Translations under genes and position numbers: made by a program
Part shown: piece by piece, positions 1 to 64,000 of the stretch
Numbering within the stretch: position 1 is the first letter of the stretch
How the letters are laid out: each line of letters opens with the position of its first letter
Assembly: GCA_046598345.1 (NCBI GenBank)
Contig: JBKJIT010000003.1
Coordinates: forward strand, 156,549-220,548
Reading direction: 5' to 3'
Source: Minisyncoccia bacterium
GTDB lineage: Bacteria > Patescibacteriota > Minisyncoccia > Phycocordibacterales > UBA918
Length of the DNA stretch: 64,000 nt
The notes under the pieces: model-generated
Database searches by the model: none
The model's input: the letters and a program-made list of their open reading frames with translations, nothing else
What the model was told of the DNA's origin: nothing

Positions 1-1350
1 GGTGCGCAGATTCCAAAGGGAGTAATGATGATGGGTGCGCCCGGTACGGGAAAGACACTCCTCGCACGTGCCGTTGCCGGTGAAGCTGGAGTACCGTTCC
101 TCACGATTTCAGGAAGTGAATTCGTTGAGATGTTTGTGGGGGTGGGTGCGAGTCGTGTACGCGATCTTTTCCAAATGGCGAAGAAAGCTGCGCCCTCCAT
201 TATCTTTGTGGACGAAATTGATGCGGTTGGACGAGTACGAGGTACTGGTGTTGGGGGAGGAAACGATGAACGCGAACAAACGCTTAACCAGATTCTCGTT
301 GAAATGGATGGATTTGAACCCAATGAAAAGGTAGTGGTGATCGCTGCGACGAATCGTCCTGATGTACTTGACCCAGCACTCTTACGCCCCGGTCGTTTTG
401 ACCGTCGTGTAACGATTGATCTTCCTGACCGTGAAGACCGAAAGGCAATTCTTGAAGTCCATGCGCGCAAGAAGCCATTCCAGGAAGATATCAATCTCGA
501 TGTGATCGCCCAACGAACACCAGGTTTCTCAGGAGCCGATCTGTATTCACTCATGAATGAAGGAGCTATTCTTGCAGCTCGTGAAGAGCGTAAAAAGATC
601 GGTCAGTTCGATCTCGTCCGCTCTATTGAAAAGGTGATGCTGGGGCCGGAACGAAAGAGTCACGTACTCAGTCGTCGTGAACGAGAAATTACTGCCTACC
701 ATGAGGCTGGACATGCACTCGTAGCATCAGTCCTTCCGTATGCTGATCCTGTCCAGAAGATTTCAATTATTTCTCGTGGTCGAGCTGCTGGGTATACGCT
801 CAAGCTTCCCGACGAAGATAGGCGCATGCAGTCAAAAAAAGAATTTCTTGATGATATTGCAATGACATTGGGAGGCTACATGACCGAGAAACTCATTTTC
901 GATGATCTTACGACGGGTCCATCAAACGATCTTCAGGTTATCGGTAACCTTGCGCGCGATATGGTTACAAAGTACGGCATGAGCGACAAGCTTGGGCCAA
1001 TTGCACTTGAAGGTACGGGCGGACGAATTTTAGGCGGAGGTATGAGTGAAGATCGTGGATTTTCGCACGAGATTGCAAAGCAGATTGACGACGAAGTTGC
1101 TGCAATAATCGAACAAGGAAAACACCGAGCATTGGAAATTCTCACAAAAAATCGTGGCGCGCTCGACGCGGTTGCGAAGCGTCTACTTGAAGTTGAAACA
1201 CTCGAACGTGAAGAGTACGAGGCAATCCTAAAGACTGAAGGTGTGCAGATAAACGATGCGTATAAAGACATGCGTGAAAAGGCTGAGCGAATGGGGGATC
1301 CAACGAAGACACTGGAACCAGATACGGACGTCCTCGCTGGGAAGCTGTAA
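1..1350 (+). CDS. ftsH: ATP-dependent zinc metalloprotease FtsH, C-terminal part (5' end lies outside window)
   Basis: ORF 25..1350 reads [18 protein letters not shown] (Walker A), FVDEIDAV (Walker B), the AAA second region of homology and the HEAGHA zinc motif of the M41 peptidase; the reading frame stays open back to window position 1. Confidence 0.9.
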
Positions 1351-1370
1351 ATAAATAGACAAAGAAAAAA

Positions 1371-1394
1371 CGGGTCGCGTGAGCGACCCGTTTT
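1371..1394 (+). terminator. rho-independent terminator after ftsH (cgggtcgc-gtga-gcgacccg followed by tttt)
   Basis: GC-rich 8-bp stem hairpin followed by a T run, 20 nt after the ftsH stop codon. Confidence 0.6.
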
Positions 1395-1401
1395 ACTCAT
1401 T

Positions 1402-1857
1402 TCAACTCTTGAGAGTCCATGCCGCTGGGTGTATGAGGAGTGACCAAAATGCGTGTCTGTACACTTGCACAAACTTTTTGAAGTCACCCCGCCGCCAGTT
1501 TTTGCGGTATTCCCAATTGCGCTTCAGCGCTCGGAGAAGCAGAAGTGGAACGGAGCGTGTCTCGAGGGGTTGTTGGTCTCTTCTACTGCAGAAGAGACCA
1601 AACCCTACTACTTTATTCTGGCGATGAGCATCGACGTGAAGTGCTACTGAGAATGGTGAATATTTTTCGCAGTACGATACATCTCGTAGCACAACCATTA
1701 TCTGATGCAATGCTGGTAAGTAGTACGCAGCCGGCCTGAATGAGCGAAAATTCTCTCGCATGAAGGCAGAAAGTAAGGTAGAGTTTGATTCTTCACTTCG
1801 ATCCATTGCAATCTCCTTGTGATGAGGAACATCTAAAAATATATTGTACCACACCAC
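1402..1857 (-). CDS. hypothetical protein (151 aa), doubtful
   Basis: longest ORF in this stretch; no recognisable motif; other-frame ORFs overlap it; the region may instead be non-coding. Confidence 0.2.
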   Translation of the reverse strand: MVWYNIFLDVPHHKEIAMDRSEESNSTLLSAFMRENFRSFRPAAYYLPALHQIMVVLRDVSYCEKYSPFSVALHVDAHRQNKVVGFGLFCSRRDQQPLETRSVPLLLLRALKRNWEYRKNWRRGDFKKFVQVYRHAFWSLLIHPAAWTLKS

Positions 1858-1865
1858 GAACGAAC

Positions 1866-2175
1866 GTATCGCTCCGCTTCGTACATGTCGTGTCAGGTTG
1901 CTAATTCACTACGTTCACTTCGCTTCGGACATTGTCGTCACGAGTTACTAAGTTGAATTTCAGCTTCGCTCAAATTCTACTAAGTACTCGCGACCCCACC
2001 TCACTCACTTTGTTTCCTTATGGTCAACAAAGTATCGTTCCGGTTCGGACATAATCAGTCGTCACTGATTGCTAAGTATAATTATCGCTTTGCTCAAATT
2101 ATTCTAAGCATCATCGACCCCAGCTCGCTGGTTCGCTGCTCAAGGTATAGCAGCTCACATCGCTCCGCTTCGGAC
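1866..2175. repeat. degenerate tandem repeats of about 120 bp (family B), next to tRNA-Ile
   Basis: units begin at 1870, 1921, 2038 and 2161 with CG(C/T)TCCG(C/G)TTCGGACA, which resembles the complement of the adjacent tRNA 3' end GTCCGCCCGCTTGGAC; units share GTCGTCAC, TT(G/A)CTAAGT, GCTCAAATT.T.CTAAG and CGACCCCA(C/G)CTC; homologous stretches recur at 34141-34200 and, inverted, at 35570-35625. Confidence 0.6.
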
Positions 2176-2217
2176 ACATACTAAAAAACCTGACACAAAG
2201 TCAGGTTTTTTAGTATG
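2176..2217. terminator. perfect 19-bp-arm palindrome (acatactaaaaaacctgac / gtcaggttttttagtatgt), probable bidirectional terminator just 3' of the minus-strand tRNA-Ile
   Basis: inverted repeat read directly; T runs on both strands. Confidence 0.6.
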
Positions 2218-2219
2218 TG

Positions 2220-2292
2220 TCCGCCCGCTTGGACTTGAACCAAGGACCACCGAGGTATAAGCTCGGCGCTCTACCAACTGAGCTACAGGCGG
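2220..2292 (-). tRNA. tRNA-Ile with anticodon UAU (decodes AUA)
   Basis: the reverse complement folds as a canonical 73-nt cloverleaf: acceptor CCGCCTG/CGGGCGG with U6-G67, D-arm GCTC-AGTTGGTA-GAGC, anticodon stem CCGAG/CTCGG, loop CTTATAC (U33, A37), T-arm CTTGG-TTCAAGT-CCAAG, discriminator A; CCA is not encoded. Confidence 0.75.
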
Positions 2293-3582
2293 AAGTGAGG
2301 GGGGGCGCGCAAGCTTGCTTGCAGGTTCCCCGAATGCACCGCATGAAAGATTTCTCTTACAGCGGAAGTGAGAAAGATAGTAAAAAAGAAGAGTTCACTA
2401 TTCTTTTTTTATTAGCCTTTCGAACGGGCCGCCTGTATGGAATTTTTCAAAATTCCATACAGGCGGCAAGAAACTCTGTATACGTCGCTGTCATTCAGCC
2501 GGCAAACAAGGGTTTCTTGCTCCAAAACTATAGCGCATAGCCCTTGTCAAAACAATCGACAAAGAGAAAGGGTCGACGTTGAATGCACGCCGACCCTGTA
2601 TTTCATGACGCGCTTGCGTCACTCTGCTGCGCTTACCTCCTTTCCGCGCGAGTAAGTACAGAAAGCATAGGAAACTTCATTGCAAAAGTCAAAGAGTGTT
2701 CATGCTCACAATATAAAATGGAAGGACCGGTACACACATGTGTTCCGGTCCGTGGGTGATTTATGTTTCCAGCGTTGACGGGGCTGCTCCCGAGATTTTG
2801 ACCACCTCCTCTCGCATGAACTACTGTGAGCATAAAGCCACTTCACTCCTAAGTCAAATCCCATTGTGGAAAAATGAAAAGGCCGACACAAATTTGCATT
2901 TGCGTCGGCCCGCCGCTGTTTCCGGCTATTATACCTCTGAGAACTAACCCTTGACCGGAGGCCGCGAGCGACTAGTCGCTTGGCCTCCGGGTACTACTGG
3001 CGTCGAGCTGTGACTTGAGCGAGCTTTGGCGAGAGTAGTCTAAGCTTTCCTGCCAGACCGGGTTTGCACAGCGCAACTCGGTCCTTTTTACAAATCGGTA
3101 CAGATCGTCGGTCCTATTCGTCCGACTCACGCGCGGTCGTTGGTGTATCAAGCGCGTGCCTAACATAAGCTACGGCCAGACCATACAGCCTCCTTTCGGC
3201 TTCGCGAGGGTGAATATAATTGACCCAACGACGTCAGGTCAAGAGCGCTGGGCTGGCGGATCGCAACAGCATGCTGCTATTGCGATCGTGCCCGGGCCGC
3301 CGGCGAATCAATCCAGGTATGCACTCATCGACGTTTTGATCGTCAAGTAGCGTCTCCTTTCTTTAAAATGTGATGAACAATGTCCAAAGCGGTGTTTTGA
3401 CCCGCTCGACTTCAGTATCATAGCACACCCTCAAATATTGTCAAGTATTAAAATCTATTCTGTAATATGAAGGAAGTGTGAAATCCTAATTTTGGCTTGA
3501 AATAATGCTCTTTTAGCTAAAAAAAGACCCCAGCCGTACGGCTGGGGTCAAGGGGGTCTTGCGTGTTTTAGGTTGCGCCGGG

Positions 3583-3942
3583 TTACTTCTTCGGCGCGGC
3601 CGGTGGGACAGGAGCGGGTGCAGGCGCTGGAGCCGGCTTTGCAGCTGCGGGAGCTGCCGGTGCAGGTGCCATCGCTTTGGGTGCATCCTTGGCCGGAGCT
3701 GACTTCTTCGCCTTCTTCGACTTCTTCGCTTTCGCCTTCATGGCCTTCGCTGGCGCTTTTGCGGTCGCGGGTACCGCTGCCGGTGCAGGTGCCACAACTT
3801 TCGCTGGTGCCGCGGCGGCCGAAGGTGCTGCTGCCGGTGCAGGTGCCACAACTTTCGCTGGTGCCGCCGTTTGCGCCATGGCCGAGCTCAACATACTTGC
3901 GGTCGCCAGAGCGGCCGTAAGGTACAACAGGGACTTCTTCAT
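3583..3942 (-). CDS. secreted low-complexity Ala/Pro/Lys-rich protein (signal peptide plus APAKVVAPAPAA repeats and a lysine-rich tail)
   Basis: ATG at 3942 is preceded by AGGAGG; N-terminal MKKSLLYLTAALATASMLSSAMA looks like a signal peptide; the ORF track's longer form starts at an upstream GTG; local GC is clearly higher than the window average. Confidence 0.55.
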   Translation of the reverse strand: MKKSLLYLTAALATASMLSSAMAQTAAPAKVVAPAPAAAPSAAAAPAKVVAPAPAAVPATAKAPAKAMKAKAKKSKKAKKSAPAKDAPKAMAPAPAAPAAAKPAPAPAPAPVPPAAPKK

Positions 3943-4134
3943 CTCAACTACCTCCTTGATTATCACTCACACGGATGTGCGAGTTGATTTCTGATTCTTA
4001 CTGTAAATATTACTTTTGTCAATCTCTTAAAAAAATCTGCATCACGTTCACATTTTTGTAATAAAACCCACTAATAAAAATTCCCTCGCGATGAAACTTG
4101 CGAGGGAATTGATCGACCGTTATGGAAACGATGA

Positions 4135-4554
4135 TCAGGAGATCTGGTACGGACCGGCTTCTGCGGTGAGGCGCTGGGGCTGCCGACTGCCGAGCGGAAC
4201 CGTCATGCCGCCGCCGATTTGCAAACGCCCACTGGTGTAGCTCGTGCTGATGAACTTGGTTTCGTCGACGTTGGTTTGCTTCGTGTGCTGCCAGCGTTCC
4301 GGAACGGTGTTCAGGTAGTCAACATTCGGCGCAATCGCCGCCTTGTTCATCTGCGCGAACGGACCGTCGGGCGCTTTTGGCGTCACGGGGTGACCAGCCT
4401 TGTTGAACGTCAGGTAGATCTGGTCTTGCCCGCTGTTGTATGCCGACATGTGACGATTGAGCTGCTGGTTACAGTCGCCCGCAATGACGGGCGTCGAGAT
4501 TGTTGCCAGTGCTGCTCCAACGACGAGTGCGATGCTGCGGAAACGCGTTCTCAT
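4135..4554 (-). CDS. secreted hypothetical protein (about 139 aa)
   Basis: internal ATG at 4554 is preceded by GGAGTCGGAG; MRTRFRSIALVVGAALATISTPVIAG looks like a signal peptide; the ORF track extends to 4656 without RBS support; GC-rich. Confidence 0.5.
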   Translation of the reverse strand: MRTRFRSIALVVGAALATISTPVIAGDCNQQLNRHMSAYNSGQDQIYLTFNKAGHPVTPKAPDGPFAQMNKAAIAPNVDYLNTVPERWQHTKQTNVDETKFISTSYTSGRLQIGGGMTVPLGSRQPQRLTAEAGPYQIS

Positions 4555-4652
4555 CTCCGACTCCTCTCTGTTGATCAAACGTGGGGTCACGTTCGATATA
4601 TTTGTTGTACACCTCATGGGTTCTTCACACAAGTACTCGAGGTGCAGAGAAC

Positions 4653-6872
4653 TCATTCCATATGGAGATCTTTGCCAAGTGTCAGAATCTTTTCGCGAAG
4701 AAGGGGATACTCCGTAAGTTCGGAGTCAGTCTCTATAAGTAATTGTGCCTCTTTTCTCGCCGCCTCTACCATCTTTATATTTTTAATCGCCTCCATGCCC
4801 AGGTCGGTGAGCCCCCACTGCTTCATGCCATAGAGTTCACCCGAGCCCCGGAGCGCAAGATCGAATTCCGCGAGCTCAAATCCGTTCTTCGCAGTCGTGA
4901 GTGCCTTGAGGCGCTCGAGGGTGCGTCCACTTTTTCCTGTGCTGTCTTTTGAAGTTACCGCAAAGCAGTACGCTTGGTGCTCACTCCGAATCACTCGCCC
5001 GCGAAGCTGGTGGAGTTGCGAGAGGCCAAATCGCTCTGCGCCTTCAATAAGAATATTAGTTGCGTTTGGCACATTGACGCCCACCTCGACAACCGATGTT
5101 GCGACTAGAATGTCGATGTTGTGTTCAAGAAACCGCTTCATCACGTCATCCTTTTCCTTCGGAGTCATTTTACTGTGGAGGATGCCAATGCGTGCAGTCT
5201 TAAACACTTCCTTTTTGAGTCGCAGAGCCTCTGCTTTTACTGACTTGAGCTGTAGCGCATTTTCTTTTAATGGGTCAGGTTCATCAATGCGCGGGCAGAT
5301 TATGTATGCCTGTCTTCCAGCTTTGATCTCGCCCTTCATATGTTCGTACACCTCAGCAATTTTAGTGGGAATCACGACTTTAGTGATGATGGGCTTTCGT
5401 CCCTTGGGCATTTCGTCGAGAAGGGAAATATCGAGGTCCCCATAGACGGTCAAGGCAAGCGTTCGAGGGATAGGAGTCGCCGTCATGGAGAGGAGGTGCG
5501 GCATACGAGTATCTTTCTTCGCGAGCGCACGCCGTTGCGAGGTCCCAAAGCGATGCTGTTCGTCGATAATGACATGCGCCAGGTGTTTGAATGCAACTGA
5601 TTTGTAGATCAGGGCATGTGTGCCGATAAGAATAGGAATTTCTCCATTCTGCACCCACTTAAGGAGCTGTGTCTTTGAGATTGTCGTTGGCTTTGAGGGA
5701 TTCGTCTTTGAAGGGAACTTCATGCAGCCGCTTCCTGTAATGAGTCCAATCTGAATTGGGAGGTGCTTAAAATATTCGATGAATGACTCGAAATGCTGTT
5801 TCGCAAGGATTTCTGTGGGTGCCATGTAGGCAACTTGGAGATTCCCGTATTCGAGAGAACCCACGGACCTCACGGAGGTCCGGCCTCCGTGAGGATTTAA
5901 ACCTTCCGGTGGCCTCGAGGTGGCGACGGCGTACGCGGTTGTGGCAGCGACCGCCGTCTTTCCGCTTCCCACATCTCCTTCGAGAAGTCGTGACATCGGA
6001 TGCTTCCCGGTGAAGTCCTTCAGCATTGCTGAAATGGCCCGCGTCTGTGCGTTCGTGAGCGGGAACGGGAAGCGAGAGGTGAATGCCTTGATGTGCTCTT
6101 CTTCAGTTTTAAATTGGTAGCTCGTCGAGACGGATATTTGGGCGCGCTCCTTTGCTTTTGCGAGCTGGATGCCAAAGACCTCTTCAAAGGCGAACCGCTT
6201 TCGTGCACTCTCTGCATGTTCCGCTTTCTTAGGAGTGTGTATCCAAATGAGCGCTGTACTAAGTACGGGTAGGTTGTATCGTTTGAGCACTTCGCTAGGT
6301 ATTGGGTCAGCGAGCTTCTCAAGGACGCCTGCACTAAAACACTTTTGCACCGTATGAAAAAACCATTTTGAGGTCACGCCCTTGGTTTCTCGGTATACGG
6401 GATAGATAGTCTCGTCTAAGTTTTCGGTGTTTTTGAAAATGGAATCGTGTCGGTCAATGGGAAGGCTTTCTAACTTTTCAATTTCAGGATTCGCGAGGTA
6501 GAGCTTTCCGTCACTCCCTGTCACTTTTCCCGCGAGCTTTACGTACGTGCCATCGGTGAGCATCTTTGCGATGTACGGTTGGTTAAACCACATGATCTTG
6601 ATTCTCGCTGTGCCATCCTCAACCCAGCCTTCTGAAATCGGTACGCGACTCTTCCACGATTTACGAGTGTTGAGCCCGCCAATTTGTCCATAGACCACCG
6701 CATCCTCTCCCTTTGTGAGTGAGCCAACAGATTGAATCGATGAAATATCCTCGTAGCGCTGCGGTACATGGAGGAGTAGATCTTGCACAGTTAAAACGCC
6801 TAAGCGTTTCAGAGCCTTTTGATGGATCTGATCAACTCTGAAATGGGAAGTAAGGAGATCGTGAGGCGACAC
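4653..6872 (-). CDS. recG: ATP-dependent DNA helicase RecG
   Basis: GDVGSGKT Walker A, DEQHRFG motif II, LSMTATPIPRTL, and an N-terminal wedge-like region beginning ...DLL..P.RYED. The track ORF runs to 7127, but that extension has no internal Met and contains the 6923-6945 hairpin; a GTG at 6872 is proposed as the start (uncertain). Confidence 0.85.
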   Translation of the reverse strand: MSPHDLLTSHFRVDQIHQKALKRLGVLTVQDLLLHVPQRYEDISSIQSVGSLTKGEDAVVYGQIGGLNTRKSWKSRVPISEGWVEDGTARIKIMWFNQPYIAKMLTDGTYVKLAGKVTGSDGKLYLANPEIEKLESLPIDRHDSIFKNTENLDETIYPVYRETKGVTSKWFFHTVQKCFSAGVLEKLADPIPSEVLKRYNLPVLSTALIWIHTPKKAEHAESARKRFAFEEVFGIQLAKAKERAQISVSTSYQFKTEEEHIKAFTSRFPFPLTNAQTRAISAMLKDFTGKHPMSRLLEGDVGSGKTAVAATTAYAVATSRPPEGLNPHGGRTSVRSVGSLEYGNLQVAYMAPTEILAKQHFESFIEYFKHLPIQIGLITGSGCMKFPSKTNPSKPTTISKTQLLKWVQNGEIPILIGTHALIYKSVAFKHLAHVIIDEQHRFGTSQRRALAKKDTRMPHLLSMTATPIPRTLALTVYGDLDISLLDEMPKGRKPIITKVVIPTKIAEVYEHMKGEIKAGRQAYIICPRIDEPDPLKENALQLKSVKAEALRLKKEVFKTARIGILHSKMTPKEKDDVMKRFLEHNIDILVATSVVEVGVNVPNATNILIEGAERFGLSQLHQLRGRVIRSEHQAYCFAVTSKDSTGKSGRTLERLKALTTAKNGFELAEFDLALRGSGELYGMKQWGLTDLGMEAIKNIKMVEAARKEAQLLIETDSELTEYPLLREKILTLGKDLHME

Positions 6873-6922
6873 GTTTCTATAGTACCAGATTGGAAGAAAT
6901 TGAAAGAATACAAAAGAAAAAG

Positions 6923-6945
6923 CCGGCGCAACGTGCGCCGGCTTC
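6923..6945. terminator. hairpin agccggcgcaacgtgcgccggct, likely terminator of the 6955..7563 gene
   Basis: 10-bp GC-rich stem directly downstream (minus sense) of the stop at 6955. Confidence 0.5.
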
Positions 6946-6954
6946 AAATCACGT

Positions 6955-7563
6955 TTACACCCGAGTCTTCCTTGCGGCAACAACGAGCTGTCCGTTCGAG
7001 AATCCGAACGTGACTTCGGTGTCAGTAGTGAGGCCACGGGCCGTGAGATGTGGTATGGGACGATATCGCTCTCCGGTGTCCAAGCGCTTGCGCAAACTGT
7101 CTTCACAGAGTTTCCGAAGCCTATCAAGTGAAGGAACTTCCCGCGCCTTTAATGATACAAAGAGGGGAGTGGCGTTCCGGGGAATGTCTTGGATCAAGAT
7201 CATTAGTCCTTCGCGGGTAATTCGATACGCTCCTTCCGCGAAGAAGTGCTCCGCGGCTGTTAGTGTGTCGGCGTATACTCTTGCCCACTCCGCTGCTTTA
7301 CGTAATGTTGACCCTGAAGGGACAGTCAGGGGTTCAACCTCAGCGCGAATCACGAGGAACCATTCAGAAGTAAATAGGCGCGTGGGGGCTTCTTGCACTT
7401 CTTCTCGTTGTTGATAGAGACTCATCGCGGGGAGAAGAACAAGAAAGAACATCACTGCTAACTTCGCAAACCCCTCTCGATCGTTACTCATGAGTGAAGC
7501 GAGGCACATTGCAAATAGCACAGAGTACCAAACCGCACTTGTTTCAGTCAGTATCTTTTTCAA
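6955..7563 (-). CDS. hypothetical membrane-anchored protein (202 aa)
   Basis: N-terminal hydrophobic segments (AVWYSVLFAMCLASL, MFFLVLLPAMSLY); no named motif recognised. Confidence 0.5.
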   Translation of the reverse strand: MKKILTETSAVWYSVLFAMCLASLMSNDREGFAKLAVMFFLVLLPAMSLYQQREEVQEAPTRLFTSEWFLVIRAEVEPLTVPSGSTLRKAAEWARVYADTLTAAEHFFAEGAYRITREGLMILIQDIPRNATPLFVSLKAREVPSLDRLRKLCEDSLRKRLDTGERYRPIPHLTARGLTTDTEVTFGFSNGQLVVAARKTRV

Positions 7564-7721
7564 GGTGCACCTCCCTTAGGGTTGTCAGTCTCGCATTACC
7601 ATACAACATTTTATGCTTACTCGAAAGAGACTGGCCGTGAAGCCGTAGGAGGTTGGTTTCTGATGAAAAGCGGGTGATTTTCTCTTAAGTTTCTTTTATA
7701 CCGTGAAAGGTGTCGTATACT

Positions 7722-8894
7722 ATGCGGATGAAAAAAAATGCTACTATAAAAAAAATTCGTAAGGACTATGGCAAGCTTTCGCTTGCACTCCATAAAAAAT
7801 TCCATGGAAAGCTCGAGGTGGTATCTAAGCATAAGCTCGTAACACGAGATGACTGGAGCCGGATGTATACACCCGGTATTGCTGCGGTTTCGAGTCATTT
7901 AGCCAAGAATCCGAAGGATGCGCGCATGTACAGCATTAAAGGAAATACTGTTGCTGTCATTAGTGATGGTTCTGCGGTATTAGGGCTGGGCAATATTGGA
8001 CCTCTGGGAGCACTTCCAGTTATGGAGGGTAAGTGTGCGATTTTAAAAGAGATGGCAGGGGTAGATGCGTTTCCTCTTGTTCTCGATGTGCACGGAGTAG
8101 ATGAGATTGTCGCTGTGGTGAAAGCAATTGCACCAGGATTTGGAGGAATTAATTTGGAGGATATTGCTGCGCCGAAATGTTTTGAAATTGAAGAACGCCT
8201 GAAGAAAGAGCTTACGATTCCTATTATGCATGACGATCAGCACGGGACGGCGATCGTGGTGCTTGCTGGACTAATTAATGCGGCAAAGGTTGTGGGAAAG
8301 AAGCTCGAATCACTGAGAGTCGTGATTGTGGGAGCGGGTGCTGCAGGTCGCGCAACGGCACTTCTCTTACTCAAGGCCGGCATTACGGACGTTATTGTGC
8401 TCGACAGTAAAGGGATTATATACAAAGGTCGTACGGGTATGGTTTCCTATAAGCTCGAATTGGCGAGGATCACAAATCCCCGGAACGTGAAAGGCGAACT
8501 GCTCGAAGCCGTTCAGGGCGCGGACGCGCTCATTGGAGTCTCTGGTCCTGGAACAGTTGCAAAAATGCACGTTGAGAAGATGGCAAAGAATTCGATTGTC
8601 TTTGCGCTCGCAAATCCAATTCCAGAAATCATGCCGGAGGACGCAAAACAGGCAGGAGCACGTGTGGTAGGAACTGGACGTTCAGACTTACCAAATCAGG
8701 TTAATAATTCTCTCGTATTTCCAGGAATTTTCCGAGGCGCGCTCGACAATGGGATTAACGTTATTACTGACGAAATAAAACTCACGGCCGCCAAGAAGCT
8801 TGCGAGTCTCGTCAAGAAACCAACTGCTGAAGAAATCATTCCACACGTTATGCTCCCTGGCCTTGTGAAAGCGATTGCGAGTGTGATCAAGTAA
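7722..8894 (+). CDS. NAD(P)-dependent malic enzyme (short form)
   Basis: VISDGSAVLGLGNIGPLGALPVMEGK and VIVGAGAAGRATALLL Rossmann motifs typical of malic enzymes; ATG at 7722 lies 11 nt after GAAAGG; the track start is a GTG at 7710. Confidence 0.85.
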   Translation: MRMKKNATIKKIRKDYGKLSLALHKKFHGKLEVVSKHKLVTRDDWSRMYTPGIAAVSSHLAKNPKDARMYSIKGNTVAVISDGSAVLGLGNIGPLGALPVMEGKCAILKEMAGVDAFPLVLDVHGVDEIVAVVKAIAPGFGGINLEDIAAPKCFEIEERLKKELTIPIMHDDQHGTAIVVLAGLINAAKVVGKKLESLRVVIVGAGAAGRATALLLLKAGITDVIVLDSKGIIYKGRTGMVSYKLELARITNPRNVKGELLEAVQGADALIGVSGPGTVAKMHVEKMAKNSIVFALANPIPEIMPEDAKQAGARVVGTGRSDLPNQVNNSLVFPGIFRGALDNGINVITDEIKLTAAKKLASLVKKPTAEEIIPHVMLPGLVKAIASVIK

Positions 8895-9062
8895 AACAAT
8901 CCTGTCGTAGCATCCCCGATGCAGAGCATGTGTAGCATTGCTCGACAGGCACCAGGTTGTTTTTCTAGAAGTAGTCTGTGCTCCGCACACACACGATGCT
9001 GCGACGATTCATCCCCGCAGCAAAGCTGTCGGGGCATTCTCGTCGTTCGCTAGTAAACAATA

Positions 9063-9098
9063 AAAACACCCCGCCCACGAAGTGGACGGGGTGTTTTT
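9063..9098. terminator. bidirectional terminator aaaaacaccccgtcc-acttcg-tgggcggggtgttttt between convergent genes
   Basis: GC-rich hairpin flanked by A and T runs. Confidence 0.65.
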
Positions 9099-9108
9099 AT
9101 GAAGAGCT

Positions 9109-9642
9109 CTAGTAAAATTTTGCTTCGTACTCAAGCTTCGACATAACCCGCACTAGGCCTGTATCTTCGAAGCTTGAATGATTGTGGTAACCCCACGCCC
9201 CGTTTTCAGTAAACGTAAAACTCCACGCCCCGCCTTTTTTAATGTCTTTGCAGGAATCAAATGAGCTTCCTTTGCAGTCGCTCCTATTTTCCACCGGATA
9301 GAGACTGTGGCTCGGGTGATTGTTTGAAGCAACCCACATATCTTCACCACTAGTATTCATAAACTGTACTGTCCCACCCGTAACAATGGTCACCTCCTTT
9401 GGAATGAATGATTTGCCATCGTATACGACGAGGGCACTTTCAGGGTACACCGGCTTTGGAAGTTCGTAGACTGGGCCGTCATCTTTCCTAATAGTCTCGC
9501 TTGAAACAGCCCGTTGAATTGTTTTTTCTCCTTCCATCTCAGCAACCGCTTCCTCTGGCGCTGCAGCCATCTTGGGTTGTAAGTAATAATAGCCCCCGTA
9601 CACCGCCGCTCCTAAAACTAGGAAAAATAGTATTGCTTTCAT
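9109..9642 (-). CDS. secreted or membrane-anchored protein, cupredoxin-like by eye
   Basis: MKAILFFLVLGAAVYGGYYYL anchor; beta-rich segment EVTIVTGGTVQFMNTSGEDMWVASNNHPSHS; start taken at the internal ATG 9642 rather than the track's 9717. Confidence 0.45.
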   Translation of the reverse strand: MKAILFFLVLGAAVYGGYYYLQPKMAAAPEEAVAEMEGEKTIQRAVSSETIRKDDGPVYELPKPVYPESALVVYDGKSFIPKEVTIVTGGTVQFMNTSGEDMWVASNNHPSHSLYPVENRSDCKGSSFDSCKDIKKGGAWSFTFTENGAWGYHNHSSFEDTGLVRVMSKLEYEAKFY

Positions 9643-9769
9643 ATTTGCGATCCTACAACGAAATTTCCGTTTTGTATAGTGGCCCTGGTAGTTACCGAAA
9701 ATGATAGTTCTAAACATGCGTTTGAATCTATGCTATTCTGGGTCGCATTCTCATGTATATCTGGGATAT

Positions 9770-9890
9770 GGAGAGTTGGCTGAGTGGATCAAATTGTATG
9801 GGACATAATTTGATCTGACTGAAAGGAAGTGGACGAACTTGTTCGACCACGTAAAGCCACCTTGAAATGAACAATGGAGAGTTGGCTGAG
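9770..9890 (+). repeat. two extra copies of the first 15-18 nt of tRNA-Ser (GGAGAGTTGGCTGAG...), at 9770-9787 and 9876-9890
   Basis: the string (AT)GGAGAGTTGGCTGAG occurs three times at 9768, 9874 and 9991; only the third continues into a complete tRNA; copy 2 is followed by tRNA-like hairpins and ends ...GCGGTCTCC, so it may be a pseudo-tRNA. Confidence 0.55.
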
Positions 9891-9992
9891 CTGCGTGAAG
9901 AAGAAACTGCTTTCTTCTGAACCGGTACTTGTACCGGACCACTCAGTCAACAAGCCGCGCAAGCGGTCTCCATATGAACGAAGTGAATATAT

Positions 9993-10078
9993 GGAGAGTT
10001 GGCTGAGTGGTCGAAAGCACCTCACTGCTAACGAGGCAGGGTCAAAAGCCCTCGCGAGTTCGAATCTCGCACTCTCCG
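9993..10078 (+). tRNA. tRNA-Ser(GCU), type II with long variable arm
   Basis: acceptor GGAGAGT/ACTCTCC, D-arm GCT...AGC, anticodon loop CTGCTAA, variable arm CAGGGTCAAAAGCCCTCG, T-arm GCGAG-TTCGAAT-CTCGC, discriminator G; A31xC39 mismatch noted. Confidence 0.8.
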
Positions 10079-10111
10079 CCCAAGAAACCAGTTATCGGCA
10101 TAAACCGACAC

Positions 10112-10558
10112 ATGGAAATAAAAATTGAGAAAGGATATATATCAATAGTCTCGCCAAAACTCACGTGGGTGTGTGGGCTTTGGGGTGGTGCACCGAAACT
10201 TGCCCGAGCTGCTGCGTTCTTTCCTTTTATCATTTTTCGCGCGGAAGGAGAAAAAGTGCCGTGGGTCATTAATCACGAACGTATTCACTTTCGCCAGCAA
10301 CTTGAAACAGCCTTTGTGGGTTTGATTATGTGGTCCATCATTGAAACCTTGTATGCACTAATTGTATTAAGGAAAAGTCTTAAAGAGGCATACCTGTGGC
10401 GTTCATCGGAACAGGAGGCGTATCGAAATCAGCAAGATTTTCAGTATCTTGATAACCGACATGTATGGGCACAGTTCAAGTATGTTAAAGACAAGAGAGT
10501 ATTTAACTTAGGAAATCCAGGAGAGATTATTTTCACCGACGACCCAGATACCCTCTGA
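10112..10558 (+). CDS. hypothetical protein with HExxH motif (HERIH), possibly a small metal-dependent hydrolase
   Basis: the track ORF from 10007 overlaps the tRNA; the first ATG after the tRNA (10112) is chosen. Confidence 0.5.
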   Translation: MEIKIEKGYISIVSPKLTWVCGLWGGAPKLARAAAFFPFIIFRAEGEKVPWVINHERIHFRQQLETAFVGLIMWSIIETLYALIVLRKSLKEAYLWRSSEQEAYRNQQDFQYLDNRHVWAQFKYVKDKRVFNLGNPGEIIFTDDPDTL

Positions 10559-10653
10559 GTGGCTAGGTAAGTGGGACGACTCCTATACTTTTCGGAACCA
10601 TGAAATAAAAAATCGCCCCTCACTTTCTGAGGGGCGATTCGCGGAATCGGTGT

Positions 10654-11163
10654 TCAGACGACTTTTCCCAAATCGTTCGGGTCAGACAGATCCCCAACAA
10701 TGACCACTCTGCCTTCGCTTCCGACAGACATGAGCATTTCAATAGGTGACGGCACGCGAGCTACTGTACCGGGTGGCATCCAAAATCCCTGACGGTCAGC
10801 CCCTGTCTCAGCGCAGTTCCAGCCGAGACATCCAACAAGACATCGATCATCCTTGCTATACCGCACGGCATACTCAGGAACCTCGAAGGGTTCCTGTGGA
10901 GTGTAGAGCGTGACCGGGTCACCGACATGGATCGAGTTTTCGCACCATGCGCATCTGATCGACATTTTGGCGATGCAATCGAAGCAGTAGTCTGGCATGC
11001 CGTTCTCGGAGAGCGGCATGGACACCGTACGGCTTTGGCCGTGTGAGGTAATTTTGCCGGCCTTCTTGGTATTGTGTCCACAAACATTGGCGGTATACGT
11101 CTTGCGGAATGGATGTGAGAGGGCGAGCCAAAGGACTCGCAGACAATACACTATTTTATGCAT
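10654..11163 (-). CDS. Cys-rich hypothetical protein (CxxC pairs)
   Basis: ORF with CFDC...CAWC...C..C motifs; no family recognised. Confidence 0.4.
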   Translation of the reverse strand: MHKIVYCLRVLWLALSHPFRKTYTANVCGHNTKKAGKITSHGQSRTVSMPLSENGMPDYCFDCIAKMSIRCAWCENSIHVGDPVTLYTPQEPFEVPEYAVRYSKDDRCLVGCLGWNCAETGADRQGFWMPPGTVARVPSPIEMLMSVGSEGRVVIVGDLSDPNDLGKVV

Positions 11164-11322
11164 AATGAACTCCTTTTTGGTTGAGGTTTCTCTGGTCGCG
11201 ATACTACTTGATATTCCACAATAAGTCTATGATTTGAGAAAATAGTTGTCCGGTGAGTTTCACGCTTGACTTTATTTAGATGTGACGTATTGTTTATTTC
11301 CGTTCTTTTTTGAAGGTTACTC

Positions 11323-11943
11323 ATGGGACATCGAGATTTGGTCGTATTAAATAAAGAGGGGTGGCGAAAGACGCTCGTGGAAACCCTTAAAAATCTTGAG
11401 GATCCACAGGGTGATTGTGCAACAATTCCTCTTTTAACGGTGATCGAAGGGATGATCGACCTGCGACATGTTGAGTTAAAAGACGACATACTCGCACTTA
11501 AGAAGAGGTCTCTCACTGACTCGGAACTTCATTTTCTGGCCTATCTGGAGGAAGCCCTCCAAATTGAGAGACGTCCCGGGTTTCGTTTTACCGCGATCTT
11601 TAGTGAGAAATATTGCGGTAATAAAGTAAGTATTACCCTGTACACAGACTCACAAAAAAAACCAGTTAAGGTAGCGCATCTGCGGTGGCATGAAGAGGAT
11701 CCTTGGAAAATTCTTGAAAGGTTTTTCCACAGGTGGGTTTTGCGGGGAAATTTTTCTGCTGTGGAAGATCCGGGCCTCTTGGCAGTATTAGAACGTATGC
11801 GCCATGAAAGGCGTATACGTAGGCGGTATCGCAAAGGTTGTTACTACTTCCTACGCAGTCCCTCTCCAGAGTATTTCATTGTCGATCGAAAAGTTCATGG
11901 GATACTCACCATGGACTATCATGACCTTGAAGAAACGTCTTGA
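11323..11943 (+). CDS. hypothetical protein (206 aa)
   Basis: clean ORF preceded by a TTGACT-N17-TATTGT promoter-like sequence; no motif recognised. Confidence 0.45.
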   Translation: MGHRDLVVLNKEGWRKTLVETLKNLEDPQGDCATIPLLTVIEGMIDLRHVELKDDILALKKRSLTDSELHFLAYLEEALQIERRPGFRFTAIFSEKYCGNKVSITLYTDSQKKPVKVAHLRWHEEDPWKILERFFHRWVLRGNFSAVEDPGLLAVLERMRHERRIRRRYRKGCYYFLRSPSPEYFIVDRKVHGILTMDYHDLEETS

Positions 11944-12067
11944 GACTGTTGTTCCACCATAACAAATCGTAGTTCAGCTCTAACCGGAAGACAGTTTCAG
12001 TCTTCATTGTTGGAGCTGTTTTTCGTTTATAATTCTGACAAACCTAGTAGTTGATATTGTAAGTTAA

Positions 12068-12805
12068 TTACTTACGTAAAATAACATTTGGCGTTGCACC
12101 ATATGGGTCGGGCCAGAATTCAAGGGATGACCATAGGGTTCCCTGTACGAGTTCACGAATTGTATCGTTATGATCCATGTCTGCTTCCATATAGAGTGTG
12201 CCGCCTTCCTTGAGAAGTGGCCACGCATGTTCAATCAGAAATCGGTGGAACGCATGCCCCTCTTCGTCTGCAAAAAAAGCGAGGTGTGGTTCGAAGTCGA
12301 TCATTTCACGATCCAGGTCGGGGAGTGCTGAGTAGGGAACATACGGTGGAACGGCGAAGATGGCATCATATGTCCCATTGAGACCGTCTAAGCCACTTGC
12401 CGAAAACACTCGCGTACGATTTTTGTCTATATGATTAAGATCAATATTTTTTTCAATCTGTGGTTTGAGGTTTGGGTCAAGTTCAGAAAAATCAACGCTC
12501 GAATTTGGAAGATGCGTGAGGATTGCAACACCCACATTTCCCGCACCCGAGAAGGTGTCGGCAATACGAAGTGTGCCTGATTTTTCCTTGAGCTCACTGA
12601 TTGCTCGTTCAACCCAGAATGCCGTCTCGGGCCGTGGAATCATAGGACGGAGCGAAAGGTCGATGTGTGCGCCAAGAAAAATTGTGTGCCCCAGCACGTA
12701 TTCATAGGGCTCACCGTTTTTTAAACGTTCAATGTCATGTAAATACGCGGGAGAGGATACTCCCGCGTATTTTTCTCGCTTTAGTTTGGCAATTTGTGCA
12801 TCCAT
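12068..12805 (-). CDS. prmC: release factor glutamine N5-methyltransferase PrmC/HemK
   Basis: YVLGHTIFLG...L.RP.IPRPET N-terminal region, SAM-binding D.F.GAG, and the VPPY variant of the NPPY motif. Confidence 0.8.
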   Translation of the reverse strand: MDAQIAKLKREKYAGVSSPAYLHDIERLKNGEPYEYVLGHTIFLGAHIDLSLRPMIPRPETAFWVERAISELKEKSGTLRIADTFSGAGNVGVAILTHLPNSSVDFSELDPNLKPQIEKNIDLNHIDKNRTRVFSASGLDGLNGTYDAIFAVPPYVPYSALPDLDREMIDFEPHLAFFADEEGHAFHRFLIEHAWPLLKEGGTLYMEADMDHNDTIRELVQGTLWSSLEFWPDPYGATPNVILRK

Positions 12806-12981
12806 ACAAGTCGCTAAAAAGTAACAGATTCAAGGCGACAAGTCACGGGAGAAATAAGTCCAAACCCATTTTAAAATGTAATATGCGCGGCGAGGAAGAG
12901 TAAAAACGCGAGACATATGGGTATATGATGAGCGTTTGAACGATGAACTCAACAAAGCAGATTACGATTTAAAATGGGTTT

Positions 12982-13587
12982 TTAGTGGGCAAACGCTAGG
13001 CAAGTGACGGAAGTGGGGTAGTGCGGCAAAAGCGCAGCTTTTGCCGCACGCATCGTTGCTCCGGTCGTTATGACATCATCGACAAGTAAAATGTCCCGAC
13101 CGTGTACCCGCTCGGGTGCTACAACCGTGAAGGCATTCGCAATATTTTGTTCCCGAGCTTCTTTTCTGAGGGATGTTTGCGGCAGGGTTTCCTTCGTGCG
13201 CGTGAGAATCCGTTCGTCTACAGTACCTCCGCCACTCACCACTGTCCTCAGTACTTCCGAAACCTGATTGTACCCCCGTTCCCGCTCTCGTGTTTTTGAG
13301 AGTGGAACAGGAATAATGATGTACGTCAGAGCGAATTCTGAGCTCTCTATGTAGTGAGTAAACAAAAACCCGAGGAGTTTCTGCGCGCGCTCGTTGCCAT
13401 GAAACTTTGCTTCATGAATCAGTGCGCGTACGCGTGCATCACTAAAATGCGCGAGCGCGAGGATGTCATGCGCACTCCTTAGTTGGTAGAGATCGTGCAT
13501 ATTTGATTCGCGTAAACCCCTCACCAACATCGCCTCTTCGGTAGGAGGGAAGAGAATATCAAAAAAAAGTGAAACGTAATTACGCAT
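12982..13587 (-). CDS. comFC: ComFC-type phosphoribosyltransferase-domain protein
   Basis: ERGYNQ motif and DDVITTGATM PRTase signature typical of ComF/ComFC. Confidence 0.75.
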   Translation of the reverse strand: MRNYVSLFFDILFPPTEEAMLVRGLRESNMHDLYQLRSAHDILALAHFSDARVRALIHEAKFHGNERAQKLLGFLFTHYIESSEFALTYIIIPVPLSKTRERERGYNQVSEVLRTVVSGGGTVDERILTRTKETLPQTSLRKEAREQNIANAFTVVAPERVHGRDILLVDDVITTGATMRAAKAALLPHYPTSVTCLAFAH

Positions 13588-13632
13588 GTAGAAAAGTCAC
13601 GTGATGATCCATGATAGAATATTTTTATCAAT

Positions 13633-14724
13633 ATGGCATTTGACCTGTCCAAAGTAACCTCGTTTTTTGAGAAAAAAATAACAACATCCAGTAAAAAGAT
13701 GGTGGTGGGCATTGATATTGGCTCCTCTGCAATAAAAATAGTACAGCTCTACGACAATAAGGGCACACCTACGCTTGAAACCTACGGTGAATTGCAGCTT
13801 GGTCCGTATGAAAATTCAGATATTGGACGCACGACACATCTCCATGAGGAGAAACTGAGGGAAGCGTTTGTAGACATTCTTCGTGAGTCATCAGTTACCG
13901 CAAAAAAAGTAGCACTTGCGATTTCCTACAGTGGAAGTTTCTCCTCGATTATTCCTGTACCGACGAGTGATATTGCGAGTATCGCTGCTATGATTCCTGT
14001 GGAAGCGCGCAAGTATGTGCCCGTACCACTTGCTGAAGTAACGCTCGATTGGTTCCCGGTATCAAGTCGATCGGACGGTACTGGGACGAATGTGCTCCTC
14101 GTTGCTATTCACAATGGCGTACTCAAGAAGTACGAAACCATGGTTCGCACGTTGAATTTGGAATCTACACTTACTGAAATTGAAATGTTTAGTACGATTC
14201 GTTCAGCAGTGAGTCAAAAAGATACCTCAGTTGCAGTTATCGATATCGGTGCCGGTTCAACAAAGGTGTATATCGCAGAACAGGGAGTGGTGGCAAAGAC
14301 GCATAGTCTCCTCATGAGCGGTGTGCTCTGTACGAAGGCAATTGCGGACGCAGCAAGAATTCCCTTTAAAGAGGCTGAAGAACTCAAACGACGTTATGGA
14401 CTCAGTGAAATAACTGAATATCCGCTCGCAGGGAAGGCACTCCTTGATGTTGTGGAGAGAGGGTTTAGAGAAATTGCGAAAGTGATTGAGCGTTTTGAAG
14501 AGAGTGGGGGAACGAAGGTGGAGAAAATTGTACTCGCGGGGAGTGGAGCTCTGCTTCAAGGGATTCCCTCATTCGGAGAACAACTTTTCTCGCGCACAGT
14601 TTCGCTCGCTGATCCCTTTTCGAAGGTGGCGTATCCTGCCTTTCTCGAAGACACACTCAAAGAAGCGGGTCCATCATTTGCAGTGTCGGTTGGAGTGGCG
14701 ATTCGCGCACTCGGGAGTTTGTAG
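13633..14724 (+). CDS. pilM: type IV pilus assembly protein PilM (actin-like ATPase)
   Basis: VVGIDIGSSAIKIVQL N-terminal motif, about 360 aa, first gene of a pilMNO block. Confidence 0.85.
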   Translation: MAFDLSKVTSFFEKKITTSSKKMVVGIDIGSSAIKIVQLYDNKGTPTLETYGELQLGPYENSDIGRTTHLHEEKLREAFVDILRESSVTAKKVALAISYSGSFSSIIPVPTSDIASIAAMIPVEARKYVPVPLAEVTLDWFPVSSRSDGTGTNVLLVAIHNGVLKKYETMVRTLNLESTLTEIEMFSTIRSAVSQKDTSVAVIDIGAGSTKVYIAEQGVVAKTHSLLMSGVLCTKAIADAARIPFKEAEELKRRYGLSEITEYPLAGKALLDVVERGFREIAKVIERFEESGGTKVEKIVLAGSGALLQGIPSFGEQLFSRTVSLADPFSKVAYPAFLEDTLKEAGPSFAVSVGVAIRALGSL

Positions 14725-14835
14725 ACCGAGCGAACCATTTTTAAATGGGCAGAACGCAGCAAGTGTATGGTTCTTTTCTCTCCAATGTCCACAGCACCGT
14801 GACCGTATTGTTTTCTCTCCTAACGTATACTGTAA

Positions 14836-15531
14836 ATGATGGCAGAAATTCCACGTTCTTCTTTCATACCAAAACAACCAGGTTCGGTTGTTCCTGCCGC
14901 GATGCAGCGTCGACGGCGTTTTCATGTTTTTGGTTTTATTGCGACCGTCATTCTTGTCGGCTCCTTACTTTTTGCTGGAGGAGCATATTTTTACAAAGGG
15001 GTTTCTGAACAGCGGCTCATAAAAGCGCAGGAAAACTTAAAAGCTGAAAAGGATAAGTTTGATATTGCAAAGTTAAATGAGATCCGTGACTTCAATCGTC
15101 AGATTCTTGCAGTACGATTTCTGCTTGATCAGCATATTGCCCCGTCGAAGATCTTTGACGTGCTCGAACTCAATACGATGGAGCGGCTTCAATTTACCTC
15201 ACTTCACCTCACGTACGATCCTTCGCGCGAGATATTGATGGATGTGCAGGGGAGTACTGAAGAATTTAAGACGGTCGCACTTCAGGGTCTCAGTTTTGGA
15301 AAGGTGCCCCTTCTTAGAGATTCGATAATCTCTGAGCTCGGCACTTCAAATACAGCCGAATCGGAAACAGGCGAAGATGACCAACAGGTTACGTTTAACG
15401 TGAAGAGTGTGCTCAGCATAGATGGTCTGGCGTATACAGCTGCTCCACGTACTGAAGCACTCCCATCTGGGGACAGGGCGACTACTTCTCTGGAGGGCGC
15501 GGCGTCACCGAGTAATTCGGGTCAACAATAA
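14836..15531 (+). CDS. pilN: PilN-like pilus assembly protein
   Basis: single N-terminal TM segment then a coiled-coil region; assigned from position after pilM. Confidence 0.6.
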   Translation: MMAEIPRSSFIPKQPGSVVPAAMQRRRRFHVFGFIATVILVGSLLFAGGAYFYKGVSEQRLIKAQENLKAEKDKFDIAKLNEIRDFNRQILAVRFLLDQHIAPSKIFDVLELNTMERLQFTSLHLTYDPSREILMDVQGSTEEFKTVALQGLSFGKVPLLRDSIISELGTSNTAESETGEDDQQVTFNVKSVLSIDGLAYTAAPRTEALPSGDRATTSLEGAASPSNSGQQ

Positions 15532-15536
15532 CGAAT

Positions 15537-16106
15537 ATGTTTAGAACTATTACACCAATTTTTTCCATAATTCTCGCCATAGCGATCTATTTTCTTTTTA
15601 CAAGTGAAATTTTTGTAGGTATTAAGGCTACCCAGGTAGAAGCAGAGGGGCTTGAGGTGGCAGTGTTGGAAGTGAAAAAGTTCAATGACGAACTTGAGCG
15701 CCTCTTGGCCATCAAGCGTTCCATGAGTTCTGAGCGAGACCGCATTGAGGCGTTTGTGAGTACTGAAACAGACGAGGTGCGCATGCTCGTTGATCTTGAG
15801 GCTATGGCTAAGAGACATAATATGCTCCTTGGAAATATTAGCGTTACAAAAGCAACGGCCGAAACAGCGGCACCTACTGACGTGACGGCGATGTCGAGTG
15901 GGATTGGTCTCTCAGATTTTATGAGCACGGACATCTCATTTGGTCTCATTGGTACCTATGAAGACTTCCGCGCAATTCTTGCAGAACTTGAGAGAAGCCT
16001 CGTCCTTATGGAAATCATTGATATCTCTCATACGGCGAACGAGGGAGACTTACAGCAGTTTGATCTAACCGTTCGCGCGTATGCATTAAAATCAGTAGCC
16101 CAATAA
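15537..16106 (+). CDS. pilO: PilO-like pilus assembly protein
   Basis: N-terminal TM segment, coiled coil; assigned from position. Confidence 0.55.
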   Translation: MFRTITPIFSIILAIAIYFLFTSEIFVGIKATQVEAEGLEVAVLEVKKFNDELERLLAIKRSMSSERDRIEAFVSTETDEVRMLVDLEAMAKRHNMLLGNISVTKATAETAAPTDVTAMSSGIGLSDFMSTDISFGLIGTYEDFRAILAELERSLVLMEIIDISHTANEGDLQQFDLTVRAYALKSVAQ

Positions 16107-16109
16107 CGT

Positions 16110-16409
16110 ATGTCTAATCTTCTTAAAAATTTACTGTTTGCGCTCGGACTCTCCGTTTTGTTGTGGCTCGGGTACGTACTTTTTGTAAAGGATACTGATG
16201 AATTTGCAGATGGTGAAGCTGGAGTTGTCGTATCTCCAGAGGCCCAACTCGAAGCTCAAGAGTTCGTTGCTCGGCTCAATGAGCTCAAAGATATGGACAT
16301 TGATTCTGGTGTGACGAGCGAGGAGAAGTTTAAATCGCTCGAGGATTTTAGGGTGACGATTGAAGATGAACCAAAGGGGAGACGGAATCCATTTGCTCCG
16401 GTGGAATAG
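16110..16409 (+). CDS. small membrane-anchored protein (PilP-like by position)
   Basis: N-terminal TM segment LLFALGLSVLLWLGYVLFV; sits between pilO and pilB. Confidence 0.4.
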   Translation: MSNLLKNLLFALGLSVLLWLGYVLFVKDTDEFADGEAGVVVSPEAQLEAQEFVARLNELKDMDIDSGVTSEEKFKSLEDFRVTIEDEPKGRRNPFAPVE

Positions 16410-16430
16410 AGTACAAGCTCACATAAAGGT

Positions 16431-18290
16431 ATGAATCTTCTTGCACTTCTAGAAGAAAAGAATGTTATTGATGCTGAAAAATCAGCTGGAGCTCTTCAAT
16501 ATGCGAAGGAGCACGGGGTATCGTACGAACGGGCGCTCCTTGAAGATGGTGTTGATGACGAGGTTATCAGAAAGACCATTGGGGAATATTTTGAGCTTCC
16601 CTCGCGAGCAATCGATGAAAACGAGAAGATCGACCCTACGGTACTCAAGTATCTTTCCCTTGAGTCATCACGACATTACGGTATTGTGCCACTCGCTATC
16701 GAAGATGGGGTGCTCGAGGTAGGTATTATTGATCCTGAAAATCTCTCGTTTCGAGATGCGCTTAATTTTATAACGACTAAGGAGCAACTTCCGTACAAAC
16801 TTATTTATATACTCGAACAGGATTTTGAACATGCGCTCAAGTCCTATGAAAACCTCACGGGGGATGTGGATGCGGCACTCGGTGACCTTGAATCCGAACT
16901 TGATGAGCAAGATGTTGTAGAGCGAGCTGTGCACGAGGGCCTTAGTAAGCCGGGTATGGAGCACATCAAGGAAGATGCTCCTGTTACTAAAATTGTGGCG
17001 ACGATTCTTCGGTACGCGGTGGATGGAGGGGCATCTGATATCCACATCGAGCCAACCATGAAAAAGATTGTGGTGCGCTTTCGTGTCGACGGTATTCTCG
17101 CGCACAGTCTTGAGCTTCCACTGAAAGCACATTTAGCGGTTGTCGCACGCATTAAAATTTTGGCGTCACTTCGTCTTGATGAAAAGCGTAAGCCACAGGA
17201 CGGTCGTTTTTCAGCTTCGATTGATGGGAGACAGATAGACTTCCGTGTCTCTATTCTGCCGACGAGCCATGGAGAGAAGGTGGTTATGCGTATTCTCGAT
17301 ACTGAAACAGGTGTGCGCACCCTTGAGGACACAGGTGTATCGAAACACAATATCGACCTCATTCGTAAGGCGATTAAACAACCGTACGGCATCATTCTCA
17401 TTTCTGGACCAACGGGCTCGGGTAAATCAACGACGCTCTATGCGATGCTCTCTGAGGTAGACCGGGTAGGGAAGAACGTTATTTCGCTCGAGGATCCGGT
17501 GGAATATAGCATTGATGGGGTGAGTCAATCGCAGATGCGTCCTGAAATTGGGTATACATTCGCGAACGGTCTCCGCACCGCGCTTCGACAAGATCCGGAC
17601 GTGATCATGGTGGGAGAAATTCGTGATAAGGAAACGGCCCAACTGGCGATTCAGGCCGCACTGACGGGACACCTCGTGCTTTCAACGATTCACACCAACA
17701 ATGCAGCGGGAGTTATCCCACGCCTCATTGATATGGGTGTGGATCCATATCTCATCGCTCCTACGCTTCAGCTCGCGCTCGCACAACGCCTCGTGCGACG
17801 TATTTGTCCTAACTCAGGGAAGAAAATTCCAGTTCAAGGAAGTATGAAAATGATGATTGAGCACGAGTTTAACGAACTCTCCGGTGAGTTCCGAAAGTTG
17901 ATTCCTAACGCTGAGTACGTTCTCAATGCCGAACCAACCGCTGAGTGTGCGAGTGGCACGAAGGGACGTGTTGCGGTTATGGAGGCGATTGAAGTGAACG
18001 ACGATATCCAAAAACTTATCCTCAACGGCACGAACGAGGATGAGCTTACCAAGGCAGCACGAAAGAATGGATTTATGACGATGAAGGAAGATGCCATTAT
18101 AAAGGCGCTCGAACACTCGATTCCCTTTGAAGAAATTAATACCCTTGGTGGTGCACTTCTCATTTCGGACGAAGCTGAAAAGGAGGCGGAGGCACCCGTC
18201 TTGCCGACCGAAGGAGAGAAGCTTGAAGCTGAGGGTATTGAAGTCGCACCTTCGGAACCTGTCGATAACCAAGAGATTCCAAAGTTCTAG
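16431..18290 (+). CDS. pilB: type IV pilus assembly ATPase PilB (GspE family)
   Basis: GPTGSGKSTTLYAML Walker A, Asp box, His box, GSPII_E N-terminal domain; acidic C-terminal extension. Confidence 0.9.
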   Translation: MNLLALLEEKNVIDAEKSAGALQYAKEHGVSYERALLEDGVDDEVIRKTIGEYFELPSRAIDENEKIDPTVLKYLSLESSRHYGIVPLAIEDGVLEVGIIDPENLSFRDALNFITTKEQLPYKLIYILEQDFEHALKSYENLTGDVDAALGDLESELDEQDVVERAVHEGLSKPGMEHIKEDAPVTKIVATILRYAVDGGASDIHIEPTMKKIVVRFRVDGILAHSLELPLKAHLAVVARIKILASLRLDEKRKPQDGRFSASIDGRQIDFRVSILPTSHGEKVVMRILDTETGVRTLEDTGVSKHNIDLIRKAIKQPYGIILISGPTGSGKSTTLYAMLSEVDRVGKNVISLEDPVEYSIDGVSQSQMRPEIGYTFANGLRTALRQDPDVIMVGEIRDKETAQLAIQAALTGHLVLSTIHTNNAAGVIPRLIDMGVDPYLIAPTLQLALAQRLVRRICPNSGKKIPVQGSMKMMIEHEFNELSGEFRKLIPNAEYVLNAEPTAECASGTKGRVAVMEAIEVNDDIQKLILNGTNEDELTKAARKNGFMTMKEDAIIKALEHSIPFEEINTLGGALLISDEAEKEAEAPVLPTEGEKLEAEGIEVAPSEPVDNQEIPKF

Positions 18291-18308
18291 TAAGTATAAT
18301 AGCTATAT

Positions 18309-18674
18309 ATGAAAATTCTTCTCGTGGATGACGATGCTTTTTTACGCGATATGTATGCGACCAAATTTGGTGAAGAGGGCCATTCGGTATCGGTTGCAGA
18401 AAGTGGAGAACAGGCACTTGAAATGTTGAAGACAGAATCCTTTGAGACAGTACTTATGGATATGATTATGCCAGGAATGACGGGGGTTGAGCTTCTCAAG
18501 GCAATTCAAGGTGCATCGCTCTCGCCAATGCCGATCTGTATTGTCCTTTCCAATCAGGGAGAACAGGAGGATATGAAAGCAGCACTGGCAGCTGGCGCAA
18601 AAGGGTATATTATCAAAGCTGAGATGATCCCGAGTGAGGTCGTCGCTAAAGTTAAAAGTATAGTTGAGGGATAA
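18309..18674 (+). CDS. CheY-like response-regulator receiver domain protein
   Basis: MKILLVDDDAFLRDM...DMIMPGMTG with the conserved Asp positions; stand-alone REC between pilB and pilT. Confidence 0.8.
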   Translation: MKILLVDDDAFLRDMYATKFGEEGHSVSVAESGEQALEMLKTESFETVLMDMIMPGMTGVELLKAIQGASLSPMPICIVLSNQGEQEDMKAALAAGAKGYIIKAEMIPSEVVAKVKSIVEG

Positions 18675-18676
18675 TT

Positions 18677-19747
18677 ATGGCAACGGTTGACTACAAACGA
18701 GAGCTGGAAGATCTCATCGATATTGTTATTACTGAGAATGGCTCCGACATACACCTTTCTGTTGGCTCGCACCCAATCATTCGAGTTGCGGGTGTACTCA
18801 TTCCACTGACGAAGAAGCCAGTTCTTAATACCACCGATGTGCTTGGGTTCCTTCGGTCCCTCATCACAAAAGAATCAGAGGATAAATTTATAGCTTCGCA
18901 TGAGGTGGATTTCTCATTTGCTGCACAAAAGGGTGTACGTTTTCGTGGGAATGCTTTTTATCAGAAAGGAACAATCGCAATCGCACTTCGACACATTCCG
19001 AATAATGTCCGCACATTTCAGGAGCTCAACCTTCCTCCGATTCTTGAAAGTTTTACCCAGCGCCCCCAGGGATTCTTTCTCTGTGTGGGTCCCGTAGGTC
19101 AGGGTAAATCAACCACGCTCGCAGCCATGGTGGATTTGATTAACCAGACACGCGCCGAACACATTGTGACCATTGAAGATCCAATCGAGTATATTTTCGA
19201 ACCCAAAAAATCGCTCATTGATCAGCGCGAAATAGGGCTCGATACTAAAGATTTCTATACAGGGCTACACTCAGCGTTCCGTCAGGACGTCGACGTGATC
19301 ATGGTGGGAGAAATGCGTGGACATGAGACGATCAGCACCGCTGTTACTGCTGCGGAGACGGGTCATCTTGTTTTTTCAACGCTCCATACGAACAACGCAG
19401 CGCAAACAATCGATCGTATTATCGATACCTTCCCGGCAGAGCAGCAGGATCAGATCCGTACGCAGCTCTCAGGCTCACTCGCGGGCATTTTCTCACAGCG
19501 CCTCATCCCACGTATTTCAGGAGGACTCATCCCTACATACGAACTCCTCATCAATAACTCTGCAGTTTCAAACCTCATTCGTGAACGTCGTACCCATGAA
19601 ATTCAAACCGTCATCGAAACCGGACTTGAGCACGGTATGATTGATATGAACCGCTCTCTTGTGGAGCTCGTACAAAAAGGAGAAGTCACCGTTGAAAACG
19701 CATTCGCGTATTCCACAAATCCAAAAGGACTCGAACGACTTATGTAA
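18677..19747 (+). CDS. pilT: twitching-motility ATPase PilT
   Basis: GPVGQGKSTTLAAMVDLIN Walker A and PilT-type motifs, about 356 aa. Confidence 0.9.
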   Translation: MATVDYKRELEDLIDIVITENGSDIHLSVGSHPIIRVAGVLIPLTKKPVLNTTDVLGFLRSLITKESEDKFIASHEVDFSFAAQKGVRFRGNAFYQKGTIAIALRHIPNNVRTFQELNLPPILESFTQRPQGFFLCVGPVGQGKSTTLAAMVDLINQTRAEHIVTIEDPIEYIFEPKKSLIDQREIGLDTKDFYTGLHSAFRQDVDVIMVGEMRGHETISTAVTAAETGHLVFSTLHTNNAAQTIDRIIDTFPAEQQDQIRTQLSGSLAGIFSQRLIPRISGGLIPTYELLINNSAVSNLIRERRTHEIQTVIETGLEHGMIDMNRSLVELVQKGEVTVENAFAYSTNPKGLERLM

Positions 19748-19755
19748 TCTCATAT

Positions 19756-20964
19756 ATGCTCTTTTCTTATAAAGCAATTGATCAAAACAGCACACCGCGC
19801 GAAGGCACGGTGGAGGCAAAGAGCACTGAGTCTGCGATTCAAACCGTGCAGGATAGAGGGTATACCATTATTTCAGTTGAGCCGCTGAATGAGAAAACCT
19901 CCGCGCTTAACATAGAAATCAAGTGGTTTGAGCGCGTATCAATGAAGGAGATTGTAATCCTTTCAAGACAGGTAGCTACGCTCTTTGAGGCACAGGTATC
20001 CGCGCTCCGCGTGTTTCGCCTTCTTGCAGCGGAAAGTGAGAACCCAAAGATGCAGAGCATTCTCACCGCCATATCAGATGATTTGCAGGGCGGAAGTTCA
20101 ATTTCCCGTGCACTCGCGCATCATCCGGATGTATTTTCGCCGTTTTATGTCAGCATGGTTCGCTCAGGTGAAGAATCAGGAACCCTTGAAAAGGTATTTA
20201 TGTACCTCGCGGATTATTTGGACCGCACGTACCAAGTCGTTACGAAAGCGCGAAATGCACTGATCTACCCGGCCTTTGTGATAGCCATTTTTATCGCGGT
20301 TATGCTCCTTATGCTCACGATGGTTATTCCACGCATCAGTGAAATTCTCATTAGTTCTGGAGGAGAAATTCCGATTTATACAAAGATTGTAATGAGTATC
20401 TCAAGCTTCTTCGCAAACTACATTGGTCTCATTCTTGTGTTTGTGGCGCTCGGGGGTTTTGTGTTCTGGCAATTTATGCGCACTGAAGTAGGGAAGCGTG
20501 CCGTTGACGAATTTAAGCTACGGGTTCCAATTATTGGAGATCTCTACGAAAAGCTTTTCCTCACTCGCATCTGCGACAATCTTTCTACAATGCTTGGAAG
20601 CGGCATCTCAATGGTCCAGGCGCTTGAAATCACGGCTGAGGTTGTCGACAACGCGGTCTATCGCGAAATTATCGAAGATACGCTCGTTGATGTGAAGGGT
20701 GGGAAATCGTTTGCGGACTCTATTTCTGAGTATCCCGAGATTCCTGGGGTACTTGCCCAAATGAGTAAGGTTGGTGAAGAAACGGGTAAACTGGGGGATA
20801 TTTTGGATACGCTTTCAACATTTTATAGACGCGAGGTAAATAATTCGGTTGATACGCTCATTTCACTTATTGAGCCTGCGATGATTGTGCTTCTCGGCCT
20901 TGGGGTGGGGACTTTGTTGGCTTCTGTACTAATACCTATCTACAACATCACCGGAAGCGTTTAG
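19756..20964 (+). CDS. pilC: type IV pilus inner-membrane platform protein PilC (GspF family)
   Basis: two repeats of the GspF domain; about 400 aa with three TM regions. Confidence 0.85.
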   Translation: MLFSYKAIDQNSTPREGTVEAKSTESAIQTVQDRGYTIISVEPLNEKTSALNIEIKWFERVSMKEIVILSRQVATLFEAQVSALRVFRLLAAESENPKMQSILTAISDDLQGGSSISRALAHHPDVFSPFYVSMVRSGEESGTLEKVFMYLADYLDRTYQVVTKARNALIYPAFVIAIFIAVMLLMLTMVIPRISEILISSGGEIPIYTKIVMSISSFFANYIGLILVFVALGGFVFWQFMRTEVGKRAVDEFKLRVPIIGDLYEKLFLTRICDNLSTMLGSGISMVQALEITAEVVDNAVYREIIEDTLVDVKGGKSFADSISEYPEIPGVLAQMSKVGEETGKLGDILDTLSTFYRREVNNSVDTLISLIEPAMIVLLGLGVGTLLASVLIPIYNITGSV

Positions 20965-21185
20965 CGGATTCTCGCACACTTCTTTGTTGCTTCAGTCATA
21001 GTATGTCTCGTCGTATATTAAATACGCCTCAACAGACTATTTCCTTTGCGCCTCGAATTGTACTGAGAATCCGCTAAACGCTTTTGTTATATGTGCTGTC
21101 CACAGCAGTAAGCCAAATTGTAACGAAAGCTCGTATAATGGATGTAACCACACTACGTGGAGCAATAATTATTTATTTATAAATT

Positions 21186-21680
21186 ATGATGAAAATCAAT
21201 ACATTCAAACGAGGCTTCACTCTCATCGAGCTCCTCGTAGTAATCGCGATCATCGGTATCCTCGCATCCGTTGTTCTCGCATCACTAAACACAGCTCGAA
21301 GTAAAGGGTCTGACGCAGCTGTTAAGTCAAATGTGAACGGTATCCGTGTTGGTGCAGAAGTTGTGTATGACAACCTTGCTAACAGATACAGTTCCGTAGC
21401 TGATGCGTATTCAGCAGCATGCGGGGCGATAGCTATAGCAACTCCAGCTACCTTTGTATTTAACGATTCTAATGTTCAAGCACAAGTAGATGGTGCAGTA
21501 ACTGCTGGAGGTCTTGAATCGAAATGCGCTTATGGAGCAACTTTCTATGTAATCGCTGTTCCTCTTAAGTCCACACCAACTCAAGCATGGTGTGTTGATA
21601 GTACTGGTGCAGCAACTACAATCACATTTGCAAACTTCACTGCGGCAACAGATGTGACGTGTGCACTTGCAGGAACGTAA
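21186..21680 (+). CDS. type IV pilin (prepilin with class III signal)
   Basis: N-terminus KRGFTLIELLVVIAIIGILASVVLASL, the G/F cleavage-methylation motif. Confidence 0.8.
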   Translation: MMKINTFKRGFTLIELLVVIAIIGILASVVLASLNTARSKGSDAAVKSNVNGIRVGAEVVYDNLANRYSSVADAYSAACGAIAIATPATFVFNDSNVQAQVDGAVTAGGLESKCAYGATFYVIAVPLKSTPTQAWCVDSTGAATTITFANFTAATDVTCALAGT

Positions 21681-21696
21681 AAAATACAATTTTGAC

Positions 21697-21724
21697 AAAA
21701 AACACCCTTTAAGGGTGTTTTTTG
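21697..21724 (+). terminator. rho-independent terminator aaaaaacaccctttaagggtgttttttg after the pilin gene
   Basis: hairpin followed by a T run. Confidence 0.6.
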
Positions 21725-21791
21725 TTTTCCACAAGGTTTATGTTTAGTTACATAATTATTTGTCGTTGTACGCTACACTTAATTATTCTTA

Positions 21792-22277
21792 ATGAATCAA
21801 AATTCAAACATAAGAGGTTTTACTTTACTCGAGCTCCTCGTAGTAATAGCGATCATCGGTATCATGACATCAATTGCGATGATGGCGCTCTCTCAGTCAA
21901 AAAATAAAGGTGGAGATGGAGGCGTGAAACAAAATCTTGTGAATGCGCGAGCGCAAGCAGCTTTTTACTATAATGGTTCCGCAACCAGCTCAGATTCCTA
22001 CACCGGGGGAGTCTCGGGGAATATGTGTAACGATGCGCGTAATGGTGTGTATCGACAAGTGCAAGCTGCCGCAAGGGCTGCAGGGTTAACTCCTCAGGGA
22101 ACTTATGCGAATAATACAACGGGAACGGCTTCACTTGAGGTGTGTCATGCTATAGCTACTCAATTCGCAATTTGGGTTCCTCTCAAGCAGGGTAATGGAT
22201 GGTGTATTGATAGCGCTGGTGCTTCTAGAAATACAGCCCCTCTTGACCAGGCAGGAAATCAATATGTTTGCCCTTAA
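21792..22277 (+). CDS. type IV pilin (second copy)
   Basis: N-terminus IRGFTLLELLVVIAIIGIMTSIAMMAL. Confidence 0.8.
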   Translation: MNQNSNIRGFTLLELLVVIAIIGIMTSIAMMALSQSKNKGGDGGVKQNLVNARAQAAFYYNGSATSSDSYTGGVSGNMCNDARNGVYRQVQAAARAAGLTPQGTYANNTTGTASLEVCHAIATQFAIWVPLKQGNGWCIDSAGASRNTAPLDQAGNQYVCP

Positions 22278-22312
22278 AACGATCATAGAATGGAGACTTA
22301 CTGGTACGTCCC

Positions 22313-23025
22313 ACTCCATAGGTCTGCCCTATGAGAACACAATATTTGCTGTTAGCATAGTGGTATGGCAAATCGATATTACAATTTCGTAGAACATGAG
22401 TTCTACCACATATACAATCGTGGAAATAGTAAGCAAACTATTTTTAAGGAAGAAAGTGATTACGAACGGTTTAATAAACTGCTGTATATTGCTAACAATA
22501 ATAAGCGCTTCGTGCTTCGGGAGCTTGATACCGGCAATGTGTTTGACTTAGAACGAGAGGATCAATTGGTACACATAGGAGCCTATTGCCTCATGCCAAA
22601 TCATTATCACCTCCTGCTCACTCCTGCGCAAGAAAATGGTATTCCACGTTTCATGCGGAAACTTGCAACAGGTTATGCAGCTTATTTTAATAAAAAATAT
22701 TTTAGAACGGGAGGGTTGTTTGAGGGACCCTATAAAGCACGCTGGGCTGATTCGGACAGATACTTAAAGTACCTCTTTTCGTATATTCATCTCAACCCAT
22801 ACAGAAGTAAAGATGAAAATCATAAAAACACCATTGTGGCATCTAGACTTAATGAGTATCGTCATTCGAGTCTTCCTGATTACCTGGGAGAAAAAAGACA
22901 ACTTGGAAAAATCCTCTCGTACAAAGCATTTCCTGAATACTTCACTACAGTTAAAGATCAAATAGGGGAATTGATGGAGTGGCTTGACTATCAGGAAATT
23001 TAATGTGCCATAGGGCTGACCTATG
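22313..23025 (+). mobile_element. RAYT-like transposase gene flanked by short CATAGG-N5-CCTATG hairpins (REP-like), inserted between pilin gene and pilD
   Basis: hairpins ccataggtctgccctatg (22315-22332) and ccatagggctgacctatg (23008-23025) bracket the 22365..23003 ORF. Confidence 0.55.
22365..23003 (+). CDS. IS200/IS605-family Y1 (HUH) transposase, REP-associated tyrosine transposase (RAYT)-like
   Basis: LMPNHYHLLLTP (HuH motif) and RYLKYLFSYIHLNPY (the catalytic-Tyr YIHxNP motif), characteristic of PF01797-type transposases. Confidence 0.8.
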   Translation: MANRYYNFVEHEFYHIYNRGNSKQTIFKEESDYERFNKLLYIANNNKRFVLRELDTGNVFDLEREDQLVHIGAYCLMPNHYHLLLTPAQENGIPRFMRKLATGYAAYFNKKYFRTGGLFEGPYKARWADSDRYLKYLFSYIHLNPYRSKDENHKNTIVASRLNEYRHSSLPDYLGEKRQLGKILSYKAFPEYFTTVKDQIGELMEWLDYQEI

Positions 23026-23053
23026 TAAATAGGGACGAGGGTAGAATGGAGGG

Positions 23054-23896
23054 ATGGAAATTTTTGCCGAAAATTTTGGATATTTTTGGTACATCATGGT
23101 GTTTGTATTTGGGGCGATTGTCGGGAGTTTTCTCAACGTGGTCATTTACCGCATTCATACGGGACGTTCGCTTAATGGGCGTTCTCACTGCATGTCCTGT
23201 GGTACGACGCTCAAGTGGTATGAGTTATTTCCCATTTTTTCATACCTCGCACTTAGGGCTCGTTGTCGGCATTGTGAGGCATACATCCCGAATCGGTATC
23301 TCGTAGTCGAATTGCTTACTGGCGCGTCGTTTGCATTTTTATGGTCTCTCTCAGCTCCTAACCTCTGGCTTTTTGCTTTATATGCTGGGCTCATCTCGGT
23401 GTGCATCATTATCGTAGTGTACGACATGCGACACACCATTATTCCTGACGAACTCACCATTCTTGTGGGAGTATTCGCTTTTCTCCTTCTTGGGTATGAA
23501 TACATGGAAACAAGGCAGGTAATCCCACTCCTTTACGACCTGCTTGCGGGAGTGAGTGCCGCGCTCTTTTTTGCTGGACTTTGGCTTGTGTCGAAGGGAC
23601 GATGGCTTGGCCTAGGAGACGCGAAGCTCGCGCTCCCACTCGGTATTATTGCAGGGTATTCTTCCGCGCTTTCCATGGTCGTCCTATCGTTTTGGGTCGG
23701 TGCTCTTATTAGTATTGTGCTCCTCTTGATCCAGAGCTTCCTCAGAAGGTGGAAAACTCACTTACCGTATCTCCCCGAAACCATTACAATGAAGAGTGAA
23801 ATCCCATTTGCTCCGTTTCTTATCGTGGGATTCATACTCGTTCTCTTTTTTCATGCAAATATTTTCACCATCACGAGTTACCTCTTACCGCTTTAG
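23054..23896 (+). CDS. pilD: prepilin peptidase PilD (A24 family)
   Basis: N-terminal CxxC...CxxC zinc motif (CMSCGTTL...CRHCEAYI), IVVYDMRHTIIPDE, GLGDAKL. Confidence 0.85.
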   Translation: MEIFAENFGYFWYIMVFVFGAIVGSFLNVVIYRIHTGRSLNGRSHCMSCGTTLKWYELFPIFSYLALRARCRHCEAYIPNRYLVVELLTGASFAFLWSLSAPNLWLFALYAGLISVCIIIVVYDMRHTIIPDELTILVGVFAFLLLGYEYMETRQVIPLLYDLLAGVSAALFFAGLWLVSKGRWLGLGDAKLALPLGIIAGYSSALSMVVLSFWVGALISIVLLLIQSFLRRWKTHLPYLPETITMKSEIPFAPFLIVGFILVLFFHANIFTITSYLLPL

Positions 23897-23912
23897 GAAG
23901 GGTAGAGAAGGT

Positions 23913-24488
23913 GTGCGTGGGTTTACGCTCCTTGAGATGATGGTCTCTGTTGCCATCATTGCTCTCATCACCGCCCTTGTGTTGGTAAAATTTGGTGCGT
24001 TTGAAAGTACGACGCTTCTTAAGGGCGCGGCGTACGAGCTCGCGCTTTCAATCCGCGACGCCCAAGTCTACTCAATCAGTGTGAAAGGAAATGCAGGCGG
24101 GTTTGATTACCCCTATGGGGTACATTTTGCAAAGTTAGGGACCACCTACACGTTTTTTAGAGATGAAAATTCTCAATCTGGTCAGCTTTTCTATCTTGGT
24201 GGCACAGACACTCCTCTGAGTAGTCCAGTGGTCGGTAGGTCAATGCGTATAGAAGACTTATGTGTGTATACCACAGGAAGTCCAAACACATGTGTACCTG
24301 TCGATGCGCTCGATGTTTCATTCAGGCGGCCGGAATTTTATGCTTTATTTTATGCTGCCCAAGGAGAAGGAACATCGTATACTTCTGAGATAACGAAAGC
24401 CCAGGTAAAGCTCAAATCCACGAAGGGGACGGACATTTGGGTAATTGAGATCGGGCTATTGGGACACATTTCGGTGTTTAAGGGATAA
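23913..24488 (+). CDS. pseudopilin / minor pilin (prepilin-type N-terminal domain)
   Basis: GFTLLEMMVSVAIIALITALVL. A GTG at 23913 gives leader MRGFTLLE, preceded by AGGAAGG and lying just after the pilD stop; the track's ATG at 23796 would overlap pilD by 100 nt. Confidence 0.6.
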   Translation: MRGFTLLEMMVSVAIIALITALVLVKFGAFESTTLLKGAAYELALSIRDAQVYSISVKGNAGGFDYPYGVHFAKLGTTYTFFRDENSQSGQLFYLGGTDTPLSSPVVGRSMRIEDLCVYTTGSPNTCVPVDALDVSFRRPEFYALFYAAQGEGTSYTSEITKAQVKLKSTKGTDIWVIEIGLLGHISVFKG

Positions 24489-24491
24489 CGT

Positions 24492-25100
24492 ATGCAGTTA
24501 CTTCATAAGAAAAACAAATATTCTCAGACCTCACACGGTTTTTCTCTGATTGAACTTATGGTGTCGCTCTCACTTTTTGCGATCGTCATGGTAATTAGCA
24601 TTAGCACGCTCCTCACCATTATTGATGCAAATGGAAAAGCACAGGCCCTCTACTCAGCTATGACGAATATATCCTTTGCACTCGATAGTATGAGTAGAAA
24701 TATTCGTACAGCCTCGGAGCATAATTGTGCTTCAGACCCAGTTTGGACCTCACTTCCAACTGATCCACAGGATTGTCCGACAGGTAATGCTATTGCCTTT
24801 CTGCGACAAAAGGACGGCGCTCGCACTGCATATCGACTCAATTCGGGAACTATAGAGCAGCGAGTAATCAATGCTTCAAGCATTGATTCTGGCTGGCTAC
24901 CGATCACTGCTTCGTCAACAGTCATTGACACATTTCGGGTTTCAGTAAGTGAGGCAGATGGGGTTGTTGATAATAAGCAAACCCAAGTCTCGCTTCTCAT
25001 TAAGGGTTACGTCTCAAATGGACTCGAGGCAAATACGAACTTCACCCTCCAGACGACCGTTACGCCCCGCGTATTAGATATCTACCACGATGTACCATGA
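24492..25100 (+). CDS. pseudopilin / minor pilin
   Basis: HGFSLIELMVSLSLFAIVMVISI N-terminal methylation motif. Confidence 0.7.
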   Translation: MQLLHKKNKYSQTSHGFSLIELMVSLSLFAIVMVISISTLLTIIDANGKAQALYSAMTNISFALDSMSRNIRTASEHNCASDPVWTSLPTDPQDCPTGNAIAFLRQKDGARTAYRLNSGTIEQRVINASSIDSGWLPITASSTVIDTFRVSVSEADGVVDNKQTQVSLLIKGYVSNGLEANTNFTLQTTVTPRVLDIYHDVP

Positions 25101-25684
25101 GTAATAGTAACAATCACAAATTCTTTAGAACGACTGAATCACGAGGTTTTACTCTAGTTGAAACCCTGGTTGCAATCACGATTCTTATCATGGCAGTTAT
25201 GGGTCCTATGACGATTGCGGCCCGAGGTATGCAAATGGGATTTTACGCAAACCAACAGACCACTGCGGTCTCACTTGCACAGGAATCCATCGAGTCCATT
25301 CAGAAGCTTCGAGATGATAACGCGCTTGAAGCATTTGTTGACACAGCAAATAATGGAACAGAAGACACATGGTCATGGTACAGTGCGTCAAACATAAGCT
25401 CATGCAAGAATGGTAGTTGTGACTATGATCCGACTACAAGTGGAAACTATCGGAATTGTACTTTGGGTTGCAGATTGTATCTTGAGACTGTGACAAATAA
25501 ATATGGATATGGAGCTGGTGCGCAGTCACCATTCACACGAACAATCCAGATCGGAGCTGTTTCGGGGGGAGGTGTACCTGTGACAGTAACAGTAAGTTGG
25601 AGTACACCGCTTTTTTCAACAACTCGGTCAGTGGTACTTCGAACATGGGTATATGACCATTATGAGTTCTTTGAGACTAATTAA
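25097..25684 (+). CDS. pseudopilin / minor pilin
   Basis: RGFTLVETLVAITILIMAVMGP N-terminal motif. Confidence 0.7.
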   Translation: MSNSNNHKFFRTTESRGFTLVETLVAITILIMAVMGPMTIAARGMQMGFYANQQTTAVSLAQESIESIQKLRDDNALEAFVDTANNGTEDTWSWYSASNISSCKNGSCDYDPTTSGNYRNCTLGCRLYLETVTNKYGYGAGAQSPFTRTIQIGAVSGGGVPVTVTVSWSTPLFSTTRSVVLRTWVYDHYEFFETN

Positions 25685-25687
25685 TAT

Positions 25688-26275
25688 ATGAGTAAGCAAC
25701 ATAACAAAGGGTTTGCGCTCCTCATTACGATTTTGCTCGTGACCGTACTACTTGGAATTAGTAGTTCACTTCTCAATGTGGTTTTAAAGCAATACCAGCT
25801 TTCAGGCATATCCAATGCATCCGAAACTGCATTTCAAGCTGCAAATGCGGGGCTTGAATGTGCTCTATACCATGATTTTTTAAATTATCCATACACAAGC
25901 ACAGCAAGTCCATTTGACGTACTAGCATCACCCGGAACCTCTGGTGAAGCTAGCATAGGGTGCTTTGGTGGTGTCGCAATTGCAGATAGTGAAACTCTAA
26001 CAAACACAAAATCAAGTGGTGAAGAACAGAGATTCGAATTTTCATGGCCCACGGGAAGTGCCAGTCTTTGTACTAAGGTGAGTGTGTATAAATTTTATAG
26101 CACGAGTGCTTCTGTTTCTATGTCGACAGTTCTGGAGATCCCATCCTTTCCAGGTCGTTCATGTCCACAGGGAGCGATTTGTACAGTGATTAAATCACGA
26201 GGATATAATGCAGCCTGTGCTGATATCACTACCAATCCGCGAGTTGTTGAACGTGAGCTCATCAAGGTCTACTGA
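25688..26275 (+). CDS. PilX-like minor pilin
   Basis: KGFALLITILLVTVLLGISSSL N-terminal hydrophobic helix after a short leader. Confidence 0.55.
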   Translation: MSKQHNKGFALLITILLVTVLLGISSSLLNVVLKQYQLSGISNASETAFQAANAGLECALYHDFLNYPYTSTASPFDVLASPGTSGEASIGCFGGVAIADSETLTNTKSSGEEQRFEFSWPTGSASLCTKVSVYKFYSTSASVSMSTVLEIPSFPGRSCPQGAICTVIKSRGYNAACADITTNPRVVERELIKVY

Positions 26276-26338
26276 TTCACCATTCGGCTCTCAAAGAATC
26301 ACGAGAATTTCAGGAAAAGCTTAATATGCTATCTTTAA

Positions 26339-28390
<2,052 letters not shown>

Positions 28391-28436
28391 TGGCTCTGTA
28401 GCGGCACCGCGTGGTTAATGCTACTATACGCGAAAT

Positions 28437-28742
28437 TTGAAACACATCATGGACCGCGCAAACATTGAAAAACTTGCCCGCATGGCTCGTATAGAACTTC
28501 AGGAAGACGAAGCAGATATTCTTGCAGAAAATATCACGTCAATCTTGAATTACGTGAGTGAAATTAGTGAAATTACGGGAGATAAGGAAGTGGAAAAGAA
28601 AGCTGGTCCTCTTCATAATGTCTTTCGGGAGGATGGTAAGCCACATGCGCCGGGAATCTATACAGACGATCTGCTTAAGGCGGCACCGAATCGGGAGGGA
28701 ATGTATATAAAAGTAAAAAAGATTCTTGAAGATAAAAAATAG
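28437..28742 (+). CDS. gatC: Asp/Glu-tRNA(Asn/Gln) amidotransferase subunit C
   Basis: about 100 aa, IEKLARMARIEL...L..I..Y GatC pattern, directly upstream of gatA. Confidence 0.8.
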   Translation: MKHIMDRANIEKLARMARIELQEDEADILAENITSILNYVSEISEITGDKEVEKKAGPLHNVFREDGKPHAPGIYTDDLLKAAPNREGMYIKVKKILEDKK

Positions 28743-28743
28743 T

Positions 28744-30153
28744 ATGACTATTGAATCGCTTCGAAAAAAATTTATTGAAGGTAGTTACACGCCACTCGAT
28801 GCGTACCATGAGGTGCGGAAGGTTATCGATGCAAAGAATCCAGAACTGAATGCATTTCTCCATGTTTATGATGCAGAAGGAGAGGCAGAGAGTGCAACAA
28901 AGCGTTACGCAGAGGAAGGCGATGCGGCCCCTATGCTTCTGGGTATGCCGATTGCAGTGAAGAACAATATTCTCATGAAAGGGAAGGTGACGACCGCAGG
29001 GTCACGAATGCTCGAGAAGTATGTTGCGTCGTTTGATGCGACGGTAATCGCACGCATGAAGGCCGAGGGCCCAGTATTTGTCGGGGATACCAACCTGGAT
29101 GAATTTGCGATGGGTTCTTCGACAGAAAATTCCGCGTTTGGAGTTACCAAGAATCCTATCGATCCAACGCGTGTCCCGGGAGGCTCATCGGGAGGCTCTG
29201 GTGCTGCGGTGGCAATGGGAGCGGCGGTTGCTGCACTTGGTACTGATACAGGAGGCTCAGTGCGCCTCCCGGGAAGTTTCTGTGGTGTTGTAGGCTTTAA
29301 GCCTACGTATGGCGCTGTTTCGCGCCATGGGCTTATTGCGATGGGTTCATCTCTAGATCAGGCCGGGACCATCACGAACAATGTGAGAGACTCGGAAATC
29401 ATTTTTAATACAGTACGCGGTGAAGATAGGATGGACGCAACGACCATTACGAAAGACACCTATCCACTCGTTTCTACTAAAGAGCGCTACCGAATCGGCG
29501 TACCACGAGATTTTCTCAAAGAAGGTATTGATGCGGATATTCTTGCGGTGTTTGAAAAGAAGATTGAAGCACTAACGCTAGCTGGTCACGAGGTTGTCGA
29601 TGTATCGCTTCCCTTAATGAAGAAAGGGCTCGCGGCGTACTACATCGTGATGCCTGCTGAAGTATCTTCCAATTTGGCGAGGTACGATGGTGTGCGCTAC
29701 GGCCTCCATGTGCCGGGTGACAATCTCCTCGAGGATTATTTGAAGACGCGAGCGGAAGGTTTCGGGGCTGAGGTAAAGCGAAGAATTTTACTCGGAACAT
29801 ACGTACTCAGTGCGGGGTACTACGATGCGTATTACGGAAAGGCTGAACGAGTCCGGGCGCTTATGCGGGATGAGCTCGCGCAGGCATTTGCTGATATTGA
29901 TCTCATAATGACGCCAACTGCTCCTATTGTGCCACCCAAGATCGGAGAAAAGAGCGATCCGCTTTCTATGTATCTCTTGGATATTTGTACCGTTTCAGTA
30001 AATCTTACCGGTGTGCCAGCCATTTCTATTCCAAGTGGCAGTGTAGAACGCGACGGAACAGCACTCCCGGTTGGGGTACAATATATAGCACCACTTAATG
30101 GTGACGACCGCCTCTTCGATTTCGGCAAAAGAATTTTTGACGAATCTTTGTAG
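28744..30153 (+). CDS. gatA: Asp/Glu-tRNA amidotransferase subunit A (amidase family)
   Basis: amidase signature GGSSGGSGAAVA and the Ser-cisSer-Lys triad context; ATG at 28744 lies 1 nt after the gatC stop; the track's start at 28726 is a TTG inside gatC. Confidence 0.9.
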   Translation: MTIESLRKKFIEGSYTPLDAYHEVRKVIDAKNPELNAFLHVYDAEGEAESATKRYAEEGDAAPMLLGMPIAVKNNILMKGKVTTAGSRMLEKYVASFDATVIARMKAEGPVFVGDTNLDEFAMGSSTENSAFGVTKNPIDPTRVPGGSSGGSGAAVAMGAAVAALGTDTGGSVRLPGSFCGVVGFKPTYGAVSRHGLIAMGSSLDQAGTITNNVRDSEIIFNTVRGEDRMDATTITKDTYPLVSTKERYRIGVPRDFLKEGIDADILAVFEKKIEALTLAGHEVVDVSLPLMKKGLAAYYIVMPAEVSSNLARYDGVRYGLHVPGDNLLEDYLKTRAEGFGAEVKRRILLGTYVLSAGYYDAYYGKAERVRALMRDELAQAFADIDLIMTPTAPIVPPKIGEKSDPLSMYLLDICTVSVNLTGVPAISIPSGSVERDGTALPVGVQYIAPLNGDDRLFDFGKRIFDESL

Positions 30154-30176
30154 GACCGCACCTGTGCGTAGGTTCT

Positions 30177-30782
30177 ATGTACCCCACAGTAAATATTGAT
30201 GAACAAACGATAGAAGGCCCTGGGCTCGATGCATTTCTTAGCATTGGGGATTCATTTCCTGGTCTCTCAGGGTTCTTTGGTGGTTTTCTGAATGGCTTGG
30301 AACACTGGTGGAGTATTTACTCTATATTTGCGATGGTCCTGTCACTCGTGTTTTTCCTTGGATTTATTTATGCTCGAATTCGGTTTGGCGAACAGATCGA
30401 AATTGAGCAACAGGGTCTGCGTAAAGAAGAGGAAAAGTGGCGACTCAAGTATGAAGCTGGTTCAACAGGGAATAGTCGGTGGTCACAAATTCAAGAACAC
30501 GTACGTGATGATAGTCCCTCTGCGTGGCGTATTGCGATTATTGAAGCTGATATCCTGCTTGAAGAAACACTCACCAATGCGGGGTACGTGGGAATGACTA
30601 TTGGAGAAAAGCTCAAAGGGGCAAACCCGCTTTCATTTACGACGCTCCATGATGCGTGGGAAGCGCACAAAGTGCGTAATGAAATTGCGCACGCAGGGAG
30701 CGATTTTGTGCTTACGAAAAAAATTGCAGCGGAAACTATCGTACGATTTGAGCGTGTGTTTCGAGAATTTGGAGTGATTTAG
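30177..30782 (+). CDS. hypothetical membrane protein (201 aa)
   Basis: one TM segment (IYSIFAMVLSLVFFLGFIYA); no motif recognised. Confidence 0.5.
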   Translation: MYPTVNIDEQTIEGPGLDAFLSIGDSFPGLSGFFGGFLNGLEHWWSIYSIFAMVLSLVFFLGFIYARIRFGEQIEIEQQGLRKEEEKWRLKYEAGSTGNSRWSQIQEHVRDDSPSAWRIAIIEADILLEETLTNAGYVGMTIGEKLKGANPLSFTTLHDAWEAHKVRNEIAHAGSDFVLTKKIAAETIVRFERVFREFGVI

Positions 30783-30784
30783 TA

Positions 30785-30827
30785 ACAAGAACAAGAAAAG
30801 ACTGGCATGAACCAGTCTTTTCTTGTT
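30785..30827 (+). terminator. terminator hairpin aacaagaaaagactgg-catgaa-ccagtcttttcttgtt
   Basis: 16-bp perfect stem immediately after the stop at 30782. Confidence 0.65.
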
Positions 30828-30848
30828 CTTGTTGCGGGGCCCGGAATC
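30826..30848 (-). repeat. isolated copy of the 3' end of tRNA-fMet (TCGATTCCGGGCCCCGCAACAAG in minus sense)
   Basis: cttgttgcggggcccggaatcga at 30826-30848 repeats the sequence at 30994-31016; the real tRNA lies about 150 nt away. Confidence 0.6.
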
Positions 30849-30967
30849 GACATCGAATCACTAGTTCACTTCGTTCATAAGTGTTCGTTAGCTCGGCTCA
30901 CTCATTTGACATTAGGAATAGTCAAATTGAGTTCCGCATGTTCGATTCCTGAGCACAAGAAACGAAA

Positions 30968-30990
30968 ACGCCAGCAAAAGCTGGCATTTT
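30968..30990. terminator. hairpin gccagcaaaagctggc with flanking A and T runs, terminator for minus-strand tRNA-fMet
   Basis: hairpin 10 nt after the tRNA 3' end in minus sense. Confidence 0.5.
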
Positions 30991-30998
30991 CTCTCTTG

Positions 30999-31069
30999 TT
31001 GCGGGGCCCGGAATCGAACCGGGGTCTGGAGGTTATGAGCCTCCCGAGGTACCTCTCCTCTACCCCGCG
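30999..31069 (-). tRNA. initiator tRNA-fMet (CAU)
   Basis: reverse complement CGCGGGGTAGAGGAGAGGTACCTCGGGAGGCTCATAACCTCCAGACCCCGGTTCGATTCCGGGCCCCGCAA is very close to E. coli tRNA-fMet; C1xA72 mismatch and A11-U24 pair (initiator hallmarks); anticodon loop CTCATAA; only 2 of the 3 G-C pairs at 29-31/39-41. Confidence 0.8.
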
Positions 31070-31110
31070 ATGTAATACTCCTATGAGTACATACGAATGT
31101 ACCGTATGTT

Positions 31111-31822
31111 GTGTCCATATGCAAACGTATATGTTATAAATTCTTCATGCAATGCGTTATATTGGCTGCAGGGAAGGGTACGCGACTTCGTCCATTTACC
31201 GATCATACTCCTAAGCCTCTCATACAAGTGGGTGATCGAGCGCTTCTCGATCACATTGTTGAAGCTCTTCCCACTGAGGTGGATGAAATCATCTTAGTTA
31301 TCGGATACTTAGGGGATCAGCTACGTTCATATTGTGGTACTGAATTTCATGGAAGAAAGATGACCTATGTAGAGCAGGTAGTGCAGGACGGCACAGCAAG
31401 GGCGTTGTGGCTTTGCAAAGAATATCTTAAGGGAAGGTTTTTTCATGTTTGCCGATGATATTCATGGAGAGGAGGATGTTAAGAGAGCCCTCAAGTACCC
31501 GCGCTCACTCCTTGTTATGAAAAGTGAGCATCCTGAACGGTTTGGTGTGGTGGTCCAGCATGCGGATGGAACACTCGCAGAGCTTATTGAAAAGCCTGAA
31601 AATCCACCAACGAATCTGGTTTCTACTGGCGGTATAGTGCTTGATGAACATATCTTTGATTTCGAGGCGAAAGCACCAGTAAAAGGAGAATATTACTTAA
31701 CAGAGGTAGTACAAGAATACGCGCATACATATCCGGTCATGGTAGTTGAAGAAAACCTCTGGATTCCTATTGGCTACCCAGAAGATATTCCCCGTGCGGA
31801 GAAAATATTGAGCTTGAAATAG
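31111..31822 (+). pseudogene. sugar-phosphate nucleotidyltransferase (RmlA/GlmU-N-like) split by a 1-nt frameshift in a T6 run (31440-31445)
   Basis: ORF 31111..31458 (ILAAGKGTRLRPFTDHTPKPL motif) and ORF 31445..31822 (FADDIHGEE..., matching the expected F.v.GDnI catalytic region) are adjacent in frames 0 and +1; removing one T from ggttttttcatg fuses them into ...KGRFFMFADDIHGE. Confidence 0.7.
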
Positions 31823-31876
31823 TGTATTGAATCACCATCTATCTAATGGTATTCTTTCGAGGCTTAACACAAATAT

Positions 31877-31950
31877 GTCGGCGTAGCTCAGTTGGTTAGA
31901 GCATCTCACTCATAAAGAGAAGGTCGGAAGTTCAACTCTTCCCGTCGACA
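31877..31950 (+). tRNA. elongator-type tRNA with CAU anticodon (Met, or Ile2 if lysidinylated)
   Basis: acceptor GTCGGCG/CGTCGAC (G1-C72 paired), D-arm GCTC-AGTTGGTTA-GAGC (C11-G24), loop CTCATAA, T-arm GGAAG-TTCAACT-CTTCC, discriminator A. Confidence 0.8.
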
Positions 31951-31954
31951 CTAG

Positions 31955-31992
31955 CACACAAAAAGCTGGATATCCGTCCAGCTTTTTGTGTG
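31955..31992 (+). terminator. terminator hairpin cacacaaaaagctgga-tatccg-tccagctttttgtgtg
   Basis: 16-bp stem immediately after the tRNA. Confidence 0.65.
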
Positions 31993-31997
31993 TCTCT

Positions 31998-32021
31998 GTA
32001 AGTCGACGGGAAGAGTTGAAG
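31998..32021. repeat. inverted copy of the tRNA-Met 3' end (gtcgacgggaagagttgaa is the reverse complement of ttcaactcttcccgtcgac); a direct partial copy caactcttcccgtc lies at about 32117-32130
   Basis: read directly from sequence. Confidence 0.55.
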
Positions 32022-32181
32022 AGAGCGAGTATATCGCACGGAGTGAAACGAGTACGATTCGAGCGACGGGGCAGCGAGTTCTTAATATTTTGAAGTATGA
32101 AAAATATTTAGAACTGGCGCCAACTCTTCCCGTCTCCGGCCTTCATCTAATCCGCATAAGAGCCTGTGTCATAATGGTCAT

Positions 32182-33393
32182 ATGAAAATAAGTCTTTCTA
32201 GAATCATTCGAGGTTTTTTCTTAGCGACTCTTCTCTCGTCTATTACGTTCGTTTCACCAGTGTTTGCTGCAACTTCAAATACCGCTGCATCCAAAAGCGT
32301 ATTTAAGGAGAGTATTAGTACGCTGGATATTCGAGAGAAATTTGAAAAAGCTTCGAGTACCAAGTCAAAAACAGAAAAGGTAAAAATACTTATCGTGCCG
32401 GGGCACGACGACAAATATGCCGGGGCTCTTTTTGGTGATATACGGGAGGCAGACTTGACGCTTAGGCTCGGAAAAGAATTGCATGCGCTTCTTAAGAAAG
32501 AGAAGGGTGTGGAAACCACTTTGCTTCGCACAGAAAAAGGGTACGATCCACATTTTTCAAACTACATAACAAAGAATCTAAAGTCGATTCTCAAATTTCG
32601 GGAGTCCAAACAGACGACAATGCAGAAGCTTATACTAGAGGGGAAAGTACAGGATTATTCCAATGTAAGCCACAATAATGCGTTACCGTCGGTTGCCACA
32701 ATCCTCTATGGCATTAACAAATACGCAAACGACAATGAGTATGACATTGTGCTCCACATACATTTTAATGATTACCCAGGCCACGGGGCCCTCCCGGGAA
32801 CCTATACTGGTTTTACAATATATGTACCTGAGAAACAGTTTGGAAATGCAAAGGCAAGCCAGGATCTCGCCAAAAAAGTACGCGATCAGCTTAGCCTCGT
32901 TTCAGCGGAAAGTAGCCATCCACAAGAAGACGGGATCACCCCAGATCAAGAGCTCATTGGTATTGGGGCATACAATACCCTTAGTGCCGCGGTCATTCTG
33001 ACCGAATACGGATATGTGTATGAACCGCAATTTATTGATCCCGCCATTGCTCCTACAGTGATTACAGAACTTGCTCGCCAGACGTACGTTGGGGTTATGA
33101 ATTATCTTAAAAACACCAAGATAGTGAAAACGACCTATCCTACGCTTGAAGGATACGTCTGGAAAAAGGAGCTCTCTACGAATTCAGGCTTGGATATTCT
33201 CGCACTCCAGGATCTCCTGTATGAATGGGAACTGTATCCAAACGAGGAATCACTAAATACATGTCAACTACACGGTCAGTATAATAGATGCATCACGAAT
33301 GGAATCCGTAAATTCCAAAAGGAAAATAAGCTAAAAGTAACTGGACTGTTTAATAAGGCGACACGTGCAGCAGTGAATCAATTGGCAAAATAA
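32182..33393 (+). CDS. N-acetylmuramoyl-L-alanine amidase (Amidase_3) with C-terminal peptidoglycan-binding domain, secreted
   Basis: signal peptide; ILIVPGHDDKYAG...; C-terminal LALQDLLYEWELY...NGIRKFQKENKLKVTGLFNKATRAAV resembles PG_binding_1. Confidence 0.75.
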   Translation: MKISLSRIIRGFFLATLLSSITFVSPVFAATSNTAASKSVFKESISTLDIREKFEKASSTKSKTEKVKILIVPGHDDKYAGALFGDIREADLTLRLGKELHALLKKEKGVETTLLRTEKGYDPHFSNYITKNLKSILKFRESKQTTMQKLILEGKVQDYSNVSHNNALPSVATILYGINKYANDNEYDIVLHIHFNDYPGHGALPGTYTGFTIYVPEKQFGNAKASQDLAKKVRDQLSLVSAESSHPQEDGITPDQELIGIGAYNTLSAAVILTEYGYVYEPQFIDPAIAPTVITELARQTYVGVMNYLKNTKIVKTTYPTLEGYVWKKELSTNSGLDILALQDLLYEWELYPNEESLNTCQLHGQYNRCITNGIRKFQKENKLKVTGLFNKATRAAVNQLAK

Positions 33394-33505
33394 GAGCCCC
33401 TTTGCAGGGATTTTATGTTTTGCGCAACGTACTGGCTGCTGTTAAAACTAAGATAAGGGTGTTTAATTATTCCTGATTTACCACTGCCACCTTCCTGAAC
33501 AGTAT

Positions 33506-34042
33506 TTAGTTTGGCTGTACCATTTCGACAATTTCCTGGGCAACTTCTAAGGGAGTCTTGGTATCAGTATCGATTATTCTGCAACCTTCCTTTGAAAAAA
33601 TGTCACGAAGCTTTGGTGCATAAGTTGCGCATTCTTCAGCAAATTGAATGAGCGGTTTACCTGCCGCTCGCTCAATCTCTTTTTCGCTTTCTTTGGTGGG
33701 GTAACGACCGAGCAGGCGTTTCCGAACTATGTCGCCACTGGCGTGTAAGAGAATTAATTCAACCACAGGATGCGTTTCGTCTTGCACTAAACGAACTCTC
33801 TTTGGTTCGTTAAAGCCACAAATTATGGTTGATTTACCCAAGCGTGCATTCTCCGTCCCCACACTAAGCCAATTAGCCGTCTCTTTTTTGTGCCAGGCAG
33901 AACCGCCACCAGCGGGCACACCTCGTTCGTCAAAGTCTCGAATATCGAACTTGTCTTGCGGCAAGAGCTTTTTGAGATGCTCGAGGGCCGAAGATTTACC
34001 GACACCAGAAACTCCACTGATAAAATAGATCTTTGGCTTCAT
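33506..34042 (-). CDS. P-loop NTPase / small kinase-like protein
   Basis: IYFISGVSGVGKSS Walker A at the N-terminus, about 178 aa; family not resolved. Confidence 0.55.
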   Translation of the reverse strand: MKPKIYFISGVSGVGKSSALEHLKKLLPQDKFDIRDFDERGVPAGGGSAWHKKETANWLSVGTENARLGKSTIICGFNEPKRVRLVQDETHPVVELILLHASGDIVRKRLLGRYPTKESEKEIERAAGKPLIQFAEECATYAPKLRDIFSKEGCRIIDTDTKTPLEVAQEIVEMVQPN

Positions 34043-34140
34043 GTCTAAATCATAACAAAAACAGACCCTTTAGAGAAAGTCTGTTTTTGAGCCGGGATAC
34101 AGTTATTCATATGGTCACGAGTCACTCAGTAAAATGCTTA

Positions 34141-34302
34141 CATTTGTACTAAGTGCTTTCGACCCCACCTCACGTGCCCCCGGCATCGTTCCGGTTCGCA
34201 TTTAGACACTGACACAAAGCAGTTTGTGTCATAGAACAAAACACCATCATTTCATGATGGTGTTTTGTTCTATCTAACTGCGCGGCGGACGGGACTCGAA
34301 AC
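34141..34302. repeat. family-B repeat segment plus a 19-bp-arm hairpin (34231-34273) plus an isolated, minus-oriented copy of the last 28 nt of tRNA-Asp (34274-34302)
   Basis: TTGTACTAAGTGCTTTCGACCCCACCTCAC and ATCGTTCCGGTTCG match the 1975-2055 repeat; taactgcgcggcggacgggactcgaaac is the reverse complement of GTTTCGAGTCCCGTCCGCCGCGCAGTTA; hairpin gacacaaagcagtttgtgtc (34211-34230) recurs inverted at 35500-35521. Confidence 0.6.
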
Positions 34303-34352
34303 GTATTGATAACTTGTTTAGGTAAATATACTGTCATGACATACTATGTACT

Positions 34353-35009
34353 ATGCCCATACAAAAGATTGTACAATCAGATTTTTTTAAAACATGGAGT
34401 CATGGCATGGCGTACATTTTGGGATTTTTTGCAGCAGACGGAAGTATAACGAAGACAAAAAGAAATACTCATTTTATTTCGTTTACTTCTGCCGATAGAG
34501 AGATTTTATCCGCCATACAAAGATTGATGAAGTCTAATCATAAATTATCCGAACGAAAATCTAAGACCGGTTGTGTCTATCGTTTCCAAATTGGTAGCAA
34601 AGTCATTTTTAATGACCTCATTGCACTTGGTTTTAGTAAACGCAAATCAACTCGTATGCTCATGCCTAATATCCCCAATCAATACATTCCAGATTTCATT
34701 CGGGGTTATTTTGATGGTGATGGAAATGTTTGGATTGGTTATATGAATAAACACAGAGAAAGGCAGACAAAAGTAATCCAAGTCGCATTTACAAGCGGAA
34801 GTAAAAAATTTCTTGAAACGCTTTTATCTCTCTTGCGAGAGAGAGGGATACGAGGTGGCTCACTTTACTCATCAAAGACAAAGAATTTTTCTCGACTTTC
34901 CTTAAGTACTTTAGATGCTTTGAAACTGAAGGGAATCATGTATAATGGGCAACCGAAGCTCTATTTGAAAAGAAAAAAGCTTCGCTTTGATACGTATAAA
35001 TCAATGTAA
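34353..35009 (+). CDS. LAGLIDADG homing endonuclease, double-motif type, free-standing immediately upstream of an intron-containing tRNA
   Basis: AYILGFFAADGSI and FIRGYFDGDGNV, two LAGLIDADG motifs about 100 aa apart; the stop codon lies 2 nt before the tRNA 5' end. Confidence 0.85.
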   Translation: MPIQKIVQSDFFKTWSHGMAYILGFFAADGSITKTKRNTHFISFTSADREILSAIQRLMKSNHKLSERKSKTGCVYRFQIGSKVIFNDLIALGFSKRKSTRMLMPNIPNQYIPDFIRGYFDGDGNVWIGYMNKHRERQTKVIQVAFTSGSKKFLETLLSLLRERGIRGGSLYSSKTKNFSRLSLSTLDALKLKGIMYNGQPKLYLKRKKLRFDTYKSM

Positions 35010-35011
35010 CT

Positions 35012-35307
35012 GCGGTGGTAGCTCAACTGGTTAGAGCACCCGCCTGTAGACGTGCAGCTTTCTTTCCGAAAGGGGGATTGAAACTTTCCGGGATAACGGT
35101 GAAGGCTAAGTTTGCCATTTGGCGAATATGCGAATACCGTGGGAACCTTATACACAAAAACACATAGTATAAGGGCGCCGTAGAGACTAGATACCGGGAT
35201 ATCTAAAAGTTTGAAAAAACTCATGATAAAGATATAGTCCACGCCACTATGAAAATAGTGGAAGCAGTGCACGCGGGAGGTTGCGGGTTCGAGTCCCGTC
35301 CGCCGCG
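35012..35307 (+). tRNA. tRNA-Asp(GUC) interrupted by a 222-nt group I intron between anticodon positions 35 and 36
   Basis: exons 35012..35047 and 35270..35307 join to GCGGTGGTAGCTCAACTGGTTAGAGCACCCGCCTGTCACGCGGGAGGTTGCGGGTTCGAGTCCCGTCCGCCGCG plus discriminator G. This matches E. coli tRNA-Asp closely (loop CTGTCAC, G73, C38, G10); 5' exon ends in U, intron ends in G. Confidence 0.8.
35048..35269 (+). mobile_element. group I intron (small, ORF-less) in tRNA-Asp
   Basis: internal guide GTGCAG at intron nt 5-10: CAG pairs the exon CUG(U.G) to form P1 with a U.G wobble at the splice site, and GTG pairs the 3' exon CAC (P10). An R-like element tagagactag lies at 35181-35190 and an exact S element aagatatagtcc at 35229-35240; a P9-like hairpin ccactat-gaaa-atagtgg precedes the terminal G at 35269. 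Confidence 0.75.
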
Positions 35308-35342
35308 CAGTTAGTAAAAGTCGGCCTTGTGCCGATTTTTTC

Positions 35343-35452
35343 GTGCGCGTCAGGGACTCGAAGAGGTTGCCAGCTATTTGTGACCGAAGGAAACAAATAG
35401 CGACAACCTGTACTGAACATGTAATGTTCGAGTCCCGTCCGCCGCGCAGTTA
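35343..35452 (+). repeat. family-A element L1: an inverted tRNA-Gln-like 3' piece, then GTTGCCAG plus hairpin plus core CGACAACCTGTACTGAACATGTAATGTTCGAGTCCC, ending in an exact copy of the tRNA-Asp 3' end (35426-35452)
   Basis: 35366-35436 aligns with 46480-46540 across a roughly 70-nt homologous span; the last 27 nt equal tRNA-Asp positions 53-73 plus CAGTTA. Confidence 0.6.
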
Positions 35453-35457
35453 AATAA

Positions 35458-35493
35458 ACCTAAAAACCACAGTCTAAGGACTGTGGTTTTTAG
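35458..35493 (+). terminator. terminator hairpin cctaaaaaccacagtc-ctta-gactgtggtttttagg
   Basis: perfect 16-bp stem; followed by hairpin gaacacaaactgctttgtgttc (35500-35521). Confidence 0.6.
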
Positions 35494-35654
35494 GTTTAGA
35501 ACACAAACTGCTTTGTGTTCGTATCTAACTGTGAGCTAGAGTCATGTTTTTGCTACACAAAATGCAAAATAGACGAGGCCGGGTCGAGAGTGCTTAAGAG
35601 CAAAGCGAATTAGCAACTCCTGACCAGTACCCAGCGAAAGGGATTTGAAAAGAC

Positions 35655-35730
35655 TGGAGCCGTCTCCGAGGATCGAACTCGGGACCTTTGCGTTACGAAT
35701 GCAATGCTCTACCAACTGAGCTAAGACGGC
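35655..35730 (-). tRNA. tRNA-Thr(CGU) with encoded CCA
   Basis: reverse complement GCCGTCTTAGCTCAGTTGGTAGAGCATTGCATTCGTAACGCAAAGGTCCCGAGTTCGATCCTCGGAGACGGCTCCA; loop TTCGTAA; A31xC39 mismatch; a family-B repeat piece lies downstream at about 35570-35625. Confidence 0.8.
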
Positions 35731-35757
35731 GGTGTCGCTATAGTATACTTAAGGTAT

Positions 35758-35958
35758 ATGAAAGACAAACAATATTACGCAATCACTTCCACAGTTTTTT
35801 TAGTAATCGCAGCGGCACATTTCACTCGAATTCTACTTAATCTCGGTGCTTCAATTGGTGGATACGAAATCCCACTCTACGCAAGCGGTGTTGCAGTAAT
35901 TCTTGCGGGGTATCTTGCAACTCGTGGTTTTATGACCCTTTGCAAAAATAAGGCCTAA
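35758..35958 (+). CDS. small hydrophobic protein (66 aa), doubtful
   Basis: two predicted TM helices; no other support. Confidence 0.3.
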   Translation: MKDKQYYAITSTVFLVIAAAHFTRILLNLGASIGGYEIPLYASGVAVILAGYLATRGFMTLCKNKA

Positions 35959-36003
35959 CATAGTAGAGTATATGTATAGTTTGGACATGCTATACTAATT
36001 TAT

Positions 36004-36615
36004 GTGATTAAAGAAAATCTCGAATTACAGTATCTCGTACAGCAGAAATCTGTAAGTCAAATTGCGGGAGAAGAGAAATGTTCACAAAACAAAATCACAT
36101 ATTGGCTCGAAAAACACAAAATTCCAAAACGGACAATTTCCGATGCTCTTTACATTAAATATAATCCACAGGGAGATCCGTTCCTATTTAAAAAACCAAA
36201 AAGTTCTGAAGAATGGTTTATATATGGTCTTGGACTAGGTCTGTTCTGGGGTGAGGGGAATAAGATGAATAAAAATTCTGTGCGACTTGGAAATACTGAC
36301 GGAGATTTGTTAAATTTATTTCTATACTTTTTACAGTCTGTTTATCAAATTAACGAACAGAAGTTACGCTTTGGATTACAGCTCTTTACTGATATTCCAA
36401 AAGAAAAGGCACTCGAATATTGGTCTCAGAAATTAAAAGTTTCAAAGAGTAAATTTCAAAAAATTGTTGTAACTAAGTCAGTACGCAAAGGTATCTACAA
36501 AAAGAAAAGCGAGTATGGGGTTCTGACCATCTATTTTTCGAACACCAAACTTCGTGATAGTATCATGGCTGCAATTACCGAATTGCGTGGGAAACTTTAC
36601 AATAAGCCATCTTAG
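36004..36615 (+). CDS. putative LAGLIDADG-type homing endonuclease (single motif with N-terminal HTH-like region), free-standing; stop codon lies inside tRNA-Thr positions 8-10
   Basis: WFIYGLGLGLFWGEGN fits the LAGLIDADG pattern (acidic residue at motif position 8); N-terminal LQYLVQQKSVSQIAGE...KITYWL is HTH-like; TAG at 36613-36615 overlaps gccatctTAGctc. Confidence 0.55.
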   Translation: MIKENLELQYLVQQKSVSQIAGEEKCSQNKITYWLEKHKIPKRTISDALYIKYNPQGDPFLFKKPKSSEEWFIYGLGLGLFWGEGNKMNKNSVRLGNTDGDLLNLFLYFLQSVYQINEQKLRFGLQLFTDIPKEKALEYWSQKLKVSKSKFQKIVVTKSVRKGIYKKKSEYGVLTIYFSNTKLRDSIMAAITELRGKLYNKPS

Positions 36616-36882
36616 CTCAGTCGGTAGAGCGCATCCATGGTAAGTCGCATGACTTCTTGCCCTTCAGACTGGAAACTGTCTGATGAAACCCGAATTACGG
36701 TTAAAAACTCAGGTGGAGTTAAGACCGTGGCCCAATTACCCCAATGGGCCCGAACGACTGACAAGGGGCGCTTCATTCAAGTTGAATATGCGTAAGATAC
36801 AGTCTAGTCCCCATATATCACTTTTTATAAATTGGGGTGTAAGCGAAGGATGAGGTCCACGGTTCAATCCCGTGAGATGGCT
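36606..36882 (+). tRNA. tRNA-Thr(GGU) interrupted by an intron of about 204 nt between positions 36 and 37
   Basis: exons 36606..36641 and 36846..36882 join to GCCATCTTAGCTCAGTCGGTAGAGCGCATCCATGGTAAGGATGAGGTCCACGGTTCAATCCCGTGAGATGGCT, close to E. coli tRNA-Thr(GGU); 5' exon ends in U, intron ends in G. Confidence 0.75.
36642..36845 (+). mobile_element. probable group I intron in tRNA-Thr(GGU)
   Basis: CTTGCC at intron nt 15-20 can pair the 3' exon AAG (P10) and the 5' exon GGU (P1, U.G at the splice site); an S-like taagatacagtctagtcc element lies near the 3' end; the core is less canonical than in the Asp intron. Confidence 0.55.
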
Positions 36883-36884
36883 CA

Positions 36885-36916
36885 GAAAAAAATCCCTGAA
36901 AGGGGATTTTTTGAGA
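36885..36916 (+). terminator. terminator aaaaaaatccctgaaaggggatttttt after tRNA-Thr
   Basis: hairpin plus T run. Confidence 0.65.
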
Positions 36917-36924
36917 CATCTAGG

Positions 36925-37060
36925 TAAGCAAACTACTTTGCCTGCATCCGGGATTGAAAACCAGAGTCATGTCGCTTGCGACAGACGAGGTCGGGTAGGA
37001 GGTTCTTGGCGAGCCTAGAAACCGGACACCAATCCCGTGAGGTGGCTCAAAAAAATTAAA
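36925..37060 (+). other. tRNA-like remnant ending in a degenerate copy of the tRNA-Thr 3' end (ccaatcccgtgaggtggctca), followed by the strong palindrome at 37058-37097
   Basis: the last 21 nt resemble TTCAATCCCGTGAGATGGCTCA of tRNA-Thr(GGU); no complete cloverleaf can be drawn. Confidence 0.3.
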
Positions 37061-37097
37061 TATCCTATAGTGTCCGGCCGGACACTATAGGATATTT
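37058..37097. terminator. perfect 20-bp-arm palindrome aaatatcctatagtgtccgg / ccggacactataggatattt
   Basis: read directly from sequence. Confidence 0.6.
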
Positions 37098-37288
37098 ATG
37101 TAGGAGAATGGCATTGTGTAGAAGCTGCGAAGTATCAGAAAAGTAGTAAAAGAAGTAAGTGTTGTGTGATAGTCTAATATATCCCGTGTTTTCACAGGAT
37201 GGTTTTTGCTCTTTAAGATGATAGGAAAGAGTGGGGCCTTGCAAGAAGCTTCATGTGCTTCATGAATGCAGCCCAGCCTCGCCACAAT

Positions 37289-37313
37289 AAACGCCCGCAC
37301 ACACGGGCGTTTA
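37289..37313 (+). terminator. hairpin aaacgcccg-cacaca-cgggcgttt followed by T-rich sequence, directly upstream of prfB
   Basis: its presence argues that prfB starts at 37341 and is not preceded by a frameshifted leader ORF. Confidence 0.55.
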
Positions 37314-37340
37314 TTTATTATTTTTTGTATACTCATCATC

Positions 37341-38216
37341 ATGGCTGATGATCCAAATATTCGTATTGCAGAAATTGAGGCAGTAATGCTTCAGTCGGAT
37401 TTTTGGAGTGACCCCCAGAAAGCACAAGGGATGTTCAAGGAACTGGAAGCACTCAAAGATAAGGTCGCAGGGAAAGAGAAATATGATCGGAGCCCTGCCA
37501 TCCTAACGATCGTGGCGGGCGCCGGGGGAGACGATGCTGAAGATTTTGCTCGCATGCTCGTAGAGATGTATCAGAAATATGCCGAAGGGCGCGGATGGGG
37601 GCTTACCATTATTGATTCAAATGCCAATGAGCAGAATGGCTATCGCAACATTGCATTTGAAATAAATGGGAAAGAGGCGTACGGAACGCTGAAGCGTGAA
37701 TCGGGTGTTCACCGACTCGTGCGTATGTCTCCATTTAATGCAAATGGTAAACGGCAGACATCGTTTGTACTCGTTGAAGTTTCGCCTCGTGTTGACGATC
37801 TGAAAGAAGTAGATCTTCCTGAGGAGGAAATAGAAACCTCGTACGCAAAGGCAGGAGGGGCTGGTGGACAAAACGTTAACAAGCGAGAAACTGCGGTCCG
37901 CGCAACACACGTGCCGACGAAGATTACAGTGCATGTATCCTCAGAACGTAGTCAACAGCAAAATAAAGAGAAGGCACTCGCGCTCCTCGCAGGGAAGGTG
38001 TACGCCTTTCGTGAGGAACAGCATAAACGTGAAATGAAAGGACTTTCGATTGAGAAAACGGTCAAGATTGAGTGGGGAAGTCAGATTCGTTCGTATGTAC
38101 TCCATCCGTATCAACTCGTGAAGGATCATCGTACGGACGTGGAAATACGCGATATACAGAAGGTTTTAGGAGGCGACATCCAGCTATTTCTAGACGCAGA
38201 GAGTGTGATGGAGTAG
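37341..38216 (+). CDS. prfB: peptide chain release factor 2 (short N-terminal domain)
   Basis: SPF tripeptide (RMSPFNANGKRQTSF) and GGQ (AGGAGGQNVNKRETAVR); start taken at MADDPNIRIAE, as the track's 25-aa extension crosses the upstream terminator; no CTT TGA frameshift site seen. Confidence 0.85.
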   Translation: MADDPNIRIAEIEAVMLQSDFWSDPQKAQGMFKELEALKDKVAGKEKYDRSPAILTIVAGAGGDDAEDFARMLVEMYQKYAEGRGWGLTIIDSNANEQNGYRNIAFEINGKEAYGTLKRESGVHRLVRMSPFNANGKRQTSFVLVEVSPRVDDLKEVDLPEEEIETSYAKAGGAGGQNVNKRETAVRATHVPTKITVHVSSERSQQQNKEKALALLAGKVYAFREEQHKREMKGLSIEKTVKIEWGSQIRSYVLHPYQLVKDHRTDVEIRDIQKVLGGDIQLFLDAESVME

Positions 38217-38241
38217 AATAAAACATCGAGTTAGGTATTCT

Positions 38242-38925
38242 ATGATTTATTTTGATAATGTTTCGAAGATTTACAATGCAGGCCAATCAGTGGCCCTCAA
38301 AGATGTAACGTTTCAAGTAGCGCCAAACGAGTTCGTCTCAATCGTTGGACACTCAGGAGCAGGGAAAACGACGCTTCTTAAAATGCTCATCGCAGAAGAT
38401 AGGCCGAGTCATGGACAGGTTTTTTTTGAATCACTCGATATCCACTCTATTCCTCGTAGTTCGCTCTCGAAATATCGAAGAAAGATAGGAACCGTATTTC
38501 AGGACTTCAAGCTTCTATCAAATAAGACGGCGTACGAAAACGTTGCTTTTGCAATGGAAGCAAATGGTCGTTCAGATGAAGAGATTGCGGAGAATGTGCC
38601 GCAAGCGCTCGCCCTTGTGGATCTTACCGATAAAATCTGGAATTTTCCGCATGAACTCTCCGGTGGTGAGAAGCAGCGTGTAGCAATTGCGCGTGCAATA
38701 GTGAATCAGCCCGACATTATCATTGCGGATGAGCCAACGGGCAACCTGGATCCAATAGCGACGTATGAGGTTGTGCAGATTTTGAAAAAGATTAACGATT
38801 TAGGAACGACTGTTATTATGACGACTCATAATAAGGGTGTTATTGACGCTCTTGAGCGACGGGTAATTACGATGGACGAAGGTCGAATAGTCCGGGATGA
38901 CGCTGAGGGTAAGTACGTGCTTTAA
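38242..38925 (+). CDS. ftsE: cell-division ABC ATPase FtsE
   Basis: GHSGAGKTTLLKML Walker A, LSGGEKQRVAIARA signature, followed by ftsX. Confidence 0.9.
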   Translation: MIYFDNVSKIYNAGQSVALKDVTFQVAPNEFVSIVGHSGAGKTTLLKMLIAEDRPSHGQVFFESLDIHSIPRSSLSKYRRKIGTVFQDFKLLSNKTAYENVAFAMEANGRSDEEIAENVPQALALVDLTDKIWNFPHELSGGEKQRVAIARAIVNQPDIIIADEPTGNLDPIATYEVVQILKKINDLGTTVIMTTHNKGVIDALERRVITMDEGRIVRDDAEGKYVL

Positions 38926-39064
38926 TTGAACTATGAATTTGTCACATTTCTTTGTCGCTTCACTCATACGCTCCACGCACGGTAGGTCGACTACCGCTTG
39001 GTCGCGTATTTCACTCGCTTCGCGAACTCTGAACAAATTCTTAATTTCAACAAACCAGTAAGAT

Positions 39065-39985
39065 ATGTTTACGGGTATTAAACGAATTATTCGCGCTGGT
39101 TTTGTGGGGTTTTGGCGCAACGCATTTGTTTCCTTGGCAGCCATTTTTGTAATGACCGTGACACTTACCGTGATTGCAGGAGTGCTTTTATTAGGACAAA
39201 TCCTCAATGCTTCTCTTTCACAGATTGAAGAAAAGGTTGATATCAACGTCTACTTTGTGACGAGTGCCGAGGAAGAAAGTATTTTGAAATTTAAAACCTC
39301 ACTCGAAACACTTCCGGATGTACGAGACGTAACGTACACGAATCGCAATGATGCACTCGCACAGTTTAGGGAGCGTCACCAGAATGACGAACTTACACTC
39401 CAGGCGCTTGAAGAACTCGATGACAATCCACTCGGGGCAACGCTTTCCATTCGAGCAAAAGAAACTTCGCAGTATGAAAACATTTCAACCTTCATTCAGG
39501 AACAACGCGCGAGTGAGGACGCAGAGAACCCACTCATTGATCGAGTAAATTACCTCAACAATAAAGACGCAATCGACAAGCTGACGAATATTATTAATGC
39601 AGTTGAGCGGTCAAGTCTCATTGCCATGATTGTGCTGGTCGCCTCATCAATTCTCATTACCTTCAACACCATTCGTCTCGCTATTTACACCATGCGTGAG
39701 GAAATTTCCATCATGCGGCTTGTGGGTGCGGGGAACATGTTTATCCGTGGGCCATTTATGCTTCAGGGCGTCATGTATGGGCTCGTTGCAGGAGTTATAA
39801 CCCTACTCATCATTTATCCTACTGTTCTTTGGCTTGGGCCGGCGACTGAAAGTTTCTTCTCTCTTAACCTCTTTGTACACTTCGTAAATAACTTCGCTTA
39901 CTTCTTCCTTGTCCTTGTCGGTTCGGGAATGGCACTCGGCCTTATTTCGAGCACGCTCGCAGTTGCACGCTACCTTCGCATCTAA
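39065..39985 (+). CDS. ftsX: cell-division permease-like protein FtsX
   Basis: four TM segments with a large first periplasmic loop, immediately after ftsE. Confidence 0.8.
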   Translation: MFTGIKRIIRAGFVGFWRNAFVSLAAIFVMTVTLTVIAGVLLLGQILNASLSQIEEKVDINVYFVTSAEEESILKFKTSLETLPDVRDVTYTNRNDALAQFRERHQNDELTLQALEELDDNPLGATLSIRAKETSQYENISTFIQEQRASEDAENPLIDRVNYLNNKDAIDKLTNIINAVERSSLIAMIVLVASSILITFNTIRLAIYTMREEISIMRLVGAGNMFIRGPFMLQGVMYGLVAGVITLLIIYPTVLWLGPATESFFSLNLFVHFVNNFAYFFLVLVGSGMALGLISSTLAVARYLRI

Positions 39986-39988
39986 CGC

Positions 39989-41662
39989 ATGAAGAAGAAT
40001 CAAAAGAAACTGAAAAGCACGAAAAAAGAACATGCATACATCTTCGTCGTCGGCGGGGTCATGAGTGGAGTTGGGAAGGGAATTTCCTCTTCGTCGATCG
40101 CGATGCTTCTTCAGGCGCGTGGGCTCATCGTGACCGCAGTAAAAATTGATCCATACATCAACGTTGACGCAGGTACGATGAATCCGACTGAACACGGTGA
40201 GGTGTTTGTGCTAAATACAGGCCTTGAAACTGATCAGGATATGGGGAACTACGAGCGTTTTCTCAATATCGATATTCCAGGCATTAACTACATGACGACA
40301 GGGAGTGTGTACCAGGATGTTATCCGTAAGGAGCGCAATCTTGAGTACAAAGGAAAGAATGTTGAGGTTGTTCCGGATTTCCCGAGAGAGGTAATTAGAC
40401 GAATTAAAATTGCTGCGGAAGCTGCGAACGCTGATGTGACGCTCATTGAAGTGGGAGGAACGGTAGGAGAATACCAAAACGTACTGTTTCTCGAAGCAGT
40501 ACGTATGATGAAATCTGAAATGCCCCACAAGGTTGCGGTCGTCATGGTCAGTTATCTTCCGGTTCCGTACAGTATCGGAGAAATGAAAACAAAACCAACG
40601 CAAACAGCTGTGCGAAGCCTGAATAGCGCCGGAGTTTTTGCCGATTTTATCCTTGCGCGCGGCCCCGCGCCACTCGATATAAAACGCAAAGAGAAGATTG
40701 CGCAATTCTGTAATGTGCGAGCGGAACACGTTATCTCAGCACCTGATGTTGCGAGCGTCTATGACATTCCCCTCAATTTTGAAAAAGATGATCTCTCTAA
40801 GCGCATTTGTGAGGTACTTGGTATTAAAAAGATTAAGCCACTCAACCTAACGCTCTGGAAAAAATTTGTTGAGCGTTCAAAAAATGGAAAGGATACGGTG
40901 AAGATAGCCGTAGTAGGAAAATATTTTAATTCAGGAGATTTCGTCCTTTCGGATGTCTATATTTCGGTCCTTGAAGCAATTAAGTACTCTGCATATGCAC
41001 TCCACTTGAAGCCTGAAATAGTGTATCTCTCGTCTGCGCAGTTCGCTGACGCAAAACAACTCCGGAAGCTCAAAGAGTACGACGGGGTCCTTATTCCGGG
41101 AGGATTTGGTTCAACGGGAATTGAAGGAAAACTCAAGGTGATAGCCTATGTCCGCAAAAATAAGATCCCATACTTCGGACTCTGCTACGGAATGCAGCTT
41201 GCAGTACTTGAGTATGCCCAGAATGTGCTGCGTCTCTCACATGCAAGCACGGAAGAAATCGATCCTACCTCGAAGCATTTGGTTATTGGGGTGATGCCTG
41301 ATCAAAGGGATAAAATAGCGAAAGGGGATATGGGGGGCACGATGCGTCTTGGTGAATATGTGTCAGTTTTAGAAAAAGGTTCAATTGCAGCCAATGCGTA
41401 TGGTACCCGAGAAATAACCGAACGACATCGTCATCGGTACGAGGTGAATCCTGAATATATAGAGAGGCTTCAAAATAAAGGCCTTGTGTTTTCCGGCACC
41501 TCGCCCGACGGAAGGCTTATGGAAATCATGGAACTTCCTAAAGACGAACATCCTTTTTTCCTAGCAACACAATTTCATCCAGAATTTCACGCTCGCCCAC
41601 TTCGTCCGCACCCACTTTTCACAGCTTTCATCAAGGCTTCGTATGAAAACAAAACAGGCTAG
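39989..41662 (+). CDS. pyrG: CTP synthase
   Basis: IFVVGGVMSGVGKGISSSSIAMLL N-terminal synthetase motif and a C-terminal glutamine amidotransferase domain (LCYGMQ...HPEF). Confidence 0.9.
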   Translation: MKKNQKKLKSTKKEHAYIFVVGGVMSGVGKGISSSSIAMLLQARGLIVTAVKIDPYINVDAGTMNPTEHGEVFVLNTGLETDQDMGNYERFLNIDIPGINYMTTGSVYQDVIRKERNLEYKGKNVEVVPDFPREVIRRIKIAAEAANADVTLIEVGGTVGEYQNVLFLEAVRMMKSEMPHKVAVVMVSYLPVPYSIGEMKTKPTQTAVRSLNSAGVFADFILARGPAPLDIKRKEKIAQFCNVRAEHVISAPDVASVYDIPLNFEKDDLSKRICEVLGIKKIKPLNLTLWKKFVERSKNGKDTVKIAVVGKYFNSGDFVLSDVYISVLEAIKYSAYALHLKPEIVYLSSAQFADAKQLRKLKEYDGVLIPGGFGSTGIEGKLKVIAYVRKNKIPYFGLCYGMQLAVLEYAQNVLRLSHASTEEIDPTSKHLVIGVMPDQRDKIAKGDMGGTMRLGEYVSVLEKGSIAANAYGTREITERHRHRYEVNPEYIERLQNKGLVFSGTSPDGRLMEIMELPKDEHPFFLATQFHPEFHARPLRPHPLFTAFIKASYENKTG

Positions 41663-41957
41663 ATCGTTTACCTTTAAGGGGAAAATCTGGCTGTACCCGG
41701 GTGAGTCGGCCAACTGGCACTTTTGCACCGTTCCGAAAAAGCAATCGAGCGAACTCAAAGAATTATATAAAGGGCTCACGAAAGGATGGGGTTCACTCCC
41801 TGTAGAAGTGACTATCGGAAAAACGACATGGAACACATCTATTTTTCCAGACAGTAAATCAGGAACCTACATTCTTCCGCTTAAGGCACAGATACGCAAA
41901 AAGGAAGGACTTTACGAAGGTGATGCATGCACCATTTCATGTGTGGTCTGTGTATAA
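41643..41957 (+). CDS. small DUF1905-like hypothetical protein
   Basis: 104-aa ORF overlapping the pyrG stop; assignment by resemblance only. Confidence 0.4.
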   Translation: MKTKQARSFTFKGKIWLYPGESANWHFCTVPKKQSSELKELYKGLTKGWGSLPVEVTIGKTTWNTSIFPDSKSGTYILPLKAQIRKKEGLYEGDACTISCVVCV

Positions 41958-42064
41958 GGTTTTCAAAAATTGATCAAATGAGGCGTGATCTCGTGTACGT
42001 GGATTCTGCACATTCGCTAGCGGGTAGGGTATACTGGACGCTAAGTAATTAAATAAATTCACGT

Positions 42065-42352
42065 TTGCGTATGAATCAAGGAAATTGGACCTGTAGTAGC
42101 TGCGGTACCGCGATCACCGAGCTCCCGTTTGAGCCACGTAGCACTGACGGGCTACTCTGCAAAGAGTGTCACGGTAAGAAGCGAAATGAAGGTGGTGGAA
42201 GTGCGCCTAGGCCACAGCAAGGCGATAAGCCTCGGTTTGCAGGAAACTGGTCATGTAGTTCTTGCGGTACTGCAATTACTTCACTCCCATTTGAGCCAAA
42301 AGATACCTCCAATTTGAAGTGCATTGACTGTTTCAAGAAGAGTAGGGCGTAG
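42065..42352 (+). CDS. tandem zinc-ribbon protein (internal duplication)
   Basis: W(T/S)CSSCGTAIT(E/S)LPFEP...C..C occurs twice. Confidence 0.5.
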   Translation: MRMNQGNWTCSSCGTAITELPFEPRSTDGLLCKECHGKKRNEGGGSAPRPQQGDKPRFAGNWSCSSCGTAITSLPFEPKDTSNLKCIDCFKKSRA

Positions 42353-42377
42353 GTGGTGTAACTAACCCGTATCTCAT

Positions 42378-42413
42378 AAAAAACAGCAGGCCTCACGGCC
42401 TGCTGTTTTTTTT
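42378..42413 (+). terminator. terminator aaaaaacagcaggcc-tcac-ggcctgctgtttttttt
   Basis: GC-rich hairpin plus T8. Confidence 0.7.
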
Positions 42414-42470
42414 GTAATTACAGAAGAAAGCACTTACAACCAGGGAGAATAAGTCTGCACTACCAAAATC

Positions 42471-44372
42471 TTAGTTTGAGGTGCTTACCTTAAATCCACG
42501 AGGGAAGAGGACTTTTGTGCCGTTTGAAGTTGTTCCATCACCCGCAAGCGGTAACTGTTCTGAATGGTGCGGCCAAGGAAGGGGAAGTGTGCCAGTAAAT
42601 GGTTTTTTCCCAAAAAGCACATCGGCAACGCCACCGCCTTCGCTTCCGGGTAGCCACGCTGCGACGAGTGCGTCCCACGATCCTACTTCTTCAGCGATAA
42701 AGAGTGGTCTTCCCGACACAATGACGACGATTACTTTGTCGGATGTCTCCTGTAATTTTTTGATTGCTTCTCTGTCTTCGCTATCAAGGATAGGGAATTC
42801 AAGGTCACCCCAGCCTTCCGCATACGGTTTTTCACCTACAACTGCGATACCGATCTCCGCTACTCCTTCCTTAAAATTTCCTAATGCATCGTACTCAATC
42901 ACAACATCTTTTCCGGCAACCTGCTTGATCCCATCGAGTATTGAGGTCGCCCCCGGAAGCCAATTCCCATCGATGCCTTGCCATTCGACTGTCCATGCGC
43001 CGGATTGCCTTCCGATGTTATGTGCGGCGCTCCCGGCTACACGAATCGTGCGCACAGTGCTCTTGAGAGGAAGCGTCGCGCTTTTGTTTTGAAGGAGTAC
43101 CATGGATTTTGATACTGCCTCCCGCGCGAGCTCGTGATGCCTAGGAGATCCAACCACTTCGTGCGTAACGCGCTCACTCTCTGGGTCGAAAAGTCCAAGT
43201 GCAAATTTTGCGCCTAGGATTCTCCTTGTCGCATCATCAATGCGTGCTTCTGTAATGTCACCCCGCCGCACTGCACGGGAAACATTTCGAACAAATTCCT
43301 TGTAGTCAAAGGGAAGCATCACCATATCTACTCCTGCGTTAATGGCGGTCACTGCCGCAGCGTAATTACTCTCTGGAATCTCATACACCCCATACCAGTC
43401 GGACACCACAAATCCAGTAAAACCAAGATCACCCTTTAACACATCTGTAATGAGATACTTTTCTGCCGCAAGTTTTGTGTTCCCCCAACTATTTAATCCA
43501 ACCATGACACTTTTGACACCTGCAACCACAGCACTCTTAAATGGAGGGAGGTAGATATTTCGAAGCGCCTCTTCGTTCGGCAAGGTTAGCCCTTGATCAA
43601 TTTTAAAATTTTCATTACTCGCAGTCCCCCAAAGCATACTCCCCGCTCCAATAAAGTGTTTTGGTGTACTGAGTACTTTGATTCGCCCGTTATCGTTTCC
43701 TTCTGTTCCACGTACGAATGCACTACCGAGCAAACTCACGAGTGCGGGGTCGTCTGAAAAAGTCTCATACGTTCTACCCCACCGTATATCACGAGGGAGG
43801 TCGAGTGTGGGGGAGTACGTCCAGTTAATGTGTGTTGCCAACAGCTCATCTCGAGTAGCCTCCGCAATCTTTTCTACAAGTACCGCGTCTCTCGTCGCTC
43901 CGAGACCAATGAAGTGAGGGAAAATCGTAGCGCCAGGAACATTTGAATGTCCGTGGATTGCATCTACACCATAGAGAATTGGAATGCCGAGCCGACTCTG
44001 CTTTGAGGCTTCAGTAAAACTCAACACCATGTCACTCCATCCCTGCACTGTGTTATCCATTGGCTTTGCACCAAAGCCACTTAAAAGAGCTCCAAGACCG
44101 TAGCGTGGCACGTCCTCGAGTTTCTCGATGCTATTCTTGTCGATGAGTGCCATTTGCCCGATTTTCTCTTCGAGCGTCATGTACGAAAGAAGATTGGTGA
44201 TTCGATCCTGAATAGGCAGGGTGATATCCAAATATCGAGGATCAGGAGGTAGAGCGGGGGTAGTGTCTGTTTTGAAAAAGTGGAGACTCATAACAACAAT
44301 TACGATACCAAACAGGGTAAGTGCTACTTGCGAAAAAGGTATTTTTCTAAGTCTTGAGAAAGCCATCTGCAT
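42471..44372 (-). CDS. glycoside hydrolase family 3 (beta-glucosidase / beta-hexosaminidase-like), membrane-anchored or secreted
   Basis: GVDAIHGHSNVPGATIFPHFIGLGATRD, KHFIGAGS, VVSDWYG motifs; N-terminal hydrophobic segment. Confidence 0.8.
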   Translation of the reverse strand: MQMAFSRLRKIPFSQVALTLFGIVIVVMSLHFFKTDTTPALPPDPRYLDITLPIQDRITNLLSYMTLEEKIGQMALIDKNSIEKLEDVPRYGLGALLSGFGAKPMDNTVQGWSDMVLSFTEASKQSRLGIPILYGVDAIHGHSNVPGATIFPHFIGLGATRDAVLVEKIAEATRDELLATHINWTYSPTLDLPRDIRWGRTYETFSDDPALVSLLGSAFVRGTEGNDNGRIKVLSTPKHFIGAGSMLWGTASNENFKIDQGLTLPNEEALRNIYLPPFKSAVVAGVKSVMVGLNSWGNTKLAAEKYLITDVLKGDLGFTGFVVSDWYGVYEIPESNYAAAVTAINAGVDMVMLPFDYKEFVRNVSRAVRRGDITEARIDDATRRILGAKFALGLFDPESERVTHEVVGSPRHHELAREAVSKSMVLLQNKSATLPLKSTVRTIRVAGSAAHNIGRQSGAWTVEWQGIDGNWLPGATSILDGIKQVAGKDVVIEYDALGNFKEGVAEIGIAVVGEKPYAEGWGDLEFPILDSEDREAIKKLQETSDKVIVVIVSGRPLFIAEEVGSWDALVAAWLPGSEGGGVADVLFGKKPFTGTLPLPWPHHSEQLPLAGDGTTSNGTKVLFPRGFKVSTSN

Positions 44373-44486
44373 AGTATAGCAGTGTCGGTGAACGATATTT
44401 TTTCTAAAAATCTCTCCGTCAACCAGATTTCATCATAATCTTCGTACCGAAGCTATCTGGGACTGTGTTGGACTTTTGTGTTTAAA

Positions 44487-44520
44487 AACGCCCCAACTTT
44501 CTAATGGTTGGGGTCGTCCT
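44487..44520. terminator. hairpin cgccccaac-ttctaatgg-ttggggtcg downstream of the 44526..45065 gene
   Basis: supports this ORF over the overlapping 44501..45010 alternative. Confidence 0.45.
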
Positions 44521-44525
44521 TTATG

Positions 44526-45065
44526 TTACGGCCGACTGAGGTACAGAAAACTTCCACCCCAATATTGATGTGACCCGGCATAATCCCTTTTTCCGTTGTC
44601 GAGTACGCGATCAATTTGTTCGCTTCCGCTGAATCGTTCGAAGGTACCCTCAAACTCATTGGTGTACAAGAGAGAATCTGCTTGGAATGTTTGTGGACCT
44701 CTTCCCCCGCAAAATTCTCGCTTCCGATAACTTTCCATGAGTGCCGTGCGGAGAAAGGGGAATACGTCCTTGCTGTATGGCTCGCCACCAACCCACATGC
44801 CCCAAACGGGAATTCCCCAATGGGTGATGAACAGGGATCCTGAAGGTCTGCCGCTATGGGGGTCGGTACCCCATCGGTCTGCGAAGTGATATCCACCAAA
44901 ACCGAGGTGGTCCCCGTAGCCTGCTTCTCTCCAATCATCCAGACCAGGAACTGCTTTTCCCGCAGGGAAGAGCAGAGACCCGTTATTTCCGCCTGCCCTA
45001 CCGAAGCCAACGCTATTGAAGAAAAACGTTTCCGTCTCTTTTAGCCAATGGGAGTCCATGACCAT
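44526..45065 (-). CDS. hypothetical protein (179 aa, Trp/Gly-rich)
   Basis: chosen over the overlapping 44501..45010 ORF because of composition and the downstream hairpin. Confidence 0.4.
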   Translation of the reverse strand: MVMDSHWLKETETFFFNSVGFGRAGGNNGSLLFPAGKAVPGLDDWREAGYGDHLGFGGYHFADRWGTDPHSGRPSGSLFITHWGIPVWGMWVGGEPYSKDVFPFLRTALMESYRKREFCGGRGPQTFQADSLLYTNEFEGTFERFSGSEQIDRVLDNGKRDYAGSHQYWGGSFLYLSRP

Positions 45066-45136
45066 CCTTTCAAAGTGGTTTAACTTCTAAGAACAGACTA
45101 TCCCATAAGAAGGAAATGTAAAGTATATGTTGGCTG

Positions 45137-45157
45137 TTTGGGAAGAAGTTGGAACTG
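45137..45157 (-). repeat. copy of the AAGTTCCAAC..TCCCAAAC intergenic motif (minus orientation)
   Basis: gtttgggaagaagttggaact is the reverse complement of AGTTCCAACTTCTTCCCAAAC; a second minus-oriented copy lies at 46187-46207. Confidence 0.5.
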
Positions 45158-45218
45158 ATCTTGCTGTTCCCTAAGACTGTCTTACGCCGATCAGTTAATC
45201 TGTTTGCTTTTTACAAAC

Positions 45219-45527
45219 CTATTTTTTCTCTACAACTTCCTTGAGCTTACGTAGTCGCTTGTCCCACTGGTTTTCTATATGAGTGATGAACTCACTGCAT
45301 CGCTTCAAGGACTTCATATCAAGGGACACTCGCACTTCTCGCCCCTCTGGCTTTAGGTGTAAAACACTCGCAGACACCAATACCTGAACCTGCTTCCTTG
45401 CACCTTGTCTTGAGATAGCAAGATTGTTGGTCAAGTCTCCCATCGTGTAGGTAGCTCCAAGAGAAAGTCGTCGCACTATCTCGAGACGTATTGGATCTCC
45501 CAGTGCTTTAAATATTTGCGCCTCCAT
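45219..45527 (-). CDS. ArsR/SmtB-family transcriptional regulator
   Basis: IFKALGDPIRLEIVRRL helix-turn-helix signature; start at the internal ATG 45527. Confidence 0.75.
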   Translation of the reverse strand: MEAQIFKALGDPIRLEIVRRLSLGATYTMGDLTNNLAISRQGARKQVQVLVSASVLHLKPEGREVRVSLDMKSLKRCSEFITHIENQWDKRLRKLKEVVEKK

Positions 45528-45529
45528 AA

Positions 45530-45970
45530 CTAGTTCTCTGTACAGAATTTTACAAGTCGTCCCAGCATATAATCCCACCCTCCTGAATTCTGCTTGAATG
45601 ATTTTTCTGCAATGTCTTCAGGTAATGATGCGAAACCGGATTCCGTCACTATGACTGTACACGCACCATTCTTTTCCTCAATACGAAACTCCACCAGGGT
45701 GTTCGGCACTTTGGACACATCTCCAAGAAAAGTACTTCCTCCAGGAATCCAACGGTATGAGAAATACTCGTAGGGCCGTGCGTCAACAATTAATACCTTG
45801 GTTTTACTATCGTGCTCACTGAAGACAAAGACAGGTTGTTCACCAGCTGCGTAGGTTCCTTCTATGGCATTCGGGAACCACAATACCACTTGCTCGGGAT
45901 TTGCGATGGCCTCGTACACTGCCTCTTTAGAGGCCTCAATAACTATTTCACGCTGTATCGTGTCTTGCAT
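45530..45970 (-). CDS. SRPBCC / AHSA1-like protein
   Basis: about 147 aa starting MQDTIQREIVIEASKEAVYEAI, the typical AHSA1/polyketide-cyclase-like N-terminus; partnered with ArsR. Confidence 0.6.
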   Translation of the reverse strand: MQDTIQREIVIEASKEAVYEAIANPEQVVLWFPNAIEGTYAAGEQPVFVFSEHDSKTKVLIVDARPYEYFSYRWIPGGSTFLGDVSKVPNTLVEFRIEEKNGACTVIVTESGFASLPEDIAEKSFKQNSGGWDYMLGRLVKFCTEN

Positions 45971-46329
45971 ACTTTCACTAATTAATTCGTAACATTTATA
46001 TGCAAGGAGTGTAGCAAAGTACATACAAATATGCAACCTATAGGTTGCATATGATCCTTCCTCTAGGAGATCGTACGCTTTACAAGTCCGTTTTTCCTTT
46101 CAGAGACTCGATTTCTTTTTTTAAGCTCTACCATCCTTAGTTCTTGGTCAATCACAAATGTATTCAGACGCTCCAATTGGCTCGTTGTTTGGGAAGCAGT
46201 TGGAACTTTTGAGTAACTAATTCTCCAAATGTACTGGATCATCCTTTTGACATGAGGAGATAGAATCATAAAAATGTCGTGGATGGGAAGATCGAAATAT
46301 GGTAAGGTAACATCGCTTTTCAAAAGCAC

Positions 46330-46549
46330 CATTGCCAGTTCGTCTAATGGTGGCCAGAAATTAATGAGCGCTGCGATTATAATTTCTGAGTCCGTCTGAT
46401 TTTCTTCCTCACAGAAGAAAATCAGACGTTTGGGAGGTCCTGAGTATTGGGGCTGAAATGATATGGGGTATTATTTCAGGACGTTGCCAGATATTTATAA
46501 AAAATATCGACAACGTGTACTGATCATGTAATGATCGAGTCCCTTACCA
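46330..46549 (+). repeat. split pseudo-copy of tRNA-Gln: the first 21 nt (46330-46351) and a 3' piece inside family-A element L2 (46480-46549, core CGACAACGTGTACTGATCATGTAATGATCGAGTCCC)
   Basis: cattgccagttcgtctaatggt occurs at 46329 and 46560; 46480-46540 aligns with 35366-35436. Confidence 0.55.
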
Positions 46550-46562
46550 GAACAAAAAATAT

Positions 46563-46633
46563 TGCCAGTTCGTCTAATGGTAGGACACATGCCTCTGGAG
46601 CATGTTATTGGGGTTCGAGTCCCTGACTGGCAG
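46563..46633 (+). tRNA. tRNA-Gln(CUG)
   Basis: acceptor TGCCAGT/ACTGGCA (U1-A72), D-arm GTCT-AATGGTA-GGAC, anticodon stem CATGC/GCATG, loop CTCTGGA, T-arm TGGGG-TTCGAGT-CCCTG (two G.U pairs), discriminator G. Confidence 0.7.
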
Positions 46634-46647
46634 CTAATAGAAAATCG

Positions 46648-46941
46648 TCATCTTTGGGTAAATGTAAGAGTTTTAGAAATGGCATCGAATAGTTGAAGTG
46701 TTTCATTGGTCATACTTTCGTCCTTTGCCAATGCTACATAGGTTAATACAAAACCACTTTTTCCAATTACATGCACCTTGTCACAGGTGGAATTGAAGGG
46801 GTATGCTGATAGTAAGTTTTCCTTTTCTTCTGCTGTGAACCCTTTGAGTGCACAAAATTCAATAATTGGTGCTGAAATGCCCTCGACATGAGGTATCTGG
46901 TCTCTATATAAATCTTTGCCAGCAACAGTTATAGGCGTCAT
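46648..46941 (-). CDS. hypothetical protein (97 aa)
   Basis: ORF only; may be the 3' part of a frameshifted gene together with 46988..47329. Confidence 0.3.
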   Translation of the reverse strand: MTPITVAGKDLYRDQIPHVEGISAPIIEFCALKGFTAEEKENLLSAYPFNSTCDKVHVIGKSGFVLTYVALAKDESMTNETLQLFDAISKTLTFTQR

Positions 46942-46987
46942 TGTATTTATATTTACCGCTGCATTACCTCCAACGACATTATGGTCG

Positions 46988-47329
46988 CTAAAGTATTTGT
47001 AATACCCACTCTTCAGAATCCCTTGTTAATTCAATTCTAGTCTCAACAGAATTTGATTCACCGTACATGTTTTTTGTGTGGTTAATTTTATTTTGCTTGA
47101 ACTGTAGTTCCGGGGGGTATTTAAATTCAAAACCATACTCCTCGTTCGAATAAGTCTTCCAGTTTGATGTAGCGGTAGTATGAGTGAGATCACTTTCAAT
47201 AAGTTTCTCGTCGCTGTTATTCGTATTTGTGTTTGCGCGGAAATACAAATAACTGCCACCTAACAATAGGACTGTCAAAACTATTAAAAACAATTTTTTA
47301 TTATTCATCTTATTGAAACAATGCATCAT
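46988..47329 (-). CDS. hypothetical secreted protein (113 aa)
   Basis: signal-peptide-like N-terminus MMHCFNKMNNKKLFLIVLTVLLLGGSYLYF. Confidence 0.4.
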   Translation of the reverse strand: MMHCFNKMNNKKLFLIVLTVLLLGGSYLYFRANTNTNNSDEKLIESDLTHTTATSNWKTYSNEEYGFEFKYPPELQFKQNKINHTKNMYGESNSVETRIELTRDSEEWVLQIL

Positions 47330-47420
47330 GATTTTTCACCTGTCAATTAATGTAGCATTGCAGCCTTCAATAGACAGTATCCACCTCCCATGCAGCAATC
47401 TAGACATTTTAAAAAATGAT

Positions 47421-47477
47421 GTTGCCACAGGGTAACCCTGTGGAGGACATGTTGTCACAAGGTAACCTTGTGGAGGA
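47421..47477. repeat. two tandem REP-like palindromic units GTTG(C/T)CACA(G/A)GGTAACC(C/T)TGTGGAGGA centred on GGTAACC, preceded by tagacattttaaaaaatgatg
   Basis: the same units occur at 48938-48964, 56133-56159, 56166-56190 and 58118-58140. Confidence 0.7.
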
Positions 47478-47518
47478 TATATATCAAATTCGAACCCAAG
47501 TTTTGGTAAACTTATATT

Positions 47519-48097
47519 ATGGAATCAATACCGTCTCATGAAGAAGTGAAGGTTGTAATTGAACGTGCACGTCCGGAGGATGCAGAAGAAATCCAAACTG
47601 TTTTCTATAAAACCTGGCTCGCAACATATCCTAATGAGGTGTCAGGTGTAACTGTGGATGACGTACATGAATATTACAGGGACAAATTAACTCCAGAAGG
47701 AATCAAAAAATCCCAAAGAAAGATTGAAGAGGATAGTCGAATGGAAAACCTAAGAGTTTTTGTTGCAAAAATCAATGAAAAAGTTGCAGGTGTCTGTATA
47801 GCAAGAATTCTTGAGGACAAGAATCAGTTGAAAGCAATATACGTCTTACCTGAATTTCAAGGAAAGGGAATTGGTTCCAAATTATGGAATCAGGTACTTA
47901 CGTTCATTGATCAGACAAAAGACACGACAGTTGAAGTTGTGACCTATAACAGTAATGCAATCGAGTTTTATAAACGACTAGGTTTTGAAGATACTGGTAG
48001 GAGGTGGACTGATGAAAAATTTCGAATGAAAAGTGGTGCAACGTTTCCAGAAATGGAGATGAAAATTAATGGTTTAGGGTCACTAGAAAAGTTCTAA
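47519..48097 (+). CDS. GNAT-family N-acetyltransferase
   Basis: acetyl-CoA binding motif QLKAIYVLPEFQGKGIGSKLW. Confidence 0.8.
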   Translation: MESIPSHEEVKVVIERARPEDAEEIQTVFYKTWLATYPNEVSGVTVDDVHEYYRDKLTPEGIKKSQRKIEEDSRMENLRVFVAKINEKVAGVCIARILEDKNQLKAIYVLPEFQGKGIGSKLWNQVLTFIDQTKDTTVEVVTYNSNAIEFYKRLGFEDTGRRWTDEKFRMKSGATFPEMEMKINGLGSLEKF

Positions 48098-48284
48098 CAT
48101 TACACCCCAGGGTGCCTTCTTTACCTCGCATGTTCAGTTCAGGTTGTCGCTTTTTCATAAAAACGCTGGCAACCTCCTGAATACATATCCCATATGCATT
48201 CAGCTTCGTCCCATACAGCCAGCTCACTAAGTTGTGGTCGCGGGACACTTGCATAATTGTTATGGTAAAATTTAAATATTCAAA

Positions 48285-48860
48285 ATGAATAAAAAATTCT
48301 TATACGCTATTTTTGTTGTTCTACTCCTCGCAGGTGCACTTCTCTTCCGTGAATATGGTACTGGTGACAAAGCAGTAGTAATTCAGAATGATTATAAAAA
48401 TACTGATTACGTTATTGAAGGGAGGCACATCAAACTTCTTAACGGTGTGTCAGAAGTAGAATCTGCACCTGGTTCTGCATCCAAAACCATAACTCGATAT
48501 TTTGGTAATGAACTAAAAACTGACCTTAACAATGATGGTCGCGACGACGTGGTGTTCCTACTCACACAGGAAACAGGGGGAACCGGCACATTTTTCTATG
48601 CTGTCGCTGCTCTTAATACTGAAGATGGATATCTTGGTTCCGATGGTTTTTTGCTTGGAGATAGGGTTGCTCCGCAATCGACTGAATTGAGTAGAAACGG
48701 AAGACATAAAAATGTTGTCGTCATAAACTATGCAGACCGCGCACAAAACGATTCTATGGATGTTACGCCGTCACTCAACAAGAGTGTTTATTTGAAACTT
48801 GATCCAGTAAGCAAACAGTGGGGTGTTGTAGAAGCAAATTTTGAAGGTGAATCGAGATAG
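48285..48860 (+). CDS. hypothetical membrane-anchored or secreted protein
   Basis: N-terminal TM segment FLYAIFVVLLLAGALLF; no motif recognised. Confidence 0.5.
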   Translation: MNKKFLYAIFVVLLLAGALLFREYGTGDKAVVIQNDYKNTDYVIEGRHIKLLNGVSEVESAPGSASKTITRYFGNELKTDLNNDGRDDVVFLLTQETGGTGTFFYAVAALNTEDGYLGSDGFLLGDRVAPQSTELSRNGRHKNVVVINYADRAQNDSMDVTPSLNKSVYLKLDPVSKQWGVVEANFEGESR

Positions 48861-48913
48861 TGAGGCATCAACGCACTCTCAACTTGGTGCTTGAGTATCT
48901 TGCTGTGATAAAA

Positions 48914-48964
48914 AAGTTCGAACATGTCCTAAACAGCGTTGCCACAGGGTAACCTAGTGGAGGA
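48914..48964 (+). repeat. composite intergenic repeat: AAGTTCGAACATGTCCTAAACAGC followed by one GGTAACC palindromic unit
   Basis: matches 56084-56159 and 57353-57370. Confidence 0.65.
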
Positions 48965-49095
48965 ACTGCACTAACAAATCTTAGATAAAGCAAAAAATAT
49001 TAAATCCGACGACAGAAATTGTCTAGGAAGCCCTATAGCAATGCTATAATTGCATCAGTGCAGTTTCCAGAATAAAATCTGAACTATTACCTAGT

Positions 49096-49133
49096 ATGTA
49101 AAGTCGACTTGACATGTGTGTAGCTCGTGCATT
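49096..49133 (+). promoter_or_regulatory. sigma70-like promoter candidate: TTGACA -35 element (49106-49111) with an A/T-rich downstream region; no convincing -10 hexamer identified
   Basis: TTGACA hexamer plus AT-rich sequence about 50 nt upstream of the XRE gene. Confidence 0.4.
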
Positions 49134-49158
49134 ATAGTGTATATAAATCAGAAATGAT

Positions 49159-49371
49159 ATGGGAGAATATATTTCAAACACTGTGTATACCTTACGTACC
49201 AAAAAAAATCTCACTCAAGAAGAGTTTGCTCAAAAACTTGGTATTACAAGACAAACCGTTATTTCAATCGAAAAGGGAAATTACACCCCTTCAGTATTAT
49301 TGGCCCTTAAAATCGCGTCTGTTTTTAAAGTACGAGTCGAAGATATTTTTACTATTACCTATGACAAATAA
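49159..49371 (+). CDS. XRE-family helix-turn-helix transcriptional regulator
   Basis: KKNLTQEEFAQKLGITRQTVISIEKGNYTPSVLLALKIASVF, the classic HTH_3 motif. Confidence 0.8.
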   Translation: MGEYISNTVYTLRTKKNLTQEEFAQKLGITRQTVISIEKGNYTPSVLLALKIASVFKVRVEDIFTITYDK

Positions 49372-49726
49372 TAAAATTATTCACATTAGTATTGCAGTAC
49401 TTCTTGTCGTGTTCCTCACACTATTATCTGATCCGTTTATGTACTGGATGCCAATGGGTTTACAAATGGTGGCACTGCTTGGAGCGGCCGTACTTGGAGC
49501 GGTTTGGTCTGGATTTGTGATGTATGAACGTGCACCTGATGAACGTGAAGCGATTCATCGAATGCATGCAGGGCGTATGGCCTACCTTTCAGGAATTATG
49601 ATACTTACTATTGCGTTGGTGACACAAGGACTAGCTCATGATATCGACCCGTGGATTTCTGTTGCATTGGGTACTATGGTACTCGTGAAGCTTTTTTCTC
49701 GGTTCTATTCCGAGCGATATAAGTGA
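49361..49726 (+). CDS. small membrane protein co-encoded with the XRE regulator
   Basis: internal ATG overlapping the XRE stop; three predicted TM helices. Confidence 0.5.
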   Translation: MTNNKIIHISIAVLLVVFLTLLSDPFMYWMPMGLQMVALLGAAVLGAVWSGFVMYERAPDEREAIHRMHAGRMAYLSGIMILTIALVTQGLAHDIDPWISVALGTMVLVKLFSRFYSERYK

Positions 49727-49784
49727 GGTATCAACAGTGCATATGTAAAGTATGCTTTACACATGATGTATACTGTCAGGACAC

Positions 49785-51092
49785 ATGAATACAAAAATAA
49801 TACTAGCTTTTTTAGGTACTGTAGCTCTCGTCGTGGGAGTGTTATTTTTTATTAACGCACAAAATCCAAGCGAAGAAGCTTTGTCTCTATCTAATCTTCA
49901 AAATCAAGGCGAGGTTACCGAGCCGGTTACACTTTCAGATGATAATCCTACTCCGGGGGAGTCTGCATCTGAAATTCAAGTGACAGATGAACAGACACAC
50001 AGAGAAGAAAATGCTGTGCCAGTAGCCTCAAAACAAATGGTACAGTCTTCAACGAAACTCGCACTTTTTGCCAATGGTTGTTTCTGGTGTGTGGAAGCTG
50101 ACTTAGAAAAAGTAGCTGGAGTGAAAAGCGTCATCTCGGGATATGCTGGTGGGACCACAATAAGTCCAACGTATGAGAACGCTACTGTCGGAGGGCACAG
50201 AGAGGTTGTGTTAGTAACATATGATCCCACTATCGTTAGTTACGCTAACCTTGTTGAACACATCATTAAACACGGTGATCCGACTGATGCCTCTGGATCA
50301 TTTAATGACAGAGGTCCGCAATATGCGCCGGCGATCTACTATGAGAATGACGGAGAGAAAGATGAAGCGCTTCGAGTAATTGCAGCAATCGATGCAATGA
50401 AGGTATTTTCAAATCCCTTGCCACTTCTTGTTACACCAACAGTAAAATTCTGGCCCGCAGAAGAGTATCATCAAGATTTTGCAAAGAAAAACTCACTAAA
50501 ATATGGTTATTACCGAACGGGGTCAGGAAGGAGTGCGTTTATCGAAAAAACGTGGGGCGATAGAGCGTCACGATTTGAAGTTCCTGCGCAATCACTAAAT
50601 ACAGCGCAGGAGATGAATAAAGAGATAGCATCATTCAACACTATGTCATGGAAATCATTTATAAAACCATCAGAAGACACGTTAAGGGATGTACTCACTC
50701 CTTTGCAGTATGAGGTAACACAGGAAGAAGGAACAGAATCGCCCTTCAAAAATGAATACGACAAAAACTGGAAGGAGGGTATATACGTTGATATTGTTTC
50801 CGGAGAGCCTTTGTACCTTTCAAAGGATAAGTATGATTCTGGAACTGGCTGGCCGTCATTTGTGAAGCCAATTTCAATTGATGTCGTCACATTAAAAGTG
50901 GACAAGGGATTATTCAGTACACGTACAGAAGTACGTTCGCGCTATGCCGACTCGCACATTGGTCATGTTTTTGACGACGGACCTACCGATCGTGGCGGTA
51001 AACGGTACTGTATGAATTCTGCGGCGTTGCGTTTCGTTGCTAAGGCAGAAATGGAAAAAGAGGGGTATGGGTACCTACTCACACAAATGTAA
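49785..51092 (+). CDS. msrAB: bifunctional peptide methionine sulfoxide reductase MsrA/MsrB, membrane-anchored (extracytoplasmic type)
   Basis: N-terminal TM segment; GCFWCVE (MsrA active site) and GWPSF...HIGHVF...RYCMNSAAL (MsrB). Confidence 0.85.
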
Positions 51093-51094
51093 CT

Positions 51095-51760
51095 ATGCAA
51101 AGGAAGTACATCGTTCTTGTTCTTGGTTGTATAGCATTTGCTGGAATGCTTTTTGTACTCCACCAGTCAGGTGTACTTTCTGAATTCCAAGGTGAGGAGC
51201 TTAAACGCACCATTCTTGGGTTCGGAGTATTGGCTCCGATCGTGTACATGTCGTTGTATGCTCTCGCGTCAGTATTGTTTATTCCTGGAAGTCCTCTAAC
51301 TCTTGCGGGAGGGGCACTTTTTGGTCCGTTATATGGAACAATATATACCATAGTGGGGGCAACCATTGGCGCACTTCTGGCGTTCACTTTATCGCGAACA
51401 CTTGGTCGAAAGTTTATCTCATTCGGAAATGGAAGTGTGTCACAAAAACTCCAGACATACGACGTAAAAATTGCTCAGCATGGATTTCTGATGGTATTGT
51501 TTCTACGATTTGTACCGCTATTTCCATTTAATGGACTCAACTTTGCACTTGGATTAACAAAAGTGTCATATAGGGATTACTTCCTCGGAACCTTTTTGGG
51601 CATTATTCCAGGTACATTTGCATACGTCTATTTTGGAGACTCACTCGCAACACTCAGTCCATTAAGAATTGTTAGCGCAGTGGCTCTTGTTGTTGCCCTG
51701 ACTCTCTTGGGAAGATATGTTCTGAAACGCTATCAGAGTAACAATGCACAGTTGCTATGA
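51095..51760 (+). CDS. DedA / TVP38-TMEM64 family membrane protein
   Basis: FIPGSPLTLAGGALFGPLYGTIYTIVGATIGALLAF signature. Confidence 0.75.
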   Translation: MQRKYIVLVLGCIAFAGMLFVLHQSGVLSEFQGEELKRTILGFGVLAPIVYMSLYALASVLFIPGSPLTLAGGALFGPLYGTIYTIVGATIGALLAFTLSRTLGRKFISFGNGSVSQKLQTYDVKIAQHGFLMVLFLRFVPLFPFNGLNFALGLTKVSYRDYFLGTFLGIIPGTFAYVYFGDSLATLSPLRIVSAVALVVALTLLGRYVLKRYQSNNAQLL

Positions 51761-53184
51761 AAAAAGAAAATATATTCGACATCATTGTTATTGGGGCGGG
51801 ATCAGGTGGTTTGAACATCGCGTCATTTATTAATCGTGTTGGGCTCAAAGTGCTTTTGATAGACAAAAGTAATGCACATATCGGAGGCGATTGTCTTAAT
51901 TTTGGATGTGTTCCTTCTAAGGCCTTAATTCATGTTGCACGAACAGTGCGCGAGGCACAACGTGCCACTCGCTTCGGCCTCACTGTTAGTGGTGAGGTAG
52001 ATTGGCAAAAAGTTCGTTCCTATATACAACAAAAACAAGACATCATTCGTACACATGAAAACGCTGACTGGTTTCGGTCAAAAGGAATGTCAGTTGTACT
52101 AGGGAAGGCTTCTTTTGTCTCAAAAAATACAGTCGCAGTTAATGAGGTTGCCTATCAAGGGAAAAAGATTGTGCTTGCGACAGGTTCACGTCCGAGAGTG
52201 TTGGAAGGAAAAGGTATAGAGCAAGTAACAAGAGTTCTGAACAATGAAAATGTATTTACTATGGAGACATTGCCACAGAGCCTGTTAGTGCTTGGTGGGG
52301 GTCCAATCGGTATTGAAATTGCACAGGCACTCTCCTATCTAGGCTCAAAAGTGACTGTTGTTGATCCTGGCACTCAGATTCTTAGTAAGGAAGATAGAGA
52401 CATTGCTGATGTACTCCAAGGACAGATGAAGAACGAGGGAGTACAATTTCTTTTAGAACACACATTAAAAGAATTTACCTCTCCTACAGAAGCGGTTTTC
52501 ATGACGAACGATGGTATTGAAGTCAGGGTTACGTTTGACGCAGTCTTCATTGGGATTGGTCGCGTTTTAAATATTGAGGGGTTGGAATTAGAGAAAGCTG
52601 GCATCGAAATAGATGAAAAAGGGAAACTTGTTGTTGATGCATATTTGAGTACCACTAATAAAAACGTCTTCGCATGTGGTGATGTTGCTGGAAACTATCA
52701 GTTTACGCATGCTGCAGAAATGCACGCAAGCGTTATTTTAAAAAACTTCTTTTCACCGTTTAAGAAAAAATTTAATGGGGACTCAATTTCCTGGACTACG
52801 TACACGACTCCTGAAATAGCGACATTTGGTGTGCAAGAAACAGAACTCAAAAAAAGAAATATTGCCTATATTGTACTTGTATCAGATTTTAACGAAGATG
52901 ATAGGGCTATTACGGATGAATACCAGTATGGAAAAGCAAAACTTTTTATTACCGAGAAAGGAAAAGTTTTGGGTGGAACCTTGGTTGCACCACATGCCGG
53001 TGAACTCATCCAAGAACTTGTACTTGCACAAACAAACGGGCTTTCAGTTCGCTCTTTGTTCAATAAAACATATGCGTATCCAACTGCTTCTCGTATTAAT
53101 AAACGTCTCGTCTCGAGCTATTTTGCGTCTAAACTTACTGCAACGACGAACACCCTACTGCGTTTTTTGTACAGACTATTTTAA
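51757..53184 (+). CDS. class I pyridine nucleotide-disulfide oxidoreductase (Lpd/MerA-like FAD protein)
   Basis: DIIVIGAGSGGLNIA FAD-binding fold and the redox-active disulfide motif GGDCLNFGCVPSK. Confidence 0.8.
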   Translation: MKKENIFDIIVIGAGSGGLNIASFINRVGLKVLLIDKSNAHIGGDCLNFGCVPSKALIHVARTVREAQRATRFGLTVSGEVDWQKVRSYIQQKQDIIRTHENADWFRSKGMSVVLGKASFVSKNTVAVNEVAYQGKKIVLATGSRPRVLEGKGIEQVTRVLNNENVFTMETLPQSLLVLGGGPIGIEIAQALSYLGSKVTVVDPGTQILSKEDRDIADVLQGQMKNEGVQFLLEHTLKEFTSPTEAVFMTNDGIEVRVTFDAVFIGIGRVLNIEGLELEKAGIEIDEKGKLVVDAYLSTTNKNVFACGDVAGNYQFTHAAEMHASVILKNFFSPFKKKFNGDSISWTTYTTPEIATFGVQETELKKRNIAYIVLVSDFNEDDRAITDEYQYGKAKLFITEKGKVLGGTLVAPHAGELIQELVLAQTNGLSVRSLFNKTYAYPTASRINKRLVSSYFASKLTATTNTLLRFLYRLF

Positions 53185-53285
53185 GGTGAGTACGGCTGGC
53201 TATCCACATAGATAATGTAAAGTATACTTTACATTTAGATATTGAATCTATATACTTATCTCTATTAATACGCAATCATAAAAAT

Positions 53286-53930
53286 ATGAATAAAAATATA
53301 GGAATTGTTGTTGGGGCGATAGCACTCGTTGTCATTGTTGGAGGAGTCTTCGCTTCAATCAGCGACACAGATAATGCCGCGATGATGGAGAAGCAAAAGA
53401 TGGAGCAGGTGGCGATGGAGAAAGAAAAAATGGAAAAGGAAGCAATGCTGAAAGAGCAGATGATGAAAGATGAAGCAATGGAGAAGGATGCATTGACAAA
53501 AGCAGAGGACTCAATGATGAAAGAGGATGACGCAACTATGATGGAAAAAGACGAGGGGGCGATGATGGACACGTCGACAGACGGTACTTTGATGAAAGAC
53601 GAGCAAGTCATGATGAAAGCGGGTTCATATGAGTCGTATGCATCTACAAAGGTTGCGATGGCTTCCGTAAGCCACGACGTCGTACTCTTTTTCCGTGCGA
53701 GCTGGTGCCCGACCTGTAGGGCAGTAGATGCAGACATCAAGGCCCATCTAAAAGATATTCCTGGGACTCTCTCTATCCTCGACGTAGACTACGACAATTC
53801 AACTGATCTCAAGAAAAAGTATGGGGTTACCTATCAGCACACATTTGTGCAAGTCGATGCACAAGGAAATCTCATCAAAAAGTGGAGTGGCAGTCCGACG
53901 CTCTCAGCACTTGTTGCGGAAGTAAAATAA
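53286..53930 (+). CDS. membrane-anchored thioredoxin-like protein with a Met/Lys/Glu-rich linker
   Basis: TM anchor, about 90 aa containing more than 20 Met (AMMEKQKMEQVAMEKEKMEKEAMLKEQMMKDEAMEKD...), then a thioredoxin fold with WCPTC. Confidence 0.7.
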   Translation: MNKNIGIVVGAIALVVIVGGVFASISDTDNAAMMEKQKMEQVAMEKEKMEKEAMLKEQMMKDEAMEKDALTKAEDSMMKEDDATMMEKDEGAMMDTSTDGTLMKDEQVMMKAGSYESYASTKVAMASVSHDVVLFFRASWCPTCRAVDADIKAHLKDIPGTLSILDVDYDNSTDLKKKYGVTYQHTFVQVDAQGNLIKKWSGSPTLSALVAEVK

Positions 53931-53934
53931 CACA

Positions 53935-55314
53935 ATGGTACTCCTACTCGTATCATTCATAGCTGGAGTACTGACGGTACTTGCGCCCTGCGTACTCCCG
54001 CTTCTTCCAGTGATTGTGGGTGGAAGTATTGGTGGTGGCAAGAGCTGGAAGCGTGCAATAACCGTTACCGCGTCACTTGCGGTTTCGGTTATTGTGTTTA
54101 CACTTCTCATAAAAGCGAGTACGCTTTTTATCGACATACCGCAGGATTTCTGGAAGTGGTTTTCCGGTAGTATTATCATCGTTTTCGGGCTCGTTACTGT
54201 TTTCCCGAACCTGTGGGAGAAATTGCCCTTTCTCTCAAAACTAAGCATTGGAAGCAATAAGTTGCTTTCCACTGGTTACCAAAAACAAAACTTCGTAGGC
54301 GATGCTATTGTCGGCGCGTCGCTCGGTCCAGTGTTCTCGACGTGTAGCCCGACGTATTTTCTTGTATTAGCTGCAGTACTTCCTGAAAATCTTGGTTTGG
54401 GCATACTGTACCTCATTGCTTATTCTTTCGGACTCTCACTCTCGCTCCTACTCGTTGCTTTTGTTGGACAGAAGATTATAGACAGGGCAGGAGTTGTTGC
54501 AAACTCGCATGGCTGGTTTAAGAAAACTCTTGGAGTACTGTTTCTGATTGTAGGCATCGCGATAATTTTCGGAGTGGACAAATCACTCCAAGTAAAAGTA
54601 CTCGATGCAGGATTTTTTGACGTAACAAAGATTGAGCAAAAATTGCTTGAATTAGTCCCTCGAGGTAAAGGGGAAGACGTCTCGGTTATACGTGAAAAAG
54701 AGGGAGTGGCACCAGTACCAGTGATTGTTGCTGAAGCAAAACCTGTTGTAGAGAAAGAAATGCCTGTGACTGTATCCGATATAGAGAATAACACTGTAGT
54801 ACAATCAGTTATTTCTCCTGCACCTGTTCGTGATGTAGAAAGTTTGGACGTGCGTGCTCCAGAAATAGTAAATCCTAGTGGGTTTATCAATACGGATGGA
54901 AAGCCAATTACTTTCGGAGAATTTAAAGGAAAGAAAGTGGTTCTGGTAAGTTTCTGGACATACAGCTGTATAAACTGCCAACGCACATTGCCATACCTAA
55001 ACTCATGGTATGAAAAGTATAAGGATCAAGGATTGGAAATAGTGAGTATCCACACACCAGAGTTTGCGTACGAGCAGGTCTTAAAAAATGTTGAAAAAGA
55101 GGTACTCAACACATACGACATCAAATATCCCGTGGTTCTCGACAACGACTATAGTACGTGGAAAGCGTTTGGAAATCGTTATTGGCCGAGGAAGTATCTC
55201 GTTGATATTGATGGGTATATCGTATATGACCATATTGGTGAAGGGGCGTATGATGAGACAGAAGAAGAGATACAGGAAGCACTCAAAAAACGCGCAGAAC
55301 GATTAGGTCAATAA
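53935..55314 (+). CDS. CcdA/DsbD-type membrane thiol-disulfide transporter fused to a thioredoxin-like (TlpA/ResA-like) domain
   Basis: LAPCVLPLLP two-Cys TM motif in a six-TM domain; C-terminal WTYSCINCQ thioredoxin CxxC. Confidence 0.8.
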   Translation: MVLLLVSFIAGVLTVLAPCVLPLLPVIVGGSIGGGKSWKRAITVTASLAVSVIVFTLLIKASTLFIDIPQDFWKWFSGSIIIVFGLVTVFPNLWEKLPFLSKLSIGSNKLLSTGYQKQNFVGDAIVGASLGPVFSTCSPTYFLVLAAVLPENLGLGILYLIAYSFGLSLSLLLVAFVGQKIIDRAGVVANSHGWFKKTLGVLFLIVGIAIIFGVDKSLQVKVLDAGFFDVTKIEQKLLELVPRGKGEDVSVIREKEGVAPVPVIVAEAKPVVEKEMPVTVSDIENNTVVQSVISPAPVRDVESLDVRAPEIVNPSGFINTDGKPITFGEFKGKKVVLVSFWTYSCINCQRTLPYLNSWYEKYKDQGLEIVSIHTPEFAYEQVLKNVEKEVLNTYDIKYPVVLDNDYSTWKAFGNRYWPRKYLVDIDGYIVYDHIGEGAYDETEEEIQEALKKRAERLGQ

Positions 55315-55339
55315 TGAGGGTCGTGTGACTGTGTGAAAT

Positions 55340-55915
55340 ATGTATAAAAAAATTATTTTCGGAGTTGTAGCCATTGTTTTTGTAAGTGTTGTGTATTACG
55401 GTATTTCGCCACTATTCAGAAACACTCGCATTGACGAAGTTGCACCAGTCTCGAAAGAGTCGCCGTTTGCAACTTCTTCAGGCGCAATAGTGGAGACCGA
55501 AGATTCTATGTCAGAGGAAAAATCATCACCAAGCGGGATGAAAAAACCAGTTGATGATACCTTAACTCAACCACGACCCAAAGAGGAGTTACCACTGACG
55601 GTAGTCTCATCACCTATTATTGGTACCACGGGGCATCCTGCAAGCGGAACTGCTCGAATCATCAATACGGAAGGTGGTGCTGTGATTCGCTATGAGAATT
55701 TTAAGACACTTAATGGTCCAGATTTGTTTGTCTATCTGGCAAAAGACCTCGACGCAGAAAGTTTTATAAATCTCGGTGAATTAAAAGCGACTGAAGGTAA
55801 TGTGAATTACGCTGTGCCCACAAATGTAGATGTGAATGAATACAAATACGTCATGGTGTGGTGCAGGCAGTTTGGCGTACTCTTTAATTATGCGGACCTG
55901 TCTTTGATTCGCTAG
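55340..55915 (+). CDS. DM13-domain protein (putative electron-transfer domain), membrane-anchored
   Basis: IRYENFKTLNGPDLFVYLAKD resembles the DM13 signature. Confidence 0.55.
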   Translation: MYKKIIFGVVAIVFVSVVYYGISPLFRNTRIDEVAPVSKESPFATSSGAIVETEDSMSEEKSSPSGMKKPVDDTLTQPRPKEELPLTVVSSPIIGTTGHPASGTARIINTEGGAVIRYENFKTLNGPDLFVYLAKDLDAESFINLGELKATEGNVNYAVPTNVDVNEYKYVMVWCRQFGVLFNYADLSLIR

Positions 55916-56083
55916 TGTATACAGCACAATCTAGAATCTTCAAATGAGACGTAGACCGAGACGGGTGTTTTCTGTCACATTTGTATCAGGTCAAAACAGA
56001 TACATTGACGGAAAAACTGAGTTGATTAACAAAGTGCTTGATGAATCTGGATTTGTGAGGTGGAAAGCCAATCTTCCTTAAAG

Positions 56084-56190
56084 AAGTTCGTACATCGTCC
56101 CAAACGGCAATTTAGACATTTAAAAAAATGATGTTGTCACAGGGTAACCTTGTGGAGGAAATGATGTTGTCACAGGCTAACCCTATGGAG
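56084..56190 (+). repeat. composite intergenic repeat: AAGTTCGTACATCGTCCCAAACGGC plus tagacatttaaaaaaatgatg plus two GGTAACC-type palindromic units
   Basis: about 80 nt nearly identical to 47401-47477. Confidence 0.7.
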
Positions 56191-56215
56191 TTATTGGTAG
56201 GTGTATAATTTCGTG

Positions 56216-56749
56216 ATGAAAAATGACAAATACTCTTATAAGGATAGAAAGTACGGAATTGTTTCTTATGACCCAAATTGGGTCCATGCATTTGAAAGCC
56301 TTAGAAAGAAAATCCAACTAATATTTGGTGACGTTTCGATAGAGCATATCGGTAGTACAGCAGTTCCAAACATGTCAGGAAAACCCTGCATTGATGTGCT
56401 AGTTATGATTGATAATTTAGATTCTATAGAACATCATATCGATGAAATGCGTGAAAAGGGATTTGAATATGTGGGAGAACTTGTGGTGGAAGACTCACGC
56501 CTTTTTAGAGTGATGGAAGAGAACATATCACTGGCCAATATTCACTTTTTTCCTAAAGATCATCCACACAATAGCGAGATGCTTGCCATGAGAGATTACC
56601 TTCGAAGTCATCCTGAAGAAGTTGAGGCCTATTCTCAACTAAAAGAGAATTTGTATGCAAAGTACTCTGATGAATATGCTTTGTATAGGAAAGAGAAAGA
56701 TGAATATATGAATGAACTAATGAAGCGAATACGCGATGTCACAATCTAA
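56216..56749 (+). CDS. GrpB-family (nucleotidyltransferase-like) protein
   Basis: YDPNWVHAFESLRKKI...IEHIGSTAVPNMSGKPCIDVLV pattern; a TATAAT hexamer lies just upstream; the track's start is a GTG at 56201. Confidence 0.65.
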   Translation: MKNDKYSYKDRKYGIVSYDPNWVHAFESLRKKIQLIFGDVSIEHIGSTAVPNMSGKPCIDVLVMIDNLDSIEHHIDEMREKGFEYVGELVVEDSRLFRVMEENISLANIHFFPKDHPHNSEMLAMRDYLRSHPEEVEAYSQLKENLYAKYSDEYALYRKEKDEYMNELMKRIRDVTI

Positions 56750-56751
56750 AA

Positions 56752-56769
56752 ATGTTCTTACATCGTCCA
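56752..56769 (+). repeat. AATGTTCTTACATCGTCC motif copy 2 nt after the GrpB stop
   Basis: matches the AAGTTCCAACATCGTCCC family. Confidence 0.6.
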
Positions 56770-56805
56770 TACAGCTCAGCTAAAGAATTTTGCTATAATG
56801 CAAAA

Positions 56806-57351
56806 ATGAAAAAGATTAAAAGTATTTCGTATGATGAAGTTGTCACATTCTTTGAAAAGGAACACCCTGTGGATGAAACATCACCTAACTTTGCTGGGAA
56901 TAAATGGGCAATGAAACACTTGGAGTGGGCAAATGACGTTTCTAAAGGAGAATGGACGTTATGCGAATTAGAACCTGAGGATATACTCGGGATTGTCTTT
57001 TCTCATCATACGTCAGAAGAAACAGAACACAGTTTAATTAATGTGCAGGGCATGACACTCAACCAAACGCTCACCTTAATGAAAGAAAATAATGTTGAAT
57101 ATGCAAAAAACAATCCAGTTTGTTGGTCAAAAATCATGTATTGGCAAAATAAAGATTTTTCGCCGGTACTTTTAAGTACTCGCCCTACTCCAGGAAAAGG
57201 TAAAAGGAGCGATGTGGATATAAATTTAGGAAATCTATTTCATCAAGACGGTTTGCATAGATTAATAAGATGGGGTCTTGATGGAAGGTTTGAACTAAAT
57301 AAGTATTCTCAAGGACCCAAATTAACAGCTTTTGTTTCTGGTCGAATTTAA
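56806..57351 (+). CDS. hypothetical protein (182 aa)
   Basis: start at the ATG following tgctataatgcaaaa; the track's extension from 56752 translates the repeat motif. Confidence 0.45.
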   Translation: MKKIKSISYDEVVTFFEKEHPVDETSPNFAGNKWAMKHLEWANDVSKGEWTLCELEPEDILGIVFSHHTSEETEHSLINVQGMTLNQTLTLMKENNVEYAKNNPVCWSKIMYWQNKDFSPVLLSTRPTPGKGKRSDVDINLGNLFHQDGLHRLIRWGLDGRFELNKYSQGPKLTAFVSGRI

Positions 57352-57352
57352 A

Positions 57353-57370
57353 AAGTTCCAACATCGTCCC
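57353..57370 (+). repeat. AAGTTCCAACATCGTCCC motif copy immediately after a stop codon
   Basis: read directly from sequence. Confidence 0.6.
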
Positions 57371-57706
57371 AGACAGCGGAGCTTACTAACTAAGTGAACC
57401 TTACATTTGGGTGCCCATTCTTAATTACCGGCGCAAGAAGGAGAGCTAATGACAGTTCTTCATAACTAACTCATTATGTATTTGTTACGTTTTTAATACA
57501 TATGCAAACTATTTAGCATATGAGAACCAACATAAATGGAATACATACAATTCCTTACTATCAAAAGACTGCATCTATAAATATTAATTTTTAAGAGTTA
57601 CATGACTTAAAATATTTTTGTGTTTGGTACCTATCAGGTAATGCTGATACAACCATGTACTCAATCAAGCGATTTTAGAACACAATTATAAAAATTAAAT
57701 AGAATT

Positions 57707-57964
57707 ATGAATATGGATAACCCAAATATGAACGACGCAGGTCACGATCGAAAGGAGTGGTGGGATGCAAAAAAAGCTGAGCATGAGGCACGATTAGAAA
57801 AAATGGATGCAGAAAAACGATTGGAAGCCAATGATGCGTTCAAAAACTTCAGTGAAGAATTTGACGCTGCAACTGATTGGACTGATGCTAGTTGGGATCA
57901 ATTTAAAGCAAAGGTTAGTAAGACATGGAATGCAGGAGAGGTAGAAGTAGATAACAAAATCTAA
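57707..57964 (+). CDS. small acidic hypothetical protein (85 aa)
   Basis: ORF after about 330 nt of AT-rich non-coding DNA; followed by a strong terminator. Confidence 0.35.
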   Translation: MNMDNPNMNDAGHDRKEWWDAKKAEHEARLEKMDAEKRLEANDAFKNFSEEFDAATDWTDASWDQFKAKVSKTWNAGEVEVDNKI

Positions 57965-57993
57965 TACCATTAGATTGTACTGATCAAGAAATC

Positions 57994-58032
57994 AAACAAC
58001 CGCCCTCTCTCACATGAGAGAGGGCGGTTGTT
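57994..58032 (+). terminator. terminator aaacaaccgccctctctc-acatg-agagagggcggttgttt
   Basis: 17-bp perfect stem. Confidence 0.7.
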
Positions 58033-58073
58033 TAGTCAGGAAGCAAAAGAATGGACTTCGGAGCAACAAAAAC

Positions 58074-58140
58074 CAATTCCAACTTCGTCCCTCATATTAA
58101 GCTCACATATACTGTTTCTCCACAGGGTTACTTTGTGGAG
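58074..58140 (+). repeat. composite repeat: AATTCCAACTTCGTCCC motif plus one palindromic unit ctccacagggttactttgtggag
   Basis: matches 59047-59064 and the GGTAACC-type units. Confidence 0.6.
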
Positions 58141-58184
58141 TTACTGATAAGTACCCACATTTTGACTGAGTACAATTAAATGCT

Positions 58185-59048
58185 ATGCTCGCGGGAATGA
58201 AAAAATGTCTTCTCGGAGCCCTGGTATTTGCCGTTGCTTTTAGCTATGGAGCAGTTTACCTACTCGAAGCAGAAGAGGTGAGGACTCTTGAGGACTTGTA
58301 CGAGCTTGCTCGCACTCACCCCGATGTCGCTCTGGATAAGATTCCATATATAATAAATGCGAATCCAGAGTTAATGAACCGCTGTCACGAAATTACGCAC
58401 AATATTGGACATATTGCGTACTCAGCTTTTCAAGAGCGTGCGTTTGATTTTGTTAGGCCTATGTGTGGAGCGGGATATCTACACGGAGCTTTAGAGGAGG
58501 CTGTAACATTGGACAGTGTAACTTCACTTGTGGGCGAAGTTCATAAGGTGTGTAAAGAAAATCAAATTGAAGCCTGTCTCCATGGGTTAGGGCATGCCAT
58601 ATTCAATGTAACCCAAAATACAAGCTCAGCTATAGATTTATGTAAAGGAATCACAAGCGAGCATACAGATTGCTATGATGGGGTATTTATGGAACAGTTC
58701 GACTCTGAAAGCTCTCCTATAAAGATTTCTTATAGTGATGGAATGAGTGTATGTCTGAATATGGATCATGACATCCAGGCAAGCTGTTTCTTTTATCTAC
58801 CTAGAACATTGAAGGATCAAGCTGCTAGTGAAGTTGCAATACAGTGTAATGAGCTTGAAACGCCATCTAATTTTATTTGTGCTCAGGGTAGCGGGGTCAT
58901 GTTTATGAAGTATGAACGAACATTTGACACTAACAATGCTCGTAGTATGTGTGACGCTTATGTAGACGCGAAGTTAAAGCAGCCATGCTTAGTTGGAGTA
59001 GAAAGCTACAGTCAATTTGGTTCTTTAGAGAATTCCCGCTGGCAGTAA
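58185..59048 (+). CDS. secreted Cys/His-rich hypothetical protein with an HExxH motif
   Basis: signal peptide; CHEITHNIGH and CLHGLGHAIF; 14 Cys. Confidence 0.45.
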   Translation: MLAGMKKCLLGALVFAVAFSYGAVYLLEAEEVRTLEDLYELARTHPDVALDKIPYIINANPELMNRCHEITHNIGHIAYSAFQERAFDFVRPMCGAGYLHGALEEAVTLDSVTSLVGEVHKVCKENQIEACLHGLGHAIFNVTQNTSSAIDLCKGITSEHTDCYDGVFMEQFDSESSPIKISYSDGMSVCLNMDHDIQASCFFYLPRTLKDQAASEVAIQCNELETPSNFICAQGSGVMFMKYERTFDTNNARSMCDAYVDAKLKQPCLVGVESYSQFGSLENSRWQ

Positions 59049-59064
59049 GTTCCAACTTCGTCCC
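59047..59064 (+). repeat. AAGTTCCAACTTCGTCCC motif copy overlapping the stop codon
   Basis: read directly from sequence. Confidence 0.6.
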
Positions 59065-59104
59065 TCATATAAAGCTCACGTATACTTTTGGTATACTCAT
59101 GTAA

Positions 59105-59845
59105 ATGGGAAACTTTGAAATGAAGAAACTACTTTTTTACCTGGCCCTCGGTATATTTTTTCTCCTTGTACTCGACACGACTCGGACTTACTTACTTTTT
59201 AGAAAGAGTAAAAGTTTAGTAGAGAAATCCATTCCTTTTGAACGTATAAACGAAAAAGCCGAACAGAAGATCCTGGTTCTTGGAGACAGTACGGCAGTGG
59301 GGACGGGGGTAGAGGAGCCCTCTCTTAGTACTGCCGGTCGTTTGAGTGCCCTCTATCCCGATGCAGAGGTACGGAATCTGGCACAAAATGGAATGCGTGT
59401 GAAAGGCTTAGTTTCAGTTATAGAAGAATTGAAACCGGAAGACCAGTTTTCACTCATACTGGTACAAATAGGGGCGAATGACATTATTCGACTTACCTCA
59501 TTAAAAGACATTGAGAGCGATGCTGAGAAAATTCTTAGTCAGCTCAGAGAACATTCAAGCACTGTACTGATTTTACATTCTGGAAATGTAGGAGAAGCAC
59601 TCTTCTTTCCTCGATATTTTCGTCCACTGTTATCACGACGAAGTCTAGAAGTGCGCGAAATATATCAAAAATTGAGCAATACCCACGGAGCTACCTATGT
59701 AGATTTGATAGATTCAGAGATTGGGACATTACTTACAGAGCATCCCTCAAAATACTATGCAGCGGATTACCTACATCTCAGTGATGAGGGATACGGTCTG
59801 TGGTTTTCTGAAATCCAAAAAAGTTTAACGAACAAACCAATCTAG
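59105..59845 (+). CDS. SGNH/GDSL-family hydrolase
   Basis: ILVLGDSTAVGTGV block I (GDS), ...GANDI block III, DYLHLSDEGY block V (D..H). Confidence 0.75.
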   Translation: MGNFEMKKLLFYLALGIFFLLVLDTTRTYLLFRKSKSLVEKSIPFERINEKAEQKILVLGDSTAVGTGVEEPSLSTAGRLSALYPDAEVRNLAQNGMRVKGLVSVIEELKPEDQFSLILVQIGANDIIRLTSLKDIESDAEKILSQLREHSSTVLILHSGNVGEALFFPRYFRPLLSRRSLEVREIYQKLSNTHGATYVDLIDSEIGTLLTEHPSKYYAADYLHLSDEGYGLWFSEIQKSLTNKPI

Positions 59846-60340
59846 CACACCAGACATCGGATTTTATTTCGGAAGTAGTACTGGTATACAAAAAGTCACC
59901 ACTGTAACTCCGATTATTGTTGAATACTTTTTGAGCAGGAATCGTATGCTGTTGCCTGCTTTTGTACGTTGCTTCATTTCGCCTATTGTATCAGCAGTTT
60001 TAAAAGTTTTTGCTTAGGAAAATGACCTATATACATGAGGTGAGTGACGTATTGTGAGGGTGTATTATAGTGATATCTATGGCATTTACTTTTACCAAAG
60101 ATCCAAATAGCAGTGCACCGTTACTTAATACTCTACAGATATTCCTACTCGTGCTCATTGTGCTTGGGGTGATGCTCCTCGCGACGCAGGCACTCTGGGT
60201 ACCAAAGGTGGTGGATTACCTCATGCAGGAAGAAAGAGCACCAATTACGGAAGTGGGTACGCATATCCCGCCGTCAGAGGAAGGGGGGCAATAGACACAC
60301 ACCTGTGGATTACTAGAAGTACAGCAATAATAGCGCTCAC

Positions 60341-60718
60341 ATGACTAAACAAACACTCAAAGACATCTTTAAAATAAGTAGTATTCCAGTAGTACTCGCA
60401 TCGCTTTGTTGTTTTTCTCCCATCATTCTTGTGCTCCTTGGTGTTTCGACCGTGAGCTTTGCGTCGTCATTAGCTGACACCCTCTACGGCGAATATAAGT
60501 GGATATTTAGAGGAGTGGGTATTCTCGCGCTCCTTGTATCCCTCATGTATTATCTGCGGCGTAAGAAAGGAATTTGCACTATTGACGACCTGAAGCGGCG
60601 GCGGAATGAGGTCCTGAATTACATAGCGCTCGTTGTAATTTTGGGAGTCCTAGGCTACGTCTTCTTTCTCTACGTTGTGTTACATTATATCGGCGTGTGG
60701 CTTACTATTTGGCAATAA
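60341..60718 (+). CDS. small membrane protein (125 aa)
   Basis: three predicted TM helices; the ORF 60070..60294 upstream is also hydrophobic but weaker. Confidence 0.35.
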   Translation: MTKQTLKDIFKISSIPVVLASLCCFSPIILVLLGVSTVSFASSLADTLYGEYKWIFRGVGILALLVSLMYYLRRKKGICTIDDLKRRRNEVLNYIALVVILGVLGYVFFLYVVLHYIGVWLTIWQ

Positions 60719-60732
60719 TTACACATATATAT

Positions 60733-61185
60733 ATGGAAAAAATACATTTTGAGACGGTTATCAATGCTCCTCGAGAAAAGGTGTGGGACCTTATGCTGGG
60801 AGATGCCACGTATCGCGTCTGGACGAAGCCATTCAGTGGCAATTCATCCTTTAGAGGTGATTGGAGTGAGGGCTCGAAGATTATATTTGTTGGGGATGAT
60901 GGCAAAGGCGGAGGAGAGATGGGTATGGTGAGTCGGATTGCAGAAAATAGAAAGCCTGAGTTCATATCAATACAACACATGGGTATTTACAAGGATGGGA
61001 TTGAGGACACTCTGAGTGACGAAGCGAAGAAGTGGGCACTGTCATTTGAGAACTACACATTCTTAGAAGTTGAAGGGGGCACCAAGCTTATGGTTGATAT
61101 TGATGTGGAAGCAGAATACAAAGATATGTTCGGGAACATGTGGCCGGAGGCACTCAAAATTCTTAAAGAACTCGCGGAAGCATAA
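60733..61185 (+). CDS. SRPBCC / AHSA1-like protein (second copy in window)
   Basis: MEKIHFETVINAPREKVWDLM...; about 150 aa. Confidence 0.55.
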   Translation: MEKIHFETVINAPREKVWDLMLGDATYRVWTKPFSGNSSFRGDWSEGSKIIFVGDDGKGGGEMGMVSRIAENRKPEFISIQHMGIYKDGIEDTLSDEAKKWALSFENYTFLEVEGGTKLMVDIDVEAEYKDMFGNMWPEALKILKELAEA

Positions 61186-61212
61186 TTCCTAGACGGTAGA
61201 AAATATTTTTTT

Positions 61213-61860
61213 GTGATGAAACCTAGAATAATCGTATTCGATTTCGATGGGGTGATTTGTGACAGCATGCAGAATGTGCTGGAAGAACTTCGGCGTACAT
61301 ATCCTGAAATCACTCCCGAGATTCACCGAGAAATGGGGGTGGGGAATTGGTATGAGGAGATGGCAAAGCGGAATTTTGTGAAGATTGAAGAAACAGAAGA
61401 AGAAAAAGAACACCACAGGATTGAGTATGCACGGAAGAAGCTCGAAGTCCCCCTATTTGAAGGCATGCACGATCTTCTCAAGGCCTTGCATGAGCGGAAC
61501 TGCGTTCTTGCGCTCAGTACTGCTGCAAACGTAGCGAACTGCGTTCCCATTCTGGAGAAGAATGGGGTTCATGGGCTATTTGATTTTATCGGAACCAGAG
61601 AAGTTTCTCCGAGTAAGGTGGTTAAATTTAAAATTATTAGTGAGAAGTACGCAGTTGCACAAAGTGACATGGTGTTCGTGACGGATACCCTAGGGGACAT
61701 ACGTGAAGCCGACGAAGCGGGAGTGCCTACAATTGCCGTTACCTGGGGTTCTCATGACCGGTCACATTTCCTACGCGAACCCCACAAGAATCTCCTCAAG
61801 ATTGTAGATTCGGTTTTTGAGCTCAGAGCCATTCTTGAGGATGGTAAAATGAAAGCGTGA
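61213..61860 (+). CDS. HAD-superfamily hydrolase (phosphatase)
   Basis: IVFDFDGVICDS motif I, ...LSTA motif II, ...VTDTLGDIREADEAG motif IV. Confidence 0.75.
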   Translation: MMKPRIIVFDFDGVICDSMQNVLEELRRTYPEITPEIHREMGVGNWYEEMAKRNFVKIEETEEEKEHHRIEYARKKLEVPLFEGMHDLLKALHERNCVLALSTAANVANCVPILEKNGVHGLFDFIGTREVSPSKVVKFKIISEKYAVAQSDMVFVTDTLGDIREADEAGVPTIAVTWGSHDRSHFLREPHKNLLKIVDSVFELRAILEDGKMKA

Positions 61861-62215
61861 GTTTCGACAGATCTATTCCCAAGCATCTTTTTCGAGGAAG
61901 TGTCCTCGTACTTTTTGAAATCGGTATTGCGTTTATTTGCGTAAGAAGATATATATCCTTAACCAAGTCTCATCAGAGCTTACTTATACACAAGAAATTA
62001 TGGGGATGAAAGCACAGGTACTTGATGGAGATCTTACTCGAATAACGTAATCAACATGCGGTTCTTTTCACTCATCTCGCTCCTCGTTGTTGTTGGACTC
62101 ATTGTATGGATGAGTACAAAAAGTATCGATCAATCTGAAACAGTAGATGGAACTTCAGAAAGAAATATCCTCACACCAATTGACGAGGCCGAACATGCAA
62201 AATATTTAATTGAGT

Positions 62216-63259
62216 CTAGGAACCAAGCTGTGGAGTAGACGTGCTCATGTTGGCCATGAGTGTTATGCGTGTTGAGACATCATAAATACCCGTTACTCTG
62301 AGCTTTTTAAGAGTTTGGTATTCGCGTAAGGCTGCCTCAGTGAGTGAGCCAAAATAACCGGTCGCTCCGGCCTCGCGGAGAAGTGTCGTCTTCTCTCCCG
62401 CGTTCGACATCATGAGCGCCATTTGGAGTGTAACGACCGCGTCACTTCTTGAACCAAGTGCAAGTCCTGCGGGAACTCCATCGAGGGTGAAGTTCGATGT
62501 GAATGTATTGAGTGCCGCCCCAAGCGATTTGTCTAATACTATTTTGCTCTGCGCCGCCTCCAAGAAGAATCCGTTGTACCGCTCTACGAGGGACGTTGCG
62601 AGCCTGACACGTTCTTTGGAAGACTTGGTGTTCACGAGCATCCGGTTCGTAAACGTAATATGTTCTGTAAGGGTAAATTCTTTGGTAAGTCGAGGAAATG
62701 GATCAGTTGGTTTACTCTTTCGAATTTCGAGGTGGAGGTGGGGTGTACCACCTTTTGCATTTCCCGTATCACCGACCGTACCAATTACATCTCCTATCTC
62801 GAGAAACTGCCCTGCTTTAAGTGGCGCAATCGAAGCGAGGTGCATATACACAAATGTCTCTCCTCCAGGATTTCTTGTATACACGTATTTACCAGCACTC
62901 CCCTCTGAACCAGTTTTTATAACGACTGCCTTAGTCGGACTCACAATAGGGGTACCAGAAGGGGCGAGGATATCGAGCCCTTCATGGGTTCGTGTACCAC
63001 CACCCCGAGGGTCACCGAAATTTTCAGTGAGATCTTCAAGTTTTACTGTGAAGAGTACCGGAATTGGAAGATTCTGTACGGGATCGTCATCCAGTTTTTT
63101 TACATTTCTTCGAAAGGTAGTGGATTGCGAGCGCATCCAGTCCGTATATTCAGTAACGCCATCGTTGTCATTCGTGTGGGAAGCTTTCGAGTAACTTATG
63201 GGTCCGCTTACAAGCAATAAGAAGGTAATTATAATGAACGGGAATTGTTTTGGGGACAT
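62216..63259 (-). CDS. M23-family metallopeptidase (LytM-like) with a C-terminal peptidoglycan-binding domain
   Basis: HEGLDILAP...GTVGDTGNAKGGTPHLHLEI (M23 Hx3D and HxH motifs); C-terminal ...LREYQTLKKLRVTGIYDVSTR is PG_binding_1-like; signal peptide present. Confidence 0.8.
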   Translation of the reverse strand: MSPKQFPFIIITFLLLVSGPISYSKASHTNDNDGVTEYTDWMRSQSTTFRRNVKKLDDDPVQNLPIPVLFTVKLEDLTENFGDPRGGGTRTHEGLDILAPSGTPIVSPTKAVVIKTGSEGSAGKYVYTRNPGGETFVYMHLASIAPLKAGQFLEIGDVIGTVGDTGNAKGGTPHLHLEIRKSKPTDPFPRLTKEFTLTEHITFTNRMLVNTKSSKERVRLATSLVERYNGFFLEAAQSKIVLDKSLGAALNTFTSNFTLDGVPAGLALGSRSDAVVTLQMALMMSNAGEKTTLLREAGATGYFGSLTEAALREYQTLKKLRVTGIYDVSTRITLMANMSTSTPQLGS

Positions 63260-63399
63260 CTAAAAAGTATACCAGTCTTCATAATCTAGCCATGAAGGAA
63301 TTCATTCACATGAGAGGGTAGGGGCGATTTATAGACTTGTAGAAGTTGATGAAATAGAAGAAGGTATTGAGATAATGAGTAGGCTATAGCATAATCGCG

Positions 63400-63660
63400 C
63401 GAGTTAGTTTTTTGGTGGCGAGTGAATAAATGCTTCGATTCGGACGGTGCCACCATCAACCGCGACGAAGTCGCGGTTGAGAATTTTTGAGGGGCGAATA
63501 GTAAGCTGTGGCGAGGATCCAAGTGCCCCTCACCCCGCGCTGACTCATCAGCGCGGGAACTCTTTCGGGTGGCGAGTCGCAACTTGTTGCGATGGAACGA
63601 CTGCCACCTTAAAACCCGCGTTTCGACGCGGGTTTTCTTTTGGCAAAATTTGAAGGGCTG
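63400..63660 (+). ncRNA. candidate structured RNA (unclassified) between two direct repeats CATGAAGGAATTCATT
   Basis: two similar modules GGTGGCGAGT-N25-GAC.GTGCCACC at 63415 and 63572, internal hairpins (aaccgcgac-gaa-gtcgcggtt; cccgcgctga...agcgcggg), terminal terminator aaacccgcgtttcgacgcgggtttt; no ORF. Confidence 0.25.
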
Positions 63661-63767
63661 CCTCTGTCTTCATAATCCCCCATGAAGGAATTCATTACGT
63701 AAGCGGGATTGCGTACATCTCAGATGACAGGGTGAGGGCAATGTACAGACTCGTACGTACTAAAGAA

Positions 63768-63802
63768 GACTGACATTAAAACCCCGCGCCAATCTCTGGC
63801 GC
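63768..63802. terminator. hairpin aaaaccccgcgcc-aatctct-ggcgcggggttttt
   Basis: GC-rich stem with A and T flanks. Confidence 0.6.
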
Positions 63803-64000
63803 GGGGTTTTTAACATTTTGTGCATTCCATCACTACTTTTCTTAATACCGCTCCATATCAGTTTCAAGTTCTGAAGTACGGGTACGTTCTTCAAGTTCCA
63901 TTTCTTGTCGTGTGTCTTCTTTGGCTCGTTTAGCTGCTTCGCGCATTTCATTCCAGCGGGCTTTGAAATTCGCTTTCACCCGTTCCACATGGGAAATGCT

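Follow-up and report, generated by a model that had tools for sequence, protein, structure and literature searches.

The repeats downstream of the tRNA-Ile(UAU) gene are tandem copies of a small non-coding element that had not been described before and that is widespread among the Paceibacteria, within the candidate phyla radiation. The element is 120-260 bp in size with no ORF inside it, and resembles a new kind of mobile element that targets the ends of genes. Copies were recognised in the window, that is, the whole stretch of 64,000 nucleotides that was analysed, and an HMM made from them located the unit in other genomes. Covariance modelling covered 46 copies from the window and 80 genome loci, and 115 copies from 100 metagenome loci, with E-values reaching 1e-21; in total, about 160 copies are present among relatives, in independent assemblies. 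On balance, the copies probably represent a protein-free insertion element residing at the extreme 3' end of highly expressed, conserved Paceibacteria genes. Insertion of a small element had been raised in an earlier note on this DNA, and that idea is the best-supported reading.

A scan of the window against Rfam 15 at gathering thresholds returned tRNAs and one group I intron only, with nothing for the element, and permissive Rfam scans of positions 1700-2400 and 34000-35800 yielded hairpin noise well under gathering scores. Known RNA families and ribozymes were rejected for want of any Rfam match. No published description of the element was found in the literature searched.

The array at tRNA-Ile(UAU) and further copies in the window

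The tRNA-Ile(UAU) gene ends in ...GCGGGCGGACA and does not encode the CCA. The array beside it (1865-2176) consists of two full units of 124 nt, one internally deleted unit and one truncated start (Table 1). Repeat searches placed an 18-nt motif, 78-94% identical between copies, at 1868-1885, 1914-1931, 2034-2051 and 2159-2176, and a 72-nt block, 74% identical at a spacing of 124 nt, at 1934-2005 and 2058-2129. Alignment of 1921-2051 with 2041-2176 by blastn gave 67% identity over 138 nt (E 2e-11), and the blocks GTCGTCAC, TTGCTAAGT, GCTCAAATT..CTAAG and CGACCCCACCTC were all found in the array. Tandem Repeats Finder missed the array because the identity of the repeats is under its threshold. 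Repeat search, blastn, ARAGORN and Rfam together confirm the location of the motif copies, blocks and tRNA gene given in the earlier note. Of its four units, only units C and B are full, unit A being internally deleted and the fourth unit truncated. The proposed resemblance of the motif to the complement of the tRNA end is real and limited to the last six to seven bases (CGGACA on the plus strand), which give the tRNA 3' end in reverse complement; the remainder is the conserved 5' strand of a helix, P1, described below.

Table 1. Element copies and associated features, with their positions in the window.
Feature	Position	Strand	Evidence
Host gene tRNA-Ile(UAU)	2219-2292	-	ARAGORN; Rfam tRNA, 70 bits
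Perfect 24-bp inverted repeat with 5-nt loop, directly 3' of tRNA-Ile(UAU)	2171-2223	-	Repeat search
Guide ('anti') of unit C, UGUCCGA	2170-2176	-	Read from sequence
Core of unit C	2061-2175	-	Covariance model, 90.1 bits, E 6e-20
Junction after unit C, GACUGAUUA	2052-2060	-	Read from sequence
Unit B, guide UGUCCGA and core (1937-2050), ending ...CUCGUGAC	1937-2051	-	Covariance model, 87.0 bits
Junction GACAA, then internally deleted unit A (1887-1931)	1887-1936	-	Repeat search
Truncated start of fourth unit, A-UGUACGA-AGCGGAGCGAU, then unrelated sequence	1865-1886	-	Repeat search
Extended -10 box TGGTACAAT (1843-1851), AAGGAG and ATG of orphan ORF 1402-1806; outside the element	1804-1851	-	Read from sequence
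Copy after tRNA-fMet (30998-31069)	30827-30997	-	Covariance model, 25.8 bits, E 0.0013
Copy after tRNA-Met(CAU) (31877-31951)	31952-32137	+	Core found by eye, under covariance-model threshold
Orphan complete unit E, no tRNA body upstream	34114-34300	-	Covariance model, 71 bits
Unit F, downstream of tRNA-Asp	35427-35624	+	Covariance model, 49 bits
Copy after interrupted tRNA-Thr(GGU)	36885-37049	+	Covariance model, 24.4 bits, E 0.003

The functional orientation of the element is that of the host tRNA (minus at tRNA-Ile(UAU)), the strand opposite to the one originally read. The inner stem of the inverted repeat directly 3' of the gene, CCUGAC/GUCAGG followed by U6, resembles a bidirectional intrinsic terminator; a terminator scan did not flag this hairpin. 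Its outer stem pairs the last tRNA bases (CGGAC, 2219-2223) with the element guide, and the same arrangement was found in about 60 relatives. Within the guide of unit C, UGUCCG is the reverse complement of the tRNA 3' end CGGACA, and in the junction after this unit the last tRNA bases appear again as GAC, a short second gene-end copy ('DR2') that is only 3-4 nt long at this gene. Units B and C are 67% identical. In unit A, the guide and 5' strand of P1 (UGUCCGAAGCGAAGUGAA) are fused to the 3' part of a second helix, P3 (...AUUAGCAACCUGACACGAC). The array probably arose by serial insertion, or by unequal recombination between the short repeats, with the distal units decaying afterwards.

The promoter and start signals read from the sequence at 1804-1851 mark the distal edge of the array. 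The ORF that they precede had no Pfam match and no homologues among the fetched loci. Regulatory sites upstream of this ORF were rejected as an explanation of the repeats, the ORF being an orphan and the element following tRNAs in unrelated contexts. A coding repeat or pseudogene was likewise rejected: neither strand has an ORF running across the array, and a period of 124 nt is not divisible by three. Degenerate tRNA genes were rejected too, none being detected in the units by ARAGORN or Rfam. The search for other strains and for polymorphism of the array yielded one public sample only, the contigs of which stop short of the array.

At least five of the eight tRNA genes in the window bear a copy of the element. 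The two distant homologous pieces of the earlier note are real and correspond to the cores of units E and F. The latter had been tied to tRNA-Thr(CGU); it belongs to the tRNA-Asp locus, and tRNA-Thr(CGU) merely converges with it by coincidence. The list was also incomplete, since three more copies follow tRNA-fMet, tRNA-Met(CAU) and an interrupted tRNA-Thr(GGU). In unit E, a copy of the last 22 nt of tRNA-Asp (34279-34300) stands ahead of a hairpin and of a second hairpin, hpA, ACACAAACUGCUUUGUGU (34212-34229); the core (34114-34201) is preceded by a degenerate guide, and the extent of the unit is exactly that predicted for a complete one. Unit F has the same composition, with the second tRNA-Asp 3'-end copy at 35427-35448, a hairpin, hpA at 35501-35518, a degenerate guide and the core at 35529-35624. 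Behind tRNA-fMet, a terminator is followed by a guide complementary to the T arm, AGGAAUCGAA (30941-30950); the core (30852-30944) is degenerate, and after it come an exact 24-nt repeat of the tRNA end (30827-30850) and a second terminator. In the tRNA-Met(CAU) copy, the terminator (31952-31995) is followed by a 19-nt guide without a mismatch, GUCGACGGGAAGAGUUGAA (32002-32020); its core is divergent, and a partial tRNA-end repeat, AACUCUUCCCGUC, runs from 32122. At tRNA-Thr(GGU), a terminator is followed by two guides that flank hpA (36926-36945), the first against the acceptor strand and the second (36948-36958) against the T arm; the core (36954-37029) and the tRNA-end repeat CAAUCCCGUGAGGUGGCUCA (37030-37049) come next.

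Architecture, fold and dependence on the host gene

Read in the sense of the host gene, a complete unit is made up of the gene 3' end, a terminator-like hairpin in which a CUGC loop is frequent, the guide, the core and a second gene-end copy. The guide is the reverse complement of the gene end, 5-27 nt in length and sometimes split by a small hairpin. The core, of 85-115 nt, contains two irregular hairpins and has GUGAC at its end, directly after which the second gene-end copy, of 3-70 nt, begins. Most copies outside the window are single, with tandem arrays present elsewhere at loci L289 (three units), L291, L005 and L215.

The core folds as helix P1 (GSC.../...GSC, with a GNA/GA internal loop) around a hairpin, hp2, followed by a GGGG linker and the long hairpin P3 (GUCG.../...GUGAC). 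The guide and gene-end copy are able to pair, and this predicted helix would close the core as a three-way junction, with junction strands AG/GG and GGGG and the boundary between element and host at its centre. Analysis with RNAalifold of 20 copies that were chosen independently of the search pattern revealed compensatory changes in 12 of 16 pairs; column 8/55 of P1, for example, is CG in 10 copies, GC in 8 and UA in 2. Paired cells make up 98.7% in 106 distinct copies; shuffling lowers this figure to 78.7% and sliding to 28-55%. Double changes number 313 against 87. The 115-copy alignment was gathered with a pattern fixing AGCGAUG and GCGAGSCGGGGUCG and fitted to the model, so that its conservation and pairing figures are inflated. 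A conserved G·U is present in 97 of 102 lettered cells and another pair alternates between GC and GU (48/38); both would be mismatches on the opposite strand, and the fold is therefore assigned to the gene-sense strand. Single-sequence folding was weakly better than for shuffled sequences (z -2.0, against -1.8 for the opposite strand). The fold is strongly supported by covariation. Rather than the tRNA 3'-end mimics or passive scars originally proposed, the units are complete copies of an element with a fold conserved by compensatory changes. Two further structural candidates were rejected: a kissing interaction between the CUGC loop and the hp2 loop AGCAG, which by eye is present in some copies and fails in L026, L065 and L032, and a kink-turn in P1, where the GNA/GA loop is a misfit to the canonical 3-nt bulge and tandem G·A given the covarying pairs.

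The element resides mainly behind tRNA genes, which cover 17 or more amino-acid specificities, and behind tmRNA genes, and occasionally behind protein genes, namely rpsI and a topA-like gene. For 81 of 109 metagenome copies, a tRNA or tmRNA gene is present on the same strand no more than 400 nt upstream, and the gap between gene end and core is mostly 40-90 nt and commonest near 50. The suggestion of an undescribed tRNA-associated repeat is upheld by this consistent relationship to tRNA genes outside the window, and the refuting outcome named in the earlier note did not occur, except that the association is broader than with tRNA alone.

Both the guide and the gene-end repeat depend on the host gene. 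Each guide matches its own host, as in the copies at tRNA-Lys (CGCACCA/UGGUGCG), tRNA-Ala (UCCACCA/UGGUGGA), tRNA-Trp (CCCGC/GCGGG) and tRNA-Ile (CGGAC/GUCCG); the complementary stretch in relatives reaches 19-27 nt and varies with the host tRNA. The median complementary run is 7 nt between a guide and its own host and 4 nt for mismatched pairs. The junction bases after GUGAC also vary with the host tRNA in relatives, being CAC, GAC or CGC. In 18 of 26 scorable copies, the second gene-end copy begins 1-3 nt (mode 2) within the guide-target helix, and pairing of at least 5 bp between the guide and this copy occurs in 43% of copies, compared with 16% of mismatched pairs. Gene-end repeats extend to 20-24 nt at tRNA-fMet, tmRNA and tRNA-Ser, to 62 nt in L064 and to about 70 nt at the topA-like gene. 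The first copy of the 3' end is intact in element-bearing genes.

An obligatory intron of the T loop was considered and rejected, as most cases with no tRNA proved to be contig ends, tmRNA genes missed by ARAGORN or protein-gene hosts. The interrupted tRNA-Ser copies in L027 and L292 are pseudogene-like and lie beside or near an intact tRNA-Ser gene.

Occupancy, probable mobility and alternative explanations

The element occurs in many copies per genome and its occupancy is patchy. At loci L282, L223, L240 and L244 nearly all tRNA genes have a copy, and L292 holds five copies within 12 kb. Only 11 of 70 tRNA-Ile(UAU) genes are trailed by a copy; for tmRNA genes the figure is at least 11 of 44, and the empty tmRNA sites have a terminator only. 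Recent copying is evident at L292, where two copies with identical cores and guide regions are found at different tRNA-Ser genes of one contig, each followed by the local tRNA end. At tRNA-Ser(CGA) of this locus both gene-end copies are local, yet the guide matches tRNA-Ser(UGA). Of two candidate sub-models, target duplication or gene conversion fits this pattern better than a gene end borne by the element would. At L293, the 3' end of the topA-like gene occurs three times with elements between, and the differences are mainly at third codon positions. Synonymous and non-synonymous codon changes number 13/4, 8/7 and 11/5, with the frame and stop kept in all three copies; in the rpsI cases the gene-end differences are synonymous only.

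No recombinase, transposase or reverse transcriptase was linked to any copy examined. Clustering of the ORFs within 1.5 kb of copies revealed nothing recurrent other than synteny artefacts (SmpB, FtsH, RecG and ORFs overlapping the element), and the ten window ORFs inspected were housekeeping genes, with no integrase among them.

Under the insertion reading, the element would insert just within the end of a gene that is kept intact, because the gene-end copy and the terminator would end up upstream of the element, and it would move both inside and between genomes. The guide-target helix probably sets the point of insertion. The boundaries of putative insertions were placed from the repeats, as no near-identical pair of empty and filled genomes was available. 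It is quite possible that insertion is guide-directed and perhaps RNA-based. The element has what nucleic-acid-guided insertion would be expected to show: a host-specific guide, a fixed register of 2 nt from guide to junction, and a conserved fold across that junction. A more ambitious version is conceivable, if rather doubtful, in which the element is a protein-free, guide-bearing mobile RNA or DNA with an active three-way junction, acting as a ribozyme or as a guide RNA or folded ssDNA for an unlinked host enzyme. The internal guide would pair with the 3' terminus of a selected gene and set cleavage and joining 2 nt inside the helix so formed, a change of guide would retarget the element to any gene end, and tandem units would be processed in the manner of the multimers of small circular replicons. 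Transcription of the core is only putative, given the terminator-like hairpin upstream of it.

Copies from the same genome are often as diverged as copies from different genomes, as illustrated by units B and C. A recent burst would look different, and the pattern would also be consistent with a long-standing function at these sites. Such a function is proposed in an alternative that appears unlikely, in which the element is a cis-acting RNA module of the host. As a structured trailer at the 3' end, it would aid termination, the processing of 3' ends or the protection of tRNA, tmRNA and certain mRNAs, and local recombination would occasionally duplicate it. A trailer of this type would account for the fixed placement 40-90 nt past the gene end in the orientation of the gene, the pairing with the gene 3' end, the preservation of the fold by compensatory change over deep divergence, the near-complete occupancy at four loci and the old, diverged copies within genomes. 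Trailers of tRNAs are known to act as small RNAs in E. coli (3'ETS-leuZ), which also counts in its favour. However, 59 of 70 orthologous tRNA-Ile(UAU) genes and many tmRNA genes are without the element, the core lies downstream of a terminator-like hairpin, and a processing signal leaves the second gene-end copy after the core unexplained. Nor does it explain the synonymously diverging serial 3' ends of protein genes or the gene-less orphan unit E.

Slightly less probable again is derivation from integrase-mobilised islands or prophages that target the 3' ends of tRNA, tmRNA and protein genes, the element being a remnant or miniature and its core a dsDNA arm with protein-binding sites, moved in trans if at all. 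One conserved core is present at more than 25 target sequences with an integrase in no flank, the compensatory changes and the G·U pairs confined to one strand indicate a folded single strand and not duplex binding sites, and a target-complementary guide would have no role. These observations are set against a gene end that is duplicated, its first copy being followed by a new terminator, which is the classical signature of target-restoring site-specific integration, and against gene-end duplicates whose synonymous divergence implies a foreign origin. The insertion points in the T loop or acceptor end also agree with this origin, these being the sublocations within tRNA genes that Williams (2002) reportedly described for integrases, and tmRNA is a classic integration target. 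No copy was present among the matches listed in two pattern scans of IMG/VR viral contigs; the matches listed were chance ones in GC-rich coding DNA, and a phage attachment region was rejected on this weak negative evidence.

Chance similarity or an assembly artefact is scarcely credible and in effect already refuted, given about 160 copies in independent assemblies with E down to 1e-21, a consistent architecture and strong covariation, even though the window assembly breaks near repeats in the sole public sample containing the window and L003 has a suspicious perfect inverted tmRNA-end copy at a contig end.

If the element is indeed a protein-free insertion element, genomes of about 1 Mb in the candidate phyla radiation, thought to be poor in mobile DNA, hold many copies of a tiny non-coding element that would have found a safe way to insert, at the extreme end of genes that are essential and highly expressed and that it leaves intact. 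It would also explain assembly breaks at the tRNA loci of such genomes, as well as partial tRNA 'pseudogenes' and confusing 3' flanks of tRNA and tmRNA genes, and the synonymously diverged gene-end copies would be a record of horizontal transfer between lineages. Should the guide-bearing mobile RNA or DNA reading prove true, bacteria whose genomes are very small would harbour a new class of insertion element that is both non-coding and programmable. The covariance model can be used to annotate copies.

Comparison with known systems

Two known systems were readily distinguished. The period of 124 nt differs from the 34-36 nt of type III toxin-antitoxin (ToxI-like) repeats, and ORF 1402-1806 next to the array, preceded by a promoter of its own, matched nothing in Pfam. 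The sole Rfam group I intron match in the window is at 35052-35261, inside tRNA-Asp.

Islands and prophages of tyrosine integrases also insert into the 3' portion of their targets, which are tRNA, tmRNA or conserved protein genes; within tRNAs the sites are the T loop or acceptor end. They duplicate the gene end so that the gene remains intact and bring their own terminator. The direct repeat of the target 3' end that marks integrative elements is present here, whereas an integrase gene inside the element is not; at 120-260 bp, the element is without cargo, and one core family occupies more than 25 targets. It also differs in its RNA-like fold, which is maintained by covarying changes, and in having an internal segment that complements the target.

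MITEs and other cis-mobilisable elements are similarly small, non-coding and multicopy, presumably relying on an enzyme encoded elsewhere. In contrast to MITEs, the element has neither family-wide terminal inverted repeats, its inverted flanks (guide and gene-end copy) being host-specific, nor a target duplication of fixed length (3 to 70 nt). Its copies are old and diverged, conserve structure and not sequence, and are strictly in the orientation of the host gene.

Integron attC sites and class C group II introns share with the element folded single-strand sites of conserved structure and variable sequence, tandem arrays and a preference for sites beside terminator hairpins. The core is, however, a three-helix fold where attC is a single imperfect hairpin, no integrase was seen in the flanks, and the element is far too small for a class C group II intron; group II introns are reported to be absent from Patescibacteria (Nakagawa et al., PMC13011429).

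The R2 retrotransposon with its HDV-like ribozyme resembles the element in being inserted in a highly expressed structural RNA gene and in including junction host sequence in an RNA fold. R2 is co-transcribed with its host gene and encodes a reverse transcriptase and endonuclease, and its ribozyme is a double pseudoknot, unlike the fold of the element. Likeness to the type I hammerhead is of topology only: the strand order is guide, hairpin, hairpin and a substrate strand pairing back to the guide, and the hammerhead scissile bond sits where the junction of element and host sits here. The element is without the CUGANGA and GAAA core, its final C is base-paired and the Rfam ribozyme models were not matched.

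The bridge RNA of IS110/IS1111 and the TnpB omega RNA of IS200/IS605 are likewise structured non-coding RNAs at the end of an element that pair with target or flanking DNA. They differ in that the DEDD recombinase, TnpA and TnpB are absent in or near any copy, as judged by clustering of the flanking ORFs, and the fold is unrelated to that of IS605, with the Rfam IS605-orfB and related motif models not matched. In omega RNA the flanking target sequence comes directly after the scaffold, as the second gene-end copy comes after the core here; unlike in the IS110 and omega RNA systems, the guide of the element is upstream of the scaffold, with a copy of the target downstream.

Tandem units at tRNA-Ile(UAU) and other copies in the window

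The tandem repeats that the earlier note had described beside tRNA-Ile(UAU) are real: a repeat search of the array found the 18-nt motif four times and a 72-nt block twice at a spacing of 124 nt, and the two full units, C and B, aligned with 67% identity over 138 nt (E 2e-11). Tandem Repeats Finder did not report the array because the units are too diverged. Read in the tRNA sense, the locus runs from the tRNA through a perfect 24-bp inverted repeat, the outer arm of which takes in the last bases of the tRNA, to UGUCCGA, unit C, GAC...UGUCCGA, unit B, GACAA, a deleted unit and a truncated unit start, followed by promoter-like TGGTACAAT, AAGGAG and the ATG of an orphan ORF. Serial or tandem copies of one element, decaying at the distal end, are the best-supported reading of this array. 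An extended -10 box and a strong Shine-Dalgarno sequence precede the adjoining orphan ORF, which matched nothing in Pfam, lacks homologues in all fetched loci and is not in the protein collection.

A profile made from the units recovered the two distant copies named previously, and no others. Each (in units E and F) is preceded by an exact 22-nt copy of the tRNA-Asp 3' end, with two hairpins and a degenerate UG(C/U)GA... motif between this and the core, the two-hairpin part of the unit that ends in GUGAC. Units therefore follow tRNA 3' ends and are oriented as the tRNA itself. The tie of the unit F copy to tRNA-Thr(CGU) had to be abandoned, that gene being merely a convergent neighbour. Further copies were located 3' of tRNA-fMet, tRNA-Met(CAU) and the interrupted tRNA-Thr(GGU) using a covariance model and inspection. 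At least five of the eight tRNA genes in the window are occupied; tRNA-Ser(GCU), tRNA-Gln and tRNA-Thr(CGU) are without an element.

The intron of tRNA-Asp(GUC) belongs to a type that Nakagawa et al. 2026 (PMC13011429) described. A LAGLIDADG endonuclease is encoded by a free-standing ORF ending 2 nt short of the tRNA gene, an arrangement suggesting that it homes together with the intron, which has no ORF of its own; for introns of this kind, limited mobility is inferred in the literature. The insert of tRNA-Thr(GGU) shows group I-like motifs and had no Rfam match, even at E 0.01. Homologues of the ORF overlapping the 5' end of that gene stand immediately 5' of tRNA genes at 14 or more other loci.

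Features located in the window
Feature	Position	Strand	Remarks
Orphan ORF	1402-1806	-	134 aa
tRNA-Ile(UAU)	2219-2292	-	
Region upstream of tRNA-Ile	2293-3580		~1.3 kb without convincing ORF; many perfect GC-rich hairpins, e.g. around 2425-2470, 2880-2910, 2955-2990
GC-rich region	3000-6000		GC content 0.50-0.55, above remainder of window
Type IV pilus/competence-type cluster	13633-23896		PilM, T2SSE ATPase, T2SSF, prepilin peptidase
Distant copy in unit E	34114-34201	-	
LAGLIDADG endonuclease ORF	34353-35009		
tRNA-Asp(GUC)	35012-35309		Interrupted by group I intron (Rfam)
Group I intron	35048-35269		222 nt; anticodon position 35/36
Second small module	35343-35426		
Distant copy in unit F	35529-35624	+	
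ORF overlapping tRNA-Thr(GGU)	36004-36615		LAGLIDADG-like GLFWGEG motif; no Pfam match
tRNA-Thr(GGU)	36606-36884		Second interrupted tRNA
Insert in tRNA-Thr(GGU)	36642-36845		~204 nt, after U36
Tandem duplications	47419-47477, 56126-56190		30-33 nt, AUGUUGCCACAAGGUAACCCUGUGGAGGAC-like; just 5' of ORF series
Series of ~190-aa ORFs	47519-49726, 55340-57351		

Distribution among relatives

The window comes from a bacterium of the candidate phyla radiation, within the Paceibacteria/Kaiserbacteria group, and its FtsH fragment shows 70-86% identity to genomes of that group. The element was present in a set of 80 FtsH-linked loci from species-representative genomes, directly 3' of tRNA-Ile(UAU) in 11 of 70 cases, and also after the tmRNA 3' end, approximately 2 kb upstream of FtsH, and after tRNA-Ser genes. 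A pattern scan of metagenomes gave at least 120 loci, with 90 confirmed among the matches listed, bearing 109 copies. The relationship to tRNA genes raised in the earlier note was borne out, as 81 of these 109 listed copies lay no more than 400 nt downstream of a tRNA or tmRNA gene on the same strand. Gene end and core were mostly separated by 40-90 nt, most commonly near 50. Metagenome hosts included tRNA-Arg, Val, Ile (GAU and UAU), Lys, Ala, Ser, Glu, Trp, Phe, Pro, Met, Asp, Asn, Leu and Gly as well as tmRNA, to which the window adds tRNA-fMet and tRNA-Thr; in several contigs two or three adjacent tRNA genes each had their own element. Protein-gene hosts were rpsI and a topA-like gene, where the guide, the stretch complementary to the host gene's 3' end, is the complement of the last codons.

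The unusual isoacceptor tRNA-Ile(UAU) is found close to ftsH, within a few kb, in 70 of the 80 fetched relatives (L002-L081; window 1-2292), many of which also have tmRNA and smpB at approximately 2 kb on the upstream side of ftsH. Many relatives (L011, L015, L023, L034, L042, L045, L053, L057, L073) have part of the tRNA-Ile 3' half a second time, only 14-60 nt past tRNA-Ile(UAU); this copy begins in the anticodon loop or T arm and sometimes differs in acceptor sequence, and no recognisable element separates it from the gene. The second small module occupies the same niche in the window and in L027, L047, L079, L055, L236 and L223. A guide directed at the tRNA end is followed there by a variable long hairpin, then by GUACUGAAC(A/C)UGUAA(G/U) and directly by a tRNA-end copy; at tmRNA genes (L055, L079) the module has the guide and small-hairpin front of the main element but a different core. 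A repeat-flanked small GIY-YIG-type nuclease ORF follows tmRNA in the element's place in L025, L059, L064 and L077. In L003 (1-110), at least 30 nt of the tmRNA 3' end recur as a perfect inverted copy that lies beyond the tmRNA terminator and reaches the contig end; it is a genuine palindrome or else a fold-back artefact of the assembly.

Anatomy and predicted fold

In the long form, a terminator hairpin comes after a gene whose 3' end is complete. Two host-complementary stretches follow, the first being the reverse complement of the acceptor 3' strand and the second that of the T arm, with a small hairpin, often GCAAACUGCUUUGC, between them. AG and the core to GUGAC come next, after which the gene is repeated from its T loop through to its end, and then there is a second terminator. 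In the short form, e.g. at tRNA-Ile(UAU), a single hairpin, commonly GACACAAA...CCUGCGG...UUUGUGC, comes after the gene. Next is a complement of the gene's last bases, 5-7 nt long (CCA included if encoded), then AG or GG and the core to GUGAC, and finally a repeat of the last 3-12 nt of the gene. Guides showed a median complementary run of 7 nt to their own host, as opposed to 4 nt in mismatched pairs. The second gene-end copy started 1-3 nt (mode 2) within the guide-target helix in 18 of 26 scorable copies. Pairing of this copy with the guide can close the core; it reached 5 bp or more in 43% of copies, compared with 16% of mismatched pairs.

RNAalifold analysis of 20 copies, gathered without a sequence pattern, predicted a helix P1 (GSC/GSC and GC/GC flanking a GNA/GA internal loop) enclosing a variable hairpin, then a GGGG linker leading to a long hairpin P3 (GUCGCGAG.../...UUCGUGAC), with compensatory changes in 12 of 16 pairs. 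Among 106 distinct metagenome copies, 98.7% of cells paired, compared with 78.7% when shuffled and 28-55% with slid partners; double changes numbered 313 against 87, and one P1 pair was CG in 49, GC in 45 and AU in 6. This alignment is model-fitted and pattern-selected, so that independent support comes mainly from the 20-copy result. Single-sequence folding was uninformative (z -2.0 and -1.8). The covariation strongly supports a core folded as a single strand. Two features place the fold on the gene-sense strand, the minus strand at tRNA-Ile(UAU): a G·U that hardly varies and a pair alternating GC/GU, both of which would be C·A on the opposite strand. No Rfam family matched the element and no description was found in a full-text literature search.

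Evidence for mobility, and comparison with known systems

A non-coding, structured insertion element targeting gene 3' ends is the best-supported interpretation. Occupancy of orthologous sites is patchy. No pair of close strains with one site filled and the other empty was found, the window's own genome being present in one sample only. Unit E is a complete unit without a gene body, and further tandem arrays occur in L289 (three units), L291, L005 and L215. Five copies lie within 12 kb in L292, where two at different tRNA-Ser genes have identical cores and guide regions, each followed by the local tRNA end; this fits local target duplication or gene conversion. In L293, the last ~24 codons of the topA-like gene are present three times with elements between. 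These copies differ mostly at third positions (14/22, 11/22 and 15/23 of the differences), with synonymous exceeding non-synonymous codon changes and frame and stop kept in all three; the rpsI repeats show synonymous differences only. Such gene ends diverged while functional, which implies that at least some elements brought the gene end in from another lineage, and L293 fits a gene end borne by the element. Both processes may occur. No recombinase was linked to the copies among the ORFs flanking those examined or the ten window ORFs. On a more radical reading, suggested by the fixed register and junction-centred fold, fold and guide themselves would direct insertion. The chance of a categorically new mechanism is substantial. 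DNA uptake through the pilus/competence-type genes of the window could aid the spread of such elements.

The idea of a structured, target-pairing RNA is shared with the IS110 and IS605 systems, and the use of host sequence in the junction fold with R2, but neither fold nor protein is common to any of these and the present element. It works most like integrative elements that restore their target gene; however, an integrase defines these, and because the element has none it falls outside them. We rate it as a small non-autonomous insertion element.

Follow-up and report, generated by a model that had tools for sequence, protein, structure and literature searches.

The tRNA-Ser(GCU) gene of this locus is preceded by two small units which, judged from sequence comparison, are best read as different members (type A and type B) of one set of structured cassettes. 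Each unit starts with a direct copy of the first 15 or 18 nt of the tRNA (the mimic), followed by at least one hairpin and by an inverted stretch that is antisense to the tRNA 5' end (the anti strand). The explanation that we favour, with a probability of about 0.42, is that the units are leader cassettes of tRNA-Ser genes, presumably transcribed, which may have spread by recombination and whose RNA would mask itself. We could not find a description of this kind of element in the literature searched.

The triplicated 5' segment

The window (the whole 64-kb stretch of DNA that was analysed) contains exactly three copies of GGAGAGTTGGCTGAG, all on the + strand, with starts at 9770, 9876 and 9993. 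A preliminary description of the locus had reported this motif with the preceding AT, at 9768, 9874 and 9991, and the triplication is real: 0.13 copies are expected by chance, and 3 copies were reached in 0/100 shuffles. The copies are spaced by 106 nt and then by 117 nt. Copies 1 and 3 are identical over 22 nt, ATATGGAGAGTTGGCTGAGTGG (9766-9787 and 9989-10010), while copy 2 has 17 nt in common with the others. The repeated segment spans nt -4 to +18 of the tRNA 5' end and includes nothing of the tRNA 3' part, and the array is distinct, as previously pointed out, from the 3'-end duplications found at other tRNAs of the window. Only 88-102 nt separate the repeats, and no ORF is found there. The features of the locus are the following:

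9643-9769, + strand: intergenic stretch 5' of the array, between a divergent gene (9109-9642, - strand) and unit 1
9770-9875, + strand: unit 1, whole type A cassette (model R1, 84.7 bits)
9770-9787, + strand: unit 1 mimic, exact copy of tRNA-Ser nt 1-18; identity ends after nt 18, at the D-loop GG
9787-9815, + strand: unit 1 hairpin P2, GATCAAATT / AATTTGATC (inverted repeat and predicted fold)
9829-9850, + strand: unit 1 hairpin P3, GTGGACGAAC-TT-GTTCGACCAC, conserved core of type A
9855-9861, + strand: unit 1 closing strand AGCCACC, antisense to GGTGGCT (helix 1 of the family alignment)
9876-9890, + strand: unit 2 mimic, exact copy of tRNA-Ser nt 1-15; identity ends abruptly at nt 15
9899-9918, + strand: unit 2 CUGC-loop hairpin, AGAAGAAA-CTGC-TTTCTTCT, type B block (inverted repeat and fold)
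9922-9937, + strand: unit 2 second hairpin, CCGGTA-CTTG-TACCGG (predicted fold)
9937-9951, + strand: unit 2 anti strand, part 1, GACCACTCAGTCAAC, antisense to tRNA nt 6-20 (inverted repeats)
9954-9967, + strand: unit 2 hairpin GCCGC-GCAA-GCGGT, which interrupts the antisense strand (predicted fold)
9967-9975, + strand: unit 2 anti strand, part 2, TCTCCATAT, antisense to tRNA positions -4 to +5 (9 nt, 100%, against 9989-9997)
9976-9992, + strand: short AU-rich leader, GAACGAAGTGAATATAT (alignment with type B tails)
9993-10082, + strand: genuine tRNA-Ser(GCU) (ARAGORN call at 9992-10082; Rfam tRNA, 55.9 bits at 9993-10078)

ARAGORN and Rfam tRNA models, in line with the checks proposed in the preliminary description, recognised copy 3, which agrees with its view that the first two copies are not complete tRNAs. 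The same searches detected nothing Ser-like in copies 1 and 2, either with Rfam at E≤10 or with ARAGORN, which returned spurious non-Ser calls only for both units when thresholds were lowered to 60-70% or introns were allowed. An intron-bearing tRNA or a group I intron was also considered and rejected on this basis, as well as on the small size of the units and the lack of an Rfam match.

An assembly artefact, which had been raised as an alternative, is discarded because an independently assembled Logan contig (L241) is identical to the window locus over 3447 nt and because homologous units are found in other genomes. The units do not match a known structured RNA either: neither of them had a match in Rfam 15 at E≤10 when region 9600-10250 was searched, T-boxes and known riboswitches or leaders included, and an Rfam search of 18 related loci at gathering thresholds detected tRNAs only. 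The earlier opinion that the array is not CRISPR-like holds, as the repeat (15-22 nt) is the tRNA's own 5' end and the "spacers" (88-102 nt) are conserved and structured. Among the selected ORFs scanned, Cas-like proteins were not found except for a weak Cas3-like C-terminal match inside RecG.

A promoter is presumably located within 9643-9769. The ATAT at the end of this stretch (9766-9769) recurs before the tRNA-Ser(GCU) gene. Consensus scans detected neither a sigma-70-like site on the + strand of the window locus nor a terminator between the units and the tRNA; performed on the window and on three proteobacterial loci, such promoter and terminator scans gave no information.

Type A and type B cassettes

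Unit 1 begins with the exact nt 1-18 of the downstream tRNA-Ser and conforms to the 10-26 nt spacing of type A cassettes. A covariance-type search with model R2, built without the window unit and without the mimic, gave 58 bits (E 1.5e-13) at 9787-9863 and no other real match in the 64-kb window. Hence, the interior of unit 1, formerly regarded as a set of unrelated hairpins, is part of a conserved, covarying RNA family located 5' of tRNA-Ser in other Patescibacteria. The 5' arm of P3 is similar to the tRNA D-loop sequence GTGGTCGAA, and its 3' arm (9842-9850) is the exact complement of 10007-10015 (9 nt, 100%). The closing strand is antisense to the 5' end of a tRNA-Ser whose nt 7 is G, a position occupied by T in the local tRNA-Ser(GCU); relatives that have G, A or T there carry the matching C, T or A in the closing strand.

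Membership of unit 2 in type B is weaker, and is tentatively proposed from a weak score combined with a shared layout: model R3, a type B model built without the window unit, gave 17.6 bits (E 0.03), and two other sites in the window scored higher. Unit 2 harbors the AAA-CUGC-UUU apex that is invariant in type B, on an 8-bp stem at 9899-9918, and a type B tail (..ACGAAGT(A/G)..ATAT) directly 5' of the tRNA; the leader GAACGAAGTGAATATAT resembles the ..ACGAAGTATATT tail of the type B units L051, L060 and L096. The hairpins previously seen in copy 2 are present, and unit 2 as a whole has a predicted fold of -43.6 kcal/mol (z = -4.5) whose stability was equalled in 0/200 shuffles. No conservation of the hairpin at 9922-9937 was found in aligned relatives.

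The antisense copy of the tRNA 5' end found in each unit, a key feature, was absent from the preliminary description. In unit 2, the first part of the anti strand (9937-9951) is complementary to 15 nt of the tRNA (9998-10012) and to 13 nt of unit 1, and its predicted duplex energy is lowest with the tRNA (-29.1), followed by unit 1 (-25.1) and then by the 5' end of unit 2 itself (-18.2). The complement of the second part, TCTCCATAT, covers the RNase P site; the same 9 nt are also complementary to the start of unit 1 (9766-9774), and the helix with positions -4 to +5 is present in the predicted equilibrium fold. When the entire 3' part of unit 2 was paired with tRNA positions -4 to +30, the predicted energy was -41.4 kcal/mol, compared with -21.4 ± 3.5 in shuffles (as low in 0/500) and with -17 to -25 for the other tRNAs of the window.

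Relatives of the units were sought in loci picked by a pattern, namely two 5' motifs of identical type 100-130 nt apart, so that the counts below refer to the matches listed. Units of types A and B lie 10-26 nt 5' of tRNA-Ser genes in MAGs of Saccharibacteria and Paceibacteria. In the loci examined, matches to the type A model are confined to positions 10-26 nt 5' of either a tRNA-Ser or a further unit; among the matches listed, they are found in the window, L026, L050, L089, L090, L211 and L237. A metagenome scan with the 16-mer GGRCGAACTYGTTCGA yielded a true type A unit in 1/120 matches listed (L211), plus L237. Type A adjoins the GCU, GGA, CGA and ACU isoacceptors, and type B adjoins GCU, GGA and CGA. 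Cassette order is also variable: A-B in the window, B-A in L050 and B-A-A-A in L026. In the comparison with orthologous loci that had been suggested earlier, all 8/8 distinct loci carry the tRNA-Ser and lack the units. Neither a protein-coding neighbour common to the type A and type B loci nor, by eye, conservation of a short ORF that follows a GGAGG motif in type A was found.

The alignment of type A units shows that 93% of cells are paired, versus 31-46% in slid controls, and contains 13 compensatory base pairs; the observed values were reached in 0/500 shuffles. Hairpin P2 contributes compensatory changes in 7/10 pairs, with 98.7% of its cells paired, and the type B hairpin has compensatory pairs at 8/13 positions. 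Among the matches listed, a better fold is predicted for the sense than for the antisense strand in 34/38 units (Wilcoxon p = 5e-7). The interiors of type A units are 68% identical, compared with 67% for tRNA bodies.

Orphan 5' copies follow their own tRNA: among the matches listed, 15-mers are identical in 44/44 orphan-tRNA pairs, and in L237 an orphan with GGAAAG accompanies a tRNA with GGAAAG. A pyrimidine at -1 is found in 31/36 orphans and 33/36 tRNAs of the same set. Breakpoints vary by lineage (nt 18, 23, 27, 28-30 and 36-37). The helix between mimic and anti strand exceeds chance in only 6/38 units of the matches listed, according to a shuffle control; the low figure is explained by the G/U-rich composition of the 5' segment, for which chance helices of around 7 bp are expected. 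For this reason, the long-range helix that closes the 5' copy in 36/38 units was not retained as a general rule.

Similar building blocks adjoin other tRNAs in this genome. Partial tRNA copies lie directly next to the shared sequence GTACTGAACATGTAATG at both tRNA-Asp and tRNA-Gln and also in L211, and the unit upstream of tRNA-Gln resembles a disrupted tRNA copy. Orphan 5' copies are also found upstream of proteobacterial tRNA-Ser genes, where they are plain tandem duplications.

Possible origin, spread and role of the cassettes

A tentative scenario can be outlined for self-masking cassettes that reside in the presumed 5' leader of Patescibacteria tRNA-Ser genes. Their direct-inverted-direct layout would probably have arisen by template switching or fold-back duplication. 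As the flank of around 18 nt is common to all tRNA-Ser isoacceptors, homologous recombination or gene conversion could place a copy of a cassette at a further tRNA-Ser gene, and unequal crossing-over at the same repeat could change the copy number. The cassettes would then be co-transcribed with the tRNA and removed by RNase P or RNase E. Pairing of mimic and anti strand in the RNA would close each cassette on itself, thus stopping both strands from invading the acceptor and D arms of the tRNA; selection for such self-masking is our proposed reason for the conserved, covarying structure of the sense strand. A benefit for the host would not be needed. Isoacceptor switching, variable order, unit-free orthologous loci, the mismatch at nt 7 and the tracking of the tRNA by orphan copies were counted in favor of movement between paralogous genes. 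On the other side, patchiness could also mean repeated loss, compensatory changes could stem from template switching instead of selection (PMC8794818), the closing helix of mimic and anti strand beats chance in few units, the assignment of unit 2 to type B is weakly scored, and the anti strand prefers the tRNA over the mimic in 10/10 type A/B units. No recombination machinery or donor molecule for the cassettes was identified.

The preference just mentioned fits better with a switch than with pure self-masking. To our knowledge, masking-based switches of tRNA maturation have so far been demonstrated with synthetic constructs only. A natural cis-acting device of this kind would gate tRNA-Ser maturation by letting the anti strand alternate between two partners: when paired with the mimic, it would allow the tRNA to fold and RNase P to cleave it; when paired with the 5' end and leader of the tRNA, it would mask the cleavage site and the acceptor strand, the balance being set by some signal or by transcription kinetics. 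We consider such a device, the chief rival of the self-masking reading, unlikely. Among the matches listed, predicted pairing of the anti strand is stronger with the real tRNA than with the mimic of the same unit in 24/36 units (p = 0.006), and in L090 the anti strand reproduces tRNA nt 10-24, where the mimic differs, as a perfect reverse complement. The test beyond mimic-tRNA identity is, however, marginal (3/36 units significant, combined p = 0.03). For unit 2 plus tRNA, the predicted strand-swapped fold lies 20.6 kcal/mol below the modular fold, a gap reached in 0/100 shuffled leaders (6.9 ± 2.6), and the acceptor-stem probability drops from 0.89 to 0. A shuffled leader likewise lowers this probability, to a mean of 0.32, and equilibrium folds disregard the co-transcriptional order, which favours pairing of mimic and anti strand. 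The complementarity of TCTCCATAT across the RNase P site is in line with this model, synthetic masking of positions -1 to -4 blocks RNase P (PMC7897497), and type A interiors are as conserved as the tRNA body. Nonetheless, absence from all orthologous loci together with variable copy number and order would be odd for a needed regulator, and no ligand or sensor element was identified. Marginally less probable still is the extension of the model in which a three-strand switch made of mimic, antisense and tRNA 5' end would be widespread in Patescibacteria, with analogues in the tRNA-Ser leaders of alpha- and betaproteobacteria.

The units might also be neutral by-products of recent local duplications or template switches at a highly transcribed, palindrome-rich gene, subject to gene conversion and slow decay without selection on the RNA. 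Certain proteobacterial loci look like this: L012, L046, L120, L103 and L038 are plain tandem arrays whose spacer is near-identical to the native leader and whose older copies have decayed. Variation of breakpoints among lineages and the capacity of template switching to yield perfect stems in one step (PMC8794818) also agree with neutrality. At the window and other type A/B loci, however, the upstream sequence is unlike the spacer, and the window units are mutually unrelated, with nothing in common beyond the 5' motif, yet each has homologs in other Patescibacteria classes. Furthermore, the 7 compensatory pairs of P2 lie in a hairpin that is not tRNA-derived, G.U pairs restrict the structure to the sense strand, and the older unit of L012 shows a compensatory A:U to G:C change. 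We view neutrality as improbable, and slightly more so the possibility that the units are integrative remnants, either att repeats left by phages or ICEs at tRNA-Ser or miniature non-autonomous elements mobilised by a site-specific recombinase or a homing endonuclease. Direct repeats do flank each insert, distribution is patchy, 3'-end repeats occur at other tRNAs of the window, GTACTGAACATGTAATG abuts its partial tRNA copies, and a LAGLIDADG homing endonuclease gene adjoins tRNA-Asp. This gene, like that of a 151-aa HExxH protein which is always found after a tRNA-Ser, is a candidate driver of recombination at tRNA genes. At tRNA-Ser, in contrast, the repeat comes from the 5' and not the 3' end of the tRNA, the insert of 88-102 nt contains no ORF, breakpoints are not fixed, the structure is specific to the RNA sense strand, no recombinase domain was found in the ORFs scanned nearby, and 0 matches were obtained in pattern scans for an attP or phage origin that covered 2.9 million viral contigs.

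The preliminary description had interpreted copy 2 as a decayed tRNA-like gene, and tandem duplication followed by decay of a tRNA-Ser might be extended to copy 1. The order of elements in unit 2 is tRNA-like, its terminal TCTCC-A can pair with GGAGA, its D-loop-like GAAAGC and its CTGCT are loosely similar to tRNA-Ser(GCU), and the unit 5' of tRNA-Gln indeed resembles a tRNA copy that has been disrupted. This interpretation is, however, largely refuted and very improbable. The Rfam tRNA model, whose gathering threshold is 29 bits, does not match either unit even at E≤10, and relaxed ARAGORN detects nothing Ser-like; identity to the tRNA stops abruptly at nt 15 or 18, and the remainder aligns to non-tRNA families whose interiors are conserved with covariation in other genomes. 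The CTGC hairpin is a conserved block found upstream of GCU, GGA and CGA tRNA-Ser genes and, in the window, at 35497 and 34202, apart from any tRNA-Ser copy. Its presence in several isoacceptor contexts and away from tRNA-Ser indicates that it is not an anticodon-arm remnant of tRNA-Ser(GCU).

If the self-masking reading is true, the tRNA genes of bacteria with reduced genomes host undescribed small cassettes in which the 5' end of the respective gene is present both directly and inverted, and which are maintained as folded RNAs of the leader. The 18-nt 5' end shared by isoacceptors would make tRNA-Ser a landing pad for mobile sequence, and the cassettes would provide a concrete case of RNA structure conserved for harmlessness rather than for a host function. 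They would also account for the "tRNA fragments" that annotation pipelines report in these genomes. If, alternatively, the units gate tRNA maturation, they would represent the first natural switch on tRNA processing. The type A model is a ready tool to search Patescibacteria genomes.

Comparison with known systems

The tyrT-tyrV locus of E. coli provides a precedent for tandem units beside a tRNA gene, each with a partial copy of a tRNA end. Sequence inspection confirmed three repeats of 178 nt, 95% identical, the tRNA-proximal one containing the last 19 nt of tyrV and overlapping rttR. As background, the RttR (rtT) small RNA is co-transcribed with the tRNA and processed. In E. coli, paralogous units with 3'-end copies lie on the 3' side of the gene, while the window has units on the 5' side that come from two families without relation to each other. 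The window units also include the tRNA end in inverted form, and they are conserved in genomes that are only distantly related. Near-identical paralogous units of the tyrT/RttR kind are not found in the window, but they are in L012, L038, L046 and L120.

Direct repeats of tRNA 3' ends mark the integration sites of phages, ICEs and their miniature derivatives (CIMEs). Such sites resemble the window in that a partial tRNA copy flanks the insert, arrays can accrete and distribution is patchy. They differ in that the window has a duplicated 5' end, a gene-free insert of around 90 nt and RNA-level covariation in the interior, with no recombinase in the ORFs scanned and no attP counterpart in viral contigs. 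Functional RNA can also derive from the non-tRNA part of a pre-tRNA transcript, as in 3'ETS-leuZ of E. coli, a trans-acting sponge; unlike the window units, RNAs of this type are not known to copy tRNA sequence.

Tandem inversion duplications, reportedly described in Salmonella, have a comparable direct-inverted-direct arrangement. The same arrangement of a short segment is seen in template-switch or fold-back duplications, and template switching creates RNA hairpins with perfect stems in a single event (PMC8794818). This model covers the origin of the units and leaves the conservation of P2 and the spread among isoacceptors unexplained.

Lastly, a synthetic RNase P riboswitch in which leader positions -1 to -4 are masked blocks RNase P in vitro and in E. 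coli (PMC7897497). Unit 2 is similar in having a 9-nt complement over positions -4 to +5. The published device is engineered and ligand-responsive, whereas pairing with the tRNA in the window is a prediction.

Repeated tRNA-Ser 5' ends and their single tRNA gene

The preliminary description had reported a triplicated 5' segment of tRNA-Ser, and the triplication is real: GGAGAGTTGGCTGAG starts at 9770, 9876 and 9993, each time on the + strand, against a chance expectation of 0.13, and none of 100 shuffles reached three occurrences. Copies 1 and 3 have 22 nt in common (ATATGGAGAGTTGGCTGAGTGG), four leader bases included, and copy 2 shares 17 nt. An assembly duplication, one of the refuting outcomes named beforehand, is excluded because an independently assembled Logan contig matches the window without difference across 3447 nt. 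The window belongs to a bacterial chromosome with genes for RecG, malic enzyme, PilM/PilB and LigA; it is most likely patescibacterial, given that homologs of a local protein are labelled Patescibacteria and Paceibacterota and that tRNA-Asp is split by the group I intron described below. Pattern scans of viral contigs gave no match. The features discussed below are as follows:

9770-9875, + strand: unit 1, beginning with copy 1 (type A)
9876-9992, + strand: unit 2, beginning with copy 2 (tentatively type B)
9937-9951, + strand: unit 2 antisense part, complementary to tRNA nt 6-20
9967-9975, + strand: unit 2 antisense part, complementary to tRNA -4 to +5, across the RNase P site
9992-10082, + strand: tRNA-Ser(GCU), headed by copy 3

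As had been proposed, tRNA status is confined to the last copy, the only one called by both ARAGORN and Rfam (55.9 bits). The middle copy had also been read as a decayed tRNA and copy 1 as followed by unrelated hairpins, and neither view is supported. Rfam at E<=10 gave no credible match across copies 1 and 2, and ARAGORN, at 60-70% thresholds or with introns allowed, made only spurious non-Ser calls for them; both units have counterparts elsewhere.

Two families of structured, putative leader units

One genome per species was scanned for two tRNA-Ser-type 5' motifs spaced 100-130 nt, yielding at least 120 loci. Among the matches listed, 38 of 120 loci contain one or more non-tRNA copies, nearly always upstream of a real tRNA-Ser, and the units of 18 such loci matched no Rfam family. 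Unit 1 aligns with units of Saccharibacteria, Paceibacteria and metagenomic contigs (type A). In the type A model alignment 93% of cells are paired, versus 31-46% with slid partners, and compensatory changes affect 13 pairs; none of 500 shuffles matched these values. When the window and the segment identical to the tRNA were left out of the covariance model, it still recovered 9787-9863 (58 bits, E 1.5e-13), with no other real match in the 64 kb; every type A match in the loci examined lies 10-26 nt ahead of a tRNA-Ser or another unit. Unit 2 has in common with a second group (type B) the 5' copy, an invariant AAA-CUGC-UUU-apex hairpin and a ..ACGAAGT..ATAT tail. Compensatory pairs number 8 of 13 in the type B hairpin, in an alignment that is not model-fitted, and unit 2 scores weakly against the leave-one-out model (17.6 bits, E 0.03). 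The tRNA strand out-folds its complement in 34 of 38 units (p = 5e-7), which points to a structure that would exist at the RNA level. The feature is best described as two conserved, putative tRNA-Ser leader cassettes matching no Rfam family.

Each unit runs from a direct copy of tRNA nt 1-15/18 through one or more hairpins to an inverted 5'-end copy, followed by a 10-25 nt leader, after which comes the tRNA or a further unit. Type A units contain a conserved GTTCGACC, complementary to GGTCGAA in the tRNA-Ser D-loop; with the closing strand it makes up an antisense to about nt 1-24 of the tRNA. The 3' part of unit 2 pairs with tRNA -4 to +30 at -41.4 kcal/mol (shuffles, -21.4 ± 3.5, 0/500 so low; five other window tRNAs, -17 to -25). 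The match of unit 1 is weaker (z = -2.9). Its closing strand AGCCACC suits a tRNA-Ser whose nt 7 is G, which several relatives have, and not the T of the local tRNA.

Distribution and neighbouring tRNA genes

Type A units adjoin tRNA-Ser genes with GCU, GGA, CGA and ACU anticodons, and type B units those with GCU, GGA and CGA. Cassettes follow one another as A-B in the window, as B-A in L050 and as B-A-A-A in L026 (L-numbers denote loci from other genomes or metagenomes). The orphans (5' copies heading no tRNA) match their own tRNA in 44 of 44 pairs, variable positions included, as in L237, where GGAAAG accompanies GGAAAG. Between genomes, type A interiors are 68% conserved versus 67% for the adjacent tRNA bodies. 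None of 8 distinct orthologous loci, located via the gene downstream of the tRNA, carries units; all keep tRNA-Ser there, reduced in L251 to a 3' remnant. Together with the closing strand suited to G at nt 7, these observations argue that cassettes may pass between tRNA-Ser genes. The roughly 18-nt 5' end is common to all tRNA-Ser isoacceptors and is therefore usable as recombination homology; identity breakpoints vary with lineage (nt 18, 23, 27, 28-30, 36-37). Proteobacterial loci are simpler: their spacer nearly duplicates the native leader, which makes these units plain tandem arrays with older copies decaying. Two betaproteobacterial-type loci (L012 1808-2043, L120 667-920) have tRNA-Ser(GCU) and duplicated leader units directly after the same gene (…LHKAFGLEQPA*); in the older unit of L012, an A:U pair of the helix joining the 5' copy to its complement has become G:C, a compensatory change.

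ARAGORN calls tRNA-Ser with an ACU anticodon, unusual in bacteria, where AGY is normally read by GCU, in L211 (9203-9290) and L237 (110-197, 2597-2685), each with a leader cassette upstream. Downstream of tRNA-Ser(GCU) in L211 (8694-9020) stand two more units, each made of a terminator and inverted and direct copies of the tRNA 3' 20-23 nt; the direct copies are preceded by GCGACAACGGGTACTGAACATGTAGTG, a motif also found in the window. A 151-aa HExxH protein gene (10103-10558, +; INHERIH motif, no Pfam match) follows the window tRNA-Ser. In every ortholog examined (L242-L252) it lies 20-60 nt downstream of tRNA-Ser, whichever anticodon the tRNA has (GCU, UGA, GGA) and whatever genes precede it; the gene apparently moves together with the 3' end of tRNA-Ser.

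Partial tRNA copies made of shared blocks likewise flank other window tRNAs. The features of these loci, preceded by one further tRNA of the window, are as follows:

2219-2292, - strand: tRNA-Ile with a UAU anticodon (ARAGORN), uncommon in bacteria
30998-31069, - strand (region 30830-31019): tRNA-Met; its 3' 22 nt are repeated about 170 nt downstream, with a terminator-like hairpin adjoining each copy
31877-31951: another tRNA-Met, then (31952-32140, + strand) a terminator, an inverted 3'-end copy (about 32003-32022) and a direct partial copy (about 32122-32137)
34200-34299, - strand: 3'-end copy, terminator and CUGC hairpin (about 34299-34202)
34353-35009, + strand: free-standing LAGLIDADG homing endonuclease gene (Pfam LAGLIDADG_3, E 1e-17), directly upstream of tRNA-Asp
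35012-35308, + strand: tRNA-Asp(GUC) with a 222-nt group I intron
35309-35530, + strand: terminator, inverted 3'-end copy, direct 27-nt 3'-end copy (35427-35453), second terminator and CUGC hairpin (35497-35528)
46333-46562, + strand: tRNA-Gln(CUG) locus, with a perfect 20-nt 5'-end copy 230 nt upstream of the tRNA

Inverted and direct 3' copies thus lie past the terminators of tRNA-Met and tRNA-Asp, and two oppositely oriented sets of 3' copy, terminator and CUGC hairpin enclose the LAGLIDADG gene and tRNA-Asp. Next to these partial tRNA copies, and in L211 as well, stand further occurrences of the CUGC hairpin and of the motif GTACTGAACATGTAATG. The tRNA-Asp gene was missed by ARAGORN by default and called with introns allowed; its intron (Rfam Intron_gpI, 51.4 bits, 35052-35261) separates anticodon positions 35 and 36, in agreement with the insertion site reported as typical of, and specific to, Patescibacteria (PMC13011429). 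The tRNA-Gln copy is followed by three hairpins, CGACAACGTGTACTGATCATGTAATG and decayed versions of the T-arm and 3' acceptor strand; antisense of this unit to the tRNA is not significant, and the unit resembles a tRNA copy that has been disrupted. Of the 135 non-Ser tRNAs in all loci retrieved, the only other upstream 5' copy belongs to a Patescibacteria tRNA-Val(UAC), whose first 16 nt are copied 72 nt upstream (L033, about 7577-7649, reverse orientation). The partial copies, shared blocks and LAGLIDADG gene support the view that small recombining modules concentrate at tRNA genes in this lineage.

Possible roles and known systems

The reading that we rank first, with a probability of about 0.4, is a self-masking cassette spread by recombination. 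The conserved sense-strand structure, the antisense complementarity to the tRNA and the patchy, isoacceptor-hopping distribution are its firmly established part. The units would be co-transcribed with the tRNA, and no terminator separates them from it. RNase P would probably cut at G1 of each copy, a pyrimidine being present at -1 in 31 of 36 orphans, and the direct and inverted copies would pair with each other, so that folding of the tRNA would be undisturbed by the cassette. The main rival, that the units are a switch gating tRNA-Ser maturation, we consider unlikely. It would account for the preference of the inverted copy for the real tRNA over its own direct copy, seen in 24 of 36 units, among them every one of the 10 of type A/B, and for a strand-swapped fold of the window precursor favoured by 20.6 kcal/mol (6.9 ± 2.6 with shuffled leaders); moreover, masking of leader positions -1 to -4 blocks RNase P (PMC7897497). 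Close relatives, however, live without units, and a stricter test using tRNA positions past the identity between direct copy and tRNA was marginal (combined p = 0.03). Caution applies to both self-masking and switching: by a simple length test no more than 6 of the 38 units have a closing helix beyond chance, and hairpins with apparent compensatory changes can come from template switching without selection (PMC8794818).

Among known systems, CRISPR, T-box and tRNA models each fail for the units, in keeping with the preliminary statement that the array is not CRISPR-like, and a classical att duplication fails on three defining features (3' end involved, element genes, attP partner). Such tRNA-Ser leaders are not described in the literature searched. 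The nearest documented case is the tyrT-tyrV locus of E. coli, with three 178-nt repeats, each containing the last 19 nt of the tRNA, from which the RttR RNA arises. Those repeats, however, lie on the 3' side, are paralogous units and have no inverted copy.

Follow-up and report, generated by a model that had tools for sequence, protein, structure and literature searches.

To our knowledge, RAYT/REP systems have been studied almost solely in Proteobacteria and Cyanobacteria. RAYTs are described as single-copy and vertically inherited genes that have their own REP family as flanks (PMC5581495, PMC6006769), and the Y---NP tyrosine motif is the class 2 signature of Quentin et al. 2018 (PMC6006769). 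According to the same study, TnpA_Y1 subclass 2.1, with the motifs NH[YF]H, Y[IV]HLNP, and an “SS” in the proximal tail (Table 1 of PMC6006769), occurs without REPs nearby. TIRYT genes, as described by Di Nocera et al. 2013, have flanking inverted repeats of the consensus GGGGWSAS, some of them self-complementary and moderately repeated. Throughout this work, TnpA_Y1 subclass 2.1 is taken to be the same as RAYT Group 1 (Bertels et al. 2017) and as the TIRYTs (Di Nocera et al. 2013).

The gene studied here is probably a single-copy, vertically inherited or “domesticated” class 2 Y1 HUH nuclease/transposase of the RAYT/TIRYT type, residing in a compact cassette together with its cognate hairpins. 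In the window, that is, the whole 64-kb stretch of DNA that was analysed, a single open reading frame on the plus strand (22365–23003) encodes this RAYT/TIRYT-like TnpA_Y1 class 2 protein of 212 aa, with the HUH motif contained in LMPNHYHLLL (N79-H80-Y81-H82; H80 is codon 22602–22604 and H82 is codon 22608–22610) and the catalytic Tyr140 (codon 22782–22784) in YIHLNPY. A first-pass annotation of this DNA had pointed to both motifs, which were indeed located within this frame, and had proposed PF01797 as the family to look for; the latter matched residues 65–142 at 34.9 bits, above its gathering score of 23 (E = 1.9e-8), as the sole Pfam match at E ≤ 1, with no Bac_DnaA_C, HTH_23, or HTH_28 in the tail of the protein. 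Residues H80, H82, Y140, N144, and P145 are unchanged in 30 of 30 aligned homologues; the HUH variants of the family are NH[FY]H, with NHYH in the window protein, and the NHYH-type motif, YIHLNP, and S168-S169 are invariant in this set. The C-terminal tail of about 65 aa is also kept across homologues.

The AlphaFold model of the Y1 protein (pLDDT 80, pTM 0.82) has the strand and helix order of Y1 transposases, with the tail predicted as three short helices that may form a divergent short HTH. The top fold match of this model in the PDB is 4er8_A, the E. coli RAYT with a bound REP hairpin (probability 1.0, TM 0.61); next come TnpA structures of IS608 and ISDra2 (2vic, 2a6m, 2xm3). The relationship to PDB entries is readable from the fold comparison only, given that PDB searches with the single protein and with a profile gave no significant match (ISDra2 TnpA at E ~0.4). 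As modelled, the protein is of the IS200/RAYT fold, having an intact HUH metal site and its catalytic tyrosine in Y---NP. The RAYT assignment of the first-pass annotation holds insofar as the protein is RAYT-like, and fails for a canonical RAYT, since the score with the NCBIfam equivalog NF047646 (REP_Tyr_transpos) is 35.7 bits, under the cutoff of 80, and the hairpins have no GT[AG]G foot. A tblastn search of plasmids returned relatives at ~30% identity only, labelled “transposase”.

Two hairpins bracket the gene, as already claimed by the first-pass annotation, which had placed the upstream one a single base off its real position (22316–22333). The upstream hairpin CATAGG-tctgc-CCTATG (22316–22334, minus strand) has its loop centre 40 nt 5′ of the ATG and reads TGTTCT-CATAGG-gcaga-CCTATG-GAG on the minus strand, in the “REP orientation”, thus being inverted relative to the downstream copy. 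The latter, CATAGG-gctga-CCTATG (23008–23026, plus strand), has its loop centre 14 nt past the stop codon, which is overlapped by the gene-proximal box ATGTGC of this hairpin. The mutually inverted CATAGG-N5-CCTATG cores lie at 22317–22333 and 23009–23025. In the 64 kb, CCATAGG-N5-CCTATG occurs exactly twice (22316–22333 and 23008–23025), with none expected from 100 shuffles. Relaxing the pattern to CATAGG-N3-8-CCTATG finds the same two sites only, against 0.02 expected; the exact sequence of the flanking hairpins has no copy elsewhere in the window. Folded as ssDNA, both hairpins are weak (−3.9 and −4.2 kcal/mol, z about −2.3), and it is their duplication and the comparison with other genomes that give them significance, not their stability. 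Between the upstream hairpin and the gene there is an extended −10-like box, TGTTAGCAT (22350–22358, plus strand; family consensus TGnTAnAAT), ending 6 nt 5′ of the ATG, and this match to the consensus suggests that the Y1 gene has its own promoter, with the hairpin at the −35 position, and would be transcribed as a leaderless or near-leaderless mRNA. A promoter and terminator scan of 21000–24000 flagged neither hairpin, with counts at shuffle level, and an Rfam scan of the whole window at gathering thresholds gave no match at any hairpin. The whole cassette, i.e., hairpin, promoter-like box, gene, and hairpin, is compact and self-contained (~710 bp).

The first-pass annotation had counted hairpins confined to this site, like a missing PF01797 match, as evidence against its reading; neither is the case, since PF01797 matches and the gene with its two-hairpin layout recurs across the family, as found by comparing 80 Patescibacteria loci encoding homologues. 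In most of these genes, one hairpin is centred ~35 nt 5′ of the ATG and another lies at the stop codon. In an unbiased positional test, 26/84 genes had six or more of 7 stem pairs formed with the loop centre 35 nt 5′ of the ATG, against ~1/84 at neighbouring offsets, and on the 3′ side the same test gave 21/85 genes at +4 and 10/85 at +14 past the stop codon; hairpins are present at both sides in 52 of the 82 genes with full flanks. Stems are 6–13 bp long with a loop of 5 nt, and the apex is AGG-N5-CCT family-wide, while the lower stem varies among genomes and matches between the flanks of one gene. The cores of cognate flank pairs match with 0–1 mismatch in one orientation, the inverted one being better in 27 genes and the direct one in 18; the window gene and its orthologues have the inverted arrangement. 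The hairpin foot in the orthologue group of the window gene is GTTG, GTTC, or TGTG, and GT[AG]G is absent from the hairpins of this group and from the family profile. The family profile also shows a T-rich stretch 3′ of the upstream hairpin.

The window contains one copy of the Y1 gene, and the identity between any two of the 80 loci is 86% at most. Seven pairs of within-genome paralogues are 44–65% identical, and their hairpins differ in type from one paralogue to the other, since the lower stem changes along with the gene copy; in one locus (L060), there is a hairpin cognate to a paralogue located on another contig of the same MAG. At more than 300 nt from the gene, the related loci contain 53 AGG-N5-CCT hairpins in 1.23 Mb, against 4.2 in shuffles, and the extra cognate copies lie mostly 1–2 kb or less from the gene; therefore, the genome-wide spread of these hairpins appears modest. 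REPIN-like doublets were found beside eight homologues (L002 at 9840–9900, L010, L032, L033, L057, L061, L077, and L080).

The window also contains the family of GGTAACC-centred palindromes that the first-pass annotation had reported and suspected of a link with the gene. We found five copies against 0.15 expected, starting at 47421, 47451, 48938, 56133, and 56166, all on the plus strand and all intergenic. The first two form a tandem pair, GTTG-CCACAGG-gtaac-CCTGTGG-AGGA (47421–47447) and GTTGT-CACAAG-gtaac-CTTGTG-GAGGA (47451–47477), followed by GTTGC-CACAGG-gtaac-CTAGTG-GAGGA with a degenerate stem (48938–48964), GTTGT-CACAGG-gtaac-CTTGTG-GAGGA as the first member of another tandem pair (56133–56159), and the degenerate GTTGT-CACAGG-ctaac-CCTATG-GAG (56166–56190), a CACAGG/CATAGG stem hybrid. 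The latter is the variant that had been noticed before for its terminal CCCTATGGAG, and it shows 78% complementarity to 22313–22339, the region of the upstream flanking hairpin. Another hairpin sharing this apex class, CCTCACGGAGG-tccgg-CCTCCGTGAGG (5868–5894), is inserted in frame within recG and, judging from its apex type, is possibly part of the same hairpin system. When scanned strictly for hairpins (apex GG/CC, six or more of 7 pairs), the window yielded 5 sites, compared with 2.7 in shuffles, so this criterion alone shows no within-window enrichment. The suspected link between gene and palindromes was borne out by the orthologues, whose flanking hairpins are CATAGG-gttac-CCTATG in L005, CACAGG-gttac-CCTGTG in L006, and CCACAGG-gttac-CCTGTGG in L082, thus having in common with the five copies of the window the GTTAC/GTAAC loop, the CAYAGG stems, and a GTTG-type 5′ box. 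Because orthologues in sister genomes are flanked by this same CAYAGG-GTTAC-CCTRTG motif, the GGTAACC family is tied to the lineage of the Y1 gene. As a counter-point, the dispersed copies have stems and loops other than those of the hairpins flanking the window gene, and an unseen paralogue located elsewhere in the genome could be the gene to which they belong.

It may be asked whether these hairpins are instead transcription or RNA elements, i.e., an insulator or terminator following the strongly expressed pilin genes, an operator at the promoter of the Y1 gene itself, and a 3′ stabiliser, with a purely regulatory link to the Y1 protein, which may bind them solely to control its own expression. 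The fixed spacing agrees with this reading, with the hairpin centre at −35 from the ATG, the −10-like box 6–7 nt 5′ of the ATG, and the second hairpin at the stop codon, as does the T-rich sequence after the upstream hairpin in the family profile, and REPs of other bacteria are known to serve as terminators and mRNA stabilisers (PMC3733652). Nevertheless, this reading leaves unexplained why hairpins of this type are also seen in frame within recG and in unrelated intergenic regions, and why the partner protein has kept a complete catalytic HUH/Tyr site under purifying selection, and the window hairpins are not called as terminators because they are too weak (~−4 kcal/mol) and have no T-run. 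We consider it unlikely as the whole explanation, and it is compatible with the domesticated Y1 nuclease proposed above.

The Y1 gene lies between a pilin gene (21792–22277, N_methyl) and pilD (23054–23896, Peptidase_A24) in a cluster ordered PilM-PilB-RR-PilT-PilC-pilin-pilin-Y1-PilD-minor pilins, exactly where the first-pass annotation had placed it, between the second pilin gene and pilD. The comparison of the pilus operon among relatives that this annotation had proposed showed that the Y1 gene has this position, in the order pilins, Y1, pilD, minor pilins, and ligA, also in L002, L005, L006, and L007, with 64–75% identity, and in L047 with 47%, and that it is absent from the operon in L086–L089 and L098. 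The neighbouring genes of the orthologous loci have diverged to a similar extent (PilD 50–63%, LigA 55–68%), the dS of the orthologues is saturated, and their dN/dS is ≤0.13 (about 0.1 or less); the Y1 gene is under purifying selection. Since the same slot is shared with at least five other genomes at 47–75% identity and with a dN/dS of ~0.1 or less, the Y1 gene is an old, vertically inherited resident and not a fresh insertion; in this lineage, the cassette has kept its place through species-level divergence. Therefore, the first-pass description of a gene inserted inside the pilus operon is right about the location and not about a recent insertion. A metagenome scan with PilD returned 14 loci, including loci that lack the gene, and no informative empty site with a solo hairpin was found among them.

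These data largely refute, and render highly improbable, the reading of the cassette as an IS200-like insertion sequence that is active, reached the pilus operon by a recent transposition, and has the hairpins as its left and right ends. The cassette resembles IS200 in being a compact unit (~710 bp) in which the hairpins are subterminal and a promoter-like box is included, and in its Pfam Y1_Tnp match, and the gene is missing from some operon relatives, as just mentioned. In contrast, besides the orthologues with saturated dS that fill this slot in five or more other genomes, the window has one copy of the gene and the paralogues (44–65% identical) include none that are near-identical, the tyrosine motif is the class 2 Y---NP and not the Y---Q of IS200, the protein has 212 aa with a conserved tail compared with the ~150 aa of IS200 TnpA, and the hairpins of the window gene and its orthologues are inverted (in the family, inverted fits better in 27 genes and direct in 18), while the ends of IS200/IS605 elements are direct.

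The stable operon position also raises the question of a role in pilus biology. The number of tandem pilin genes directly 5′ of the Y1 gene varies from 2 to 3 between orthologous loci, and several homologues at 45–52% identity adjoin PilB or PilC genes (L019, L058, L037, L041, and L028). Most of the 80 homologues reside in unrelated, lineage-specific contexts, such as next to surface proteins, dnaE, rpoB, or rplJ. A conserved partner gene or common neighbourhood across the family was considered and rejected, as the neighbours form many lineage-specific syntenic groups. One idea, which we regard with strong doubt, is that this Kaiserbacteria-like lineage has retained the hairpin-specific Y1 nuclease in the pilus operon on account of a joint function with the pilus and DNA-uptake machinery, with the hairpins as “self” tags resembling uptake sequences; if this were true, the Y1 protein would process or mark ssDNA at lineage-specific hairpins, and it would be neither merely a domesticated transposase nor an accident of location. 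The recruitment of the Y1 protein to pilus or competence functions, for instance, to process incoming ssDNA or to rearrange the tandem pilins, leading to its retention in the operon, is very improbable, because, in spite of the stable position across several species, the variable pilin number just upstream, and the homologues beside PilB/PilC, most homologues have other contexts, close operon relatives manage without the gene, no CATAGG or CACAGG hairpins exist between the pilin genes, and the cassette has its own promoter-like box.

Returning to the domesticated class 2 Y1 nuclease/transposase with its cognate hairpins, its working mode may be envisaged by analogy with E. coli TnpA(REP) and with the biochemistry of IS608 and ISDra2. 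The Y1 protein would bind its cognate repeat when this is folded as a hairpin on ssDNA, such as the lagging-strand template, and it would cleave and rejoin the DNA beside the hairpin through a 5′-phosphotyrosyl intermediate at Tyr140, thereby seeding low numbers of hairpin copies elsewhere over evolutionary time. Hairpin binding may also regulate the expression of the Y1 gene itself, given that the upstream hairpin occupies the position of the −35 box. Counting against this view are the thermodynamic weakness of the flanking hairpins, the confinement of their exact sequence to the gene within the window, the different stems and loops of the dispersed copies, the apparently modest spread of cognate copies, the missing GT[AG]G foot and the lack of evidence for hundreds of copies, the low NCBIfam RAYT score, and the likeness of the motifs to subclass 2.1, for which Quentin et al. 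found no REPs. The location in the pilus operon would most simply be a historical accident that was later fixed. The cassette is an ordinary kind of element, although from a branch of the RAYT-related family that is large and apparently undescribed.

This Patescibacteria Y1 family is indeed large, with ~1,000 clusters at 50% identity (E ≤ 1e-30); species-representative genomes contain at least 587 of its loci, and within the literature searched we found no paper tying RAYTs or REPs to the candidate phyla radiation. Protein copies and short AGG-N5-CCT hairpins diversify together in the family, which therefore offers many natural protein–hairpin pairs suited to studying how Y1 enzymes read hairpins. 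Furthermore, these streamlined genomes of ~1 Mb keep their Y1 genes long-term at fixed positions, which argues for a function.

Compared with the known systems, the window gene resembles IS200 (IS200/IS605, subclass 1.1) in its PF01797 superfamily, its unit of ~0.7 kb with subterminal hairpins, and the upstream hairpin near promoter and start codon, whereas the small protein of ~150 aa, the Y---Q motif, the several near-identical copies, and the direct ends of IS200 do not hold for it. It is closer to E. coli TnpA_REP (PDB 4ER8) in its Y1 HUH fold, class 2 Y---NP motif, single or low copy number, and vertical inheritance, and, as in a RAYT REPtron, its own palindromic repeat lies on both sides of the gene; as in RAYT/REP systems, related repeats are found at other extragenic sites and inside genes, with REPIN-like doublets near some homologues. 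In contrast with the 4ER8 RAYT, the window protein is only 11% identical to it and falls under the NCBIfam RAYT cutoff, and in contrast with canonical REPs, the short hairpins of its family have an AGG-N5-CCT apex and a GTTG, GTTC, or TGTG foot instead of GT[AG]G. Additional differences from RAYT/REP systems are the apparently low copy number of the hairpins, the conserved protein tail of ~65 aa, and the ultra-small Patescibacteria genomes of the hosts. By the published motifs, and not by the authors’ profiles, the protein is like subclass 2.1, with NHYH, YIHLNP, and S168-S169, a length slightly above 200 aa, a low number of copies, and paralogues that are divergent within a genome; unlike subclass 2.1, no Bac_DnaA_C or HTH domain is detected by Pfam in its tail, and unlike subclass 2.1 and the TIRYTs, the flanks are AGG-N5-CCT hairpins and not GGGGWSAS repeats. 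Given that its motifs are like those of subclass 2.1, which was reported without REPs, and that its genes nevertheless have hairpin flanks, this family could bridge the “TIRYT” and “RAYT” groups.

The Y1 gene (22365-23003, + strand) encodes a 212-aa HUH/Y1 protein with the motifs LMPNHYHLLL (H80, H82) and YIHLNPY (Y140), and it is bracketed by two CCATAGG-N5-CCTATG hairpins, one at 22316-22333 with loop TCTGC, 31 nt 5' of the ATG, and the other at 23008-23025 with loop GCTGA, 5 nt 3' of the stop codon; their loop centres lie 40 nt before the ATG and at +14 after the stop. These are the only two sites of this sequence in the 64-kb window, where none is expected by chance. The right loop reverse-complements to TCAGC, and the two hairpins are inverted copies, because, apart from a single mismatch, the left one is the right one's reverse complement.

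The protein matches Pfam Y1_Tnp (PF01797) with 34.9 bits against a gathering score of 23, and the NCBIfam equivalog for REP-associated tyrosine transposases (RAYTs) covers the same region with 35.7 bits, far under its cutoff of 80. Across 30 aligned homologues there is no or almost no variation at the HUH histidines, at Tyr140, at Asn144-Pro145, at Ser168-Ser169 or in a C-terminal F-P-x-Y-F...E-W-L segment. By sequence alone, the protein found no significant match in the PDB, while the AlphaFold model built from this alignment is confident (pLDDT 80, pTM 0.82) and has as its top solved-structure match 4ER8, the E. coli RAYT with a REP hairpin (probability 1.0, TM 0.61 on target), followed by the IS608, ISDra2 and IS200 transposases. 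The RAYT-like gene and its bracketing CATAGG hairpins, both proposed in the first-pass annotation, are thus confirmed by the Pfam score, the HUH and Tyr motifs and the 4ER8-like fold in the case of the gene, and by the two exact sites and the recurrence of flanking hairpins across homologues in the case of the hairpins. According to Quentin et al. 2018 (PMC6006769), the Y---NP motif marks class 2, to which the RAYTs belong and whose subclass 2.1 is the counterpart of RAYT Group 1 of Bertels et al. and of the Di Nocera et al. TIRYTs. On motif grounds, Y---NP places the Y1 protein in class 2, and its set of NH[YF]H, Y[IV]HLNP and 'SS' matches subclass 2.1 when read against the published table rather than the authors' profiles.

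The closest homologues carry the source names Candidatus Kaiserbacteria and Paceibacteria, and these names suggest that the host belongs to the Patescibacteria/CPR. The whole family comprises at least 7,980 matches in a 90%-clustered protein collection, mostly single-contig sightings, with 1,021 clusters at 50% identity (E <= 1e-30), and its confirmed loci in species-representative genomes number at least 587. We examined the flanks in the best 80 of these loci, all labelled Patescibacteria-type MAGs, and found a 5-nt-loop hairpin on both sides in 52 of the 82 genes with complete flanks. Nearly all flanking hairpins have an AGG-N5-CCT apex, the commonest loops being TCTTG upstream and its reverse complement CAAGA downstream, and the lower stem varies between genomes yet is identical on both flanks of one gene (TGCGTTAGG...CCTAACGCA; CTCCGCTAGG...CCTAGCGGAG; ACCCCATAGG...CCTATGGGGT). 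A positional test with a fixed loop centre, at least 6 of 7 pairs scored and no prior selection for hairpins gave pairing in 26 of 84 genes at 35 nt 5' of the ATG, against about 1 of 84 at adjacent offsets, and peaks at +4 (21/85) and +14 (10/85) 3' of the stop codon; this agrees with the flank survey, and the hairpins are a family-wide property. REPIN-like doublets, in which two inverted hairpins form one long hairpin, stand beside the gene in eight related loci from other genomes (L002 at 9840-9900, L010, L032, L033, L057, L061, L077 and L080). Most of the 80 loci also have an extended -10-like box, TGnTAnAAT, between hairpin and ATG, ending 6-7 nt 5' of the ATG, and TGTTAGCAT at 22350-22358 matches this consensus in the window. 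These sequence features suggest that the Y1 gene has its own promoter and a leaderless or near-leaderless message, and that the upstream hairpin occupies the place of a -35 element.

Hairpins of the same apex are also found away from the genes, given that 1.23 Mb of related loci contain 53 AGG-N5-CCT hairpins that have stems of 6 bp or longer and are separated from the gene by more than 300 nt, against 4.2 in shuffles. About a dozen of them bear the local gene's own stem, most of these no farther than 1-2 kb from it, and one, at position 3566 of L060, fits the hairpins of the paralogue L031 on another contig of that MAG. In the window, the GGTAACC family (GTTGY-CACAGG-GTAAC-CYTGTG-GAGGA) has five copies across three intergenic regions (47421, 47451, 48938, 56133, 56166). 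The tie between these palindromes and the Y1 gene, suspected on first reading, holds, in that the same hairpin type flanks orthologues in sister genomes: CATAGG-gttac-CCTATG in L005 (68% identity), CACAGG-gttac-CCTGTG in L006 (66%), and CATAGG-gtcac/gttac-CCTATG in L007 (64%). L082 has exactly CCACAGG-gttac-CCTGTGG. Read in one orientation, flanking and dispersed copies have the common layout 5'-TGT[TG][GC][TC] - CAYAGG - G-N-N-N-[CA] - CCTRTG - (GAG or TAW). Since the orthologues' flanks and the dispersed copies share type and layout, we infer that this Y1 gene lineage originally had hairpins of the GGTAACC type, the loop having been altered in the gene-flanking copies of the window and L002. 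The GGTAACC copies may still be acted on by the present protein, or an unseen paralogue may do so. Two tandem GGTAACC pairs (47386-47455 and 56098-56167), upstream of + strand genes for a GNAT acetyltransferase and a GrpB-family protein, share a further 35-45 nt upstream (TCCCAWRCRGCAATYTAGACATTTWAAAAAATGAT), with 87% identity over 70 nt, so the repeated unit is about 100 nt and not the bare hairpin.

The type IV pilus cluster runs PilM, two unknown genes, PilB, a response regulator, PilT, PilC and two pilins, followed by the Y1 gene, PilD (Peptidase_A24), four minor pilins and ligA. The first-pass annotation had the gene inserted inside this operon, and its position between the pilins and pilD stands, but the slot shared by diverged orthologues, the saturated synonymous sites and the divergent paralogues speak clearly against a recent insertion. 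The orthologues of L002, L005, L006 and L007 (64-75% identity) all lie between the last pilin gene and pilD, with the same minor pilins and ligA following, and the L047 homologue (47% identity) lies directly 5' of pilD, minor pilins and ligA, with no pilin match recorded in the 219 nt of upstream sequence covered. Neighbouring proteins have diverged comparably (PilD 50-63%, PilC 71-78%, PilT about 83%, LigA 55-68%), dN/dS between Y1 orthologues is at most 0.13, and within-genome paralogues, 44-65% identical, show no sign of recent copying. Other family members occupy different contexts, which are equally lineage-stable. There was gain or loss at the pilin-pilD junction at least once, because some operon relatives have no Y1 gene: L086 and L087 (PilD 60-63%) carry a reversed pilin gene there, and in L088, L089 and L098 the pilin is followed directly by pilD. 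Additionally, homologues of 45-52% identity are found 0-4 kb away from PilB, PilT or PilC genes in L019, L058, L037, L041, L028, L009 and L073, in contexts otherwise unlike the window's operon.

Bearing on hairpin mobility, recG (4653-7127, - strand) carries an in-frame 33-nt insert built around the perfect palindrome CCTCACGGAGG-tccgg-CCTCCGTGAGG (5868-5894), with an 11-bp stem, an AGG-N5-CCT apex and a folding energy of -14.1 kcal/mol (z = -5.2). The insert codes for NPHGGRTSVRS between the Walker A motif and motif Ia; most RecG proteins lack it, including the closest one (88% identity). The genome of the 74%-identical Y1 orthologue (L099) has another perfect hairpin, TTGAAGACTC-tggga-GAGTCTTCAA (10973-10997), at the same recG codon position, where inserts of some 50 aa occur in other relatives. 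This position in a core repair gene looks like a hot spot at which palindromic elements insert, and an earlier report includes REP insertions within replication and repair genes (PMC3733652).

The window holds other repeats besides these. Three long perfect palindromes (2171-2223, 30784-30833 and 37057-37098; arms of 24, 22 and 21 nt) show no sequence relationship with the AGG-N5-CCT hairpins, and the one at 2171-2223 abuts a tRNA gene (2220-2292). A group I intron at 35052-35261 (Rfam, 51.4 bits against a gathering score of 50) adjoins duplicated, inverted tRNA-like segments, with repeats at 34238-34300, 35287-35314 and 35426-35489, a 27-nt exact repeat GTTCGAGTCCCGTCCGCCGCGCAGTTA among them and a tRNA at 35658-35730. 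The 22-nt tRNA 5'-end-like sequence ATATGGAGAGTTGGCTGAGTGG has three copies about 110 nt apart at 9766-10010, where Rfam finds only one tRNA (9993-10078), and may represent a cluster of long-arm tRNAs or tRNA fragments. Tandem 54-nt repeats with many GCN and GGN codons lie at 3623-3874, and their product is probably a repeat protein rich in Ala and Gly.

The comparisons show an intact Y1 HUH catalytic site that purifying selection has preserved, hairpins that are specific to each gene copy and flank it at fixed positions, and related hairpins both at other places in the window and in the related loci. A mechanism can be proposed by analogy with the known biochemistry of E. coli TnpA_REP and IS608/ISDra2 (structures 4ER8, 2VJV and 2XM3). 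By this analogy, the Y1 protein would recognise the folded hairpin on single-stranded DNA, would cut and rejoin beside it via a phosphotyrosine link, and would thereby occasionally spread hairpin copies. The obvious surface for recognition is the conserved apex with its loop, whereas specificity for one copy or another could lie in the variable lower stem and the GTTG-type box. Autoregulation is plausible because the upstream hairpin overlaps the putative promoter region.

We found no description of RAYT/REP-type systems in Patescibacteria/CPR in the literature searched. Compared with known systems, the Y1 protein falls under the threshold of the NCBIfam RAYT model, and its motif set is like that of subclass 2.1, which was reported to have no REPs (PMC6006769), whereas the Y1 cassette has hairpins. 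The layout is the same as in REPtrons, RAYT genes flanked by their own REPs, and in TIRtrons, but here the hairpin is short, with an AGG-N5-CCT apex and no GT[AG]G foot, and the copy number is apparently low.
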